Shown here piece by piece: positions 1-17,896 of a stretch of DNA of 17,896 nucleotides. Source of the stretch: a virus. Taxonomy: Duplodnaviria; Heunggongvirae; Uroviricota; Caudoviricetes. The DNA lies in the IMG/VR virus record IMGVR_UViG_2778261639_000005; one strand, 5' to 3'. How positions within the stretch are numbered: the first letter of the stretch is position 1; the number at the start of each line of letters is the position of its first letter. The translations under genes and the position numbers were made by a program. The notes under the pieces are model-generated. The model made no database searches. It saw only the letters and a list, made by a program, of their open reading frames with translations, and had not been told where the DNA came from.

Positions 1-7
1 CGGCCGT

Positions 8-853
8 TTGGTAGTACTTAGGATAGCCAACCATCAGATGCTGCATTTGCATAGTGCAATCTCCCCTTACTTATCCGGAGGCAATTGCAATATCTCTGTG
101 AACTTACACACGTATGCGCACAATGCCAGGACGCACAGTACTGAGCAGGTGGCACAACTGGTAGAAAGTATTAAGCAATTCGGCTGGACTAATCCGGTGC
201 TGATTGACGAAAAGGGCGAAATTATTGCGGGTCACGGTCGTGTTATGGCGGCTGAAATGCTCAAAATGGATTCTGTTCCGGTCATTGTTCTGTCTGGCCT
301 GACGGATGAGCAGAAAAAGGCGTACCGCCTGGCAGATAATCGCCTGCCGATGAATGCTGGCTGGGATGAAGATCTGTTGCGGATGGAGCTGTCGGACCTA
401 ATCAATGCTGATTTTGATGTCTCCCTGACAGGCTTCATCCCGACAGAAATTGATGAACTGTTGACGGATGTTTTGCCCGGTACAGGAAATGAGGAGGAGC
501 CGTATACGACGAAAATTGATACGCCTGTTTATGAGCCGTCGGGCGGTAAACCGGATATCAGTGAACTGTACGACGATACGAAAACTCAGGAGCTGATCAG
601 CCGGATACGTTCGGCGTCCCTTGATCCTGATATTGAGAAATTCCTCCTGTGTGCGGCAGAACGTCACACAGTGTTTAATTTCAGCAGAATTGCGGACTAT
701 TACGCTCATGCCCCCGCTGAAATTCAGTGCCTTTTCGAGGAGTCGGCGCTGGTGATCATTGATTATCAGCAGGCTATTGAAAATGGATTTGTCCGAATGA
801 CGCAGCGCATGGTGGAGATCATGCATGGCGGGGAGGAGGAGGAATATGCGTGA
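8..853 (+). CDS. ParB/Srx-like nuclease-domain protein; start uncertain and may lie upstream of the window
   Basis: Motif LHTYAHNARTHSTEQVAQLVESIKQFGWTNPVLIDEKGEIIAGHGRVMAA...VPVIVL fits the ParB N-terminal nuclease fold (NPR-T-H box, then G-x-G/H-R box). Frame is open to the window start; in-window starts are TTG 8 and ATG 38, neither with a strong SD. C-terminal ~150 aa acidic region has no domain I recognise. Stop TGA 851-853. Confidence 0.6.
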   Translation: MVVLRIANHQMLHLHSAISPYLSGGNCNISVNLHTYAHNARTHSTEQVAQLVESIKQFGWTNPVLIDEKGEIIAGHGRVMAAEMLKMDSVPVIVLSGLTDEQKKAYRLADNRLPMNAGWDEDLLRMELSDLINADFDVSLTGFIPTEIDELLTDVLPGTGNEEEPYTTKIDTPVYEPSGGKPDISELYDDTKTQELISRIRSASLDPDIEKFLLCAAERHTVFNFSRIADYYAHAPAEIQCLFEESALVIIDYQQAIENGFVRMTQRMVEIMHGGEEEEYA

Positions 854-1778
854 TGATTTTTGCGCCTTTATTCTGACTCACGGGCGACCGGACAAAGTTC
901 TGACTTACCGGACGTTGCGTCGTGCTGGCTATACCGGGAAAATTTTTATCGTTGTTGATGATGAAGATAAGACACGGCATCAGTACATGGCTGAATTTGG
1001 TGAACAGGTGCTGGTATTTTCCAAAGCCGATATTGCCAGTCGTTTTGACGAAGCCGATAATTTTGGTGATCGCCGCTCAATTTTTTACGCCCGTAATGCC
1101 TGTTTCGACCTGGCAAAACTGGTCGGGTGTAAATACTTCATTCAGCTCGATGATGATTATCACGAGTTCCAGTTTCGGGTGGATCGCAACTATGACCAGG
1201 CCTATTTCCCGATAAGGAAACTGGATGCGATCCTTTCTGAAATGCTGGCGTATTACGAATCAATACCCGCGCTTTCCATCGCTATGTCGCAGGGCGGGGA
1301 TTTTCTTGGTGACAATGGCGGCCATGCTTCGTGGGTGAAACGCAAGGCAATGAACAGCTTTATCTGTTCGGTTGATCGACCGTTCTCATTCATGGGGCGC
1401 ATTAACGAGGATGTGAATACGTACACGAATCTCGGTCGCTGTGGTGAATTGTTTATGACGATCGGTGCTGTCCAGTTAGGGCAGAAACAGACGCAGAAAA
1501 ACAGCGGCGGAATGACCGAGCTGTATCTGGATTCCGGAACCTACGTTAAAAGTTTTTACTCCGTCATGTATTCGCCGTCGTGCGTAAAAATCTCACTGAT
1601 GGGTGCCAGCCATAAACGCATTCACCATCAGGTCACCTGGAACAACGCTGCAGTAAAAATCCTTCACGAAAAATACAGGAAGAAGACACCCTGCATATCA
1701 ATGGGGGTGACAAATGATTCCGTATTCGAAAGTCGAGTCTCTGGCAGCGTGCCGGATGACTGCACAACAAATCGCTGA
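846..1778 (+). CDS. Hypothetical protein, GT-A-fold (family 2-like) putative glycosyltransferase
   Basis: ATG 846 overlaps the upstream stop by 8 nt and is preceded by GGAGGAGGAGG. N-terminus FILTHGRPDKVLTYRTLRRAGYTGKIFIVVDDED resembles the GT2 opening strand and VVDD motif; a DxD-like motif YFIQLDDDY lies about 90 aa downstream. Assignment is from motif resemblance only. Confidence 0.5.
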   Translation: MRDDFCAFILTHGRPDKVLTYRTLRRAGYTGKIFIVVDDEDKTRHQYMAEFGEQVLVFSKADIASRFDEADNFGDRRSIFYARNACFDLAKLVGCKYFIQLDDDYHEFQFRVDRNYDQAYFPIRKLDAILSEMLAYYESIPALSIAMSQGGDFLGDNGGHASWVKRKAMNSFICSVDRPFSFMGRINEDVNTYTNLGRCGELFMTIGAVQLGQKQTQKNSGGMTELYLDSGTYVKSFYSVMYSPSCVKISLMGASHKRIHHQVTWNNAAVKILHEKYRKKTPCISMGVTNDSVFESRVSGSVPDDCTTNR

Positions 1779-1965
1779 CGTTCTGGATGTTGATCTGAAC
1801 CGACTGAAAGAAAATCGGGAAGCAATGACAGATTTTTATGCGGCCATCCGTAAGGGCAGAGCGAAAGGTGAAGCCGAGTTACGAGCGGCATTGTTTAAGC
1901 TTGCCAGAAAAGGGGATGCCTTTGCTCTGCGCGAACTACTCAGGGTGGATAAAAATCAGGACTAA
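1714..1965 (+). CDS. Small hypothetical protein (83 aa), basic and helical; possible DNA-binding or packaging accessory
   Basis: ATG 1714 with GGGGG SD about 6 nt upstream; overlaps the 3' end of the previous gene by 65 nt in another frame; stop TAA 1963-1965 sits 3 nt before the terminase small subunit start. Alternative start ATG 1756 lacks an SD. Confidence 0.45.
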   Translation: MIPYSKVESLAACRMTAQQIADVLDVDLNRLKENREAMTDFYAAIRKGRAKGEAELRAALFKLARKGDAFALRELLRVDKNQD

Positions 1966-1968
1966 CTG

Positions 1969-3063
1969 ATGAGCAGACCGGACTGGGGGGCGTTGCAGCA
2001 GGAGTATATTGCTGAATACACCCGCTCCGGTATATCTCCGGTGGCATGGTGTGAAGCAAGGGGACTGAACTACGCAACAGCCCGTCGTTACATCAAAAAA
2101 ACTCCGAAAAATGCGCAGAAAGAAATGCGCAAAACTGCGCAAAAAAGTGCGCGAAAAAAAACTGCGCAGACTGCGCAAAGGCAGAACGGAAAATCTCAGA
2201 AAAAAAAGGCTGTATCCGATGCACTCCTGATTGAGGGGGACACGGAAGAAATTTCGTTCTGCCCCGATGAATTCGGTATTTCTGACCAGCAGGCAAAATT
2301 CGCCATGTTGGTTGCTCAGGGGAAAAAGCCGACAGAGGCATACCGACTGGCTGGTTATGAGGGGCAAGGTGCGACAGCTAACAGCAACGCCAGCCGTATG
2401 CTTAGAAATGCCAGGGTTTATCGTGCTATCAGCTACTTCCGCAATCAGTACCAGAAACGCTATACCGCAGACCTGGATTTACTGGTGAGCCAGTTGATGG
2501 CCATTGTCCAGGCCGACCCCAATCAGTTGGCACAATTTCGCCGTGTTAACTGCCGTTATTGCTGGGGCGAGAATCATCTCTACCAGTGGCGTGATATTGC
2601 AGAATTCGATAAGGCTGCGGCACAGGCCTCCAGAGATGGTAAACCCGAGCCGGAATATGGAGGCCTCGGCTTTGTTGATAACGCCATACCCAATCCTGAT
2701 TGCCCGAAGTGCTGCGGTGAGGGAACAGGACAGCTTTATATGGCTGATACCACACTGCTTGATGGGGATGCGCGGCAATTATATGCAGGGTCAAAGCTCG
2801 GAAAATACGGTGTTGAGATCCTGCTGGAGGATAAGGCTGCCGCCCGGCGTGAATTGTTGCGTTTGCTTTCTGCTGGCGGGGCATTATGTGCAGATAAGCG
2901 GCTACAGGAACTGGAAATTGAACGGCGCAGAATAGAGAACCAGAAGCTGCGCAAAGAGATCGAAACGGTGGAGGATAATGAACATCCCCAGCCTGTGGCG
3001 ATCAATATTAATGTGGTTGATGCCAGATTAAGGAGTGATGAAGATGATCTCTCCGACGCTTAA
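1969..3063 (+). CDS. Terminase small subunit (Terminase_2-like)
   Basis: Segment ISDQQAKFAMLVAQGKKPTEAYRLAGYEGQGATANSNASRMLRNARVYRAI matches the conserved terminase small subunit DNA-binding motif. AGGA SD 8 nt upstream of ATG 1969. Sits immediately upstream of the large subunit. Contains a Lys/Ala/Gln-rich low-complexity linker. Confidence 0.8.
   Translation: MSRPDWGALQQEYIAEYTRSGISPVAWCEARGLNYATARRYIKKTPKNAQKEMRKTAQKSARKKTAQTAQRQNGKSQKKKAVSDALLIEGDTEEISFCPDEFGISDQQAKFAMLVAQGKKPTEAYRLAGYEGQGATANSNASRMLRNARVYRAISYFRNQYQKRYTADLDLLVSQLMAIVQADPNQLAQFRRVNCRYCWGENHLYQWRDIAEFDKAAAQASRDGKPEPEYGGLGFVDNAIPNPDCPKCCGEGTGQLYMADTTLLDGDARQLYAGSKLGKYGVEILLEDKAAARRELLRLLSAGGALCADKRLQELEIERRRIENQKLRKEIETVEDNEHPQPVAININVVDARLRSDEDDLSDA
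2112..2177. repeat. Array of palindromic TGCGCA hexamers (5 perfect copies plus 1 TGCGCG variant) inside the terminase small subunit gene
   Basis: TGCGCA at 2112, 2126, 2136, 2163 and 2172; TGCGCG at 2148; spacing 9-15 bp. Flanked by A-rich tracts. The copies coincide with Ala-Gln codons of the linker. Confidence 0.6.
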
Positions 3064-4345
3064 TGTGCCTCAGGCGCGATTTCTTTCAATGCCCCATAAA
3101 TTTAAAGCCTATATTGCTGGTTTTGGCTCGGGCAAAACATGGGTTGGGTGTGGCGGCATATGCAAGGGGATTTGGGAGCATCCAGGTATAAATCAGGGAT
3201 ATTTTGCGCCAACGTATCCCCAAATTCGCGATATTTTTTACCCTACAGTGGAAGAAGTTGCTGCTGACTGGGGATTGAACGTAAAAATTAATGAGGGAAA
3301 TAAAGAGGTTCACTTTTATTACGGACGCCAGTATCGGGGAACCACTATCTGCAGATCGATGGAGAAGCCACAAACGATCGTCGGTTTCAAAATTGGTAAT
3401 GCGCTGGTGGATGAACTGGACATTTTGCCGAAGGAAAAAGCCAGAACGGCGTGGCGCAAGATAATTGCGCGTATGCGTTATAAGATTGATGGACTTCGCA
3501 ACGGTATTGACGTTACAACCACGCCGGAAGGATTCAAATTTGTCTACGAGCAGTTTGTTAAAGCCGTGCGTGAAAAAACAGAGCTGGCCTCACTGTATGG
3601 TCTGGTGCAGGCATCTACTTTCGATAATGAAAAGAACCTGCCAGCAGATTACATTCCTTCACTTCTTGAATCATACCCTCCAGAGCTGATTAAAGCCTAT
3701 CTTCTAGGACGGTTTACTAACCTGACAAGTGGTACTGTTTACCATCAGTTTGACCGGAAACTGAATAATTGCGAAGAAGTGGAGCAGCCAGGGGAGCCGA
3801 TTTATATTGGGATGGATTTTAACGTTGGAAAGATGGCGGGAATCGTCCATGTGCTGCGTTTGGGGCTTCCATGTGCGGTAACTGAAATCATCAATGCCTA
3901 CGATACGCCGGATATGATCCGCCTCATTAAAGAACGCTTCTGGCTGTATGACGGGCATGATTACCGGAAAGTGAGGGAGATTTATATTTATCCAGATGCT
4001 TCCGGAGATTCCAGAAAATCAAGTAACGCAAGTACGACGGATATAGCCCAGCTTAAGCAGGCAGGTTTTAACGTTGTGGTGAACAGCTCGAACCCGCCAG
4101 TAAAAGATCGCGTTAACTCAATGAATGCAATGTTCTGCAATGCCAATGGTGAGCGTCGCTATAAAGTTAATGTGAAGCGTTGTCCGGTATATGCCGAATC
4201 TCTGGAGCAACAGGTCTGGGATGATAAGGGGGAGCCTGATAAAAAATCTGGCAATGATCACCCGAATGATGCCGGAGGTTATTTCATCGTTAAGCAATTC
4301 CCTATTGTCAAACCGACCGGAAGAGTCACATCACTTCGGATTTAA
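3044..4345 (+). CDS. Terminase large subunit
   Basis: Walker A motif AGFGSGKT near the N-terminus. AAGGAG SD at 3030-3035 lies 8 nt before ATG 3044; the track start 3035 is GTG with ATG 3038 too close to the SD. Follows the small subunit and precedes the portal. Confidence 0.85.
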   Translation: MISPTLNVPQARFLSMPHKFKAYIAGFGSGKTWVGCGGICKGIWEHPGINQGYFAPTYPQIRDIFYPTVEEVAADWGLNVKINEGNKEVHFYYGRQYRGTTICRSMEKPQTIVGFKIGNALVDELDILPKEKARTAWRKIIARMRYKIDGLRNGIDVTTTPEGFKFVYEQFVKAVREKTELASLYGLVQASTFDNEKNLPADYIPSLLESYPPELIKAYLLGRFTNLTSGTVYHQFDRKLNNCEEVEQPGEPIYIGMDFNVGKMAGIVHVLRLGLPCAVTEIINAYDTPDMIRLIKERFWLYDGHDYRKVREIYIYPDASGDSRKSSNASTTDIAQLKQAGFNVVVNSSNPPVKDRVNSMNAMFCNANGERRYKVNVKRCPVYAESLEQQVWDDKGEPDKKSGNDHPNDAGGYFIVKQFPIVKPTGRVTSLRI

Positions 4346-4347
4346 TT

Positions 4348-5754
4348 ATGGCTGATATATCAACACCCAACCTCGACTATAACGATATGCTGGAGGCGTG
4401 GGATATTAACGACGCATTGATGGGCGGTACGCTTGAAATGCGCAGGCAGGGGGAAAATTATCTCCCCAAATGGCCTAATGAAGATGAAGACGCTTATAAA
4501 AAACGCCTGTCTGTGGCTACGTTACTTCCTGTGTATGAAGAAAGCATCAAACAAAATATTGGGCGCATATTTGCAGAGCCGACAGTATTGAGTGAGGAAA
4601 CGCCGGAAAAAATCAGGGAATATGCAGAAAATATCGACATGGAGGGGAGCCGACTGGATGTGTGGGCGCAGCAATTTTTCAGTCTCGCATTTCAGTATGG
4701 TGTGGCACATGCGCTGGTGGACTATCCACGAACGGATATGAACGAGATTCGGACAAAAGCCGATGAAAACGCGGCCGGTGGTCGCCCGTACGTTACGATG
4801 CTGAATCCACGCCAGGTTATTGGATGGAAATCGAAAGTTGAAAAAGGGAAAGTTGTTCTCACTGATTTGCGTATAAAAGAGGTCATCATTATTGATGGTG
4901 ATGATTTCGGGCAGAAGAAGGTGGAGCAGATCCGCCATATTATGCCCCGTCGAGTAGAAATTTATCGACGCAGCGAAGGTACTAATGGCGAATCTGTCTG
5001 GATGCTTCATGAGTCATGGAATACCAGCCGTGATGATATTCCTCTGGTAACACTGTATACGAAGAAAACAGGGTTTATGCGTGGTACACCGCCATTGCTT
5101 AATCTTGGCTTGCTGAATATCAAGCACTGGCAAAGCCAGAGCGAGCAGGACAATATTCTTCATGTTGCCCGCGTTCCATTGCTGGTGGCCTACGGGCTGG
5201 ACAGGAATGAAGAACTGACGGTTGGTGCATCCACGGCTACGATTTTTGAGGACAGAACAAAAAATGGCCTCGAATATGTTGAACATAGTGGCGCAGCGAT
5301 AGAATCTGGCGAAACATCACTTGAGAAGCTGGAAAATCAGATGCGTCATTCCGGCGCTAAACTTCTGCGGGCTGAAAATACATCCACCAAATCTGTTGAT
5401 CAGACTAATGAAGAGCGGATGCAGGAACACTCGCCGCTTTATACAATGGCGAACTCCCTCGAAGATGCCCTCGATAATATTCTCCAGATAATGGCGGAAT
5501 GGAGCGGAGAGAGTTGCGGTGGCAATGTGGATGTGCGCACTGAACTGGATGTATCTGCCCAGGTGTTTGACTCATCCTCCGCGCTGGCTGTTCAGTCATT
5601 GCGTCAGGGCGGTGATATACGTCAGATTGATGCGGTTCGGGTGTTGCAGGCGTTGAAATTTATCGATCAGGATTCCCGTCCAGAGGAAGTGATCGATGAA
5701 TTAAAAAATCAGAGTGTAATGCTGATGGAAATCAATGATGCAAACCGTGAATGA
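4348..5754 (+). CDS. Portal protein (putative)
   Basis: 468-aa ORF immediately after the terminase large subunit (stop TAA 4343-4345, ATG 4348) and overlapping the start of the head morphogenesis gene. Size and position are canonical for a portal; no diagnostic motif was verified by eye. Confidence 0.65.
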   Translation: MADISTPNLDYNDMLEAWDINDALMGGTLEMRRQGENYLPKWPNEDEDAYKKRLSVATLLPVYEESIKQNIGRIFAEPTVLSEETPEKIREYAENIDMEGSRLDVWAQQFFSLAFQYGVAHALVDYPRTDMNEIRTKADENAAGGRPYVTMLNPRQVIGWKSKVEKGKVVLTDLRIKEVIIIDGDDFGQKKVEQIRHIMPRRVEIYRRSEGTNGESVWMLHESWNTSRDDIPLVTLYTKKTGFMRGTPPLLNLGLLNIKHWQSQSEQDNILHVARVPLLVAYGLDRNEELTVGASTATIFEDRTKNGLEYVEHSGAAIESGETSLEKLENQMRHSGAKLLRAENTSTKSVDQTNEERMQEHSPLYTMANSLEDALDNILQIMAEWSGESCGGNVDVRTELDVSAQVFDSSSALAVQSLRQGGDIRQIDAVRVLQALKFIDQDSRPEEVIDELKNQSVMLMEINDANRE

Positions 5755-6850
5755 ACGGCTGCGTGATGAATCAATTGCTCATGCAGTCTGGATATCCCGC
5801 TATAGCACTGGCGTGGCTGCCAGAATGGTGAAAATACTGAATGACAGCGATGCGGAACTTACTGCTCGCCTGCTGATAGCACTGGACAGCCTCGATCCAG
5901 GTAGTTTTACCGTTAAGCGCCTGGAGTCACTTCTGGCGAGCGTCAGAGAGGTTAACCGCACTGCTATTAACAGCATGTTTACCAGTCTCTCCGGAGAGCT
6001 GAACGAGCTGGCAATTTATGAGGCTGGTTATCAGTTAAGTCTGTTTGATTCTATGCTACCTGATTTTGTTGCTGATGTTCACCCTCTGGTTGGTATCTCT
6101 CCTGATGCACTTTATGCCGCTGCAATGGCGCGACCATTCCAGGGACGACTGCTCAGTGAGTGGGCCTCAGATCTTGAGGCGGATCGGCTCAGACGCATAA
6201 CAAATACAGTGCGTCAGGGTTTTTTGCTGGGGGATACCAATGAGCAGATCGCAAGAAAAATTCGGGGACATGTCAGTAAGGGATTTCAGGATGGTGCATT
6301 GCAGATGAGCCGGGCTAATGCGGCCAGCATTGCAAAAACAGCGGTTGGACATCTTGCTGCTACTGCCCGTGAGAGTTTTGCCAGCGCGAATAATGATTTG
6401 ATTAAGGGTAAGCAATGGTTATCAACGCTTGATAATCGTACTACGCCACAATGTCGAATCAGGGATCGCCTCAAATATACGCTGAATAATAAACCTGTAG
6501 GTCACAGCGTGCCTTATTTGCAGGGGCCGGGAAAAATTCATTTCTGCTGCCGCTCAACGGAAACGTTCATTCTGAAATCAGCGAAGGAACTGGGTATTGA
6601 TGTTCGCGATATTTCCCCGGCTGAGCGGGCCAGCATGGATGGCGTGGTGGCCGGAGATACAACCTACAGGGAATGGTTTTTGCGTCAGCCTTACACCAGA
6701 CAAAAACAGATTGTGGGGGAAAGCCGAGCAAAGCTGATTCGGGATGGTGGTATGTCGCCAGATGAATTTTACACCGATAAAGGCGAATGGCTGACGCTGA
6801 AGCAGCTCCGTGAGCGTGATGCACAGGTATTCAGAAAAGCAGGGATTTAA
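5735..6850 (+). CDS. Head morphogenesis protein (Mu gpF / SPP1 gp7 family)
   Basis: C-terminal region DNRTTPQCRIRDRL...HSVPYLQGPGKIHFCCRST fits the Phage_Mu_F signature (D-x-R-T...C-R...P...H-x-x-C-R). Located directly after the portal. Stop TAA 6848-6850. Confidence 0.7.
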   Translation: MMQTVNERLRDESIAHAVWISRYSTGVAARMVKILNDSDAELTARLLIALDSLDPGSFTVKRLESLLASVREVNRTAINSMFTSLSGELNELAIYEAGYQLSLFDSMLPDFVADVHPLVGISPDALYAAAMARPFQGRLLSEWASDLEADRLRRITNTVRQGFLLGDTNEQIARKIRGHVSKGFQDGALQMSRANAASIAKTAVGHLAATARESFASANNDLIKGKQWLSTLDNRTTPQCRIRDRLKYTLNNKPVGHSVPYLQGPGKIHFCCRSTETFILKSAKELGIDVRDISPAERASMDGVVAGDTTYREWFLRQPYTRQKQIVGESRAKLIRDGGMSPDEFYTDKGEWLTLKQLRERDAQVFRKAGI

Positions 6851-6869
6851 ATAAATCATTTATTACAAC

Positions 6870-6895
6870 AGGCTACCTTCGGGTGGCCTTTTTTA
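6870..6895 (+). terminator. Intrinsic terminator-like hairpin with UUCG tetraloop and T-run
   Basis: AGGCTACC(6870-6877)-TTCG-GGTGGCCT(6882-6889) forms an 8-bp stem with one G-U pair, followed by TTTTT. Lies 20 nt after the head morphogenesis stop. Confidence 0.6.
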
Positions 6896-6954
6896 TTGCT
6901 GCGATCCGGATGGTGAGCAGCGTAACTGTCGGAAGACTTAAACCAGGTACTAAT

Positions 6955-7719
6955 ATGAAACTGAAAACGGTCGAGATTAACGGAAAACAATACGCAGAAA
7001 TTGATACTGCTGGCCTGCCAGTTTATGTGCACGACGATGGTAAAGAAATTGGCTTCGATGCACCGCTGGCGACAAAAAAAATTACAGAGCTTAATGGCGA
7101 GGCAAAAAATCATCGCCTGGCTAAAGAAGCTGCAGAGGAAAAACTGGCTAAGTTTGCCGCTATCGAAGACCCGAAGAAGGCGATCGAGGCACTGGAAATG
7201 CTGTCAAAAATCGACCAGAAAAAGCTGCTCGATGCGGGACAGGTTGACCAGGTTAAGGCAGAAATTACGAAAAATTTTCAGCAGCAATTAGATGAAGAAA
7301 AGCAACGCTCTCAGATGCTGGAGAAGCAGCTTTACGATTCTATGATTGGCGGTAGTTTTGCGGGTTCAAAATATATTGCCGATAAAATTGCGATCCCGGC
7401 AGATTTATTACAAGCCCGCTTCGGGCAGGCATTCAAAGTGGAAGAAGGGAGGATCGTTGCTTATGACGCTTCCGGCAACAAAATTTATTCCCGCGCGAAG
7501 CCTGGCGAACTGGCGCAGTTTGATGAGGCGCTGGAGTTCCTTGTCGAAAATTACCCTCAGAAAGACTACATCCTGAAAGCCAGTGGCAACAATGGCGGCG
7601 GCTCCCGTCCGACACAGCATGATATTGGTCAGAAAACGATGAAACGCTCTGCTTTTGATGCACTGGATGTTGCAGGTAAGCAAAACGCATTGAAAGACGG
7701 TATCACAATCGTTGATTAA
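6955..7719 (+). CDS. Putative scaffolding protein
   Basis: Hydrophilic, Lys/Glu/Ala-rich, predicted coiled-coil protein between the head morphogenesis and major capsid genes. Start taken as ATG 6955 because track start 6883 (GTG) lies inside the terminator hairpin; ATG 6910 is an alternative. Confidence 0.45.
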   Translation: MKLKTVEINGKQYAEIDTAGLPVYVHDDGKEIGFDAPLATKKITELNGEAKNHRLAKEAAEEKLAKFAAIEDPKKAIEALEMLSKIDQKKLLDAGQVDQVKAEITKNFQQQLDEEKQRSQMLEKQLYDSMIGGSFAGSKYIADKIAIPADLLQARFGQAFKVEEGRIVAYDASGNKIYSRAKPGELAQFDEALEFLVENYPQKDYILKASGNNGGGSRPTQHDIGQKTMKRSAFDALDVAGKQNALKDGITIVD

Positions 7720-7817
7720 CACATTTGTCAGCTTCCGGATGGGAGCTGGTGTCAGGGCTGGATAGCTCATTACTCCATCTATTCACAATTACGCAAATTT
7801 TTAAGGAATATTTAATT

Positions 7818-8957
7818 ATGGCTGGAAATACCCTGACCGGGTTGATCCCGACTATTTATACCGCCCTGGATGTTGTATCCCGTGAGCAGGTAGGTTTTAT
7901 CCCTGCGGTAGCAAAAAACGCAAAAGCTGACGCCGCAGCAAAAGATCAGACGGTAACCGCGCCAGTTGCGCCTGAGGCGAAAACCGAAGATATCGTACCG
8001 GGGCCGTCAGCTCCGAATACCGGTGATCAGAATATTGGCACTGTTGATGTAAAAATTACTAAATCCAAAATGGCACCGGTTAAATGGAATGGTGAAGAAC
8101 AACTGGCTCTTGGCCCTTCAGGGACTTACAACACCATTCTGGCTGATCAGTTCAAGCAGGCTTTTCGCGCCCTTGCAAACGAGGTTGAGGCTGATCTTGG
8201 TGCGTTGTATTTCGGTGCTTCCCGCGCCGTGGGAACCGCAGGGACAACGCCGTTTGGTGTTAAAGATGATCTTTCTGATGCTGCTCTGGCTCGTCAGGTT
8301 CTGGAGGATAACGGCGCACCGACAACCGATCTGCAGATGGTGCTTGGCTCCACTGCCATTGCTAATTTGCGCGGAAAACAGTCTGTATTGTTTAAAGTGA
8401 ATGAATCCGGCACTGAACAGCTACTGCGTGAGGGCGTGTTGGGGCGTCTGGAGGGATTCAATATTCACAGTTCGGCAGGTGTGAAACGAGCGCCAAAGGT
8501 TGCTGCAACTGGTTATCTCGTGAATGGAGAGAAAAAAGAAGGCGATGTTCTTATTTCCATTGATACTGGTTCGGGGAGTATTTCTGCAGGTCAGATTGTT
8601 ACGTTCGCTGGTGATCCGAATCAGTATGTTGTGGCAGCAGCGACCAGCAATCTGATTACTCTTGCAGCGCCCGGACTGCGTCAGGATCTGGCCGATGATA
8701 CTGCCATCACAGTTGTTGGGGCCTTTACTGCAAATATGGCGTTTGATCGCAACGCGTTTCTGCTGGTATCCCGTACTCCGGCAATGCCGGAAGGTGGCGA
8801 TAATGCTGATGATGTAATGAATGTTACGGACCCGATTTCAGGGATTACGTTCCAGATTGCACTGTATCGTCAGTATCGCCAGGTGCGCTATGAAGTTGGA
8901 CTGGCATGGGGTGTTTCATCAGTGAAGCCGGCACATGGTTGTCTGATTCTTGGTTAA
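7818..8957 (+). CDS. Major capsid (coat) protein
   Basis: 379-aa ORF with AAGGA SD (7803-7807) upstream of ATG 7818, following the scaffold gene and followed by a strong terminator, the typical arrangement for a highly expressed coat gene. The track ORF start 7725 is an upstream in-frame extension without an SD. Confidence 0.65.
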   Translation: MAGNTLTGLIPTIYTALDVVSREQVGFIPAVAKNAKADAAAKDQTVTAPVAPEAKTEDIVPGPSAPNTGDQNIGTVDVKITKSKMAPVKWNGEEQLALGPSGTYNTILADQFKQAFRALANEVEADLGALYFGASRAVGTAGTTPFGVKDDLSDAALARQVLEDNGAPTTDLQMVLGSTAIANLRGKQSVLFKVNESGTEQLLREGVLGRLEGFNIHSSAGVKRAPKVAATGYLVNGEKKEGDVLISIDTGSGSISAGQIVTFAGDPNQYVVAAATSNLITLAAPGLRQDLADDTAITVVGAFTANMAFDRNAFLLVSRTPAMPEGGDNADDVMNVTDPISGITFQIALYRQYRQVRYEVGLAWGVSSVKPAHGCLILG

Positions 8958-8966
8958 ACATTCAAA

Positions 8967-8986
8967 CGGGGCTTCGGCCCCATTTT
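8967..8986 (+). terminator. Intrinsic terminator (GC stem, UUCG loop, T5)
   Basis: GGGGC(8967-8971)-TTCG-GCCCC(8976-8980) followed by ATTTTT, 10 nt after the capsid stop TAA 8955-8957. Confidence 0.65.
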
Positions 8987-9179
8987 TAATGGGGGGCATA
9001 TGGCCGGATTAACTAAAGAGCAAAGAGCACAGCGTGAAGCCGCACAAAAAACGCAAATTGAGTTAGTGGTTATGGTGACCGATTATCAGATGTTTCCCGG
9101 CGCACCAACTATCGCTAATGTTCATCCTGATGAAGTTGACAACTGGAAGGCTATGGGCTGGAAAACTCAGGAGTAACAC

Positions 9180-9575
9180 ATGATCACTTACGTGACCTGT
9201 GATGACGTTGATAATGCGTTTGGGAACGCCTGGACGAGTGAGAACGCTAAAAATAAAGCTGTTTTAATGGCTAATGCCTGGCTTAATGGCTTCAACCTGA
9301 AAATTAACCCATCCCGTATTCCGGAAGAGGTAAAACTTGCGGGAGCATATGCAGCCAGAATTGCCTCATTCGGTAAGTTGTTTCAGCAGAAAAATGATTC
9401 TGGCGTTGTTATCAGTAAAGCCGTGTCGGCTGACGGGGTCAGTGTATCGAAATCATTTTCTGAGTTGCCAGCAAACAGCACTGCATTGCTTGAACCCGAT
9501 TTACAGCTTGCGATAGCACTGCTGAAACCGTACGGACTTAGTCGCTCACAAGTCAGGGTTGTGAGGGGGGGATAA
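9180..9575 (+). CDS. Head-tail connector / head completion protein (putative)
   Basis: 131-aa ORF with CAGGAG SD at 9167-9172 and ATG 9180; first of four tightly coupled small genes between capsid and major tail. N-terminus loosely resembles the gp6-like connector family. Confidence 0.5.
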   Translation: MITYVTCDDVDNAFGNAWTSENAKNKAVLMANAWLNGFNLKINPSRIPEEVKLAGAYAARIASFGKLFQQKNDSGVVISKAVSADGVSVSKSFSELPANSTALLEPDLQLAIALLKPYGLSRSQVRVVRGG

Positions 9576-9958
9576 TGGGGCTTCGTGAAGAGATTCAGTC
9601 AGAGGTTGCCGCTGCTTTTGATGAGGATTTAGCGGACGCCGTGAGTGATTTTTCTGGTTCTTACGTTACGCACCGGCACTGGGATCCTGTGACGGAAACT
9701 GGCGGCGAATCCACCGCAATCTATACCGGGCGAGGCGTGTTGACACGTTATAAGCTGGGCAGAATTGATGGGATTAATATTTTGCATGGTGACCTTAAAT
9801 TAACCGCTCTGGTATGCGAGGTTACGGATAAACCAGCTGTCGACCATATTATTGAGATTTATGATCCTGTATCAAGGCAGTTACAACGATACGAGGTAAT
9901 TACAGCAAGTGTAGATCCTTCCGCATCAGTTTACTCTATCCAGTTAAGGAGAGCGTAA
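9575..9958 (+). CDS. Head-tail joining / head closure protein (putative)
   Basis: ATG 9575 overlaps the upstream stop TAA 9573-9575 by 1 nt, with a G-rich SD upstream; 127 aa; position in the operon. Confidence 0.4.
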   Translation: MGLREEIQSEVAAAFDEDLADAVSDFSGSYVTHRHWDPVTETGGESTAIYTGRGVLTRYKLGRIDGINILHGDLKLTALVCEVTDKPAVDHIIEIYDPVSRQLQRYEVITASVDPSASVYSIQLRRA

Positions 9959-10339
9959 ATGGCAAAGGCATGGGATATAGAACCGTCAATATTTGCCGGG
10001 ATGATTGAGGAAGATGTAGGGCTGAAGATTCGCTACATCGCTATGCAGATTCTTACTGCTATTGATATTGCTGCTCCGGTTGATACCGGACGTTTCAGAA
10101 ATAACAACCTGGTGTCGTTACAGCATCCCGATTTTGGTATATCTGATAACGTGGATCCGAACGGTACGATTGCTGTTCAGCGTGGGATCGGGGTTATTTC
10201 GAAAGCTGCAAATTACGGGGTTATTTATATCCAGAATAACCTTCCTTATGCAGAGGCTCTTGAAAACGGTCATTCACAACAAGCGCCAACTGGCGTGTAT
10301 GCCAACGCTTTTCATGGTGTTTTACAGGCTTACAAATGA
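9959..10339 (+). CDS. Tail component protein, HK97 gp10-like
   Basis: Motif IAAPVDTGRFRNNN matches the conserved P-x-DTG-x-L/F-R-x-S/N signature of the HK97 gp10 family. AGGAGAG SD upstream; ATG immediately after the upstream stop. Confidence 0.55.
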   Translation: MAKAWDIEPSIFAGMIEEDVGLKIRYIAMQILTAIDIAAPVDTGRFRNNNLVSLQHPDFGISDNVDPNGTIAVQRGIGVISKAANYGVIYIQNNLPYAEALENGHSQQAPTGVYANAFHGVLQAYK

Positions 10340-10728
10340 AGTTTACTGAAATCAGAAATACGGTTATTTCCAGAATGACGGCACAGACGATTATTGATGG
10401 AAAAGACGTATTGTATCCGAACGGGCCAACGTTCGATCCTTCCGGTAAGTTAATCTGGGCGCGGTTAAGTAATATTCCCGGGCAGGCTGGAGTTAATGAA
10501 ATTGGCGCGGGGCCGGTTGTTTATCGCACGGGGATAATCATTATTCAGTTATTTGTCCCCGCAGGTTCTGGTTCAAAACTCATTACTGAGACAGCCGATA
10601 AATTGCGGGAACTGTTTGAGTTTCAGGATGACGATCGTCTCAGTTACCAGGCTGTTTCCTCAATAGCCGTTGGCGAAAAGAATGGCTGGTTCCAGCTTAA
10701 TCTTCAAATTCCATATCGCGCGCTCTAG
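10336..10728 (+). CDS. Tail completion / tail terminator-like protein (putative)
   Basis: 130-aa ORF with an ATGA start-stop overlap with the upstream gene; positioned just before the major tail protein. Confidence 0.4.
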   Translation: MKFTEIRNTVISRMTAQTIIDGKDVLYPNGPTFDPSGKLIWARLSNIPGQAGVNEIGAGPVVYRTGIIIIQLFVPAGSGSKLITETADKLRELFEFQDDDRLSYQAVSSIAVGEKNGWFQLNLQIPYRAL

Positions 10729-10754
10729 CGCAATTAATGACATAGGAGGCTCCT

Positions 10755-11717
10755 GTGAGTTCAGGTGCAAAGGTTATCTCGGCATTTATCCGGGAGACGG
10801 TTGCAGGCACTACGCCAGCAAGTGGTGACTGGAGTTTATTAAAACGCACAAGCTGGGGAGTAAAACCCACCCAGAATAAAGGCGAAAATAATGAGATTGG
10901 TGGCTCCCGGATGGCTCAGGGGGCGACGCCTGGCACTGTGGATGTCGGCGGTGATGTTGGTACCAAATTTCGCTGGGGTCAACATGATGATTTTCTTGCA
11001 TCCTGTTTCGGCGCGGAATGGTCAGGCGATTCTCTGACAATGGGGAATGAGCGAATAACATTTTCTCTGGCGACCTATGCGTCCGATGTCGGAATTGCCT
11101 CTGTCGTCAGAGGAGCGCAGGTTGGCTCATGGAAAATGCAGATCCCTAACGACGGCGATATTACAGCGACCGTAACCTTTGCCGGACTGGACTGGGAATC
11201 AAAGGCCGATGATACGAATTTTATCAAAGGCGAACCTGTGGATAGTGCAGGAAAGCTACGTTATTCGTTTAAGGAGGTTTCAGCAGTAAGCCTGAATGGT
11301 GTTGCCGGAGGTAACGGTTTTTGTATCGACAGTTTTGATATTCAGTTCGATAACAAACTCCAGACACAGCGTTGTATCGGGACTGGCTCGCCTTATGCAG
11401 GAGCAAATATTCCGACTACTTTTACACCGTCCGGTACGGTGACGCTTTCATGGTCTAAAGCCGCGTGGGAAATCTGGAGTAAAACACTGACTGGAGAAAC
11501 AGTTCCGTTCAGCTTCACGCTTTCGAATGGAGAGGGGGCATACACTTTCAGTTTCCCGAAGGTTCAGGTGTCAGGTGAATGGCCTGATGGGGGTAATAGC
11601 GACATTATCCAGGTTCAATTGAGCATTACCGCAGCAGATGAAGCACCTACGATAACCAGAAAAAAAAATTCCCCGGCTGCCGTGATCGCAAAAGCCAGTG
11701 CTGAGGCGATTAGTTGA
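10755..11717 (+). CDS. Major tail (tube) protein
   Basis: GTG start 10755 with GGAGG SD at 10744-10748; 320 aa, Gly/Ser/Thr-rich and beta-rich; immediately upstream of the chaperone and tape measure genes. Confidence 0.6.
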   Translation: MSSGAKVISAFIRETVAGTTPASGDWSLLKRTSWGVKPTQNKGENNEIGGSRMAQGATPGTVDVGGDVGTKFRWGQHDDFLASCFGAEWSGDSLTMGNERITFSLATYASDVGIASVVRGAQVGSWKMQIPNDGDITATVTFAGLDWESKADDTNFIKGEPVDSAGKLRYSFKEVSAVSLNGVAGGNGFCIDSFDIQFDNKLQTQRCIGTGSPYAGANIPTTFTPSGTVTLSWSKAAWEIWSKTLTGETVPFSFTLSNGEGAYTFSFPKVQVSGEWPDGGNSDIIQVQLSITAADEAPTITRKKNSPAAVIAKASAEAIS

Positions 11718-11765
11718 TTTTCCGTTATTCCTCCTGTGGTACTGCCCTACAGGGGGACGCATTGA

Positions 11766-12227
11766 ATGAGGTTATGGATGTTTATTCTTAATCAGAAAAT
11801 TATCATTGGTGGAGAACGCTGGTTTACGCCAATGAAGGACTTAAAACCTGTAGACGGGTTAAAACTGTTGGTGGCAAGCAGCGATAACGATCAGTATCGC
11901 TCCCGTAATGCATTAATCCGTCGCCACATTGAGAAAATGGATGCCAGTTTGCACGTCGGAACGAAGGAGTTTGATATTTCAAAGGTTTCCGAGGTGGATT
12001 CTGTTGATGATTTACTCATTGATAATGCCGCTCGTTATCTGCTGAAAGACTGGAAAGGGGTTGGTGAACTGGTTAATGGTGTTGAGGTTGCACTGGAATA
12101 TACGGCAGAACGAGGGATCGCGCTGCTTAAGCAGAATCCAGAGTTGTACTGGCAGATCCTTGCAGAAGCAGCCAGCATCGCCCAGGGTAAAGAGCAGCAG
12201 AAGCAGGATACGATAAAAAAGCCATAG
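11766..12227 (+). CDS. Tail assembly chaperone (G-like)
   Basis: ATG 11766 with GGGGGA SD 8 nt upstream; 153-aa acidic protein between major tail and tape measure genes; a slippery heptamer sits 4 nt before its stop TAG 12225-12227. Confidence 0.6.
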   Translation: MRLWMFILNQKIIIGGERWFTPMKDLKPVDGLKLLVASSDNDQYRSRNALIRRHIEKMDASLHVGTKEFDISKVSEVDSVDDLLIDNAARYLLKDWKGVGELVNGVEVALEYTAERGIALLKQNPELYWQILAEAASIAQGKEQQKQDTIKKP

Positions 12228-12535
12228 CTGCCCAGCGGTGGTTATCGGAGTTCGGGGGAGAAAGGGGGGAAAAGGCAAGATGGAAGCGAGAAAAACTCAG
12301 GTTGCCACCGATACCGGAACCAGAAATAGACCCGGTGCTTAAGGAGTTGTTGTACGCCTATTCGGTAATATCCCGTGCCCGACGTTATGCTGGAATGGCT
12401 GGGGTGCCTTTGCCTTTATCTCTGACAGAGATAAATGAATATTTAGCCACTCATCCGGTATTGATTGAGCGCGATGAATTTGAAGCAGTGATCTTTGCAC
12501 TGGATGACCAGTATTTTCAGGAGCAGTGTGTGTAG
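11766..12535 (+). CDS. Tail assembly chaperone frameshift fusion (GT-like), predicted -1 shift at 12215-12221
   Basis: The -1 frame is open from 12191 to the TAG at 12533-12535 and overlaps the end of the G-like ORF. The A_AAA_AAG heptamer at 12215-12221 is phased as AAA AAG in the zero frame. The track ORF 12302..12535 is the downstream part of this frame. Confidence 0.5.
12215..12221 (+). other. Programmed -1 ribosomal frameshift slippery site A_AAA_AAG
   Basis: Heptamer AAAAAAG with correct zero-frame phasing near the 3' end of the chaperone gene, and an open -1 frame downstream. Confidence 0.55.
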
Positions 12536-12655
12536 TTGTTAATTACGTACACTCTGTTACAGAGATGTGATGGTGTCTTTAATTAAATCGATGATGCTCC
12601 TGGAGAAAAGCATTGCGTGGCCTCGTAATCGCTATATCTACTATTATGTCGCCTG

Positions 12656-12680
12656 AAACCCACTTCGCGGTGGGTTTTTT
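12656..12680 (+). terminator. Terminator-like hairpin between the chaperone and tape measure genes
   Basis: AAACCCAC(12656-12663)-TTCGCG-GTGGGTTT(12670-12677) gives a perfect 8-bp stem followed by TTT, 20 nt upstream of the tape measure SD AGGAG (12687-12691). Confidence 0.55.
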
Positions 12681-12700
12681 GTTGTCAGGAGTTTTAATAA

Positions 12701-15700
12701 ATGGCAGAGCAAACCTCGCGTCTCGCAATAATTATTGATAGCACTGGAGCGAAAAATAATGCTGACAATCTGACCTCCTCATTAGTCAAAATGACGCAGG
12801 CTGGGGAAACTGCTGCAAATAGCGCAGGGAAAGTGACTAAGGCAACAGAAGATGAGAAGAACGCGCTCGCAAAATTAAAAGCAGCTATTGATCCAGTTGG
12901 TGCCGCAATTGATACTGTCGGTCGACGCTATTCTGAATTAAAGAAATTTTTCGATAAAGGGCTTATTGATAAAGAAGAATATGAATTTCTTGTCCGTAAA
13001 CTTAATGAAACCACAGAGGAATTGAGCGGGGTTGCGCAAGCGCAGAGAGAAGCCGAGAAGGCCGGAAAACTTGCTGCCGCCCAGCAGGAAGCGCAGGCTC
13101 AGGCCTTTCAAAGAATGCTGGACAAGATCGACCCTCTGGCTGCGGCGCTAAGAAATCTTGAACAACAGCATGATGAACTTAATGCTGCGTTTGCATCCGG
13201 GAAAATAAATGGTTCTCAGTTTGAGAATTATAGCCGAAAAATACAGGAAACACGGCGAGAGCTTACCGGAGAGGCTCAGGCAGAGCGAGAAGCAGCAAAA
13301 GCGCATGATGAACAGGTTGTTGCTTTGCAACGTCTGATTGCTCAACTTGATCCTGTCGGAACTGCTTTTAATCGTCTGGTAGAACAACAGAAACAGCTCA
13401 ATGAAGCAAAAGCTAAGGGGATGCTTTCTCCTGAAATGTATGAGGAGCTTTCTGGAAAACTTCGTGCTATGCGGAGTGAGCTTGAGGTTACTCAATCACA
13501 ATTAAGCAAAACCGGAATGTCGGCAAAACAAACGGCTTTTGCTATGCGCATGTTGCCTGCACAAATGACGGATATTGTTGTTGGGTTGTCCACTGGTCAG
13601 TCGCCATTTATGGTGTTAATGCAGCAGGGCGGCCAGCTAAAAGATATGTTCGGTGGGATTGGCCCGGCGATCAAAGGTGTAGGTTCTTATGTGCTGGGAT
13701 TAATTAATCCTTTTACCCTGGCCGCAGCAGCCGTTGGGGTCTTAGGACTGGCTTACTATAAAGGCTCTCAGGAGCAGGACGAATTTAATAAATCTCTTAT
13801 TCTTACCGGAAATCAGTTGGGGACAACCAGCGGGCAATTGGGCGATATAGCTCAACGTGCCGGGAATGCGGCTGATTCGACAACTGGTGCTGCGGCGGCA
13901 GTATTAAATCAGCTTGTGCGTTCGGGAAAGGTAGCGAGCAGTTCGCTGGAGCAAGTGACGACAGCGATAGTAAAAACGAGCGAAGTAACAGGAATATCAA
14001 CCGAACAACTGGTTAATGACTTCAATGAAATTGCAAAGGATCCTGTCAGTGCCATATCAAAACTTAATGATCAGTACCATTTTCTGACACTTGCGACTTA
14101 TAACCAGATTAAGGCGCTACAGGATGAAGGGAACCAGCAGGAGGCCGCCCGCATTGCGACAGAAGAATACTCATCCTCAATGATCCAGCGCACCAACCAG
14201 ATTAAAGAAAATCTTGGTTATCTTGAGACTGCATGGAAAGCTGTCGCAGACTCCGCAAAATGGGCATGGGATTCCATGCTGGATATTGGCCGTGAGGCCT
14301 CCCTTGATCAAAAAATCTCAGATGTTCTCCGTCAAATTGATGAAATAGAAAAAAATACCCGACCCGGAGTTTTCGGGTTAGGTGGCATTGGAGATGGCGG
14401 AGCTCAAAATAAAAGGCTGGCACGATTAAAGCAGCAATTGGGCGTACTTCAAGCAGAAAAAATTGCTCAGGACGTACTAAATTCATCAATAAACGATTAC
14501 AACAAGCGACAACAGGAAGGAATTGAACTCAGACAGAGAGCAGATGCCTTTTCAAAACAATATCAGACCCGGGAGCAGCAGAGAGCTAGTGAACTTGCAA
14601 AACTGGAAAAGCTAAAGAATCAGTATTCAAAGGAAGAATATAATAATCTTATCGCTCAAATAAATGAGCGTTATAAAGATCCAAAGCAACCAAAGGCGAA
14701 AGGTTATTCTGATGATGCAGCCCAACGAATGATTGATCATCTGAATCAACAGAATGCGTTACTAAGTTCACAAGCTGAGTTGACCGTTAAATTAAGTTCC
14801 TCTGAACAGGAACTGGTTAAGTGGCGTCAGCGGATTGCCGACCTAGAGTCACGACCATCAACGAAATTAACCCAGGATCAGAAATCGCTTCTCTTACACC
14901 GGGAAGAAATAACCGCGTTGATGGAGAAAAATGTTGCGATTGAAAAAAATAACAGGCTAATCAAGGAATCCGCCGAAATAACAGCATGGCGTGATTCATT
15001 GCAGGCTTCGATTGATAATCGTCAGCAGGGGTATGATATTCAGATTGCTGGTTATGGGGTTGGCGATAAAAATCAGCAACGCCAGCAGGAATTACTGCGG
15101 ATTGAACATGGATATAACAATCAGCGTCTGCAACTTGAACGTGACTATGCAGATAAATCCCGTGGAATGTCAGATCATGTTTTTCAAGAGAAAATGCAGG
15201 CTCTGAATGATGCTCTGGAACGGGAAAAAGAAATTGTCAGACAGAAAAACGAGCAGCTCGATATTCAGGCAGGAGACTGGGTTAGTGGTGCCTCCCAGGG
15301 ATTCAATAACTGGCTGGATGACACTAAGGATATCAGTGAGCAGATAAAATCAACCACGACTCAGATGTTTGATGGGATGACCGATGCGCTGGGTGATTTT
15401 GTCACGACAGGCAAGGCAAATTTTCGTTCTTTCGCTACTTCCGTGATTTCGGATCTTAGTCGAATAGCATTAAAGGCTTCAATTACTGGGATTTTCGACA
15501 GCATTAGTAACAGTTCTTCTGGGGGGATTTTAGGAACTATCGGGAGTGCTATTAGTAAATTTATTCCGAATGCAAAGGGCGGTGTTTATGAGTCTCCGTC
15601 ATTGAGCACGTATTCGAACGGTATTTATGATTCCCCGCAATTTTTTGCTTTTGCAAAAGGGGCTGGTGTTTTTGGTGAGGCTGGACCGGAAGCCATTATG

Positions 15701-15934
15701 CCATTAACACGAACTTCCGATGGTTCTCTTGGTGTCAGAGCTATTAATAGTAAAAGTGGTAATGGAGGCGGAGATATTACCTATGCCCCTGTATACCAAA
15801 TCACTATTCAAAATGACGGCCAGAATGGAGAGATTGGCCCTCAGGCAATAAAAGCACTTATGGGGATGGTTGATCAGCGGGTGCAGGGCAATCTGTTAAA
15901 TATGCGACGTGATGGGGGAATGTTAAGTGGCTAA
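12701..15934 (+). CDS. Tail tape measure protein (lambda H-like, 1077 aa)
   Basis: Long coiled-coil N-terminal half, central hydrophobic segment [39 protein letters not shown], and C-terminal [16 protein letters not shown]...RRDGGMLSG, which resemble lambda gpH as I recall it. Sits after the chaperone pair and before the M-like gene. Confidence 0.9.
12863..13510 (+). repeat. Three tandem protein-level repeats of about 65-75 aa in the tape measure N-terminal region
   Basis: Repeated pattern (I/L)DP(V/L)(G/A)...EL(S/T)G(V/E)AQA(Q/E)REA(E/A)KA at roughly aa 57-121, 137-201 and 209-270 of the tape measure protein. Confidence 0.5.
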
Positions 15935-16265
15935 TACGGAAGAATTTCACTGGTTACCAGAGGATGGAATGAAAACAGAAAATAAACCATCGATAAAAAC
16001 TGTAAGATTTGGTGATGGTTATGAGCAACGAAGTCCAAATGGACTTAATCATTCTCTGCGCGTTTTCACCTGTGATTTCAAAGTTGAGGCGAATGAACGT
16101 GATTCATTTGAAAAATTTTTAGCCCGGCATGAAGGCTATAAATCTTTTTTTTGGCGCCCGCCGGGTATTAACAGAAAAATCAGAGTGGTGTGTCGAACGT
16201 GGTCAGCGACAGAACATATCACCTATACCGATTTTTCGTGTCAGTTTGACGAAGTGGTGATCTGA
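15927..16265 (+). CDS. M: Minor tail protein M (lambda gpM-like)
   Basis: Motif [16 protein letters not shown] and ...KSFFWRPP...FDEVV match lambda M as recalled (VRFGDGYSQRAPAGLN ... KSFLWTPP ... FEQVV). GTG start overlaps the tape measure stop by 8 nt. 112 aa. Confidence 0.85.
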
Positions 16266-16963
16266 TGCAGGACATACAACAGGAAACGCTGAATGAATGC
16301 ATTCGTGCGGAGCAGTCGGCCAGCGTGGTGCTCTGGGAAATCGACCTGACCGAGGTAGGCGGGGATCGCTACTTTTTCTGCAATGAGCAGAACGAGAAAG
16401 GAGAGTCTGTCACCTGGCAGAGTCGGCAGTATCAGGCCTATCCCATTCAGGGGCGTGGATTTGAGATGAACGGCAAAGGTGCCAGTGCAAGGCCAACGCT
16501 GAAAGTCTCTAATCTGCACGGCATGGTCACCGGGATGGCGGAAGACCTGCAGAGTCTGGTCGGCGGAACGGTGGTCAGGCGTAAGGTTTACGCCCGTTTT
16601 CTGGATGCGGTGAACTTCGTCAACGGAAACAGTGACGCCGATCCGGAGCAGGAGGTGATCAGCCGCTGGCGTATTGAGCAGTGCAGCGAACTGAGCGCGG
16701 TCAGTGCCTCCTTTGTACTGTCCACGCCGACGGAAACGGACGGCGCTGTTTTTCCGGGGCGCATCATGCTTGCTAATACCTGCACCTGGACCTATCGCGG
16801 TGATGAGTGCGGTTATCACGGTCCGGCGGTCGCGGATGAATATGACCAGCCAACGTCCGATATCACGAAGGATAAATGCAGCAAATGCCTGAGCGGCTGT
16901 AAGTTTCGCAATAACGTCGGCAACTTTGGCGGCTTCCTTTCCATTAACAAACTTTCGCAGTAA
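16265..16963 (+). CDS. L: Minor tail protein L (lambda gpL-like)
   Basis: [33 protein letters not shown]... and the C-terminal Cys cluster CTWTYRGDECGYHGP...CSKCLSGC closely resemble lambda L. ATG overlaps the M stop by 1 nt. Confidence 0.95.
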   Translation: MQDIQQETLNECIRAEQSASVVLWEIDLTEVGGDRYFFCNEQNEKGESVTWQSRQYQAYPIQGRGFEMNGKGASARPTLKVSNLHGMVTGMAEDLQSLVGGTVVRRKVYARFLDAVNFVNGNSDADPEQEVISRWRIEQCSELSAVSASFVLSTPTETDGAVFPGRIMLANTCTWTYRGDECGYHGPAVADEYDQPTSDITKDKCSKCLSGCKFRNNVGNFGGFLSINKLSQ

Positions 16964-16967
16964 ACCC

Positions 16968-17711
16968 ATGACAGAGACAGAATCAGCGATTCTGGCGCAC
17001 GCCCGGCGATGTGCGCCAGCGGAGTCGTGCGGCTTCGTGGTGAGAACGCCGGAGGGGGAAAGATATTTTCCCGGCGTGAATATCTCCGGTAGGCCGGAGG
17101 CGTATTTCCGGATGTCGCCGGAGGACTGGCTGCAGGCAGAAATGCAGGGTGAGATTGTGGCGCTGGTCCACAGCCACCCCGGTGGTCTGCCCTGGCTGAG
17201 TGAGGCTGACCGGCGGCTGCAGGTGCAGAGTGATTTGCCGTGGTTGCTGGTCTGCCGGGGGGCGATTCATAAGTTCCGCTGTGTGCCGCATCTCACCGGG
17301 CGGCGCTTTGAGCACGGGGTGACGGACTGTTACACGCTGTTCCGGGACGCTTACCATCTGGCGGGAATTGAGATGCCGGATTTTCATCGCGGGGATGACT
17401 GGTGGCGTCACGGTCAGAATCTCTATCTGGATAATCTGGAGGCAACGGGTTTTTACCGTGTCGTACTGACAGAGGCGCAGCCTGGCGATGTGCTGCTGTG
17501 CTGTTTTGGTTCATCGGTGCCGAATCACGCCGCCATTTACTGCGGCGACGGCGAGCTGCTGCACCATATTCCTGAACAACTGAGCAAACGAGAGAGGTAT
17601 ACCGACAAATGGCAGCGACGCACACACTCCCTCTGGCGTCACCGGGCATGGCGCGCATCTGCCTTTACGGGGATTTACAACGATTTGGCCGCCGCATCGA
17701 CCTTCGTGTGA
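16968..17711 (+). CDS. K: Tail tip assembly protein K (lambda gpK-like; JAMM/MPN plus NlpC/P60 motifs)
   Basis: ATG 16968 lies 4 nt after the L stop. JAMM motif HSHPGGLPWLSEAD (HxH-x7-S-x2-D), then a Cys (VTDCYTLF) and His (PNHAAIYCGDGELLHH) consistent with an NlpC/P60 domain. The track start 16926 is an upstream in-frame extension overlapping L. Confidence 0.9.
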   Translation: MTETESAILAHARRCAPAESCGFVVRTPEGERYFPGVNISGRPEAYFRMSPEDWLQAEMQGEIVALVHSHPGGLPWLSEADRRLQVQSDLPWLLVCRGAIHKFRCVPHLTGRRFEHGVTDCYTLFRDAYHLAGIEMPDFHRGDDWWRHGQNLYLDNLEATGFYRVVLTEAQPGDVLLCCFGSSVPNHAAIYCGDGELLHHIPEQLSKRERYTDKWQRRTHSLWRHRAWRASAFTGIYNDLAAASTFV

Positions 17712-17896
17712 AAACGGGGGCTGAAGCCATCCGGGCACTGGCCACACAGCTCCCGGCGTTTCGTCAGAAACTGTGCGACGGCTGGTATCAGGTACGGATT
17801 GCCGGGCGGGACGTCAGCTCGTCCGGGTTAACGGCGCAGTTACATGAGACTCTGCCTGATGGCGCTGTGATTCATATTGTTCCCAGAGTCGCCGGG
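17609..17896 (+). CDS. I: Tail assembly protein I (lambda gpI-like), 3'-partial, runs off the window
   Basis: ATG 17609 in a different frame from K and overlapping its last 103 nt. Translation MAATHTLPLASPGMARICLYGDLQRFGRRIDLRVKTGAEAIRALATQ... is open to the window end. Not in the ORF track because it has no stop in the window. Confidence 0.85.
   Translation, partial: MAATHTLPLASPGMARICLYGDLQRFGRRIDLRVKTGAEAIRALATQLPAFRQKLCDGWYQVRIAGRDVSSSGLTAQLHETLPDGAVIHIVPRVAG

What the first reader, a model, noticed from the sequence alone, without database searches (positions are those of the whole stretch)
8..1965. Accessory pair upstream of the terminase: ParB/Srx-like nuclease-domain protein plus GT-A-like glycosyltransferase, with a small overlapping ORF
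The stretch just upstream of the packaging genes is a classic slot for phage accessory cargo. Here it holds two translationally coupled genes (8-nt overlap, strong SD): one with a clear ParB/Srx N-terminal nuclease-fold motif and an unrecognised acidic C-terminal domain, and one whose N-terminus and DxD-like motif resemble a GT-A nucleotide-sugar transferase. A third small basic ORF overlaps the GT-like gene by 65 nt. A DNA-binding/nicking ParB-fold protein paired with a sugar transferase next to the packaging machinery suggests a DNA-targeted modification or anti-restriction function, or a packaging-associated nuclease with a lysogenic-conversion glycosyltransferase. I know of no characterised system with this architecture, so this is the most likely place for something undescribed in the window.
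Basis: partly seen in the sequence, partly recalled or inferred. Interest (0 to 1): 0.7.

Follow-up and report, generated by a model that had tools for sequence, protein, structure and literature searches.

The report
ParB-adaptor plus DNA-type glycosyltransferase phage module
Just upstream of the packaging genes of this Rac-like E. coli prophage lies a two-gene cassette, found in many viruses of bacteria and at least one virus of archaea, that pairs a ParB-fold protein carrying an unnamed C-terminal domain with a sugar transferase of the DNA-base-glycosylating family; no enzyme that would make the usual hydroxymethyl acceptor was found near it, and in this window an insertion sequence cuts the first gene.

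Summary
The ORFs, the 8-nt and 65-nt overlaps and the Shine-Dalgarno sequence are real. However, window 1-110 is the end of an IS481-family insertion sequence, so "ORF1 8-853" is a chimera. The real gene is a ynaK-type ParB/Srx gene (263 aa when intact) that has lost about 17 codons here.

ORF2 (true start 846) is a soluble GT-A enzyme of Pfam TAGT (PF20691, 6e-35). It keeps the R…DDD…ED motifs of phage and trypanosome DNA-base glycosyltransferases.

The main result is that this GT clade always sits next to a roughly 120-aa C-terminal domain (CTD) that has no Pfam family:
- 81 of 83 diverse loci retrieved with the GT have the CTD partner; the two exceptions are contig edges.
- 80 of 80 loci retrieved with the CTD have the GT.
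- No other gene family is found in more than 14 of the 83 loci.

The CTD usually follows a ParB NTD of the type fused to phage DNA methyltransferases, and the pair then lies upstream of terminases of many kinds. Sometimes the CTD stands alone, between DNA polymerase A and a beta-clamp gene.

No TET/JBP or thymidylate-synthase-like gene is annotated in two phage records examined, one complete and one cut off in its tail genes.

Best reading: a two-component, DNA-directed glycosylation module with an unknown acceptor. It is a new variant of the ParB-assisted DNA-modification theme.

The parts
1..110 (-). Terminal 110 nt of an IS481-family insertion sequence. The transposase start codon is at 50-52 and reads leftwards; the IS terminus is at 110. 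The IS interrupts the ParB gene.
   Evidence: 100% identity over 1-110 to IS481-family copies at many unrelated loci, up to 38 per genome. Annotated transposase CDS in L168 and L169. Three-way alignment places the divergence point at 110/111.
111..853 (+). 5'-truncated ynaK-type gene encoding a ParB/Srx (ParB-CTPase fold) N-terminal domain (about 113-430), a helix pair and a disordered linker carrying the conserved motif PYTTKIDTPVYEPS (500-541), and an acidic helical CTD (about 563-850; AAERHTVFNF 653-682, SALVIIDY 743-766). About 17 N-terminal codons and the native start are missing.
   Evidence: Pfam ParB_N at 29 bits; phrog_620 at 1e-83 over the full length. The NTD matches the ParB domain of methyltransferase fusions (phrog_498 8e-48; PADLOC MTase_II 1.5e-38). 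AF2 model plus Foldseek hits to Noc, ParB, KorB and PadC. Alignments A3, A4 and A6.
832..845 (+). Shine-Dalgarno run GGGGAGGAGGAGGA in front of the GT start, inside the end of the ParB gene (translational coupling).
   Evidence: Read directly from the sequence.
846..1778 (+). Soluble GT-A glycosyltransferase of the TAGT family, 310 aa. Motifs: HGRP 879-890, LDDDY 1146-1160, NEDVNTY 1404-1424. The last 21 or so residues are an Escherichia-lineage extension that overlaps ORF3.
   Evidence: Pfam PF20691 at 6e-35 (121.5 bits, cut-off 27.5); phrog_842 at 1.5e-103. GT-A fold hits: SpsA, glycogenin, SunS/ThuS, heparosan synthase. TAGT-domain viral models are the best hits in BFVD. Alignment A2. No transmembrane segment.
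1714..1965 (+). Small basic ORF3 (83 aa, pI 9.25), resembling part of a small terminase subunit. It is a packaging-module gene of the enterobacterial lineage and not part of the conserved pair.
   Evidence: phrog_309 'terminase small subunit' at 8e-23, profile positions 145-218 of 319. Homologues in only 5 of 83 diverse loci (cluster 39). N-terminus conserved.
1969..4345 (+). Context: small terminase subunit (1969-3063, Terminase_2) and large terminase subunit (3035-4345, Terminase_6N/6C).
   Evidence: Pfam and PHROG matches.

Best explanation
The two genes form one functional unit: a DNA-directed glycosylation module.

The catalytic subunit is the basic, soluble GT-A enzyme of the TAGT/JGT-like family, which probably uses a UDP-sugar (inferred). 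Its obligate partner supplies a roughly 120-aa acidic helical CTD and a conserved linker motif (Y-[ST]-x-K-[IV]-x-x-P-x-Y-x-P). These are inferred to bind, and perhaps complete, the GT.

In most phages the CTD is fused to a ParB-CTPase-fold domain of the kind otherwise fused to phage DNA methyltransferases. That domain lacks any HTH DNA-binding domain. It is inferred to load or hold the enzyme on double-stranded DNA, in the way the 5mYOX-associated ParB activates its dioxygenase on dsDNA.

In lambdoid phages such as this one the pair lies in the late operon directly before terS/terL. Inferred consequence: concatemeric phage DNA would be glycosylated after replication, around the time of packaging, probably to protect it from host nucleases or defence systems.

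What is shown: the family assignments, the folds, the strict pairing and the gene contexts.

What is inferred: the physical CTD-GT complex, DNA as the substrate, the timing and the protective role.

What is unknown: the acceptor atom, because no hydroxymethylpyrimidine-producing enzyme was found with the pair.

In this particular window the ParB gene is cut by an IS481-family element, so the local copy is probably impaired. The CTD and the GT are intact, and CTD-only partners exist naturally.
For: 1. The GT belongs to TAGT with the catalytic motifs conserved. It has a GT-A fold. The same R…DDD…ED[Y/F] motifs define experimentally active phage DNA GT-A enzymes and JGT (bioRxiv 10.1101/2023.12.21.572611).
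2. The pairing is obligate and reciprocal. The partner is present in 81 of 83 GT-retrieved loci from many phyla, and the two misses are contig edges. All 80 CTD-retrieved IMG/VR loci hold the GT, 79 of them directly adjacent. No other gene family is in more than 14 of the 83 loci. The distance matrices of CTD and GT correlate (Mantel r 0.84, 0 of 300 permutations as high).
3. The ParB NTD is closest to the ParB domains of phage DNA methyltransferase fusions and has the ParB-CTPase fold with the GxGR and DN motifs invariant.
4. There is a second context class. A CTD-only partner (about 132 aa) plus GT lies between DNA polymerase A and a DnaN-like clamp gene (L112, L116, L151). It also lies next to a primase-helicase gene (L106), between a SAM methyltransferase gene and a clamp gene (L157), and in the replication module of 190-kb Vibrio phages.
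5. Accessory genes are typical of glycan-building pathways: UDP-galactopyranose mutase after the GT (L149), a GT-SAM-methyltransferase fusion followed by a second GT (L146), tandem GTs (L143, L161, L112, L151) and a DegT-family aminotransferase.
6. There is an architectural precedent. ParB176 has an NBD, a helix pair, an unstructured linker and a CTD, with no DNA-binding domain, and is needed by its cognate enzyme on dsDNA (PMC13229309). The AF2 model here has the same layout.
7. The gene order in the intact relative is Q, lysis genes, trkG, ParB, GT, terS.
Against: - No TET/JBP, thymidylate-synthase-like hydroxymethylase or other acceptor-making enzyme is annotated in the complete 31.8-kb phage c5 genome or in the 38.7-kb Rac-like record ON470614, which ends within its tail genes. 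None was seen among the neighbour families sampled. The only characterised acceptors of this GT family are therefore missing.
- One TAGT-family member, GREB1, glycosylates a protein and not DNA (PMC7968844).
- The whole ParB partner is acidic (pI 4.4) and has no recognisable DNA-binding domain.
- In the 5mYOX system, NTP-site mutations did not abolish ParB function, so a clamp mechanism is unproven even for the closest precedent.
- The gene is repeatedly broken in E. coli: IS481 here, IS3 in at least 7 genomes, and the truncated forms. It is therefore dispensable for the lysogen.
- AF2 confidence is low for the GT C-terminal third and the CTD.
Confidence: 0.5

Rival explanations
1. Protein glycosylation. 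The GT glycosylates a protein: either its own partner, at the invariant Tyr/Thr/Pro motif in the disordered linker (glycogenin-style), or a packaging, virion or host protein. ParB-CTD would then be the substrate or a substrate adaptor.
For: GREB1, a TAGT-family domain, O-GlcNAcylates ERalpha (PMC7968844). Glycogenin and the peptide S-glycosyltransferases SunS and ThuS are among the fold matches. The disordered linker (pLDDT below 50 at residues 137-161) carries invariant Y148, K151, P155, Y157 and P159. No hydroxymethyl-base pathway is present.
Against: The ParB NTD is of the type fused to DNA methyltransferases. The alternative contexts lie between DNA polymerase, primase-helicase and beta-clamp genes. 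The closest sequence and fold relatives are phage TAGT proteins. An invariant linear motif is equally expected for a docking peptide.
Confidence: 0.15
2. Hydroxymethyl-base-dependent transferase without its own hydroxylase. The pair glycosylates 5hmC or 5hmU made by something else (an unrecognised enzyme elsewhere in the phage, oxidative damage, or the DNA of co-infecting phages), or it is an inactive remnant of a three-gene 5mYOX-ParB-GT pathway.
For: The family was defined by its association with TET/JBP. 5mYOX neighbourhoods frequently hold GTs (31%), ParBs (27%) and terminases (19%) (PMC13229309). About 65% of phage GT contigs lack a neighbouring 5mYOX or ThyS, and the authors could not exclude distant partners. 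C5-cytosine methyltransferase genes lie about 5 kb upstream in 12 of 83 loci.
Against: The complete 31.8-kb genome of phage c5 has no candidate gene, and none is annotated in the 38.7-kb Rac-like record. The pair keeps at least 45% identity across phyla with its catalytic residues invariant, which is strong purifying selection that a remnant would not show. The late-operon position does not fit action on invaders during lysogeny.
Confidence: 0.15
3. Packaging accessory. The ParB-fold protein marks or recognises pac/cos DNA, or acts as a nuclease, for the terminase, and the GT has an unrelated or regulatory role.
For: The position immediately upstream of terS/terL is nearly constant. In phage c5 these are the first two genes after cos. 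Aravind and co-workers suggested that ParB directs modification apparatuses to DNA during packaging (cited in PMC8256090).
Against: The pair is indifferent to terminase family and packaging mode. In the second context class it sits in replication modules and has no ParB NTD. It is the CTD, not the ParB NTD, that is invariably linked to the GT.
Confidence: 0.08
4. Lysogenic-conversion (surface glycan) glycosyltransferase next to an unrelated ParB-like gene.
For: The genes are prophage cargo sitting beside the moron trkG. GT-A enzymes such as TarP serve this role in other prophages.
Against: The protein has no membrane segment and no GtrA/GtrC-type partners. The genes are in the late operon. The same pair occurs in lytic Lactobacillus phages, in 190-kb Vibrio phages and in a haloarchaeal virus. 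The coupling to the CTD is strict.
Confidence: 0.02

Closest known systems
5mYOX-associated ParB activators (e.g. ParB176 with the thymine dioxygenase 5mYOX176; O'Toole et al., PNAS 2026, PMC13229309)
   Same: A phage ParB homologue with a nucleotide-binding ParB domain, a short helical segment, an unstructured linker and a C-terminal domain, but no DNA-binding domain. It is encoded beside a cognate DNA-modifying enzyme, and such neighbourhoods often also hold terminase genes. Partners are cognate-specific.
   Different: The partner enzyme here is a GT-A glycosyltransferase, not an Fe/2OG dioxygenase. No dioxygenase was found near it. Sequence relatedness of the two CTDs could not be tested because those sequences are not held. 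Activation has not been shown here.
TAGT / phage GT-A DNA glycosyltransferases and the trypanosome base-J glucosyltransferase JGT (Pfam PF20691; bioRxiv 10.1101/2023.12.21.572611)
   Same: Pfam family membership, GT-A fold, and conserved R…DDD…ED motifs. Tandem GTs and sugar-tailoring genes occur in some loci.
   Different: The characterised members act on 5hmC or 5hmU made by a co-encoded 5mYOX or ThyS homologue. This clade has none nearby and is instead invariably coupled to the CTD protein.
ParB-DNA methyltransferase fusions of phages (phrog_498; ParB-CTPase fold fused to N6_N4_Mtase or Methyltransf_23; PMC12704722)
   Same: The ParB N-terminal domain is most similar to theirs (8e-48 and 1.5e-38). 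One relative (L114) even carries a Methyltransf_23 domain fused to ParB-CTD.
   Different: Here the catalytic domain is a separate polypeptide recruited through a dedicated CTD, and the chemistry is glycosyl transfer rather than methyl transfer.
T4 alpha- and beta-glucosyltransferases
   Same: Phage enzymes that glucosylate DNA to evade restriction.
   Different: They have a GT-B fold and act on hmC incorporated before replication. They have no ParB-type partner. (From established knowledge; not tested here.)
GREB1 (mammalian TAGT-domain O-GlcNAc transferase; PMC7968844)
   Same: RefSeq names some copies of ORF2 'GREB1-related protein', and a GREB1 paper aligns its GT domain with the phage TAGT.
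   Different: GREB1 is a 1949-aa eukaryotic protein that modifies a protein substrate.

Membership tests
TAGT / DNA-base GT-A glycosyltransferases (PF20691) | Profile match above the curated cut-off | tested here: met
   121.5 bits against a cut-off of 27.5, covering profile positions 4-205 of 205.
TAGT / DNA-base GT-A glycosyltransferases (PF20691) | GT-A fold with the R…DDD…ED[Y/F] active-site motifs | tested here: met
   Foldseek hits to SpsA, glycogenin and other GT-A enzymes, and to TAGT models in BFVD. R14, D102-D104 and E188-D189 are invariant in A2. The third motif reads EDV rather than EDY/F.
TAGT / DNA-base GT-A glycosyltransferases (PF20691) | Co-encoded source of the hydroxymethylpyrimidine acceptor (TET/JBP-type 5mYOX or ThyS-like hydroxymethylase) | tested here: not met
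   None is annotated in the complete genome of phage c5 or in the 38.7-kb Rac-like record ON470614. None appears in 5 neighbourhoods with precomputed Pfam hits. No such family is recurrent among neighbours of 83 loci. A rare single occurrence cannot be excluded.
TAGT / DNA-base GT-A glycosyltransferases (PF20691) | Transfer of a sugar to DNA | not testable with these tools
   Requires nucleoside LC-MS or an enzyme assay.
ParB-CTPase fold (ParB/Srx N-terminal domain) | Profile match and fold | tested here: met
   ParB_N at 29 bits against a cut-off of 26.3. Foldseek hits to Noc, ParB, KorB and PadC at E 1e-6 to 1e-5.
ParB-CTPase fold (ParB/Srx N-terminal domain) | Nucleotide-binding motifs (GxxR P-motif; Asn of box III) | tested here: met
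   G57, G59, R60, D92 and N93 are invariant in 40 sequences. The position I equate, by inspection only, with the catalytic Glu of canonical GERR is His58, so hydrolysis may differ (inference).
Canonical segregation ParB (ParABS) | HTH DNA-binding domain, ParA partner, parS | tested here: not met
   No HTH domain in the Pfam results or the AF2 model. TIGR00180 scores 38 bits against a cut-off of 58. No parA gene in the neighbourhoods.
5mYOX-associated ParB activators | NBD, helix pair, unstructured linker and CTD, with no DNA-binding domain | tested here: met
   AF2 model: NTD 1-100, helices 103-134, low-confidence linker 137-161, helical CTD 166-255, compared with the published description.
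5mYOX-associated ParB activators | Adjacent cognate 5-methylpyrimidine dioxygenase | tested here: not met
   The adjacent gene is the GT in every locus examined.
5mYOX-associated ParB activators | Partner enzyme depends on ParB for activity on dsDNA | not testable with these tools
   Requires co-expression or in vitro assays.
ParB-DNA methyltransferase fusions | Methyltransferase domain in the same polypeptide | tested here: not met
   Only the ParB part matches (residues 32-159 against phrog_498 positions 42-171 of 633; residues 10-144 against MTase_II positions 13-151 of 436).
Gtr-type lysogenic-conversion glycosyltransferases | Membrane-associated GT with flippase and serotype-specific partners | tested here: not met
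   Maximum Kyte-Doolittle hydropathy over 19 residues is 1.08, so there is no transmembrane segment. No Gtr-like neighbours.

The most novel reading that the evidence does not exclude
The CTD-GT pair is a heterodimeric enzyme that glycosylates canonical DNA, without any prior hydroxymethylation. The acceptor would be an exocyclic amine or another position of an ordinary base, or a DNA end. The enzyme would be delivered by a ParB-fold clamp in cis or by a beta sliding clamp in trans. This would be a previously unknown chemistry of DNA modification. It would be present in about 1,000 protein clusters (50% identity) of viruses of bacteria and of at least one archaeal virus, and in roughly one in six complete E. 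coli genomes.
Probability: 0.2. Interest if true: 0.9.

Novelty: new variant of a known kind. Interest (0 to 1): 0.62.

Why it matters
Post-replicative DNA hypermodification in phages is currently understood as a chain: a methyltransferase or thymine, then a 5mYOX, then tailoring enzymes such as GTs. About two thirds of phage GT contigs lack the first steps and were set aside as 'less likely' to act on DNA.

This analysis shows that a large, highly conserved part of those orphans is not really orphan. It is locked to a dedicated adaptor domain, which is usually fused to the ParB domain that phages otherwise attach to DNA methyltransferases, or is placed beside polymerase and sliding-clamp genes.

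That makes two open questions directly testable in E. coli, using a natural Rac-like prophage. First, what do hydroxylase-less TAGT enzymes modify? Second, what do orphan phage ParB-fold proteins do?

If the acceptor is an unmodified base, this would be a new DNA modification. It would have consequences for restriction and defence evasion, for sequencing-based detection of modifications, and for enzyme tools.

If the acceptor is a protein, it would be a widespread viral protein-glycosylation system tied to DNA transactions.

Tried and rejected
- Literature searches for TAGT+ParB, ynaK, 'associated glycosyltransferase', GREB1-related/JGT/ParB-like and HHTV-2 found no paper that describes this pair as a unit. 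Iyer et al. 2013 (NAR), which named TAGT, is not held, so what it says about ParB-TAGT neighbourhoods could not be checked.
- PADLOC and NCBIfam have no model for the GT or for ORF3.
- Sequence searches of the PDB with CTD and GT profiles gave only chance-level hits. The CTD had no fold match.
- The afdb50 fold library was unavailable, so the reported similarity to JGT was not reproduced.
- A CTD-GT fusion protein was looked for among the 150 best CTD representatives and not found. The CTD is almost always at the C-terminus, in proteins of 93-433 aa.
- A conserved third gene was sought by clustering all ORFs within 10 kb in 83 loci, and none was found. Radical SAM genes (6 loci) and C5-methyltransferase genes (12 loci) are too sporadic to be general partners.
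- A heterodimer structure prediction was not possible with the tools, which handle single chains and allow two jobs. A direct-coupling analysis was not attempted, since only 205 non-redundant pairs were available.
- The supplementary sequences of the 5mYOX-associated ParBs are not held, so the CTDs could not be compared.
- I considered ORF3 as a third component and rejected it, because it is lineage-restricted and resembles a small terminase subunit.
- I considered the annotation 'beta-glucosyl-HMC-alpha-glucosyltransferase' used in RefSeq phage records. It matches the PHROG 842 label and probably derives from it (inference); it is not evidence of that activity.
Full report
**What is in the sequence.** The window is the late region of a Rac-like lambdoid prophage of E. 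coli.
- Positions 107-3100 are 97% identical to induced phages such as vB_EcoS-666R9.
- 866 of 5,426 complete E. coli genomes hold at least 80% of window 1-2000. RefSeq names the first gene there ynaK, 'ParB/Srx family N-terminal domain-containing protein', and names the second 'hypothetical' or 'GREB1-related'.
- In the 38.7-kb record of that relative (it ends in the tail genes) the gene order is Q antiterminator, lysis genes, trkG, ParB, GT, a small ORF, terS, terL, portal.
The GT start at ATG 846 overlaps the ParB stop (851-853) by 8 nt, behind GGGGAGGAGGAGGA.
- ORF3 (1714-1965) overlaps the GT gene by 65 nt. Its N-terminus is conserved in other genera, so that start is real.
- In relatives the GT is 285-299 aa and ends at or before the ORF3 start. 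The overlap therefore comes from a 21-residue C-terminal extension found in the Escherichia and Shigella copies.

**Correction to the observation.** Window 1-110 is not ParB sequence.
- It is 100% identical to IS481-family elements at many unrelated chromosomal and plasmid sites, up to 38 per genome.
- The transposase start codon is at window 50-52 on the minus strand.
- A three-way alignment puts the IS terminus at 110/111.
- The intact gene begins MSEKLKIVYRPLQELSPYAHNARTHS. About 17 codons and the native start are displaced here, and 'ORF1 8-853' is a chimeric reading frame.
- Other E. coli strains carry an IS3 in the same gene, and the homologue lists contain truncated variants. The gene is evidently dispensable to the lysogen.

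**The two proteins.**

ORF2:
- It matches Pfam TAGT (PF20691) at 6e-35 and phrog_842 at 1.5e-103.
- It has no hydrophobic segment and is mildly basic (pI 8.0-8.6).
- R14, the D102-D104 triad and E188-D189 are invariant. This is the R…DDD…ED pattern reported for active phage DNA GT-A enzymes and JGT.
- The AF2 model is confident over the first 150 or so residues and poor beyond residue 216. It matches GT-A enzymes in the PDB and TAGT-domain proteins in BFVD.

The intact partner protein:
- It matches ParB_N just above threshold, and phrog_620 over its whole length.
- Its N-terminal domain is most like the ParB domain fused to phage DNA methyltransferases (phrog_498 8e-48; PADLOC MTase_II 1.5e-38).
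- The model shows a ParB-CTPase fold (Noc, ParB, KorB, PadC), followed by two helices, a low-confidence linker and a helical C-terminal domain.
- G57, G59, R60, D92 and N93 are invariant.
- No HTH DNA-binding domain is present, and the protein is acidic throughout (pI 4.4).
- The C-terminal 120 or so residues match no Pfam family and no solved structure.

**The key finding: an obligate pair.**
- I fetched 80 loci from one-genome-per-species bacterial and archaeal genomes using the GT, plus loci from three contig look-ups.
- These came from Proteobacteria, Bacteroidota, Firmicutes, Verrucomicrobiota, Planctomycetota, Acidobacteriota, Saccharibacteria and others, with GT identity 45-100%.
- In 81 of 83 diverse loci a gene encoding the conserved CTD abuts or overlaps the GT start on the same strand. 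The two exceptions start at a contig edge.
- Clustering every ORF within 10 kb showed that no other family occurs in more than 14 of the 83 loci.
- In the reverse experiment, 80 IMG/VR loci were fetched with a CTD-only alignment. The GT was present in 80 of 80 and directly adjacent in 79.
- Pairwise divergences of CTD and GT are correlated (Mantel r 0.84). The correlation is weak (r 0.22) among distant pairs.
- A full scan of 1.84 billion representative proteins found 1,195 CTD-bearing clusters at 50% identity (1,008 at E ≤ 1e-10). In almost all of the 150 best hits the CTD is at the C-terminus. Most are 230-330 aa, and about a fifth are under 200 aa.
- The CTD motifs Y[ST]xK[IV]xxPxYxP, AAxRHxxF[ND][YF]xxIA[ED][YF]Y and SALVIID are conserved from E. 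coli to a haloarchaeal virus.

**Contexts.**

Class i consists of ParB-NTD+CTD followed by the GT, immediately upstream of terminase genes of quite different kinds.
- These include Terminase_2/6 here, lambda GpA, HK97-type TerL with HNH, Terminase_3, and Sf6-like (small subunit) or T7-like terminases.
- In Lactobacillus phage c5 these are ORF1 and ORF2, the first genes after cos.
- In halovirus HHTV-2 they are gp21 and gp22, 2.9 kb upstream of the large terminase subunit gene with eight small ORFs between.

Class ii consists of a stand-alone CTD of about 132 aa followed by the GT, inside replication modules.
- It lies between DNA polymerase A and a DnaN-like clamp gene (L112, L116, L151).
- It lies after a primase-helicase gene (L106), and between a SAM methyltransferase gene and a clamp gene (L157).
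- It lies between primase/exonuclease and helicase genes in 190-kb Vibrio phages.

Occasional additions:
- UDP-galactopyranose mutase right after the GT (L149).
- A GT fused to a SAM methyltransferase, followed by a second GT (L146).
- A methyltransferase-ParB-CTD fusion (L114).
- Tandem GTs.
- A radical SAM gene after the GT in six loci, most of them Firmicutes MAGs.
- A DegT-type aminotransferase.

**What is missing.** No TET/JBP dioxygenase, thymidylate-synthase-like hydroxymethylase or DNA methyltransferase is annotated in the complete 31.8-kb genome of phage c5 or in the 38.7-kb Rac-like record. None appears in five neighbourhoods with precomputed Pfam hits, nor as a recurrent family among the neighbours sampled. 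C5-methyltransferase genes occur about 5 kb upstream in 12 of 83 loci. The Pfam census of neighbours was a sample of cluster representatives, so a rare occurrence of a dioxygenase cannot be excluded.

**Interpretation.** Every line of context points to DNA as the target:
- the GT family;
- the methyltransferase-type ParB domain;
- the polymerase and clamp neighbourhoods;
- the sugar-tailoring accessories.

The strict linkage is between the GT and the CTD, not the ParB domain. I therefore infer that the CTD and its linker motif dock onto, or complete, the GT. The ParB domain (class i) would supply DNA engagement, a job that in class ii may fall to the adjacent sliding clamp (speculative).

The nearest experimental precedent is the ParB-dependent thymine dioxygenase system. 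In it, a ParB with the same domain layout and no DNA-binding domain is required specifically on dsDNA and is specific for its cognate enzyme (PMC13229309).

Late-operon placement next to the terminase suggests modification of replicated DNA around the time of packaging, in line with the earlier suggestion attributed to Aravind and co-workers. The acceptor is unknown and is the crux. Either an unrecognised source of hydroxymethyl bases exists, or this clade uses a different acceptor on DNA, or it glycosylates a protein, as the TAGT-domain protein GREB1 does.

**Status of the local copy.** Because IS481 removes the start and the first strand of the ParB domain, the ParB function is probably lost in this strain. 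The CTD and the GT are intact, and natural CTD-only partners exist. Residual activity would depend on expression from the IS junction, which I did not assess.

**Novelty.** The component families and the general idea of ParB homologues in DNA-hypermodification clusters are known. I found no description of the CTD, of its one-to-one coupling to a hydroxylase-less TAGT clade, or of the two context classes in the literature that is held. The founding TAGT paper could not be read. I therefore rate this a new variant of a known kind. It is of substantial interest because it is widespread, conserved and directly testable in E. coli.

Noticed in passing
window 1-110: The window starts inside an IS481-family insertion sequence (transposase start at 50-52 on the minus strand; terminus at 110) that has inserted into codon 17 or so of the ParB gene. 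No complete E. coli genome in the collection showed this exact junction among the best hits; all of those start matching at 107.
   Followed up: yes
E. coli genomes H18-H24, homologous to window 107-2000: At least seven other E. coli strains carry a 1.26-kb IS3-family insertion within the same 1.9-kb ParB-GT stretch (annotations show the ParB gene split). Truncated or fused ParB and GT variants also appear in the homologue lists. The module seems to be repeatedly inactivated in lysogens.
   Followed up: partly
window 1700-1778: The Escherichia and Shigella GT copies have a 21-residue C-terminal extension (…ISMGVTNDSVFESRVSGSVPDDCTTNR) that is absent from the other aligned homologues. It creates the 65-nt overlap with ORF3.
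   Followed up: yes
L112, L116, L151, L157 (and L250, Vibrio phages): A subclass has a CTD-only partner (about 132 aa, no ParB domain) with the GT embedded between DNA polymerase A (or a SAM methyltransferase) and a DnaN-like beta-clamp gene. This hints that a sliding clamp may replace the ParB domain.
   Followed up: partly
L142, L143, L144, L159, L166 (rep L159:2095-3081): A radical SAM protein (about 320 aa, no specific NCBIfam assignment) is encoded directly after the GT and before terS in six loci, most of them from Firmicutes MAGs. Its role is unknown. It might relate to making or tailoring the acceptor.
   Followed up: partly
L149:3340-4527; L146:3581-5272; L114:189-1736: Three variants were seen: UDP-galactopyranose mutase immediately after the GT; a GT fused to a class I SAM methyltransferase and followed by a second GT; and a Methyltransf_23-ParB-CTD triple fusion.
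   Followed up: partly
window 2100-2215 (TerS residues about 44-82): The small terminase subunit has a lysine/glutamine/alanine-rich low-complexity insert (KKTPKNAQKEMRKTAQKSARKKTAQTAQRQNGKSQKKK). Only 2121-2853 of the gene matches Rac-SA53 and an Actinobacillus phage at 88-91%, which indicates mosaicism within terS.
   Followed up: no
window 5735-6850: The gene after the portal gene corresponds to one annotated 'NAD+--asparagine ADP-ribosyltransferase' in the related phages, and is followed by two ORFs (6883-7719, 7725-8957) both annotated 'P22 coat protein'. These annotations were not verified here.
   Followed up: no
RefSeq phage records: Members of this GT clade are annotated 'beta-glucosyl-HMC-alpha-glucosyltransferase' in RefSeq phage records. 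The wording is the PHROG 842 label, from which it probably derives. The phages concerned (e.g. Lactobacillus c5, HHTV-2) have no annotated hmC pathway in the regions examined, so the name is probably an over-annotation.
   Followed up: partly

Follow-up and report, generated by a model that had tools for sequence, protein, structure and literature searches.

A TGCGCA Hexamer Array in the Small Terminase Subunit Gene of a Tailed Phage, a Candidate pac Site on the Plan of Phage P1

Introduction

The closest described system is the packaging site of phage P1. The P1 pac site covers 161 bp inside the pacA gene, and its seven TGATCA/G hexamers are the binding sites of the pacase (PMC10028697). When these hexamers were disrupted by synonymous changes, the P1 genome was packaged less efficiently (PMC10028697). 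According to the P1 record, they occupy nt 194–233 and 324–352 of pacA, on both sides of the cleavage sites annotated at nt 276–285. In phage lambda, the winged-HTH domain of gpNu1 binds the R3, R2, and R1 sites of cosB next to the cut site. These R sites are 16 bp long and lie outside the coding region, and lambda is a cos system rather than a headful one.

Other pac sites have been described in headful phages. The pac site of P22 is a single 22-bp asymmetric site in gene 3, which is disabled by mutations at wobble positions and has been assayed by transduction of plasmids (PMC11260489). The pac site of SPP1 (pacL-pacC-pacR) has multiple contact points which flank the cut (PMC9611059). According to a 2022 review, it is unclear and controversial how headful TerS proteins recognize pac, and for P22, Sf6, SF6, and SPP1 the binding seen in vitro is weak and mostly independent of sequence (PMC9611059).

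The locus studied here belongs to a virus of the Caudoviricetes (IMG/VR record IMGVR_UViG_2778261639_000005), and the whole stretch of 17,896 nucleotides that was analyzed is called the window below. A sequence-only reading had drawn attention to an array of TGCGCA hexamers inside its small terminase subunit gene, terS, as a candidate pac or terminase-binding site.

Results and Discussion

Terminase Genes and Their Neighborhood

The terS gene (1969..3063, plus strand) encodes a small terminase subunit of 364 aa. Residues 122–316 matched Pfam Terminase_2 (PF03592) with an E-value of 1.2e-8 and a score of 36.1 bits (gathering cut-off 26.1), and the protein matched PHROG 51, "terminase small subunit", with an E-value of 6e-75. 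The Terminase_2 body, which holds the second HTH and the oligomerization core, is encoded at 2332..2916 on the plus strand. The terL gene (3035..4345, plus strand) encodes a T4-like large terminase subunit matching Terminase_6N (E 3.5e-32) and Terminase_6C (E 7.8e-11), and its product is presumed to be the nuclease responsible for the cut close to the array. The two assignments agree with the earlier claim that the terminase pair is headful rather than lambda-like. They suggest a headful-type terminase, and the family type hints at the packaging mode without proving it. PDB sequence searches with TerS and TerL gave no match and no close solved relative.

Downstream of terL, the portal gene (4348–5754) is followed by genes for a MuF-like head protein, a scaffold, and a P22-type coat protein. 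Upstream of terS, the window carries a ParB-like gene, a homologue of a TET-associated glycosyltransferase, and, immediately before terS, an ORF of 83 aa (1714–1965) with a TerS-like PHROG match (PHROG 309). In the relatives from Yersinia, Klebsiella, and Providencia, terS is preceded by lysis genes or unrelated ORFs. The nearest phage records were induced prophages of E. coli and Salmonella, with about 95% identity. An identical locus is carried, for example, by E. coli CFSAN061763 (NZ_CP042899).

N-Terminal HTH Module

Ahead of the Terminase_2 body, a three-helix HTH module (residues 1–45; 1969..2103, plus strand) was predicted from AlphaFold2, profiles, and the alignment with PacA. In the AlphaFold2 model of the N-terminal domain, helices were predicted at residues 6–20, 24–31, and 35–41, with a pLDDT of about 88 over residues 11–40. 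The input alignment of 51 sequences came from a word-indexed N-terminal profile search, which returned only short truncated ORFs of 44–79 aa; being truncated, these ORFs were uninformative as a guide to domain architecture. The codons of the third (recognition) helix, Y35–Y41 by the limits of the model, are located at 2071..2091 on the plus strand, and within them the Arg39 codon, CGT, at 2083–2085. With the HTH model, the top matches of Foldseek were all HTH proteins but none was significant, and the PDB profile search gave the HTH of the IstA transposase at a non-significant E-value of 0.04. These matches back the designation HTH loosely and point to no specific family. Furthermore, the N-terminal module was found joined to TerS bodies of at least three kinds (PHROG 51, 370, and 32222).

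Layout of the Hexamer Array

Six hexamers were found in a stretch of 66 bp inside terS (2112–2177). Five of them are TGCGCA (2112..2117, 2126..2131, 2136..2141, 2163..2168, and 2172..2177), and the fourth in order is the degenerate TGCGCG (2148..2153), which is a perfect TGCGCA in most close relatives according to the clade alignment. Two codon frames are used by the six copies, one of which stands in the other frame: hexamer 1 is read as xxT GCG CAx, and hexamer 2 as xTG CGC Axx, where it encodes Met-Arg-Lys (ATG CGC AAA). A-runs lie around and between the copies, namely A5 (2107–2111), A6 (2141–2146), and A8 (2154–2161). With these A-rich spacers, the whole array extends over 2107..2180, which is the candidate for the TerS-recognition part of pac. 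The array begins 9 nt past the codon of K44, the last residue of the predicted N-terminal HTH, and corresponds to codons 48–70 of terS, which encode the low-complexity basic linker KNAQKEMRKTAQKSARKKTAQTAQR.

The whole window contains 11 copies of TGCGCA compared with 7.7 expected from shuffles, so there is no overall enrichment. Five of the 11 copies are packed into the 66 bp, and when 11 sites were placed at random 200,000 times, such clustering was never reached. There is one cluster only in the window, and the next TGCGCA is located at 2948. Thus, the five perfect copies and one variant named by the sequence-only reading are present inside terS, together with the A-tracts flanking them. 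Its description of the array as phased did not hold. The start-to-start spacings, with TGCGCG included, are 14, 10, 12, 15, and 9 bp; they are irregular in the window as well as in 129 relatives, in which 7, 9, 10, 12, 14, 15, and 16 bp were all common, and they are off the helical repeat of 10.5 bp. Helical phasing was therefore ruled out by the distribution of spacings.

Comparison with Known Packaging Sites

The locus resembles P1 in that a short palindromic hexamer is present in six to seven copies in the small-subunit gene, downstream of the codons of an N-terminal HTH, and both terminases are of the headful kind. The six copies of the window are clustered well within the roughly 160 bp of a P1-type site, and a PacA-like N-terminal HTH is encoded just upstream of them. 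Residues 6–43 of TerS aligned with residues 3–40 of P1 PacA at 31% identity (pairwise E 0.007) and had the TARRY motif in common. Moreover, residues 6–79 of TerS matched PHROG 1711, the PacA family, with an E-value of 2.4e-4, and the Providencia relative L008 did so with an E-value of 7e-7. The PacA N-terminus itself scores as HTH_23. The homology between the two N-termini suggested by these alignments is weak but positionally consistent.

The differences from P1 are also clear. The window has a single cluster of six hexamers, whereas those of P1 are split into four and three on either side of a cleavage region that contains an IHF site. The distance from the HTH codons to the array is 9 nt in the window and about 70 nt in P1, and the TerS body is Terminase_2 (PHROG 51) instead of the PacA family (PHROG 1711). 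GATC hexamers with Dam-controlled cleavage belong to the P1 type; the window array contains no GATC, and a sister class from Stx-type phages carries GATC repeats. Since TGCGCA holds no GATC, control by Dam methylation is impossible here.

Compared with SPP1 and SF6 (G1P), the TerS body is of the same Pfam family, Terminase_2. However, about 100 residues at the N-terminus of TerS of the window form an additional module, the HTH with its linker, outside the Terminase_2 model, and the repeat of the window is a 6-bp palindrome, which sets it apart from the SPP1 boxes as the SPP1 pac site has been described. As in P22, the candidate pac site falls inside the gene for the small subunit in a headful phage; unlike in P22, the site is an array of short palindromes in a gene of another TerS family, and it is not a site of the P22 type. 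In the proposed reading, the N-terminal HTH of the small terminase subunit would read several repeated sites, as at lambda cosB, although the large subunit of the window is T4-like.

Homologues and Conservation of the Array

In tblastn searches against phage records, TerS homologues at 34–44% identity were found in phages of Klebsiella, Yersinia, and E. coli. The N-terminal 45–80 residues alone were common to proteins of Providencia, Klebsiella (RothC/D), Stx-type E. coli, and Pasteurella phages. In the DNA of every tblastn relative, the HTH codons were immediately followed by an array. A further 160 loci from about 70 species came from scans of IMG/VR and of a single genome per species; these species belong to Enterobacterales, Vibrio, Aeromonas, Pasteurellaceae, and Shewanella. 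The pooled set comprised 141 distinct sequences, with 109 intact genes having Arg at residue 39 and 20 having Lys (129 in total), and the array was at the same place in all 129. An exhaustive profile search of 1.8 billion cluster representatives returned 345 family members and brought to light the third class described below. Hosts of the family include Klebsiella, Salmonella, Yersinia, Proteus, Providencia, Pasteurellaceae, Vibrio, and Aeromonas, and Stx-type phages also belong to it.

The two classes differed in their hexamer. The 109 intact Arg39 genes contained 3–10 copies of TGCGCA (mean 6.2), with a mean of 0.1 for TGCGAA/TTCGCA, while the 20 intact Lys39 genes contained 4–8 copies of TGCGAA/TTCGCA (mean 5.6), with a mean of 0.3 for TGCGCA. 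In the Arg39 class (n = 109), found in Enterobacterales, Vibrio, and Aeromonas, the first hexamer started at nt 126–159 of the gene, and spacers, linker peptides, and copy number varied among genes. The flank frequencies of 674 sites gave the family consensus AAAnTGCGCA(A/G)AA. The Klebsiella phage ST974-OXA48phi18.2 (L003) had six TGCGCA in all three frames (ACT GCG CAA, CTG CGC ACT, and AAG TGC GCA). In the Lys class, the arrays of Pasteurellaceae were all direct repeats in the frame AAC TGC GAA, and those of Enterobacterales were often a 12-bp palindrome, TGCGAATTCGCA, in the frame xxT GCG AAT. Some relatives (L010, L012, and L167) had two hexamer clusters.

Exceptions were observed as well. 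Four loci (L158, L163, L165, and L173) had few hexamers or none, and in all four the reading frame was disrupted. In a minority (the Shewanella-type L173/L232, P0342, P0345, and P0350), ARRYIK was present and a linker of the array kind was absent, and no TGCGCA cluster was found within 1.5 kb of L173/L232. Single hexamers have mutated in the clade of the window itself (TGTGCA, TGCACA, TACGCA, and TGCGCG), and the column entropy in this clade was 0.18 for hexamers compared with 0.23 for spacers, a marginal gain in conservation. Mutation of hexamers within the clade is compatible with redundancy, for which it is weak evidence. When viral contigs were scanned without bias for three close TGCGCA, 76 of 120 sampled loci showed the HTH with the array; the other loci were coding low-complexity repeats or putative iterons or operators. 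In the distant TerS L235 (PHROG 1206), six TGCGCA also follow a different HTH. At three loci the sequence broke off at the array, as if at a physical DNA end, but the breaks were the edges of storage chunks inside longer contigs.

Constraint at the DNA Level

Residues 44–75 were resampled synonymously with the window's own codon usage in 200,000 trials. Five or more TGCGCA arose in 3 of them, giving a P value of about 1.5e-5. Across 108 Arg39 and 20 Lys39 genes, the class hexamer was observed about 5.3 times per gene, compared with about 0.55 expected from the protein, and the observed count was reached in 0 of 2000 resamples for 98 of the 108 Arg39 genes and 16 of the 20 Lys39 genes. The start of TGCGCA fell on codon position 3 at 517 sites, on position 2 at 138, and on position 1 at 30. 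At least two frames were used in 100 of 109 Arg39 genes, and across the frames the hexamer encoded the peptides AQ, MRK/LRT, and CAK/CAE. The array is constrained as DNA, and its position is fixed across the family. Comparison of homologous terS genes for conservation beyond the needs of the protein was the test set beforehand, and its outcome was favorable. Together with the tracking of hexamer type by helix type described below, the resampling and the frames lend comparative support to the suggestion that this is a candidate pac or terminase-binding site.

Association of Helix 3 with the Hexamer Type

Residue 39 was the sole position among residues 21–46 at which no residue was common to the TGCGCA-class and TGCGAA-class genes. 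A third class, from Stx-type phages, had the helix NTARTRIKMG followed by 4–5 repeats of 12 bp, (A/T/C)(T/C)GATCAT(G/A)A, in perfect in-frame tandem. The genes of this class retain two TGCGCA copies downstream, for which the model proposed below offers no explanation. The hexamer type tracks the helix-3 type.

The history of this association was visible in two pairs of Arg-class and Lys-class genes, L077/L089 and L076/L100. Each pair was 100% identical over nt 1–107 and diverged abruptly from codon 36/37 through the array, with several synonymous differences within helix 3. The identical N-termini followed by abrupt divergence indicate that helix 3 and the array were exchanged as one old cassette rather than changed by point mutation. 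Fitch parsimony on a neighbor-joining tree gave 15 Arg/Lys changes, but these do not count mutations, as they were recombination events according to the DNA alignment. Since a distance of about 20 bp separates helix 3 from the array within one anciently diverged cassette, the association of residue and hexamer is in part linkage. It may be largely physical linkage, and the independent switches of helix and hexamer may be as few as one or two. The solid result is that hexamer type and helix type have stayed paired over deep divergence, in spite of changes in frames, spacers, copy number, orientation, and linkers. The ARRY helix motif is also present in P1 PacA, whose hexamers are TGATCA/G, so there is no simple universal code.

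Proposed Mechanism

From the sequence evidence, the array is probably the part of a headful pac site that TerS recognizes. Such a site would follow the layout of P1 but with TGCGCA as its hexamer, free of Dam control, and with another kind of terminase body. In the literature searched, which included Stx phage pac sites and a Yersinia phage paper, no mention of the array was found; a literature match to GGTGCGCAGAGC proved to be only the cos end of phage chi.

We infer binding, multivalency, recruitment of TerL, and where and in which direction the DNA is cut along the following lines. The N-terminal HTH of TerS (residues 1–45) would read TGCGCA, and Arg39 on the third helix would be the likely specificity contact. 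A TerS oligomer might grip several hexamers at once by several HTH domains on flexible linkers rich in Lys, Gln, and Ala, and with such multivalent avidity, irregular spacing and occasional degenerate copies would be tolerated. The bound TerS complex would then recruit TerL (3035–4345), the first cut would be made nearby, and the headful series would start. As the site is encoded in the linker directly after the recognition helix, helix and site would form one cassette of about 100–200 bp that is moved as a unit, which would keep a terminase together with its own pac site.

A wider reading is possible and is put forward tentatively. The HTH and the array may be a portable packaging-specificity cassette across otherwise unrelated TerS families (PHROG 51, 370, and 32222, and distantly 1206 and P1 PacA). 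Its rule would be Arg39 with TGCGCA, Lys39 with TGCGAA, and ARTR with GATC repeats, and phages, possibly also satellites, would swap it in about 100–200 bp to change the DNA that is packaged.

Alternative Explanations

The array might be a site for TerS or its HTH with a non-packaging task, either in the autoregulation of the terminase or as a roadblock or terminator for antisense transcription. All the evidence for recognition of the hexamer by the HTH fits such a task equally well. In addition, on the minus strand, adjacent palindromic hexamers with T-runs after them match the pattern of an intrinsic terminator at three sites of the array, and four such patterns (three of them in the array) were found in 1600–2500, compared with 0.9 expected from shuffles. 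This explanation is nevertheless unlikely: the established role of TerS is pac/cos recognition, the homologous arrangement of P1 is a proven pac site (PMC10028697), and the terminator-like hairpins take their stem from the self-complementarity of the hexamer and are absent in direct TGCGAA arrays. It is quite unlikely that the hexamers bind another protein, for example one from the nucleoid of the host, a regulator of the phage, or the product of the upstream 83-aa ORF, with the link to the TerS helix being physical linkage only. Inheritance of helix 3 and the array as one cassette would allow this, since covariation alone is no proof of contact, and the ORF with the TerS-like PHROG 309 match lies directly upstream. 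However, that ORF is missing in the Yersinia, Klebsiella, and Providencia relatives which keep the array, and each hexamer class has been kept over deep divergence only with its own helix type. A host factor, moreover, would leave the three hexamer classes within the same host genera unexplained.

Two further explanations do without a protein bound to DNA. The sequence-only reading had allowed that the repeats could be a by-product of Ala-Gln/Lys-rich linker codons, and replication slippage without any function of the DNA is a similar possibility. The array does encode a low-complexity basic linker, copy number differs by whole repeats (L057 and L063), single copies mutate in the clade, and the GATC class is a perfect tandem repeat. 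Such an origin is still very unlikely, because it was rejected by the synonymous resampling, the hexamer occurs in three frames with different peptides, and it was kept across genera despite changing spacers and peptides and switches with helix 3. Finally, the conserved feature could be mRNA hairpins between hexamers that tune the translation of terS or the stability of its mRNA. The RNA of the window at 2095–2195 folds into three 6-bp hairpins with a z of −3.85, and values of −3.81 and −2.66 were obtained for L003 and L169, respectively. Direct TGCGAA arrays at the same position, however, were no better than shuffles (L012, z +0.59; L164, −0.82; L002, −0.90), and the z of the GATC class was −1.3. 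The lack of folding in the direct arrays indicates that the structure is a side effect of the palindromic hexamer and not a family-wide property, which makes this last explanation extremely improbable.

Significance

For a pac site read by the N-terminal HTH of TerS, this family offers a testable handle, with a small separate HTH, a 6-bp site in 3–10 copies, and natural specificity variants set apart by one residue and one base. If the cassette reading is true, it would provide a natural, mutable, and compact system for dissecting the sequence-specific recognition of pac by a headful terminase. Knowledge of pac would also help to predict where lateral or generalized transduction starts in these prophages, to design phagemids or packaging-deficient helpers, as has already been done for P1, and to spot satellites which mimic the site. 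The family is common, and the first 432 nt of terS were present in 886 of 5,426 complete E. coli genomes.

Gene neighbourhood of the terminase pair

The longest open reading frame of the large subunit gene terL starts at a GTG codon and overlaps the last 29 nt of the small subunit gene terS (window 3035-3063). The same overlap is annotated in records of related phages, such as ON032529, with terS at 3842-4936 and terL at 4917-6218. Directly upstream of the terminase genes, a ParB-like gene (window 8-853; PHROG 620) was followed by a homologue of TET-associated glycosyltransferases (825-1778), which matched Pfam TAGT with an E value of 6e-35 and PHROG 842, annotated as 'beta-glucosyl-HMC-alpha-glucosyltransferase'. 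The two genes together may form a DNA-modification module; a methyltransferase or TET enzyme acting as its partner, should there be one, would have to be encoded beyond the window. Any modification of the phage DNA might extend to GCGC, the core of the array hexamers. An 83-aa ORF (1714-1965), which begins within the 3' end of the glycosyltransferase gene and stops 3 nt short of terS, matched PHROG 309, 'terminase small subunit', in the middle only (positions 145-218 of 319, E value 8e-23). In the Yersinia, Klebsiella and Providencia relatives, this ORF was not found ahead of terS.

Antisense pattern and A-runs in the array

On the minus strand of window 2112-2178, neighbouring hexamers pair up ahead of T-runs and so match the pattern of an intrinsic terminator. 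Three such sites were located in the array, among four in 1600-2500, where shuffled sequences lead one to expect 0.9. The pattern probably just follows from the hexamer being palindromic and the spacers A-rich.

The array also contains runs of A6-A8 (positions considered: window 2141-2161 and 2200-2207), and many database entries for terS were cut to 44-79 aa or frameshifted inside the array (loci L039, L092, L103, L118, L127 and L167; family proteins P0121-P0240). Such entries could come from homopolymer sequencing error or from prophage decay, or real slippage could produce a free-standing HTH peptide.

Distribution and variants of the array

The TARRYIK helix was also present in family members in which the hexamer array, sought in the linker and within 1.5 kb, was not found, namely the loci L173 and L232 (Shewanella marina; terS nt 1-330) and the proteins P0342, P0345 and P0350. 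The Shewanella terS copy was frameshifted at a G5 run (TTAGGGGGATGA).

On a GC-rich viral contig, six TGCGCA copies (L235:2090-2200) follow a different TerS (PHROG 1206) with the N-terminus ..SNRQIAKKHGVAESTLRKRI.., and therefore the hexamer is in use beyond the family studied. Clusters of 4-7 TGCGCA were found outside terminase genes at the IMG/VR loci L263, L273, L348, L289 and L331. One of them, with iteron-like TTGCGCA repeats, comes after a winged-helix-like ORF, one sits after a tRNA 3' end, and others are intergenic. Such clusters might serve as origins or operators, or they might mimic pac on satellites.

A third type of cassette was observed in Stx-type phages (IMG/VR loci L174-L213; terS nt 130-200). 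Here 4-5 perfect 12-bp GATC-containing tandem repeats (ATCGATCATGAA) come after the helix NTARTRIKMG, and two TGCGCA copies are retained about 70 bp further downstream (KCAK..NCAN). The arrangement suggests that a P1-like variant sensitive to Dam was grafted onto a gene of the TGCGCA type.

Follow-up and report, generated by a model that had tools for sequence, protein, structure and literature searches.

Two RNA hairpins of the intrinsic terminator type, here called T1 and T2, enclose the scaffold and coat genes of the phage analysed; they are genuine, are under selection and are unlikely to be a product of chance. On balance, and with considerable reservation, we hold it probable that these Rho-independent-terminator-type hairpins mark both ends of a scaffold-coat segment within a late operon antiterminated by Q, and that they act by the mechanism proposed below. 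Terminator bracketing of capsid genes is a known arrangement, already annotated in HK97, HK639, P22 and lambda, and the more unusual feature of the interval is a conserved pair of GGAU-loop hairpins that stands before each of the two genes.

Hairpins flanking the scaffold and coat genes

The window (the whole stretch of 17,896 nt that was analysed, IMG/VR record IMGVR_UViG_2778261639_000005) comes from a Rac-like lambdoid prophage of E. coli, which is of a common type. The features that concern the two hairpins are the following.

5735-6850, + strand: MuF-like head morphogenesis gene (Pfam Phage_Mu_F; PHROG 241 'head morphogenesis'; TAA stop at 6848-6850)
6870-6897, + strand: T1, intrinsic-terminator-type hairpin AGGCUACC-UUCG-GGUGGCCU (stem-loop 6870-6889, U-tract UUUUUAUU 6890-6897)
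6955-7719, + strand: scaffolding protein gene (Pfam DUF6651, E = 9e-61; PHROG 206 'head scaffolding protein', E = 2e-22)
7818-8957, + strand: major capsid (coat) gene, P22-coat-like, 379 aa (Pfam P22_CoatProtein; PHROG 283 'major head protein', covering 3-379)
8968-8989, + strand: T2, hairpin GGGGC-UUCG-GCCCC (stem-loop 8968-8981, then A-UUUUU-AA 8982-8989)
9000-9176, + strand: gene next after T2, 58 aa, function-unknown PHROG 1514
12655-12684, + strand: T3, hairpin GAAACCCACU-UCGC-GGUGGGUUUU followed by UUGUUG (stem-loop 12655-12678)

T1 begins 20 nt past the stop codon of the MuF-like gene, the last gene upstream of it, and consists of a stem of 8 pairs (5 of them G-C), a loop of 4 nt and a U-tract with 7 U in 8 positions. 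T2 begins 11 nt past the coat stop codon, which places it, like the stable post-capsid stem-loops of lambdoid phages, within ca. 20 nt 3' of the capsid gene; its stem has only 5 pairs, all G-C, its loop also has 4 nt, and its tail holds 5 U in 8 with an A adjoining the stem, a poor U-tract. T2 is weaker than T1, its U-run being set off from the stem by this A. The folding calculation proposed in the earlier note gives -13.2 kcal/mol for the T1 stem-loop alone and -9.6 kcal/mol for that of T2, while the longer folds reach -13.8 kcal/mol for T1 (41 nt, z = -3.6, with none of 200 shuffles as good) and -12.2 kcal/mol for T2 (38 nt, z = -2.1). Both hairpins lie on the transcribed strand, in intergenic DNA and 3' of stop codons, and their reverse complements have no T-run. 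Judged by sequence, this combination of a G+C-rich stem-loop, a U-tract, and suitable strand and position is that of an intrinsic terminator. The earlier note had described hairpins with GC-rich stems, UUCG loops and T-runs at these places and had seen them as bracketing the scaffold and capsid genes, and in both respects it was accurate; the bracketing, moreover, holds across a wide phage family, and it is exactly scaffold plus coat that is enclosed.

Each of the two hairpins is capped by a canonical C(UUCG)G tetraloop. A UUCG loop closed by C-G is unusually stable and is common in terminators and in mRNA-stabilising hairpins, and such hairpins in phage intercistronic regions were reportedly first described in T4, by Tuerk et al. 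in 1988. The T4 hairpins have the same C-G-closed loop as T1 and T2, but in relatives of T1 and T2 the loop is changeable (UCCG, UACG, UUAG, GAAA and others). Since it is free to change, the loop appears to be a stability device rather than a recognition site.

The neighbouring gene starts are well defined. The scaffold gene begins at ATG 6955 behind a Shine-Dalgarno AGG at 6945-6947, and its MKLK start is conserved in 140 of 141 relatives; a sequence search of the protein against the PDB returned a single, chance-level match. For the coat gene, starts at TTG 7725 and at 7749 (the latter being the GenBank annotation in relatives) were rejected in favour of ATG 7818, because the coats of relatives have 378-379 aa and stop codons fall within the leaders of these relatives. 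The gene at 9000 is preceded by a GGGGGG Shine-Dalgarno at 8991-8996.

A stringent terminator scan (dG <= -9.5, at least 5 T in 8; 100 dinucleotide shuffles) found three matches on the + strand, against 0.45 expected per strand. These are T1, T2 and T3 (stem-loop -12.3 kcal/mol), the last of which is placed after the tail-chaperone ORFs and ahead of the tape-measure gene (12701), and all three are in intergenic DNA, which makes up 3.2% of the window. A simple scan, in which weak matches are common, returned 23 candidate terminators across the window where 17.7 were expected. This modest excess is what might be expected if the hairpins were functionless, either remnants of exchanged modules or GC-rich palindromes that arose by chance, but such an origin is very improbable indeed, given that the three strongest matches are all on the coding strand and intergenic, and that their positions are conserved, with compensatory changes, from Enterobacterales to Acinetobacter and Haemophilus.

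This conservation is most evident in a position profile of 77 non-redundant loci from that same range (±3 kb, 100-nt bins). The 200 nt that precede the scaffold ATG hold 71 + strand terminator-like hairpins, and a further 59 are found at +1600 to +2099, just past the coat stop, with the remaining bins across ±3 kb holding 0-3 hairpins each; the T1 and T2 sites are the only conserved terminator positions there. The profile thus has conserved hairpins on both sides of the shell-assembly genes, as in bracketing of the HK97 type. With a strict scan that allows no bulges, a T1-equivalent hairpin and T-run was detected in 82 of 92 non-redundant relatives (ca. 86 of 92 once the misses were inspected), and a hairpin past the coat stop in 70 of 92 (nearly all those with an intact coat gene, on inspection). 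The strict scan therefore under-counts both sites: in most of the misses the hairpin is present but contains a mismatch or has a short U-run, or the coat gene is truncated.

The stems themselves show sequence turnover with compensatory changes. The pairing of T1 is kept in stems as different as AGGCUACC/GGUGGCCU, AGGCUGCC/GGCGGCCU, AACCACC/GGUGGUU, GACCGCC/GGCGGUU and AACCCCGC/GCGGGGUU, and T2 appears in relatives as GGGGC-UUCG-GCCCC, GCCCC-GAAA-GGGGC and UGGGCG-UCUU-GCGCCCA, with a U-run of up to 7 U. The U-tracts are conserved in most AT-normal hosts; in GC-rich relatives the post-coat hairpin is kept and the U-run lost, which fits a role for the hairpin itself.

Probable late transcription through T1 and T2

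A place for the two hairpins in a Q-antiterminated late operon is suggested by near-identical phages, the window itself starting downstream of Q. One such phage (L001) is 99.8% identical to the window over 5700-9200 and carries the Q gene at 16207-16749, with all genes from there onward on the + strand and the scaffold-coat module ca. 10 kb downstream of Q. No fewer than six hairpins on the + strand of its late region resemble terminators, among them those at 16830, 17764 and 20852 and the counterparts of T1, T2 and T3 (the last in the form CCCAC-UUCG-GUGGG); three of the set are strong. RNA polymerase loaded with Q resists terminators (PMC9388147, PMC6606751), as Q builds a nozzle at the channel by which the RNA exits, and this keeps terminator hairpins from forming (PMC9388147). 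Given Q and this series of hairpins, T1 and T2 are probably read through in lytic growth, with little termination to be expected at either site, and would serve as barriers that stabilise 3' ends, as weak terminators or as insulators.

The same evidence bears on the simplest reading, in which a constant share of polymerases terminates at T1 and again at T2, and the protein ratios follow from these steps alone. Both sites are terminator-like, their U-tracts are retained as described above, and leaky terminators do tune phage operons, for example in LUZ7 and T7 (PMC9163698). Such a scheme is nonetheless unlikely here: to judge from L001, the operon comes after Q and three or more other terminators, and T1 precedes the genes of the two most abundant head proteins. 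Termination at a site upstream of both genes can do no more than reduce their transcription compared with that of portal and MuF, which is the opposite of what is needed, so that partial termination at T1 cannot set a high scaffold and coat dosage. For T2, by comparison, a dosage effect through partial termination or 3' stabilisation, as the earlier note had it for both hairpins, is reasonable and is in keeping with the treatment of the equivalent stem-loop in the P22, HK97 and lambda records. A promoter in the gap between T1 and the scaffold ATG was considered and rejected for want of any promoter-like site there; across the window, the promoter scan gave only weak, generic sigma-70-like matches, about half the number found in shuffled sequence.

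A second possibility is that T1, T2 and T3 are insulators only, which stop unmodified polymerase from moron or cryptic promoters in lysogens and have no lytic role. The gap between the MuF-like gene and T1 is in fact a site of moron insertion in several relatives (L003, L005, L062, L080, L092 and others), each moron having its own terminator and being followed by T1; a trkG moron lies upstream in L001, and in Tn916 a combination of terminators and antitermination guards against premature expression of the mobile element (PMC11658703). An exclusively insulating role is nevertheless unlikely, as the conserved sites lie on either side of precisely scaffold plus coat, and of the major tail gene too in HK97 and HK639, rather than at the entry points of the operon, and as GC-rich relatives keep a post-coat hairpin that has no U-run.

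The favoured reading is one of selected hairpins at both ends of the scaffold-coat segment of an antiterminated operon. Late transcription from downstream of Q would, to judge from the comparison of related sequences, pass several terminators before reaching the head genes, and because it must do so, Q-loaded polymerase would be expected to pass T1, T2 and T3 with little loss. The hairpins would fold once the RNA had left the polymerase and could then serve as barriers to 3'-to-5' exonucleases after endonucleolytic cuts or residual termination. In this way T2 would supply a stable 3' end for the scaffold-coat message and lower the downstream head-completion genes relative to coat, and T1 would provide the terminase-portal-MuF message with a 3' end of its own, set apart from the scaffold-coat segment. 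Polymerase without Q, as in lysogens or in transcription from the morons that relatives carry just upstream of T1, would stop at T1, such that the costly scaffold and coat genes were insulated. The high output of scaffold and coat is more likely to be set at their own leaders, where the hairpin pairs described below would probably bind a dimeric protein (phage scaffold, coat or a CsrA-like protein), with translation control or 5' end protection as the outcome.

Some observations sit less easily with this scheme. The conserved U-tracts argue for selection on real termination too, which is awkward with complete read-through, and 3' protection by T1 would stabilise an upstream message in low demand, with no obvious benefit. 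The effect of T2 may also be small in this lineage, because T2 is weak (5 pairs, and an A before the U-run).

Equivalent sites in other lambdoid phages

HK97 (NC_002167) has putative terminators before gp4 (protease) and after gp5 (major head) in a Q-dependent late operon, with others on both sides of the major tail gene. Its proteins are unrelated, however, with an HK97-type capsid plus protease and no separate scaffold, its hairpin sequences are different, and it has no GGAW leader, the covariance model R1 (see below) being blank on the HK97 fragment searched. Flanking of the major tail gene in the manner of HK97 and HK639 was rejected for the present phage, which has no terminator at 10729-10754 or 11718-11765.

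The P22 record (NC_002371) annotates a stem_loop at 6102-6119 after coat gene 5, AGGGGC-UGCG-GCCCCU followed by UUCUUUAU, where the window has GGGGC-UUCG-GCCCC followed by AUUUUUAA, and describes it as 'similar in location to stem-loops in phage HK97 and phage lambda'. The two are probably homologous, to go by their shared position and stem (loop UGCG for UUCG), and in some relatives T2 has exactly the UGCG loop of P22. P22 differs in having neither T1 nor leaders, a portal-scaffold gap of 13 nt, and scaffold and coat genes that overlap by one base. In lambda, the sequence after gene E, AUGGCCC-UUCG-GGGCCAU, has the UUCG loop of T2.

T1 has an annotated counterpart in HK639 (NC_016158), where the terminator at 4901-4922 occupies the orthologous site in the gap between the head-morphogenesis and DUF6651 genes, the scaffold is 66% identical, and the same type of GGAW leader follows the T1 site. 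HK639 also has a Q-like gene and many more late-operon terminators, one of them directly before a tape-measure-related gene. It differs in having three leader hairpins before scaffold and none before coat (17-nt gap), and in a post-coat hairpin that has a poor U-run and is unannotated.

Terminators flanking abundant virion genes have been annotated for 25 years, with no functional test found in searchable papers, and no transcript maps of this phage group or its close relatives were found in the literature. T1 and T2 are a further, well-conserved instance in which such hairpins stand on either side of the most highly produced virion genes, here in a probably antiterminated operon, and the comparative set places the layout under selection and rules out simple attenuation by T1.

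Tandem hairpins in the scaffold and coat leaders

The 5' leaders of the scaffold and coat genes each contain a pair of hairpins with GGAU or GGAA loops, which the earlier note had overlooked.

6898-6937, + strand: scaffold leader, tandem GGAW-loop hairpins (alignment A2, covariance model)
7726-7768, + strand: coat leader, tandem GGAU-loop hairpins (alignment A3, model R1, RNAalifold)

In the scaffold leader, the first hairpin (HP1, 6898-6921) has an outer stem GCUGC/GCAGC, an internal loop GAU/UGA, an inner stem CC/GG and a GGAU loop, and the second (HP2, 6928-6937) is GUC-GGAA-GAC; the GGA triplets, at 6908 and 6931, are 23 nt apart. The same distance separates those of the coat leader (7737 and 7760), in which HP1c (7726-7751) has 11 pairs and a GGAU loop closed by C-G, HP2c (7755-7768) is GGGCU-GGAU-AGCUC, and a spacer of ca. 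35 unstructured nt leads to the Shine-Dalgarno AAGGAA at 7803-7808. Among relatives the spacing of the GGA triplets is 18-25 nt, and the base preceding GGA is a paired C in 154 of 182 cases and U in 22, position -2 being a variable stem base.

Both pairs are strongly supported by covariation, which points to an RNA structure and not to a DNA site. In the alignment of scaffold leaders (A2), pairing extends to 96.2% of cells, where slid controls give 25-55%, and compensatory changes are seen at 7 of 11 pairs; in that of coat leaders (A3), the corresponding values are 92.1%, 33-50% and 14 of 15 pairs, and none of 500 shuffles reached the observed values. RNAalifold predicts these two hairpins, and nothing else, in the coat leader, on which model R1 scores 66 bits (7716-7779). 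A covariance model built from coat leaders only also matches the scaffold leader (6887-6950; 23.7 bits, E = 2e-6). At least two GGAW hairpins occur in 70 of 74 non-redundant leaders as compared with 11 of 516 control windows.

The pair stands before scaffold, and before coat wherever coat has a long leader of its own. Tandem GGAW pairs are confined to these two leaders, both in the window and in a whole 38.7-kb relative, and model R1 found no further copies in HK639, P22, or the lambda and HK97 fragments; a wider regulon of GGAW hairpins was consequently rejected. Rfam searches gave no matches for the whole window at E <= 1 and, for both leaders at E <= 10, no family at its gathering score and no TwoAYGGAY, CsrB or Rsm, the best sub-threshold matches (RF03142, 19 bits where 37.8 are needed, and CRISPR-DR12, 21 against 37) being judged spurious. 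An antiterminator RNA of the put type was likewise discarded, since the annotated putL-like and M3-like RNAs of HK639 show no resemblance to the leaders when compared by eye.

The leaders bear a partial likeness to CsrA/RsmA sites (the glgC leader, CsrB repeats) and to TwoAYGGAY (RF01731), in that GGA lies in hairpin loops, two sites 22-23 nt apart are suited to a dimer, and one leader stem has a possible tandem G.A internal loop; the coat Shine-Dalgarno also contains GGA. Published criteria for CsrA sites include GGA in a hairpin loop and two sites 10-63 nt apart (PMC7652899), and the leaders agree with both, their spacing of 23 nt (18-25 nt in relatives) lying within this range. The differences are that the leaders have a C-G-closed GGAU or GGAA tetraloop rather than an ANGGAN hexaloop, and that they depart from the RUACARGGAUGU consensus and its short stem, lacking the A conserved two positions upstream of GGA and having a coat stem of 10-11 pairs. 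The literature searched held nothing directly relevant on CsrA control of phage structural genes or on the targets of P22 scaffold autoregulation.

One further reading makes T1 itself part of the scaffold leader, with RNase E cutting either in the AU-rich sequence that precedes T1 or within the T1 U-run, to yield a scaffold-coat mRNA that starts with stable hairpins (T1 and/or GGAW), ends with T2 and is protected at both ends. AU-rich single-stranded stretches do lie on both sides of T1 (6851-6869 and 6890-6897), HP1 begins directly past the T1 U-run, T1 and the leader usually travel together, and CsrA shields the flhDC mRNA from RNase E through two sites near its 5' end (PMC7652899). Erwinia phage Gungnir39 and GC-rich relatives, however, have the GGAW leader without T1, such that the parts are separable, and the reading is distinctly improbable.

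For control of how much scaffold and coat is made, the GGAU/GGAA hairpins occupy a better position than the terminators do. The pair is a candidate translational operator. Our tentative proposal, to which we would give somewhat less than an even chance, is that the tandem C-GGAU/A-G-loop hairpins form an undescribed class of cis-regulatory RNA and serve as the operator of a dimeric RNA-binding protein, be it the DUF6651 scaffold, the coat or host CsrA. Translation of scaffold and coat, or the stability of their mRNA, would then be tied to how far capsid assembly has advanced, and T1 and T2 would simply delimit the regulated message. The hairpins may also act without any protein. In P22, the synthesis of the scaffolding protein is reportedly autoregulated post-transcriptionally (a finding attributed to Casjens and co-workers, 1985), which sets a precedent, in a phage whose coat is of the P22 type, for mRNA-level feedback on scaffold output; P22 is, however, without leader hairpins, and we know of no operator for its autoregulation. 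If the operator reading is true, the leaders would supply a defined RNA target for scaffold autoregulation of the P22 type, long known and not known to have been explained.

The leader element is the more useful outcome of the analysis, in that it shows strong covariation, belongs to no Rfam family, precedes two genes whose products assemble together and occurs in several proteobacterial classes, and it is a concrete and easily mutated target for studying the balance of scaffold and coat synthesis in tailed phages. The module that carries it is present in ca. 15% of complete E. coli genomes and was recorded in 798 E. coli genomes, and the motif is also found in prophages assigned to Alpha- and Betaproteobacteria.

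Hairpins flanking the scaffold and coat genes

The scaffold and coat genes of the window lie between two terminator-type hairpins, T1 and T2, both with a C(UUCG)G tetraloop and both found exactly as an earlier note had described them; the gene map bears out its further claim that the two bracket this gene pair.

Genes and terminator-type hairpins of the window
3035-4345, terminase large subunit
4348-5754, DUF4055 portal protein
5735-6850, MuF-like head morphogenesis protein
6870-6889, + strand, T1, AGGCUACC-UUCG-GGUGGCCU, then UUUUUAUU
6955-7719, DUF6651 protein (scaffold, from a match to the PHROG 'head scaffolding protein')
7818-8957, P22-type coat protein
8968-8981, + strand, T2, GGGGC-UUCG-GCCCC, then A-UUUUU-AA
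9000-9176, 58-aa ORF
9180-9575, head-tail adaptor
12655-12684 (stem-loop 12655-12678), + strand, T3, terminator-type hairpin between the tail-chaperone ORFs and the tape-measure gene

The computed energies are -13.8 kcal/mol for the T1 fold (z = -3.6) and -9.6 kcal/mol for the shorter, five-pair stem-loop of T2 (z = -2.1 for the 38-nt fold). A stricter terminator scan (dG <= -9.5) returns three matches on the + strand of the window, T1, T2 and T3, compared with 0.45 per strand in shuffles, and all three fall within the non-coding 3.2% of the window. Several GenBank relatives call the MuF-like protein (5735-6850) an 'NAD+--asparagine ADP-ribosyltransferase'; its Pfam and PHROGs matches here are to MuF/head-morphogenesis families only.

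Relatives were gathered with an alignment of six scaffold homologues, which yielded 80 viral contigs and 63 genome loci from Enterobacterales, Acinetobacter, Haemophilus, Comamonas, Xanthomonadales and some Alphaproteobacteria. In a strict scan allowing no bulges, 82 of 92 non-redundant loci have a hairpin with a T-run no more than 150 nt ahead of the scaffold ATG, and 70 have one no more than 100 nt past the coat stop; most of the apparently missing loci do contain the hairpin, but with a mismatch or a short U-run, or have a broken coat gene. The stem sequences vary by clade with pairing preserved, and across ±3 kb in 77 loci the hits form only two peaks, just before the scaffold gene (71) and just after the coat gene (59), with 0-3 in each remaining 100-nt bin and scattered background on the minus strand. 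Judged by these conserved positions and this pairing, the bracketing is a conserved design rather than a chance feature of one genome. In GC-rich relatives a strong post-coat hairpin persists without a U-run, and both these relatives and Erwinia phage Gungnir39 lack T1. In several relatives the space separating the MuF-like gene from T1 has taken up morons (extra small ORFs), each accompanied by a terminator of its own (L003, 1205-1740; L005, 1350-1776; L062, L080 and L092, among others); this gap is an insertion hot spot, and in such loci T1 makes up a double terminator.

The flanking layout is also a known one. In its database record HK639 has a terminator at the site equivalent to T1, several others along the late operon, and a Q-like gene. 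The HK97 record places putative terminators directly before the protease gene and directly after the major head gene, and the major tail gene is flanked by them as well. After its gene E, lambda carries AUGGCCC-UUCG-GGGCCAU. In P22, the stem-loop AGGGGC-UGCG-GCCCCU UUCUUUAU after coat gene 5 is annotated with the remark 'similar in location to stem-loops in phage HK97 and phage lambda'; it strongly resembles T2 in sequence and is probably its homologue.

At a place analogous to T3, HK639 likewise has an annotated terminator. The 99.8% identical phage carries a clean CCCAC-UUCG-GUGGG there, and the window copy a 2-nt loop insertion. An unannotated 28-codon ORF (MVSLIKSMMLLEKSIAWPRNRYIYYYVA, 12570-12656), which could be a small moron or due to chance, occupies part of the 165-nt gap ahead of the tape-measure gene, its stop codon overlapping the first bases of T3.

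Probable antitermination and the proposed role of T1 and T2

Ten deposited phages are 99.8% identical to the region. One of them, vB_EcoS-666R9, has the genome of a Rac-like lambdoid prophage: int, recET, ralR, kil, cI/cro-like, O/DnaC-like, antiterminator Q, lysis and trkG genes precede the structural module of the window, and a single strand carries every gene from Q on. The scaffold-coat segment is present in 798 of 5,426 complete E. coli genomes. In L001, a phage 99.8% identical over window 5700-9200, terminator-like hairpins lie on the + strand ahead of T1, T2 and T3, after Q (16830), before the holin gene (17764) and after trkG (20852), so that the head genes should be reachable only by antiterminated polymerase. 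Because Q-loaded polymerase keeps terminator hairpins from forming at its exit channel (PMC9388147, PMC6606751), T1 and T2 would be largely read through during lytic growth.

The earlier note had proposed that the hairpins set dosage by partial termination or by 3' stabilisation, of which the latter is plausible for T2. Leaky terminators are documented to tune phage operons elsewhere (PMC9163698), but given the expected read-through such a role is unlikely here, especially for T1, which precedes the genes of the two most abundant head proteins: partial termination there would lower rather than raise these proteins. On the favoured reading, T1 and T2 would work after transcription as barriers to 3' exonucleases and so delimit a stable message for scaffold and coat; T2 would additionally lower downstream gene expression slightly, and T1 would halt unmodified polymerase, for example from morons.

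Conserved GGAW-loop hairpins in the leaders

The terminators are of modest interest, and the part deserving experiment is a set of leader hairpins that the earlier note overlooked.

Leader hairpins
6898-6921, HP1, GCUGC, GAU, CC-GGAU-GG, UGA, GCAGC, between T1 and the scaffold ATG
6928-6937, HP2, GUC-GGAA-GAC, between T1 and the scaffold ATG
7726-7751, HP1c, 11 pairs with a GGAU loop, between the scaffold stop and the coat ATG
7755-7768, HP2c, GGGCU-GGAU-AGCUC, between the scaffold stop and the coat ATG

GenBank relatives begin the scaffold CDS at a GTG within T1 (window 6883; L001 27724) and the coat CDS within the leader hairpins (window 7749; L001 28590), and name both genes 'coat protein'. 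Shine-Dalgarno sequences ahead of conserved ATGs, together with stop codons in the leaders of relatives, show on sequence grounds that the true starts are ATG 6955 and ATG 7818.

The GGA-to-GGA distance is 23 nt in each leader, and the loops are near-invariant among relatives (C-GGAU-G 118 times, C-GGAA-G 36 times). Pairing reaches 96% in the scaffold leader (slid controls, 25-55%), and 7 of its 11 pairs have both partners substituted. In the coat leader pairing reaches 92% (slid controls, 33-50%) and 14 of 15 pairs have both partners substituted, a level of pairing and covariation attained by none of 500 shuffles. At least two GGAW hairpins occur in 70 of 74 non-redundant scaffold leaders, compared with 11 of 516 coding control windows, and in a scan of the window and a whole relative genome tandem pairs are confined to the two leaders (0.06 in shuffles). 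RNAalifold finds no structure in the coat leader beyond HP1c and HP2c, leaving a spacer of about 35-45 nt and the AAGGAA Shine-Dalgarno sequence open. By this comparative evidence, the leader hairpins are genuine and are conserved as RNA structures.

When trained on coat leaders alone, a covariance model also detects scaffold leaders, in this window (E = 2e-6), HK639, Gungnir39 and others, with no match in P22, in the fragments of lambda and HK97, or in the rest of HK639. Phages with a scaffold-coat gap of just 13-17 nt have no coat leader and usually three hairpins ahead of the scaffold gene, which fits an element acting on each independently initiated cistron. No Rfam family matches the leader hairpins, either in the whole window or in each leader. 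With CsrA sites and the TwoAYGGAY motif the element shares GGA loops, a spacing suited to a dimer and possibly a tandem G.A internal loop, but it has neither the ANGGAN loop nor the conserved A of CsrA sites, and it is retained in prophages assigned to Alpha- and Betaproteobacteria. It is a candidate operator for a dimeric protein, or a candidate 5' stabiliser.

A sub-threshold Rfam match at 6871-6942 to RF03142, the L2-Alphaproteobacteria ribosomal protein leader (19 bits; gathering score 37.8), covers T1 and the scaffold leader with a similar layout of a UUCG hairpin, a second hairpin and then CGGAAGAC; the likeness is probably generic. In the GC-rich, Xanthomonadales-type loci L126 and L132, a long-range helix, CCUCGU...ACGAGG, encloses the whole GGAW array some 90 nt ahead of the scaffold ATG (locus position 3001), and its 3' strand is the Shine-Dalgarno region, which suggests sequestration of that site in these lineages. 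In the Haemophilus relatives L133, L135 and L136, the scaffold-coat gap holds a terminator-type hairpin, GGUGCAAGAGAUUGCACC, then UUUUUUAUU, where enteric phages have the GGAU hairpins.

Follow-up and report, generated by a model that had tools for sequence, protein, structure and literature searches.

We propose that two overlapping reading frames in the 17,896-nucleotide stretch of viral DNA analyzed here (hereafter, the window), G (11778–12227) and T (12221–12535), form a tail assembly chaperone pair of a Rac-type lambdoid siphophage that is expressed through a lambda-type −1 frameshift, and, from comparative sequence analysis, we put the probability of this reading at roughly 0.9. In the proposed mechanism, most ribosomes would translate G and terminate at the TAG beginning at 12225, and a minority would slip one base back on the heptamer A_AAA_AAG, where the P- and A-site tRNA-Lys would re-pair from AAA-AAG to AAA-AAA, and would then read 104 further codons to produce a 252-residue GT fusion. 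By analogy with lambda gpG and gpGT, coating of the tape measure protein would fall to G and the G portion of GT, and recruitment of the tube protein to the T portion; correct tail assembly would depend on a GT:G ratio that is low and fixed, and both proteins would be absent from the virion. We infer both that the change of frame at 12215–12221 is ribosomal and that G and GT have these binding partners.

The G/GT class has been defined by a small set of features (after Levin 1993; Xu, Hendrix and Duda 2004), and the locus, in which G corresponds to the gene annotated YdaY in E. coli, appears to have every one of them that could be tested at the sequence level. These are the order of tube gene (10755–11717), two ORFs and tape measure gene (12701–15934); an overlapping −1 ORF, open from 12191 to 12535, with no start of its own before codon +27; a canonical in-phase heptamer within the overlap, at 12215–12221; and a conserved layout carrying a coding signature in both frames, seen in pN/pS and in a switch of the variable third positions.

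The ORF pair fills the slot in which long-tailed phages carry their G/GT chaperones. Upstream on the plus strand lies the gene for the major tail tube protein (10755..11717), which matched Pfam Phage_tube_2 with an E-value of 9.4e-32 and is called 'phage tail tube protein' in RefSeq E. coli genomes. It is followed on the same strand by G (11778..12227, 149 aa), by the T segment (12221..12535, 104 codons plus a stop in the −1 frame), which would be the C-terminal part of GT, and by a lambda-type tape measure protein gene (12701..15934; Pfam TMP_2, E = 1.4e-81, and Tape_meas_lam_C, E = 3.9e-26). Pfam matches then identified a lambda M-like minor tail protein gene at 15927–16265, completing the order tube, G, T, tape measure, M-like minor tail protein. 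A run of nine A (11660–11668) falls within the final 20 codons of the tube gene, and a −1 shift there would swap the last 16 tube residues for 12 others. This run was A9 in 13, A7 in 20, A6 in 8 and absent from 13 of the 54 distinct relatives described below; it is not conserved, and we rejected it as a second recoding site. It could give rise to transcript heterogeneity.

Two start codons are candidates for G, an ATG at 11778 (149 aa) and an upstream ATG at 11766 (153 aa). A group of relatives (L062–L069) carries an in-frame TAG after the upstream ATG, between the two candidates, and the distant G homologues all start at the position of Met5, the second Met. On these two grounds we consider ATG 11778 the likely start, which would make G 149 residues long and GT 252. 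RefSeq often calls just a 119-residue 'YdaY', a gene model copied from the truncated gene of E. coli K-12.

Direct reading of 11600–12700 gave the zero-frame junction as ACG ATA AAA AAG CCA TAG. A preliminary description of this DNA had placed A_AAA_AAG at 12215–12221 in the correct phase, and this was borne out: on the plus strand the heptamer lies in the X_XXY_YYZ phase of the G frame. The same description had put the heptamer 4 nt before the stop of G; the closeness stands, and the count does not, since a single sense codon, CCA, separates the heptamer from the zero-frame TAG (12225–12227), a gap of 3 nt (a discrepancy of at most one nucleotide). Directly downstream of a TAA at 12188–12190, the −1 frame stays open from 12191 to a TAG at 12533–12535, so that, as had been stated, 104 sense codons follow the slip (12221–12532), encoding AIAAQRWLSEFGGERGEK...QEQCV. 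The proposal of a fusion is supported by the comparison of relatives below, and its length, given as roughly 255 aa, came to 252 aa when computed from ATG 11778 and to 256 aa from ATG 11766. It was also right that the ORF list represents the downstream frame solely as a separate 77-aa ORF with a TTG start (12302..12535).

The heptamer alone is at chance level in the window, where AAAAAAG occurs 6 times against 5.6 expected. Its combination with a −1 frame that outlasts the zero-frame stop is unusual. The 19 plus-strand genes of the window contain 27 in-phase X_XXY_YYZ heptamers, only two of which enter a −1 frame extending past the stop of the gene, the one at 12215–12221 and a G_GGG_GGA at 9566–9572. 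The latter occurs in phase in the final codons of the ORF 9180–9575, and its −1 frame enters the gene 9575–9958, which begins at an ATG of its own in a stop-start overlap (ATGA) with that ORF; this arrangement most likely reflects ordinary translational coupling rather than recoding.

Profile searches point to a tail assembly chaperone family for G. G matched phrog_313 ('Tail assembly chaperone') with an E-value of 4e-46 over profile positions 13–149 of 258, and T matched the C-terminal part of the same profile weakly (E = 0.0097, positions 173–246 of 258). T also had a strong match to phrog_1189 (E = 1.4e-36) and a weak one to Pfam Phage_TAC_18 (E = 0.0032, below the family cut-off). No matches came from a search of PDB sequences, from NCBIfam or, for G alone, from Pfam. 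When the predicted structure of G was compared with the PDB, the top match was the HK97 tail assembly chaperone (2ob9), with a weak structural score and 9% identity, and the first eight matches included yqbN and RBSTP2171, which we take to be prophage proteins of the tail assembly chaperone type; the model thus suggests that G may share the HK97, or 'spiral', chaperone fold. T was modeled as a five-helix domain (pLDDT 76), and the best viral structural matches of the model, all weak, include the 262-residue fused chaperone of Acinetobacter phage Loki.

The evidence that bears most directly on translation came from relatives of the locus. Eighty viral contigs and 15 genomic loci with G relatives yielded 94 usable loci comprising 54 distinct G-to-T sequences, with G identities of 55–100% and hosts that include E. 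coli, Shigella, Citrobacter, Raoultella, Siccibacter, Serratia, Pectobacterium, Pantoea and Scandinavium. At all 94 loci the frame of the T homologue is −1 with respect to that of G, with similarity in T beginning 1–4 residues from the heptamer. The homologous in-phase site reads AAAAAAG in 50 of the distinct relatives, GGGAAAG in three and GGGGAAG in one, such that 53 of 54 keep a canonical in-phase slippery heptamer; the zero-frame stop follows it at a distance of 3, 21, 75 or 105 nt. In the alignment of these relatives, variability falls on third positions of the G frame before the heptamer and on those of the −1 frame thereafter, and the seven bases of the heptamer itself vary only by exchange for another heptamer. 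Together with the synteny, these patterns support the earlier suggestion that the site matches the conserved chaperone frameshift of long-tailed phages.

Selection on the segment after the junction follows the same frame. Over the first 27 codons past the junction, pN/pS was 0.19 in the −1 frame compared with 1.41 and 1.35 in the other two; without overlap with G, in the 32 sequences whose G stop lies 3 nt past the heptamer, the values were 0.21 compared with 1.22 and 1.21. Between the upstream stop and codon +26 of the −1 frame, neither the window nor any of the 54 distinct relatives contains an ATG, GTG or TTG. Taken together, the frame, periodicity, selection and start-codon results argue that ribosomes read the stretch immediately 3′ of the heptamer in the −1 frame and reach it only from G.

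These observations also weigh on the possibility that T is a separate small gene with its own start, at TTG 12302, GTG 12335 or TTG 12350 depending on the annotator, next to which the heptamer would be incidental. The 77-aa ORF with a TTG start is consistent with such a gene, as are the free-standing hypothetical proteins of 61–66 aa listed by GenBank and RefSeq and the AAGGAG at 12341–12346, just before TTG 12347/12350. However, the 27 codons upstream of TTG 12302 are the ones under purifying selection in the −1 frame, and their residue-by-residue alignment extends to relatives with G identities as low as 55%. Most relatives at 81% identity or less do not have TTG 12302 itself, and in three lineages the first start codon comes no earlier than codon +45. 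The annotated starts disagree between records, with database gene calls for T taking arbitrary lengths of 60–138 aa. We therefore consider independent initiation of T very unlikely.

The identity of the slip site in relatives is informative about how the frame would be changed. The six consecutive A at the site might instead lead RNA polymerase to insert an extra A in some transcripts, so that the fusion would be read from heterogeneous mRNA rather than made by a ribosomal slip. For E. coli RNA polymerase to slip efficiently, an A/T run of about nine or longer is required; the site has A6 only, and what has been conserved is a heptamer in phase with a final G rather than a homopolymer whose length varies. 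It is established that such fusions can also arise by transcriptional slippage (PMC5009743), but the four relatives with GGGAAAG or GGGGAAG have no such run and share the same layout. Because relatives carry GGGAAAG, transcriptional slippage cannot be the conserved mechanism, and the chance that it accounts for the fusion is slimmer still than that of a T start. A ribosomal slip, the reading that we prefer, would explain the exchange of A_AAA_AAG for G_GGA_AAG at the YdaY junction by the nearly equal slip rates of the two heptamers in E. coli reporters (0.29% and 0.28%, respectively, without a stimulator; PMC4066793 Table S3).

Several relatives depart from the canonical motif at the homologous junction. 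Pectobacterium odoriferum has the variant G_GGG_AAG (L093, 2920–2926), Erwinia phage Gungnir39 has C_GCA_AAG followed at once by TAA (L103, 1986–1995), Pseudomonas phage Aurca01 has G_GAA_AAG (L101, 1887–1893), and Acinetobacter phage TRS1 reads ACG AAA AAA AGC (L102, 1490–1501). The A-site codon AAG is kept in the relatives from enterobacteria and Pseudomonas (L093, L103 and L101), where the P-site context is less strict and non-canonical.

A third explanation, that the two frames are a single gene split by a frameshift mutation in a defective prophage, with no recoding, has to be weighed against the distribution of the locus. The 1021-bp G–T region (11700–12720) is 100% identical to that of Salmonella phage SPF_0923 (ON032529), an isolated phage, and about 98% identical to those of nine induced E. 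coli prophages, and it is present in 1075 of 5426 complete E. coli genomes (about a fifth). K-12 strains keep it only from window position 11876 on, as the gene ydaY of the defective Rac prophage, adjoining the tape measure remnant ynaA. In MG1655 the Rac remnant (L099, 1493–2345) still includes the last 352 nt of G together with an undamaged heptamer, the complete T frame and the beginning of the tape measure gene, all at 100% identity to the window, and the MG1655 record leaves the T frame without annotation.

Consistent with decay are the defective Rac prophage of K-12, in which only the 3′ part of the G gene is left, and a few in-frame G–T proteins in the databases (P0001 and P0002) that resemble indel products. 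Decay is nevertheless the least credible of the alternatives we considered. The window has a complete-looking structural module, its G–T region is identical to that of an isolated phage, and the two-frame layout with its slippery site recurs in 54 distinct sequences from many genera, with purifying selection on both parts; we reject a random frameshift mutation because such a layout would not be so maintained. The in-frame fusions and the truncated T frames of three relatives (L023, L025 and L040) look like indels or decayed copies.

We found little in the flanking RNA that would stimulate a slip. The preliminary description had seen no obvious strong stem-loop downstream, and folding agreed with it: none of the segments 12222–12330, 12222–12270 and 12225–12290 folded better than shuffled sequences (z = 0.06, 0.5 and 1.65), and no stable stem-loop or pseudoknot of the kind that characterizes dnaX- or IS3-type stimulated frameshifting lies 5–9 nt 3′ of the heptamer. 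RNAalifold on 13 relatives returned −3.45 kcal/mol and 6 pairs with no covarying helix, folds of four relatives gave nothing better than shuffles, and the local hairpin immediately after the heptamer is not the same across relatives. An Rfam scan of 11600–12800 (E ≤ 1) had a terminator-like fragment as its sole match. A Shine–Dalgarno-like AGGA lies on the plus strand 6 nt 5′ of the heptamer (12205..12208), and AGGA or AGGAG occurs at this position in 51 of the 54 distinct relatives. Conserved Gln-Asp/Glu codons overlap this position and also fix its sequence; we consider the AGGA a possible weak stimulator.

The reporter measurements show how far the yield of a slip depends on its context. 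With the IS911 stimulator, A_AAA_AAG and G_GGA_AAG slipped at 4.3% and 3.8%, and with the IS3 pseudoknot at 39% and 43% (PMC4066793 Table S3). The heptamer by itself does not reveal the efficiency, and our guess is that slippage at 12215–12221 may be about 1–5%.

Hairpins occur on both sides of the G–T cassette. In the window, T and the tape measure gene are separated by a 165-nt spacer (12536–12700) that holds a small ORF of 28 codons (12571–12657; MVSLIKSMMLLEKSIAWPRNRYIYYYVA) and a terminator-like hairpin with a U-run (12655–12678) directly before the Shine–Dalgarno sequence and ATG of the tape measure gene. A hairpin with a T-run precedes the tape measure start in all nine relatives in which that start could be located, and it is kept whatever the length of the spacer, which ranges from 29 to 797 nt; the spacer of one relative (L057) carries the end of a Lom/Ail-like ORF. 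These findings suggest that the T–tape measure junction is an insertion hot spot for morons with a conserved hairpin. On the other side, five relatives (L070, L074, L091, L094 and L097) have a GC-rich hairpin and then a T-run immediately before the ribosome-binding site of G, and in the window the interval from the tube gene to G holds a hairpin at about 11730–11756 (CCTCCTGT...ACAGGGGG), without a T-run as judged by eye. The cassette therefore appears to be bracketed by terminator-like elements. We raise, tentatively and as a rather doubtful idea, that these conserved hairpins are partial terminators or RNA-stability elements, through which the stoichiometry of tube, chaperone and tape measure proteins would also be set at the RNA level. 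If so, the ribosomal slip would share control of this stoichiometry with RNA-level effects, at a locus whose T–tape measure junction would double as a hot spot for morons.

In the GenBank and RefSeq records that we inspected, no frameshift is annotated for G and T. GenBank labels the pair 'hypothetical protein' twice, or 'putative protein YdaY' and 'hypothetical protein', and RefSeq/PGAP uses 'protein YdaY' with 'hypothetical protein' or with nothing for T; the choice of T start differs between records. Our literature search, which did not extend to the survey of Xu et al. 2004, found nothing linking ydaY to a frameshift. The G/GT pair described here is thus a new example, unannotated in the records inspected, of a very well known and ordinary mechanism. 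Recognizing the frameshift would give a function to both ORFs and correct the proteome of a common prophage family. The locus also offers a natural experiment, in that A_AAA_AAG and G_GGA_AAG swap at one site and distant relatives have non-canonical P-site contexts before AAG. Existing understanding of recoding is unchanged by the YdaY/T site.

Comparison with known systems places the locus among several that share parts of its design. The dnaX frameshift of E. coli, which produces gamma and tau, is about 50% efficient, and of its two products the −1 product is shorter. The dnaX site uses the identical A_AAA_AAG and the same tRNA-Lys, and its frameshift depends on flanking mRNA structural barriers (PMC4344849) and on an upstream internal Shine–Dalgarno sequence (PMC5600365). 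The YdaY site differs in that it lacks a significant hairpin, has only a marginal AGGA 6 nt upstream and would yield a −1 product that is longer. The chaperone of HK97, the nearest structural match to G, is a 104-residue crystal chain compared with the 149 residues of G, and it differs from G as well in the low identity and weak score noted above.

Distant homologues of G, T or both, at 31–39% identity, were found by tblastn of phage records in Pseudomonas and Acinetobacter phages. The T homologue of Acinetobacter phage vB_AbaS_TRS1 is annotated, much as we propose here, within a 'tail assembly chaperone' CDS joined from two pieces, and a frameshift at AAAAAAC has been proposed for Acinetobacter phage Loki (PMC5313236). 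The slip sites of these phages differ from the one at 12215–12221, being ACG AAA AAA AGC in TRS1, AAAAAAC next to the stop in Loki and G_GAA_AAG in Aurca01, and all three phages, unlike the window, have extra genes between T and the tape measure gene.

The closest parallel is lambda gpG/gpGT, whose frameshift mechanism and G:GT ratio of about 30:1 have been described (PMC5009743). The likeness rests on layout, and at the sequence level the comparison was made with a single lambda-like chaperone, ECs1801 of the Sakai prophage Sp9. ECs1801 has no detectable similarity to G, which leads us to regard G as belonging to a different chaperone family and to reject its membership of the 'A_AAA_AAG_25 / ECs1801 tail assembly chaperone' cluster of Sharma et al. 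2014. In layout, the two systems share the slot between the tube (V) and tape measure (H) genes, a T in the −1 frame without its own start, a slip near the end of G with the Lys codon AAG in the A site, and no evident requirement for RNA structure. They differ in the 165-nt spacer with its terminator-like hairpin, present here between T and the tape measure gene, and in the heptamer, which is A_AAA_AAG here and G_GGA_AAG in lambda; the lambda heptamer is itself used by three relatives of the YdaY locus.

Follow-up and report, generated by a model that had tools for sequence, protein, structure and literature searches.

Between the tail assembly chaperone gene and the tape measure protein (TMP) gene of a Rac-like prophage lie 165 bp without annotation, at the right end of which a terminator-like hairpin stands in front of the TMP start. 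What is this gap, and what does such a hairpin do at the entrance to the TMP gene? Comparison of the locus with its relatives leads us to regard the gap, with reasonable confidence, as the Rac-lineage form of a moron slot between G/GT and TMP, the right 45 bp of which consist of a Rho-independent terminator and the TMP ribosome site, and this assessment includes the mechanism proposed below.

Location of the gap in a Rac-like prophage

The window (the whole stretch of DNA that was analysed, 17,896 nt) is the structural half of an intact Rac-like siphovirus prophage, with the gene order terS, terL, portal, head morphogenesis, scaffold, major capsid, connectors, tail tube, G, TMP and homologues of M, L and K. 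It is 100% identical to Salmonella phage SPF_0923 over the stretch tested. The layout of the intact prophage is lambdoid, in that genes for DUF1367, DUF1364 and DUF1133 proteins are followed by holin, lysozyme and spanin genes, then by trkG, and then by the structural genes through the tail fibres. The DUF1133 protein occupies the Q position, 5′ of the lysis genes and of a late operon of more than 30 kb. One gene of the window is unexpected for a lambdoid prophage: a 317-aa ORF 5′ of terS (825-1778, + strand) matches phrog_842, beta-glucosyl-HMC-alpha-glucosyltransferase (E = 1.5e-103), and in the intact prophage it comes after the trkG moron and ynaK.

The genes that border the gap are the following.

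10755-11717: tail tube gene
11766-12227, + strand: tail assembly chaperone G (phrog_313, E = 4e-46; ORF table)
12213-12219, + strand: slippery heptamer A_AAA_AAG, −1 frameshift producing GT (read from the sequence)
12220-12535, + strand: T-frame extension of the GT fusion, with the TAG stop at 12533-12535 as left border of the gap (translation; phrog_1189 and phrog_3817, tail chaperonin)
12701-15934, + strand: TMP, 1077 aa (phrog_24, E = 0)

The chaperone gene has the lambda-type G/GT organization, with the slippery heptamer near the end of G and a −1 frame that is open to 12535. Homologues of the T part are present in 49 phage records, and the T domain has homologous counterparts in phages of Klebsiella, Erwinia, Pseudomonas and Acinetobacter. 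The N-terminus of TMP carries a motif that is common to the tail-module family, as seen when the N-termini of relatives are compared. Since the −1 frame is open to 12535 and TMP starts at 12701, the non-coding gap comprises 12536-12700, in accordance with the 165-bp spacer reported in the preliminary description of this DNA.

The gap is 100% identical to positions 1426289-1426453 of E. coli K-12 MG1655, between ydaY and ynaA (tmpR) in the cryptic prophage Rac, where the K-12 annotation has no feature. At a threshold of at least 95% identity it is found in 1046 of the 5426 complete E. coli genomes (about 19%), in a single copy each and in a constant context. IS1 has inserted independently three times at different points of the gap, at about 12624, 12686 and 12696 (E. 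coli ET734, KMi012 and one IMG/VR contig; L004, L003 and L071), so that it resembles a site that IS1 prefers, or one in which its insertion is tolerated.

The annotation of this region is incomplete in several records. The G/GT frameshift product is annotated neither in ON032529, which lists two separate hypothetical proteins, nor in RefSeq. In K-12, ydaY is a truncated G copy that corresponds to the C-terminal 119 codons of chaperone G, and the 474 bp annotated as intergenic between ydaY and ynaA hold the entire T-frame ORF, the G/GT region being NC_000913.3 1425621-1426288 (L002 5622-6289).

Two further observations concern the left border. The T frame contains a mosaic breakpoint at about 12425, where the divergence of loci L088, L090, L094 and L097 from the window changes from about 9% (11776-12425) to about 2% (12425-13050). 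In addition, a sigma-70-like site (TTAACA, 18 nt, GAAAAT; 12542-12513, − strand) stands at the left edge of the gap, directed leftward and antisense to the T frame.

The base composition of the gap is inconspicuous. Its GC content of 0.42 is also found in the flanks, which vary between 0.42 and 0.50 on either side, and there is no sharp step. The deviating composition expected of a moron is absent, and the proposal that the gap marks the left edge of an AT-rich TMP block is weak. The real step is found near 16200, at the border of TMP/M and L/K, where the GC content increases from about 0.43 to 0.55-0.63, an indication that Rac-type proximal tail genes are joined there to lambda-like distal ones.

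Anatomy of the hairpin before the TMP gene

Both the sequence and the predicted fold confirm that a perfect 8-bp terminator-like hairpin with a U-tract, previously placed at 12656-12680, directly precedes the TMP Shine-Dalgarno sequence (SD). Its elements are as follows.

12656-12677, + strand: terminator hairpin, perfect 8-bp stem AAACCCAC (12656-12663) / GTGGGTTT (12670-12677), loop TTCGCG
12675-12685, + strand: T-tract TTTTTTGTTGT, in partial overlap with the 3′ stem arm (sequence; family alignment)
12687-12691, + strand: TMP SD AGGAG, 9 nt 5′ of the ATG at 12701 (sequence; GGAG kept at the same position in relatives)

The element has the features by which intrinsic terminators are recognized, namely a GC-rich stem-loop on the transcribed strand and a T run directly 3′ of the stem, which in relatives is T5-T8. 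Specifically, the core of the stem is CCCAC/GTGGG, and T6-G-TT at 12675-12683 and TTTTTTGTT stand directly after the hairpin. The hairpin can alternatively be drawn with 10 pairs and a 4-nt loop (12655-12678), and in the common hairpin variants the loop is the tetraloop TTCG. The fold of 12650-12685 has an energy of −13.3 kcal/mol, with z = −2.5 against dinucleotide shuffles. The window as a whole holds no excess of terminator-like sites (23, compared with 17.7 ± 4.5 expected), so the significance of the hairpin derives from its conservation in relatives and not from enrichment within the window.

In K-12 Term-seq, there is no 3′ end at the hairpin (14264xx). The + strand of the cryptic Rac prophage appears to be barely transcribed there, with a Rho-termination region at 1425351, and the absent 3′ end therefore says nothing on termination.

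Conservation of the hairpin among relatives

Relatives of the locus were collected by tblastn with the T domain and by scans of genome and viral contig collections. The resulting 127 loci were deduplicated to 61 distinct TMP upstream regions with the conserved N-terminus M-x-E-Q-x-S-R-L-A-I, from Escherichia, Klebsiella, Pantoea, Mixta, Citrobacter, Providencia, Siccibacter, Scandinavium, Erwinia, Pseudomonas and Acinetobacter. Alignment of the upstream regions with MAFFT followed by RNAalifold gave no consensus structure, stems of unequal length and register being misaligned, and per-sequence hairpin detection with shuffle and positional controls was used instead.

Of the 61 regions, 58 have a GC hairpin and T-tract whose end is 17-27 nt (mode 22-23) upstream of the TMP start codon, compared with 1.4 ± 1.1 in dinucleotide shuffles, and the hairpin-bearing regions span at least 10 genera and three bacterial families. 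The position is specific: when whole loci are scanned, such a site has its end in the interval from −40 to −10 relative to the TMP start in 57 of the 61, and in this interval the density of hairpins is about 31 per kb per locus, compared with 0.2-0.7 elsewhere upstream. Because base pairing was itself the criterion of detection, the 100% pairing of the inner stem follows automatically, and the informative part is the diversity of pair types. In particular, there are 19 distinct inner 5-bp stems, with three to five canonical pair types per inner position, two-sided changes included. Compared across the relatives, the hairpins keep their structure and not their sequence.

The leader that follows the hairpin is also conserved in part of the family. 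Klebsiella and Pseudomonas phages have nearly the same form, TTTTTTAT(T)GCC(C/T)GGAGA, at −25 to −5 of the TMP start, and its TTTTTTATTGCC part recurs in Acinetobacter phages, although the T domains of these three groups of phages are only 41-65% identical to that of the window. The Rac leader, TTTTTTGTTGTCAGGAGTTTT, is the odd one out, and GCC is a conserved element of the other leader form.

A slot of variable content between chaperone and TMP genes

The size of the slot, measured from the T stop codon to the TMP start codon, divides the 61 distinct sequences into three groups.

36-46 bp, 9 distinct sequences: empty, hairpin abutting the T stop codon
163-165 bp, 9 distinct sequences: Rac lineage
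403-3091 bp, 43 distinct sequences: cargo

The assumption that chaperone and TMP genes are normally adjacent is thus not borne out in this tail-module family, only 9 of the 61 distinct junctions being empty. The suggestion of a recombination event at the junction fares better, as the junction is a recombination or insertion site that holds from zero to six extra genes in the relatives. The hairpin is present in all nine empty slots and in slots of up to 3091 bp. In the empty slots (Erwinia phage Gungnir39; Scandinavium, Pseudomonas and Acinetobacter prophages), the hairpin and T-tract stand at the same distance from TMP as in the window, but the T stop abuts the hairpin, whereas the window has 120 more bases. 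The comparison with relatives that had been recommended to reveal an insertion identifies 120 bp in excess of the empty slots, upstream of a terminator-like hairpin found in nearly the whole family; the slot of the Rac lineage is thus close to empty.

The larger slots contain one to six ORFs, mostly co-oriented with the operon (92 on the + strand versus 18 on the − strand). Their Pfam families are Ail/Lom, Imm_superinfect, KilA-N, SocA/Panacea antitoxin, YafO toxin, zinc ribbons and GNAT acetyltransferases, a gene content that is the one expected of morons. PADLOC gave no matches to the cargo ORFs. A sigma-70 scan found no cargo promoters and likewise missed the promoter of HK97 gp15, which makes the scan uninformative.

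Klebsiella phages ST16-OXA48phi5.1 and ST974-OXA48phi18.2, Pseudomonas phage phiPSA1 and Acinetobacter phage TRS1 exemplify the cargo-bearing loci, sharing with the window the T domain and the TMP N-terminus. The cargo-bearing slots of the family have the hairpin, the T-tract and the GGAG site directly before TMP, as in the window, but carry one to six genes in 0.4-3.1 kb and the family leader in place of the Rac one. Two IMG/VR contigs (L112 and L122), with slots of 669 bp, are the only ones in which the single cargo ORF (188 aa) is on the minus strand. They also belong to the small number of loci where the hairpin in front of TMP is degenerate, and this counts in favour of the present reading.

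A slot at the equivalent position is known in HK97, the gene 15 moron element of which was reportedly described by Juhala et al. 2000 and Cumby et al. 2012. HK97 gp15 was the first element to be called a moron, and it sits between the chaperone and TMP genes (PMC3594210). In the HK97 record, GT is followed by a 57-bp lead-in, by gp15 (62 aa) and by a putative terminator, with TMP 12 nt further on. As in the window, a short non-coding lead-in is thus followed by a GC hairpin with a T-tract and, a few nucleotides on, by the TMP start, and in HK97 the cargo lies in between. Specifically, the HK97 hairpin is GACCCGC-tatcaa-GCGGGTT, followed by T8, and the TMP ATG is located 12 nt past the annotated terminator. 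The HK97 slot, however, holds a real gene for a 62-aa membrane protein, which is reportedly expressed from the prophage, whereas the window has 120 bp with no credible gene. Furthermore, the N-terminus of HK97 TMP is unrelated to that of the window's family, so the likeness to HK97 is one of architecture and not of descent.

Set against what is expected of a moron, the gap gives a mixed picture. It contains extra DNA between genes that are adjacent in relatives (165 bp, compared with 36-46 bp in the nine distinct empty-slot relatives), and it ends in a hairpin with a T-tract (12656-12683) that would serve as its own downstream terminator. As to a protein-coding gene, the sole candidate is an ORF of 28 or 29 aa, which does not behave like a gene (see below). 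A sigma-70-like site on the + strand of the gap was not found by a scan that also misses the HK97 gp15 promoter region, nor was a promoter-like site on that strand seen by eye.

Whether the hairpin belongs to the tail backbone or arrives with the cargo is a question on which the sequences give mixed indications. On the backbone side, every empty slot has a hairpin, and the stem ACCCGC/GCGGGT occurs in both empty and filled slots of Erwinia, Pseudomonas and Acinetobacter. On the cargo side, four different stems occur within one TMP cluster that shares an identical leader, and three members of Rac's own TMP cluster (L099, L100 and L127) carry a gene of 178-185 aa together with another hairpin and another leader. 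Some of the likeness between stems may be convergent, CCCGC/GCGGG being generic for terminators and present also in the unrelated HK97 slot.

Proposed role of the hairpin

The most likely role of the hairpin, as read from its anatomy and position, is that of a boundary terminator; termination at this site, its efficiency and the mode of read-through are predictions from sequence. In a lysogen, the hairpin would stop transcripts that start upstream, from slot cargo or from stray promoters, and thereby spare the TMP and distal tail genes. During late transcription, which by analogy with lambda is probably antiterminated, it would be read through wholly or in part. If late termination were partial, the message for tube and chaperone would keep a protective 3′ hairpin, and less RNA would extend over the low-copy TMP and tip genes. 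A device that acts on transcription into TMP, as had been put forward, is plausible in light of a terminator-like hairpin placed directly before the TMP ribosome site. The persistence of the hairpin in empty and filled slots alike argues for a function, and at the level of sequence the roles of insulator, attenuator and RNA stabilizer look the same.

With a terminator at the right end of the slot, any gene that lands just upstream would be insulated automatically, and this would explain why cargo accumulates there. The arrangement gives a simple sequence rule for locating prophage cargo: a hairpin 17-27 nt before TMP, upstream of which zero to six lysogenic-conversion genes are swapped. The tail-module family to which the rule applies spans Enterobacterales, Pseudomonas and Acinetobacter. 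Moreover, the boundary-terminator reading accounts for an unannotated 165-bp gap in about one fifth of complete E. coli genomes, K-12 included.

A more far-reaching possibility, which we put forward tentatively and consider less probable than not, is that the hairpin, the U-tract and the leader form a regulatory module of the tail backbone that predates the cargo. Such a module would attenuate or stabilize late RNA at the step from tube and chaperone to TMP and tip genes, its U-rich tract may enhance TMP translation, and the site upstream of it would be a landing pad. If this were true, it would alter the classical picture of the moron as a self-contained unit of promoter, gene and terminator, and it would account for a hot spot at this junction all the way from Escherichia to Acinetobacter. 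The 120 bp of Rac would then represent either cargo that has decayed or a short RNA that is produced exclusively in the late phase of infection. To a specialist, the fixed position of the hairpin, its presence in empty slots and the conserved leader might be the sole mildly surprising part of these results. The family could also serve as a test system for the origin of moron terminators, which may come with the moron or already be resident, and for a possible role of such terminators in the stoichiometry of tail gene expression.

As a boundary terminator, the hairpin would have parallels in other late operons. The late gene clusters of SPP1 are delimited by stem-loops (PMC6316719), and putative terminators are annotated around the major tail gene of HK97. 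Like the window's hairpin, these are co-oriented intergenic GC hairpins with T-tracts at the border of high-copy and low-copy structural genes, and the predicted terminator of the window does not differ from them in kind. The window has two further strong hairpins on the + strand, AGGCTACC-TTCG-GGTGGCCT with T5 (6870-6889, before the scaffold gene) and GGGGC-TTCG-GCCCC (8968-8981, directly after the major capsid gene); together with the one at 12656, all are located at borders of gene groups.

The left 120 bp of the gap

The remainder of the gap, to the left of the hairpin, contains one ORF that had been considered as a gene.

12536-12655, no strand assigned: left 120 bp of the slot, non-coding filler confined to the Rac lineage (unlike any cargo of relatives)
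12567-12656, + strand: ORF of 29 aa (GTG 12567) or 28 aa (ATG 12570), TGA at 12654-12656 (ORF listing; judged a non-gene)

The 120 bp occur only at one locus and in one context, as determined by distant BLAST searches of E. coli genomes and phages and by an exact-core scan of viral contigs, and they are therefore not a mobile or repeated element. They show no similarity to the cargo of the relatives, and BLAST found no homologue outside the Rac lineage. An apparent conservation of the 120 bp beyond that of synonymous sites in the flanks was withdrawn, as the whole block to the right of the breakpoint at about 12425, coding sequence included, is about 2% divergent. Specifically, the divergence of the more distant lineage drops at that breakpoint and stays low into TMP, and the one or two differences per 120 bp in the gap fit the block.

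The uniqueness of the 120 nt, in which no sign of constraint is seen, and the mosaic breakpoint just upstream are what one would expect if the entire gap, hairpin included, were a functionless recombination scar. The three IS1 insertions point the same way, in that disruption of the gap is tolerated in prophages, maybe defective ones. Neutral scars, however, do not have a hairpin and T-tract at the same distance from TMP in almost all relatives, with many different stems that all pair, and we consider this explanation quite improbable.

Similarly improbable is a repression of TMP translation by the left part of the gap, in which CUCCUG (12597-12602) would pair with CAGGAG of the SD (12686-12691) in read-through RNA. 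The minimum-energy fold of the gap does contain a long-range helix of this kind, enclosing the terminator hairpin, and the whole gap has z = −2.3, but the fold of 12590-12710 is no better than those of shuffled sequences (z = −1.2). Furthermore, A12687T, present in 8 of the 33 Rac-lineage sequences, breaks a pair and is not compensated at 12601, and the relatives have no equivalent. The same segment has another resemblance: CTCCTGGAGAAAAGCA at 12597-12612, complementary to the real SD, resembles the family TMP leader CC(C/T)GGAGAAAAG(C/T)A and could be a relic of an older TMP start or a chance match, with borderline statistics. As a duplicated old TMP leader it scored z of about 2.6 under strict scoring and was equalled by 52 of 150 shuffles under permissive scoring, and this candidate was dropped.

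An sRNA of 100-140 nt that ends at the terminator, made from its own promoter or cut from the 3′ end of the GT message, is very unlikely. Enterobacterial sRNAs, including Hfq-type sRNAs derived from 3′ UTRs, usually end in a hairpin with a U-tail, and the 120 nt, hairpin and leader resemble one exchangeable unit, relatives in the same TMP cluster differing in cargo, hairpin and leader. Hfq-type sRNAs differ, however, from the gap, for which K-12 data show no discrete transcript and Rfam no family, and which lacks both a conserved seed and a structured body. Specifically, Rfam gives no match for the gap at the gathering threshold and, at an E-value threshold, a weak match of the hairpin alone to the sroH terminator (14.7 bits, compared with 80), and the fold of the 120 nt is no better than those of shuffles (z = −0.5). 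The lack of a promoter-like site on the + strand is weak evidence against an sRNA, as the scan also misses the HK97 moron promoter. The complete K-12 Term-seq tables for three growth conditions show no 3′ end on the strand of the gap within 1423000-1427999; nearby they list only a Rho-termination region at 1425351 (+) and another, antisense, at 1426769 (−). Conservation of the 120 nt, confined to the Rac lineage, is that of the surrounding mosaic block. An independent sRNA, one of the two products originally envisaged for the spacer, is thus not supported by fold, family, promoter or 3′ end.

The other product, a peptide of 28 or 29 aa encoded by a mini-moron, is extremely unlikely: the frame is indeed open and its end coincides exactly with the foot of the hairpin, and HK97 gp15 in the equivalent slot is also small, but the ORF has no SD before GTG 12567 or ATG 12570 and no PHROG match, the peptide MVSLIKSMMLLEKSIAWPRNRYIYYYVA is charged throughout and has no membrane-spanning or other hydrophobic stretch, and the tables of small ORFs from E. 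coli K-12 ribosome profiling, which cover the lysogenic state, have no entry for it. Variation among the 33 Rac-lineage sequences (ATG to ATA in four, TGG to TGA in one, Pro to Leu in one and one synonymous change) is not protein-like, as neither start and frame are conserved nor are changes mostly synonymous. On the two strands together, six ORFs of 20 aa or more overlap the gap, and this one is unremarkable among them.

The K-12 Term-seq and ribosome-profiling results, which apply to a cryptic prophage in lysogenic growth, argue against a constitutive sRNA or peptide in the lysogenic state, and both of these speculative products are removed from consideration. We read the left 120 bp as most probably filler, or a remnant without function, from cargo exchange, and not as a gene.

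Follow-up and report, generated by a model that had tools for sequence, protein, structure and literature searches.

The window analyzed here, a stretch of 17,896 nucleotides in which all reading frames are intact, is the structural-gene (late operon) region of an intact, full-length Rac-type lambdoid prophage of Escherichia coli. Very probably, this late operon consists of a non-lambda structural module joined at the boundary of tail genes M and L to a lambda-type tail tip cassette, with the DNA right of the joint having been exchanged afterwards. The head genes encode a capsid protein of the P22 coat family, a DUF4055 portal, and a Mu-F-like protein. Neither the head, the connectors, the tail tube, the G/GT chaperones, the tape measure protein, nor M is of the lambda type, and the entire left 16.2 kb of the window is non-lambda, a feature missed by the initial annotation. 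Scanning of the whole window against Rfam gave zero matches at gathering thresholds, and literature searches returned no description of either the Rac structural module or the M/L junction.

The junction was located by comparison with lambda DNA, to which the window exhibited 93.4% nucleotide identity over positions 16243 to 17896 (1654 nucleotides, corresponding to lambda 13407–15060). Left of 16243, no nucleotide alignment to lambda was detected, even with 7-base words. The initial annotation had proposed a recombination junction at or near the M/L boundary (approximately 16.2–16.3 kb), consistent with this step from no similarity to 93% at 16243, exactly the M/L boundary, and with a change-point in base composition at 16303. 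Identity to lambda at the protein level was 28% for H, 40 to 42% for M, 93.5% for L, 95% for K, and 98% for the first 96 residues of I, in agreement with the earlier impression of moderately similar tape measure and M products followed by a near-identical L, K, and start of I. Lambda V, G, T, U, Z, and head proteins had zero matches in the window. Approximately 260 phage records match the window solely from 16243 or 16254 rightwards, and right-only matches in E. coli genomes begin at 16243 to 16313. Relationships of M and L are incongruent across the junction: pairwise M identities are roughly equidistant (window–lambda, 40%; window–BP-4795, 50%; lambda–BP-4795, 46%), whereas window L is 93.5% identical to lambda L and 76% identical to that of BP-4795. 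Incongruence between the two sides was seen both in these M and L identity matrices and in distance matrices computed separately for the left and right parts of 12 Rac-type loci.

The junction interval (16243–16264, forward strand, as are the features described here from 10755 to the window end) comprises the last seven codons of M and the TGATG stop/start overlap with L. Alignment of the window, lambda, BP-4795, MEI003, and SPF_0923 indicated that it is a short island kept among otherwise diverged M lineages, and because this stretch is conserved in all of them the junction is defined to approximately 22 nucleotides. The M lineages that share this island (GTGGTGAnCTGATGCAGGAnAT) are just 40 to 50% identical, and it may act as a preferred crossover “linker,” although we regard this as unlikely. 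If true, non-homologous siphovirus tails could swap the whole L-K-I-J host-recognition cassette, and the common start of lambda homology in Rac-type and BP-4795/Stx2c-type phages would be explained. Chi sites were considered as a cause of the junction and rejected; the window contains three, all in head genes (3403, 4713, and 5181) and none near the junction. An assembly error or chimeric contig would account for the abruptness of the change and for nothing else, and has a probability close to nil given that 708 complete E. coli genomes, together with Shigella flexneri and Escherichia ruysiae, share the arrangement with the overlapping M and L frames intact.

Base composition was examined across the whole window, with GC contents of 0.480 for positions 1 to 12700, 0.446 for 12701 to 16242, and 0.581 from 16243 to the end. 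The change-point at 16303 is the strongest in the window (maximum likelihood; likelihood-ratio statistic 76 vs a null maximum of 14.9), and the sole secondary one, at 14303, lies within the tape measure gene (likelihood-ratio statistic 20.7; GC 0.479 to 0.425). The tape measure gene (12701–15934) has a GC content of 0.450 and a third-codon-position GC (GC3) of 0.38, and M (15927–16265) has values of 0.407 and 0.34; the corresponding values are 0.557 and 0.67 for L and 0.592 and 0.66 for K. Uniform GC and codon usage across 12.5 to 17.9 kb is excluded by the shift in GC3 from 0.34–0.38 to 0.66–0.67 at the boundary. Since the tail genes V to J of lambda and BP-4795 are all GC-rich (GC 0.52–0.60, or 0.54–0.60 in lambda; GC3 0.59–0.72), L and K have the composition of a lambda tail and the left side does not. 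One account without any horizontal exchange would place L, K, and I under far stronger purifying selection than drifting H and M, as might be suggested by the generally better conservation of L than of M between tip lineages (lambda vs BP-4795: M, 46%; L, 77%). This account is extremely improbable, however, as the 93% nucleotide identity on the right includes synonymous sites while nothing is alignable on the left, GC3 doubles on crossing the boundary, the relationships of M conflict with those of L, and near-identical left halves bear L-K-I alleles that are 5 to 8% apart.

Upstream of the tape measure gene, the major tail tube protein (10755–11717; Pfam Phage_tube_2, E = 9e-32) is of a non-lambda, Rac type, with 70% protein identity to the tube of Klebsiella phage ST16-OXA48phi5.1 and no match to lambda V. 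The tail assembly chaperone genes (11766–12535) comprise a G-like frame (11766–12227), named ydaY in K-12 and also annotated as ydaY in relatives, and a T-like −1 frameshift extension to 12535; a slippery heptamer, A AAA AAG, is found at 12215 to 12221, and between it and 12535 the −1 frame has no stop codon. Their products are 64% (G) and 65% (T) identical to proteins of the same Klebsiella phage. An AT-rich spacer of 165 nucleotides (12536–12700; GC 0.40) leads from the chaperone genes to the tape measure gene and ends in a terminator-like hairpin and T-run. The hairpin (12655–12678) is real, with a 10-bp stem, a folding energy of −18.5 kcal/mol, and a z score of −2.9.

The hairpin is not a mosaic boundary. 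It had been assigned, at 12656 to 12680, as the left boundary of exchange, an assignment that is contradicted by the lack of a GC change-point near 12.7 kb in the whole-window analysis and by continuous homology across it in the Klebsiella phage, in K-12 Rac, and in E. coli genomes. K-12 Rac carries 11876 to 13635 as a single block at 99.9% identity, positions 11668 to 13667 are present in one piece in 1061 of the 1080 E. coli genomes with any match, and the spacer itself is intact in K-12 Rac and these 1061 genomes. The description of tape measure and M as AT-richer than both neighbors holds against L and K but, for the tape measure gene as a whole, not against the genes upstream, which range from 0.446 to 0.511 in GC compared to 0.450 for the tape measure gene. 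A separately acquired, discrete AT-rich cassette of tape measure and M, bounded by the hairpin on the left and M/L on the right, would fit the placement of hairpin and AT-rich spacer directly before the tape measure gene, as well as the average GC of 0.446 for the two genes compared to 0.480 upstream. The probability of such a cassette is nonetheless very small, as GC differs little between 10755–12535 (0.486) and 12701–14200 (0.469) with no change-point between them, similarity to the Klebsiella phage is at a comparable level on both sides of the hairpin (tube, G, and T on the left, tape measure residues 1 to 480 on the right), and the region is in one piece in K-12 Rac and nearly all matching genomes. 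These continuities instead suggest that the tail tube, the G and T chaperones, and tape measure residues 1 to approximately 480 form one module.

The tape measure gene itself contains a real inner break of composition and similarity at approximately 14.15 to 14.3 kb. Its 5′ 45% (12701–14150; residues 1 to approximately 480, with Pfam TMP_2 at residues 267–471) goes with the upstream shaft module; identity to the ST16-OXA48phi5.1 protein is 62 to 97% over residues 1 to 480 and 27 to 47% thereafter, and the nucleotide match to this phage stops at 14163. The 3′ 55% (14151–15934; Pfam TMP_4 and Tape_meas_lam_C) is only remotely related to the corresponding part of lambda H, with 17 to 37% identity in 60-residue bins, and its last 120 residues are 58 to 75% identical to BP-4795. 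The MEI003 relative is unalignable over window positions 14148 to 14637, and the full-length product has 1077 residues as compared to 853 in lambda. The AT-richest block of the window begins in this 3′ portion (14201–16242; GC 0.428). This inner break, the weaker of the two, is very probably an older mosaic seam between a shaft-associated N-terminal part and a tip-associated C-terminal part.

M, the distal tail protein (15927–16265; Pfam Phage_min_tail, E = 1e-31), is of a type confined to Rac-type prophages of Escherichia and Shigella. A protein search for its parent among 50,697 phage records gave a bimodal distribution of identities, either at least 99% (10 records) or below 60% (546 records), and among species-representative genomes just Shigella flexneri and E. 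ruysiae exceeded 44%, both with the same M/L junction as the window. No left-side parent, i.e., a phage with the same M type and its own non-lambda L-K-I, was found in either collection, and base composition is accordingly the one line of evidence that points to a left parent and hence to the direction of the join and to its having arisen once.

Right of the junction, the hub protein L (16265–16963; Pfam Phage_tail_L, E = 1e-98) is 93.5% identical to lambda L in protein and 91.3% in nucleotide sequence. Forty-four of its 61 nucleotide differences from lambda fall at third codon positions, and with 93% nucleotide identity this indicates that synonymous sites are largely conserved too. All eight cysteines are kept, including residues 173, 182, 205, and 212, the four Fe-S cysteines (PMC10721106). 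K (16968–17711), with JAB/MPN and NlpC/P60 domains (Pfam Prok-JAB and NLPC_P60), is 95% identical to annotated lambda K; its start is likely the ATG at 16968, while the mechanically called frame begins at a TTG at 16926. The 5′ part of I (17609–17896), truncated by the window end, is 98% identical to residues 1 to 96 of lambda I. A further allele breakpoint lies within I at approximately 17811, where all 11 of the 11 Rac-type relatives stop aligning; lambda is still 98.5% identical past this position, to 17896. In the relatives, the tip cassette runs on through J and patches of stf/tfa. A search for a whole-length donor of the L-K-I allele in the window found none; beyond the group of 8 genomes to which it belongs, its best match is 96.2% identical, indicating that the allele is itself a patchwork.

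Within the Rac-type lineage, the two sides of the junction exhibit different histories, and L-K-I alleles right of it continue to be exchanged, which was missed by the initial annotation. Among 5426 complete E. coli genomes, the left piece was detected in 726, a junction-spanning piece in 708, and L-K DNA in 4371, with approximately 14,000 L-K-I copies outside the Rac-type loci. At an identity of at least 99%, the left piece was matched in 351 genomes, the right piece in 8, and the 5′ 295 nucleotides of L in 100. Compared with SPF_0923, the window has 0 mismatches in 15000 to 16277 and 121 in 16278 to 17809 (Fisher's exact test, p = 1.5e-33). Clade-A pairs differ at 0 to 5 positions on the left (1.5 kb) as opposed to 40 to 122 on the right, one pair shows the reverse (left, 26; right, 3), and the first mismatch varies by pair (16278, 16381, 16535, or 16711). 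Accordingly, the left and right distance matrices of the 12 Rac-type loci are decoupled. The identical junction position in all 708 genomes, E. ruysiae, and Shigella would also be compatible with a single ancient illegitimate join with no later exchange, the L-K-I diversity then reflecting faster mutation or relaxed constraint in a decaying prophage. This is very unlikely: left and right divergence are decoupled in both directions, transitions are patchy and step-like, and the changes are mostly at third positions with few amino acid differences, as in L of the window and SPF_0923 (65 nucleotides and just 13 residues). The most likely route of exchange is homologous recombination between the Rac-type prophage and lambda-like prophages that share its host cell. 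Some of the extra diversity on the right could instead go back to more than one independent acquisition in the distant past.

The different histories of the two sides are best explained as follows. The join probably formed once, before the lineage diversified, through recombination in or beside the M stop/L start island. The left side, for which the cell offers no other partner, has evolved clonally since. The right side shares 78 to 95% identity with L-K-I of other lambdoid prophages, present in approximately 80% of E. coli genomes, and through this shared identity is repeatedly overwritten in patches, most likely by homologous recombination, with the M/L boundary serving as the left limit of homology for such exchanges. 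The pattern is directly observed, and published experiments suggest that RecA or phage Red-beta/RecT-type recombinases may be the enzymes responsible; relaxed homologous recombination of lambda with the defective prophages Rac, Qin, and DLP12 takes place at 88 to 98% identity via Red-beta and RecA (De Paepe et al. 2014, PMC3945230). In the lambda tail, the hexameric ring of M sits on the trimeric hub of L and J through electrostatic stacking (PMC10721106). The genetic boundary is therefore also a structural one, and by analogy a chimeric tail with a foreign hub would plausibly be tolerated.

The window contains no flanking host DNA, and its chromosomal site, as taken from relatives of at least 98% identity, would be that of Rac-type relatives, whose neighbors are trkG/ynaK at one end and uspF-ompN-ydbK at the opposite end. 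Database “phage” records of the Rac type are PHASTER-predicted prophage regions rather than isolated virions and are thus uninformative on whether the tail works. Ecol_316 and FDAARGOS_1058 are examples of strains with an intact copy. The cryptic Rac prophage of K-12, a relative of the window at the same site between trkG and uspF/ompN (ynaK-ydaY-ynaA/tmpR-lomR region), is a double-deletion derivative of a window-type prophage. It matches window positions 111 to 315 and 11876 to 13635 at 99.5 to 99.9% identity and then continues directly into lomR, the matched remnants being ynaK, ydaY, and ynaA (99.5–99.9%). Two segments are missing from K-12 Rac: the equivalent of 316 to 11875, with the head and shaft genes, and the whole stretch between 13636 and lom, with the 3′ end of the tape measure gene, M, the M/L junction, and genes L, K, I, and J. 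The window represents the undeleted form. The value of the window is mainly housekeeping in that it shows K-12 Rac before its deletions.

The modular, or mosaic, genome model of lambdoid phages is due to Botstein and Hendrix, and the M/L junction is an ordinary, well-documented textbook case that introduces no new principle. As in other lambdoid gene-boundary mosaics, the transition is sharp and falls at a gene boundary, the block beyond it is common to many otherwise different phages, and exchange occurs with resident prophages; the window does not differ in kind, its specific feature being the contrast across the seam between a clonal side and a freely exchanged one. It thereby offers a clean, base-resolved lambdoid seam between a clonal side and a gene pool shared with resident prophages. 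Because the seam separates the M ring from the L/J hub, the host-recognition tip is exchangeable as a unit, which is relevant to host-range prediction from prophage sequence. Outside Escherichia, the left module has its closest relative in Klebsiella phage ST16-OXA48phi5.1 (MK416013; Mu-F-like protein, 73%), which, unlike the window, has a tail tip of another type (DUF1833 and others) that lacks M, L, K, and I. BP-4795/Stx2c-type phages represent a second lineage in which lambda homology starts at the M/L point (lambda approximately 13410). Lambda itself resembles the window in L, K, and I (and J) with regard to gene order, the M/L stop/start overlap, GC, GC3, and the cysteines of L, and differs from it upstream of L, where H is 28% and M 40 to 42% identical and the remaining genes have no match.

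The window was compared with lambda (NC_001416) by BLAST with 7-base words, and the sole nucleotide alignment pairs window 16243-17896 with lambda 13407-15060 at 93.4% identity. In a base-by-base view, identity per 20 nt climbs from 4-15 to 16-20 near 16247. Protein identity to lambda is 28% for the H-like tape measure (12701-15934; 871 aligned columns) and 40-42% for M (15927-16265), followed by 93.5% for L (16265-16963), 95% for K (16968-17711) and 98% for the first 96 residues of I (17609-17896, cut by the window end). The initial annotation had described H and M as only moderately lambda-like, L, K and the start of I as near-identical to lambda, and the junction as lying at or near M/L; these values confirm the right boundary and the lambda-likeness of L, K and I. 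Lambda V, G, T, U, Z, A, B, and E had no matches in the window. Pfam matches support the gene names (TMP_2/TMP_4/Tape_meas_lam_C, Phage_min_tail, Phage_tail_L, and Prok-JAB with NlpC/P60) and mark the head as non-lambda, with a P22-coat-family capsid protein and a DUF4055 portal.

Base composition undergoes a genuine and large step up at the M/L boundary. The tape measure gene (GC 0.450; third-codon-position GC [GC3] 0.38) and M (0.407; 0.34) are followed by L (0.557; 0.67) and K (0.592; 0.66), and the 16 genes upstream range over GC 0.446-0.511 and GC3 0.39-0.55. Maximum-likelihood segmentation of the whole 17.9-kb window, compared with shuffles, placed the dominant change-point at 16303 (likelihood-ratio statistic 76 versus a shuffle maximum of 14.9) and the sole weaker one at 14303 (20.7; GC 0.479 to 0.425), inside the tape measure gene and away from its start. 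The proposal that tape measure and M are AT-richer than both sides therefore holds rightwards (GC3 0.34-0.38 to 0.66-0.67) but fails leftwards for the tape measure as a whole, since GC is 0.469 in 12701-14200 versus 0.486 in the tube (10755-11717) and chaperone (11766-12535) genes. Across lambda and BP-4795, each of the tail genes, the major tail gene through J, falls within GC 0.52-0.60 (lambda 0.54-0.60) and GC3 0.59-0.72. In composition L-K-I matches a lambda-type tail, unlike the left side; this points to a lambda-type donor of L-K-I, with composition as the only guide to direction.

The junction is fixed in the lineage. A survey of 5426 complete E. coli genomes detected the left piece (14743-16242) in 726, a 2-kb segment across the junction in 708, and the L-K side alone in 4371; these right-only matches begin at window 16243, 16254, 16262, 16280 or 16313. 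An assembly artefact was rejected as the cause, since the same junction occurs in those 708 genomes and in Shigella flexneri and Escherichia ruysiae. Identity comparison also revealed a difference in relationships between M and L: the M proteins of three lineages are roughly equidistant (window-lambda 40%, window-BP-4795 50%, lambda-BP-4795 46%), whereas L pairs the window with lambda (93.5%) against BP-4795 (76-77%), incongruent with M. In SPF_0923, a phage-collection record (ON032529), the stretch resembling lambda is 5 kb long (92.4% identity), begins with L and takes in most of J, and more patches occur in stf and tfa; the joined block is the entire tip and host-recognition set.

The finest junction interval, 16243-16264, comprises the last seven M codons and the TGATG stop/start overlap, and is not narrowable further because every lineage conserves this stretch. 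At this island lambda and BP-4795 agree over 24 nt without a difference, despite M proteins only 46% identical, and lambda homology in the BP-4795/Stx2c-type lineage starts at the same point (lambda ~13410), making the M/L boundary a recurrent seam. The conserved M-stop/L-start island might be a preferred crossover site rather than a mere limit of homology, a reading that we regard as improbable. The onset of divergence varies between pairs (16278, 16381, 16535, 16711) and is not tied to one hot spot; partner sequence simply begins at the M/L boundary and does not exist farther left.

Rightwards of that limit, diversity is patchwise and decoupled from the left side. The window and SPF_0923 differ at 0 positions in 15000-16277 and 121 in 16278-17809 (Fisher's exact test, p = 1.5e-33). 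Among 12 Rac-type loci compared (left half, 14700-16242), five have left halves with 0-5 differing sites and right halves with 40-122, one pair is reversed (26 left, 3 right), and mean pairwise diversity is 3.1% left and 6.9% right. The left piece had matches of at least 99% in 351 genomes, the first 295 nt of L in 100, and the right piece in 8, the last figure indicating that the window L-K-I is itself a rare patchwork. Differences are concentrated at third codon positions (L of the window and SPF_0923 differ by 65 nucleotides but only 13 residues); the L-K-I variants are old, selected alleles undergoing shuffling, as opposed to decay. A further breakpoint lies within I at 17811, where the window departs from 11 of 11 Rac-type relatives and lambda remains 98.5% identical to the window end. 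This I allele, a further lineage-specific lambda-type patch, occurs in 8 genomes only.

The left limit of the cassette had been placed near a terminator-like hairpin at 12656-12680. A convincing structure of this kind exists (12655-12678 plus a T-run), at the end of a 165-nt AT-rich spacer (12536-12700; GC 0.40) between chaperone and tape measure genes, midway along a late operon, and Rfam returned zero matches for spacer or hairpin. A candidate 28-codon ORF (12569-12655), read by eye in the spacer, is in no tool's ORF list. As a mosaic boundary, the hairpin is rejected by continuous homology across it: 11876-13635 is unbroken in K-12 Rac, 11668-13667 is a single piece in 1061 of the 1080 E. 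coli genomes that match it at all, and Klebsiella phage ST16-OXA48phi5.1, whose tail tip is unrelated to the window's, matches on both sides (Mu-F-like 73%, tube 70%, G 64%, T 65%, and connector proteins; tape measure residues 1-480, 62-97%). Beyond residue ~480 identity drops to 27-47%, the nucleotide match to this phage stops at 14163, and E. coli MEI003 is unalignable over 14148-14637; together with the 14303 change-point, these place the true inner seam at ~14.15-14.3 kb, inside the tape measure gene. Tape measure proteins engage the G/GT chaperones and the tube through their N-terminal part, and their C-terminal part lies within the tip. The C-terminal helix of lambda gpH is located in the tip lumen (PMC10721106), and division of the tape measure at the inner seam makes functional sense. 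A canonical, in-frame -1 slippery heptamer, A AAA AAG, lies at 12215-12221 near the end of the G-like gene with the -1 frame open to 12535, and is the frameshift expected for G/GT tail chaperones; K-12 has no annotation for the T-like extension.

Ten phage-collection records match nearly the entire window at 98-98.5%. The best, 'Salmonella phage SPF_0923', carries trkG and a ParB-like gene at one flank and sitABCD, uspF, ompN, and ydbK at the other, and MEI003, the most divergent E. coli relative, is flanked likewise; the shared trkG and uspF-ompN-ydbK flanks identify the site of prophage Rac. SPF_0923 is labelled 'complete phage genome' yet both its ends hold chromosomal genes of E. coli type; it resembles a predicted prophage region together with flanking host DNA, and Salmonella as its host is doubtful. 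The 'vB_EcoS' records are PHASTER-predicted prophage regions rather than isolated phages. The annotated cryptic Rac of K-12 MG1655 matches only window 111-315 (ynaK; 99.5%) and 11876-13635 (99.94%; ydaY, an unannotated T-like frame, the spacer, and ynaA/tmpR, then directly lomR), and is thus a double-deletion derivative of a window-type prophage; the region described here is among the parts lost from K-12. One deletion took out 316-11875 and joined the ParB-like gene to a 3' portion of the G-like chaperone gene, and the other removed everything from 13636 to lom. The ynaK-ydaY and ynaA(tmpR)-lomR arrangements are deletion scars, making ydaY a tail assembly chaperone fragment and ynaA the initial ~311 tape measure codons. 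MEI003 has an HNH endonuclease gene, absent from the window, that separates the small from the large terminase gene and lies on the opposite strand to them (3294-4289 of the MEI003 locus); the annotation marks the MEI003 large terminase gene as truncated. IS1 insertions lie in or beside the tape measure/M/L region of some Rac-type prophages (E. coli ETEC1730; strain EC2), and in ETEC1730 the tape measure 5' part appears rearranged, adjoining a Lom-family gene. Window 2001-3000 (orf364, terminase small-subunit-like) is 92-95% identical to SPF_0923 as compared to 98-100% elsewhere, which suggests that the packaging genes also contain an exchanged patch. Three Chi sites (GCTGGTGG; 3403, 4713, 5181), all on the + strand, lie within the terminase and portal genes (expected count 0.53; three reached in 2 of 200 shuffles).

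In classical lambda tail assembly, the first sub-assembly is built from J, I, L, and K, and H and M are added afterwards, so that the exchanged block corresponds to an assembly unit. One face of the gpM hexamer binds the tube and the other stacks electrostatically on the trimeric gpL/gpJ ring (PMC10721106), and the seam coincides with this gpM versus gpL/gpJ interface. One founding join probably occurred at or beside the conserved island, with patches later replaced, most likely through homologous recombination with other lambdoid prophages, of which ~80% of genomes have copies (median 2-3 per genome). In experiments, lambda exchanges with Rac, Qin, and DLP12 at 88-98% identity through Red-beta and, where sequences are closer, RecA, and RecT of Rac is likewise competent (PMC3945230). 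A literature search found no description of this seam or of an intact Rac structural module. The seam is an instance of the long-established gene-boundary mosaicism of lambdoid phages, and what the window shows is an ordinary mosaic of lambdoid type within a Rac-type prophage.

Follow-up and report, generated by a model that had tools for sequence, protein, structure and literature searches.

Three divergent helical repeat units precede the core of a Rac-type prophage tape measure protein and probably lengthen its ruler

The window analysed here, a stretch of 17,896 nucleotides from a caudoviricete record (IMGVR_UViG_2778261639_000005), carries a series of tail genes, all of them on the + strand. 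A gene for the tail terminator protein (10336..10728) is followed by one for the tail tube protein (10755..11717), the stacked subunit measured by the tape measure protein (TMP). The next reading frame (11766..12227), for whose product no Pfam match was found, is assigned as an analogue of the tail assembly chaperone G from its position between the tube and TMP genes, and its C-terminal part corresponds to ydaY of Escherichia coli K-12. A slippery heptamer, A AAA AAG (12215..12221), lies in the G frame, 3 nt before the G stop codon, and the -1 frame, encoding the T extension (12221..12535), is open for 104 codons past the slip site; a slip at this heptamer would yield the predicted GT fusion. 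The TMP gene itself (12701..15934, 1077 aa) is located between this G/GT frameshift pair and genes encoding homologues of the minor tail proteins M (15927..16265; Pfam Phage_min_tail) and L (16265..16963; Phage_tail_L, E 1.4e-98) and of the tail tip protein K (16926..17711; JAB and NlpC/P60 domains). Phage lambda shares the order G, GT frameshift, H, M, L, K, but its tube protein is of the gpV family, whereas that encoded here belongs to the Phage_tube_2 family.

The product of 12701-15934 matches the lambda-family TMP domains TMP_2, TMP_4 and Tape_meas_lam_C/TIGR01541, all over cutoff. TMP_2 (PF06791; 273.6 bits for a gathering cutoff of 30.2, E 1.4e-81) covers aa 267-471 (13499..14113), which align with lambda H 54-256, and its core motif MRMLPAQxTD...QQGGQxKDxFGG is common to both proteins. 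Tape_meas_lam_C (PF09718; 91.4 bits, cutoff 23) occupies aa 858-932 (15272..15496), within a TIGR01541 match extending over aa 705-1040 (218.8 bits, cutoff 104.75), so that the architecture is that of lambda gpH all the way from MRMLPAQ to the C-terminal end (TMP_2 to Tape_meas_lam_C). One difference is the TMP_4 domain (PF24622, E 2e-24) at aa 671-748 (14711..14944), for which lambda H falls short of a match. By BLASTP, residues 270-1077 are colinear with residues 57-850 of lambda H (E 2e-77, 28% identity), and chain H of PDB 8IYK, lambda gpH, is matched with E 2.6e-70. Genes annotated as TMP and 98.5-99.8% identical to this one occur in phage and prophage records and also in E. coli genomes. 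The TMP_2 core, the C-terminal region, the colinearity with gpH and the gene order all support its identification as a lambda-type TMP.

Gene order and nucleotide identity mark the locus as the late region, still intact, of a Rac-type E. coli prophage. It is syntenic with the K-12 Rac remnants trkG-ynaK-ydaY-ynaA-lom-stfR (gene maps of K-12 and MSI001), and positions 12601-13635 are 99.9% identical to the K-12 ynaA region. K-12 Rac has lost the genes from terminase to tube by deletion, whereas the module is intact here, as in E. coli MSI001. Positions 12601-14000 are matched at 100% by E. coli MSI001, ET201 and HCM-24C-3. In K-12, ydaY is a remnant of the G chaperone gene, and ynaA, a pseudogene that is truncated, joined to a remnant of lom and close to an IS5, corresponds to the first ~311 codons of the TMP gene, all three repeat units described below included. 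This explains the pseudogene ynaA as what is left of the Rac tape measure, namely its N-terminus with the repeats; our search of the literature on Rac, ynaA and tape measure returned no description of repeats.

The N-terminal region of the protein begins with a non-repeat leader (aa 1-55; 12701..12865), in the position of lambda H aa 1-56, and continues with an array of three tandem units: R1 (aa 56-135; 12866..13105), which at 80 aa is 7 residues longer than the other two, R2 (aa 136-208, 73 aa; 13106..13324), and R3 (aa 209-281, 73 aa; 13325..13543), whose divergent C-terminal part overlaps the start of TMP_2. The periods of 80 and 73 aa are given by a conserved D-P at aa 64, 144 and 217. 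Each unit consists of LxxLxxxIDPxxxA, a helix A, a short G-x-(I/L) loop and a long helix B, and the three align in register and free of gaps over ~60 residues, with D-P and G invariant and 30-38% protein identity. Smith-Waterman comparison gave z-scores of 17.2 (R1/R2), 13.2 (R2/R3) and 10.7 (R1/R3), the observed scores being reached by 0 of 1000 shuffles, and an HMM built from the units detects exactly three copies in the 1077-aa protein (iE 1e-24 to 1e-39). These results bear out three tandem repeats, which an earlier note on this DNA had placed at 12863-13510 (aa 55-270). Its unit size of 65-75 aa at the N-terminus was close, but the units actually measure 80, 73 and 73 aa and stand behind the 55-aa leader; likewise, of its motif DP...ELxGxAQAxREAxKA, R1 and R2 have every element, but R3 only DP...G...EL, beyond which it diverges. 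The leader, several residues of which are invariant among homologues, shows no significant similarity to the units (z <= 1.3), which rules it out as a fourth copy. Scans of positions 12000-16500 for DNA repeats (TRF and seed-extension) found nothing relevant, and the units share only 41-46% of their nucleotides (30-33% at third codon positions). The array is therefore visible at the protein level only, which indicates that the duplication is old.

Several observations back, indirectly, the earlier claim that the units are coiled coils. Hydrophobic residues recur with a period of 3.48 residues over aa 56-281 (z = 10.7; 0 of 500 shuffles), and the resulting stripe keeps a single phase across all 226 residues (z of 10.7 for the whole against 2.3-3.8 for each unit). 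In addition, aa 18-281 show weak matches to SMC coiled coils, and the spacings between units cluster at 66, 73, 80 and 87 aa, namely in steps of one heptad. The single phase and the heptad-step unit lengths are as expected of a continuous coiled coil. An AF2 model of aa 1-340, built from a 14-sequence alignment, is almost all helix; its confidence is low (mean pLDDT 49.8) and it was therefore used for secondary structure only. The modelled helix is broken for 5 residues at each of the conserved G-x-I loops (aa 86-90, 166-170 and 239-243), around which local confidence is best (pLDDT 63-73). SHOCT (PF09851), considered as the core of the unit, scored 17.5 bits with the whole protein, 25.7 with the array and 19.7 with the unit consensus, all under the cutoff of 27, and the likeness of the unit core to this domain is a resemblance only.

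Comparison with lambda gpH locates the difference in size between the two proteins. The lengths given earlier, 1077 aa here and 853 aa for lambda H, are both correct (reading frame and NC_001416, respectively), and 213 of the 224 residues extra over lambda H sit N-terminal to the shared core; without aa 56-269 the protein would be 863 aa long. The extra length is thus the repeat array, as had been proposed. An equivalent number of repeats in lambda H, which had been named as evidence against this proposal, was not found: the 56-aa leader of lambda H runs straight into the core, and the unit HMM detects no N-terminal copy in it, its one match being an incomplete unit further inside (aa 412-450, iE 1.9e-6), in a segment colinear with aa ~626-660 of the prophage protein, where the unit match is non-significant.

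The unit is far from exclusive to this prophage. Its profile matches 321 representative clusters or proteins (E <= 1e-3), most of which have the size of a TMP and 1-5 copies at the N-terminus; among homologues at large the number is usually 0-5. Among phage TMPs, three copies are found in the 1077-aa protein and in two Klebsiella phages, two in HK639 and Gungnir39, one in Vibrio phage H20 and two further Klebsiella phages, and none in lambda. The TMPs of HK639, Erwinia phage Gungnir39, Vibrio phage H20 and the Klebsiella prophages ST405-OXA48phi1.3, 5 LV-2017 and Kpn_R1 all carry the unit before the TMP_2 core, in one to three copies, as does chain B of PDB 9L9P, a 957-aa TMP. Several unit-bearing relatives have another C-terminal half and DUF1833-type tail-tip genes instead of M-L-K. 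In 95 proteins with a TMP_2 core, picked for at least one copy and showing large scatter, each copy goes with a core start 60.7 aa later (r = 0.70, p = 4.5e-15) and with 56.7 aa more of total length (r = 0.62), and copy number has no bearing on the length downstream of the core start (slope -2.8, p = 0.60). These length statistics come from matches in the representative library, the homologues retrieved with the N-terminal 340 aa being all fragments or at most 600 aa long. Some one-copy proteins have a core start at 200-430, which points to missed divergent copies or other inserts. In one relative, P0003, the array is that of the 1077-aa protein with the middle unit duplicated, the units of the two proteins (X and W, respectively) being 85% (X1/W1), 59% (X2/W2), 64% (X3/W2) and 60% (X4/W3) identical. 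A 2581-aa protein with 22 apparent stretches (P0030) was discarded as an unrelated surface-repeat protein that the iterated unit HMM did not confirm. The unit is shown here to be a module found widely in TMP_2-family tape measures, one whose copy number differs between homologues and goes along with the length of the N-terminus.

We consider it likely that the TMP of this Rac-type lambdoid prophage contains three ancient helical spacer modules of 73-80 aa, situated between leader and core, that lengthen the ruler. TMP_2-family tape measures would gain or lose such modules as whole units. At the end nearest the head, the modules would prolong the helical ruler around which tube subunits would polymerise, aided by G/GT. 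That the length of the tape measure sets that of the tail has been established since the 1980s, and the rule of Katsura reportedly amounts to 0.15 nm per amino acid. In phage TP901-1, the value is 0.145 nm per amino acid, with the TMP fully extended (PMC5099701), and the lambda tail has 32 rings with a rise of 42 Å around a gpH trimer (PMC10721106). For TP901-1 and lambda, proportional changes in tail length upon deletion or addition of TMP units are on record. The longer tail predicted here follows from this rule: with 0.145-0.15 nm for each residue, an excess of ~214-224 residues would add about 31-34 nm, or ~8 tube rings, each unit being worth about 11-12 nm, and the tail would reach ~40 rings and a tube of 165-170 nm, where lambda has 32 rings and 134 nm. 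The ring estimate takes lambda's rise per ring, which is an assumption since the tube protein is of another family than gpV. Two relatives with electron microscopy data, Vibrio phage H20 (TMP of 970 aa, tail of ~150 nm) and Klebsiella phage Kpn_R1 (1141 aa, 178 nm), fit ~0.155 nm per amino acid, although these data are weak. The nearly identical GenBank records listed as 'phages' are prophages predicted in silico; in the literature, a search for them and for electron microscopy led only to a survey of prophages carried out in silico, which covers the vB_EcoS-* records, and to nothing for SPF_0923.

Other readings of the array have to be weighed. The units might be hairpins, each helix-loop-helix folded back on itself, or make up a head-proximal domain near the terminator or connector, and would then contribute far less than 0.15 nm for each residue, in which case the tail would be about as long as 863 aa dictate. 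The modelled helix break in every unit, at the very loops that are predicted best, and the consistent sub-threshold likeness of this region to SHOCT-type helix-turn-helix motifs speak for such a fold, and in TP901-1 ~127 terminal TMP residues make no contribution to length (PMC5099701). We nevertheless find it unlikely, as the unbroken hydrophobic phase over 226 residues and the heptad-step unit lengths are expected of one uninterrupted coiled coil, the six helices of a hairpin trimer would probably be a tight fit in the lumen of a siphophage tube, and the reported tails of one- and three-copy relatives scale, on weak data, with total TMP length. Alternatively, the units could be repeated docking sites for G/GT, the terminator or, after ejection, partners in the host or its periplasm, copy number serving valency and length being a by-product. 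The conserved D-P, G and E-L positions exceed the needs of a pure spacer, and a canonical G/GT pair is encoded directly upstream of the TMP gene; Xu et al. are said to have reported in 2014 that G/GT bind along gpH, which counts for this reading. It seems to us quite improbable, given that lambda and many family members work with zero or one copy and that the same unit occurs with different tail-tip modules (M-L-K or DUF1833-type), which argues against a specific docking partner. Finally, an artefact of low-complexity, A/E/Q/K-rich coiled-coil composition, suggested by the abundance of A, E, L, Q and K in the array and its weak matches to unrelated coiled-coil families, is refuted and has next to no probability, since shuffles that keep composition never reach the observed scores, the units align in register and free of gaps with D-P and G invariant, the unit HMM finds three copies, and orthologous units elsewhere are 59-85% identical, unit for unit.

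Spacer modules that lengthen the ruler thus remain our preferred reading, and they provide a concrete prediction for intact Rac-type phages, namely ~40 tube rings and ~11 nm per unit. The unit is not modelled by current domain libraries and recurs, in variable copy number, in hundreds of TMP clusters. Beyond this single protein, we see about even chances that it represents an undefined, exchangeable ruler module of TMP_2-family tape measures, one that Pfam-A and NCBIfam lack; whole units of it would come and go, their length adjusted in heptad steps (66, 73, 80 or 87 aa), and tails in this large phage family would change in quanta of ~11 nm (~2.6 rings). If so, it would be a natural means of engineering the length of siphophage tails, and a marker from which past TMP duplications could be reconstructed.

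Conceptually, the array adds little, as TMP length variation driven by repeats has already been published: it is an instance of the known repeat-TMP principle in a different repeat family. In mycobacteriophages, 11-aa TMP repeats vary in copy number and add TMP length (Belcaid et al. 2011, PMC3271669), as the units do here, and in TP901-1 the tail loses 0.145 nm for every residue removed with the repeats (Mahony et al. 2016, PMC5099701). The array does not fit a Belcaid-type 11-aa unit with periodic aromatic residues, its unit being of 73-80 aa and the TRF and DNA scans empty. Whereas the repeats of mycobacteriophages and TP901-1 are short (11 aa or similar) and lie in the central region of the protein, those of the Rac-type TMP are 73-80 aa long, occupy the head-proximal N-terminus and have diverged to 30-38% identity, with no trace at the DNA level.

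The largest ORF of the window (12701-15934, + strand) encodes a 1077-aa tape measure protein (TMP), which scores far above the cutoff of the NCBIfam model TIGR01541 and carries the Pfam domains TMP_2 (aa 267-471, E 1.4e-81), TMP_4 (aa 671-748), and Tape_meas_lam_C (aa 858-932); neither Pfam nor NCBIfam provides a model for aa 1-266. The interval 12863-13510, for which an earlier note had proposed three tandem repeats, corresponds to aa 55-270, and three units can be recognised by their D-P dipeptides (aa 64, 144, and 217), namely R1 (aa 56-135, 80 aa), R2 (aa 136-208, 73 aa), and R3 (aa 209-281, 73 aa), the first exceeding the other two by 7 residues, exactly one heptad. Local alignment of the units with one another gave scores that none of 1000 composition-preserving shuffles matched (z = 17.2 for R1/R2, 13.2 for R2/R3, and 10.7 for R1/R3), in agreement with the proposed number. 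These z-scores, together with the unit-for-unit match with the representative-library protein P0003, exclude a compositional artefact. Aligned in register, the units share invariant D, P, A, L, G, E, K, and E-L positions, although the motif DP...ELxGxAQAxREAxKA, thought in the earlier note to be common to all three, is complete in R1 and R2 only, its ELxGxAQAxREAxKA half having decayed in R3. Neither TRF nor a seed-extension scan detected a DNA-level repeat behind R1-R3, and nucleotide identity among the units is 41-46% (30-33% at third codon positions), which indicates that the triplication is ancient and not the product of recent slippage. The leader, aa 1-55, was rejected as a further copy by local alignment against shuffles.

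The tape measure protein H of phage lambda is 853 aa long in NC_001416, the approximate length given in the earlier note, and the repeats did turn out to be the source of the difference. BLASTP aligned window TMP aa 270-1077 colinearly with lambda H aa 57-850 (28% identity, E 2e-77) and TMP_2 starts at aa 267 in the former and at aa 54 in the latter, so that 213 of the 224 extra residues sit between leader and core; the window TMP minus aa 56-269 would be 863 aa long. An HMM of the unit, iterated to 336 units, found three copies in the window TMP and no N-terminal unit in lambda H, where its one match is partial and internal (aa 412-450, model positions 15-53, iE 1.9e-6), covering the helix A - G loop - helix B core ('LEKYTARQEELNKALKDGKILQADYNTLM'); the two proteins thus differ in repeat number. 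Since this lambda segment aligns with window TMP aa ~626-660, where the unit match (aa ~627-657, nt ~14579-14671) is non-significant (iE 0.27), it adds nothing to the length difference. Klebsiella TMPs have a similar partial internal copy at aa ~470-504, a DNA echo links 12971-13008 with 14630-14667 (71% identity), and a common ancestry of the N-terminal module and the central TMP segment is suggested.

Copy number varies among tape measures. Three units are present in the window TMP, Klebsiella ST405-OXA48phi1.3, and Klebsiella phage 5 LV-2017, two in HK639 and Erwinia phage Gungnir39, one in Vibrio phage H20, Klebsiella ST11-VIM1phi8.2, and Klebsiella ST974-OXA48phi18.2, and none in lambda; several unit-bearing phages have another downstream tail-tip module, so the unit does not go with the lambda M-L-K set alone. 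A profile built from R1-R3 matched, among 1.84 billion representatives, 321 proteins at E <= 1e-3 (62 of them at E <= 1e-10), mostly proteins of 900-1200 aa in which 1-5 stretches close to the N-terminus were matched. In a set of 95 proteins (800 aa or longer) with a TMP_2-like core, chosen for at least one copy and with large scatter, each further copy went with a core start 60.7 aa later (r = 0.70, p = 4.5e-15; medians 54, 136, 235, 267, 317, and 379 for 0 to 5 copies) and 56.7 aa more total length (r = 0.62), while the length downstream of the core start did not depend on copy number (slope -2.8, p = 0.60). In P0003 (1195 aa), the array comprises four units: the first is 85% identical to R1, the fourth is closest to R3 (60%), and R2 is the best match of both the second and the third (59% and 64%), a pattern indicating whole-unit duplication of the middle unit in an array otherwise orthologous to that of the window. 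Among the library proteins, the commonest start-to-start spacing is 73 aa (36 pairs in 28 proteins), with modes at 73, 63, 66, 80, 79, and 87 aa, and the series 66/73/80/87 and 63/70/77/84 advance in 7-residue, one-heptad steps, as a continuous coiled coil would tolerate. Longer arrays also occur in some library proteins, candidate giant tape measures: P0008 (1786 aa) has 14 units at exactly 63-aa spacing (aa 727-1600), and P0110 (aa 123-496) and P0021 (aa 27-457) have 6-7 near-perfectly spaced units each. P0030, with '22 stretches', was a false lead, an unrelated surface-repeat protein.

Hydrophobic residues in aa 56-281 recur with a period of 3.48 residues, coherent along all 226 residues (z = 10.7, 0 of 500 shuffles), and the repeat region has weak SMC coiled-coil matches. 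The loop-helix of the unit (TMP aa 79-101, nt ~12935-13003, and its R2 and R3 equivalents) gave consistent sub-threshold matches to the SHOCT, SHOCT_2, DUF1707 (SHOCT-like), and phage XkdX models, the best SHOCT-type Pfam score being 25.7 bits against a cutoff of 27 and the gathering score of these models never being attained. An AF2 model of low confidence (mean pLDDT 49.8) renders the repeat region almost wholly helical, with helix breaks at the conserved G-x-I loop, one per unit. Such breaks favour the main alternative to an extended array, namely an N-terminal hairpin or folded domain contributing less to length, but a heptad pattern that stays in phase and unit lengths quantised in heptads speak against this arrangement, which we consider unlikely. 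Less probable again is that the units are docking sites for chaperones or other partners, a possible role but not a favoured one, since the protein functions in family members that have a single copy or none and whose tip modules differ.

During tail assembly, the tube protein polymerises around a TMP trimer, assisted by the frameshift chaperone pair G/GT, as far as the head-proximal TMP N-terminus, and tail length follows the TMP at ~0.15 nm per residue. In lambda, 32 gpV rings with a 42 Å rise enclose a gpH trimer with its C-terminus in the tip (PMC10721106), and deletions in TP901-1 gave 0.145 nm per residue, the TMP being fully extended (PMC5099701). If the units are extended in the lumen and lambda's rise per ring applies, the extra 214-224 residues would add, by the ruler rule, ~31-34 nm or ~8 rings (~11-12 nm per unit), for a tube of ~40 rings and 165-170 nm. 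A tail longer than that of lambda, as proposed in the earlier note, is a sound prediction. Vibrio phage H20 (TMP 970 aa, reported EM tail ~150 nm) and Klebsiella phage Kpn_R1 (PQ800145; TMP 1141 aa, encoded at 4001-7426 of the phage sequence L009, with three units and an N-terminus 71.5% identical to the window's; published EM tail 178.3 nm) fit ~0.155 nm per residue, the Kpn_R1 point being weak. The Kpn_R1 figure calls for caution because the describing paper is internally inconsistent, stating a 172-kb genome and Demerecviridae, whereas the record is 50.8 kb and N15-like.

The window also contains a large terminase, a portal (DUF4055), a Mu-F-like protein, and a P22-type coat protein, followed before the TMP gene by a tail terminator and a Phage_tube_2-family tube protein, and 3' of it by M, L, and K homologues. 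Directly upstream of the TMP gene, an ORF at 11766-12227 (153 aa, no Pfam match) has an in-frame A AAA AAG heptamer (12215-12221), ends 3 nt later, and is continued in the -1 frame by 104 further open codons (12221-12535), to judge from sequence the canonical G/GT chaperone arrangement, with a dnaX-type heptamer where lambda has G GGA AAG. Just 3' of the slip site lies a purine-rich tandem, GGGGGAGAAAG x2, at 12254-12275. The T frame ends 165 nt before the TMP ATG, whereas T and H overlap in lambda. Within this gap, 23 nt ahead of the TMP start, a terminator-like hairpin (12655-12678, + strand; 10-bp stem, GAAACCCAC-TTCG-GTGGGTTT, then a T run; RNA fold -18.5 kcal/mol, z = -2.9) could attenuate TMP expression relative to the tube and chaperone genes or be a mosaic-joint relic.

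The TMP gene is 98.5-99.8% identical to those of Salmonella phage SPF_0923 and of E. coli vB_EcoS-* records, which are computational prophage predictions. Window positions 12601-14000 were matched in 1075 of 5426 complete E. coli genomes, the TMP gene being annotated in about a fifth of those searched. In K-12 strains the match is limited to the first 1035 nt (12601-13635, 99.9% identity), annotated as the pseudogene ynaA, which comprises TMP codons 1 to ~311 with all three repeats; at 5101-6033 of our MG1655 region (L010), a lom fragment is joined to it and an IS5-like element lies close by. The G chaperone gene is ydaY of K-12, whose Rac prophage kept only ydaY and ynaA of the late module, having lost small terminase through tail tube, whereas MSI001-type strains kept the full module between ynaK and lom/stf; these gene maps indicate that the window is the intact late region of a Rac-type lambdoid prophage. 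An IS1A lies inside the TMP region of E. coli T28R and an IS5-family element beside a TMP gene truncation in HL15, interruptions that point to repeated decay of Rac-type tail modules at the TMP gene. G+C content reaches 52-59% at 16001-17500, where L and K lie, but is 43-50% elsewhere in the window (43% in the 3' half of the TMP gene), which has the look of a mosaic joint with a Rac-specific TMP on one side and a lambda-like tip module of wider distribution on the other; a long antisense ORF opposite L (16241-16969, 242 aa) probably owes its existence to the high G+C.

The ruler principle and repeat-driven variation in TMP length are already textbook or published matter, tandem repeats being known contributors to such variation (PMC3271669; PMC13585406). 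What is new here, and minor, is a family of long (73-80 aa), diverged, N-terminal repeats, without a model in current domain libraries, whose copy number varies across TMP_2-family tape measures.
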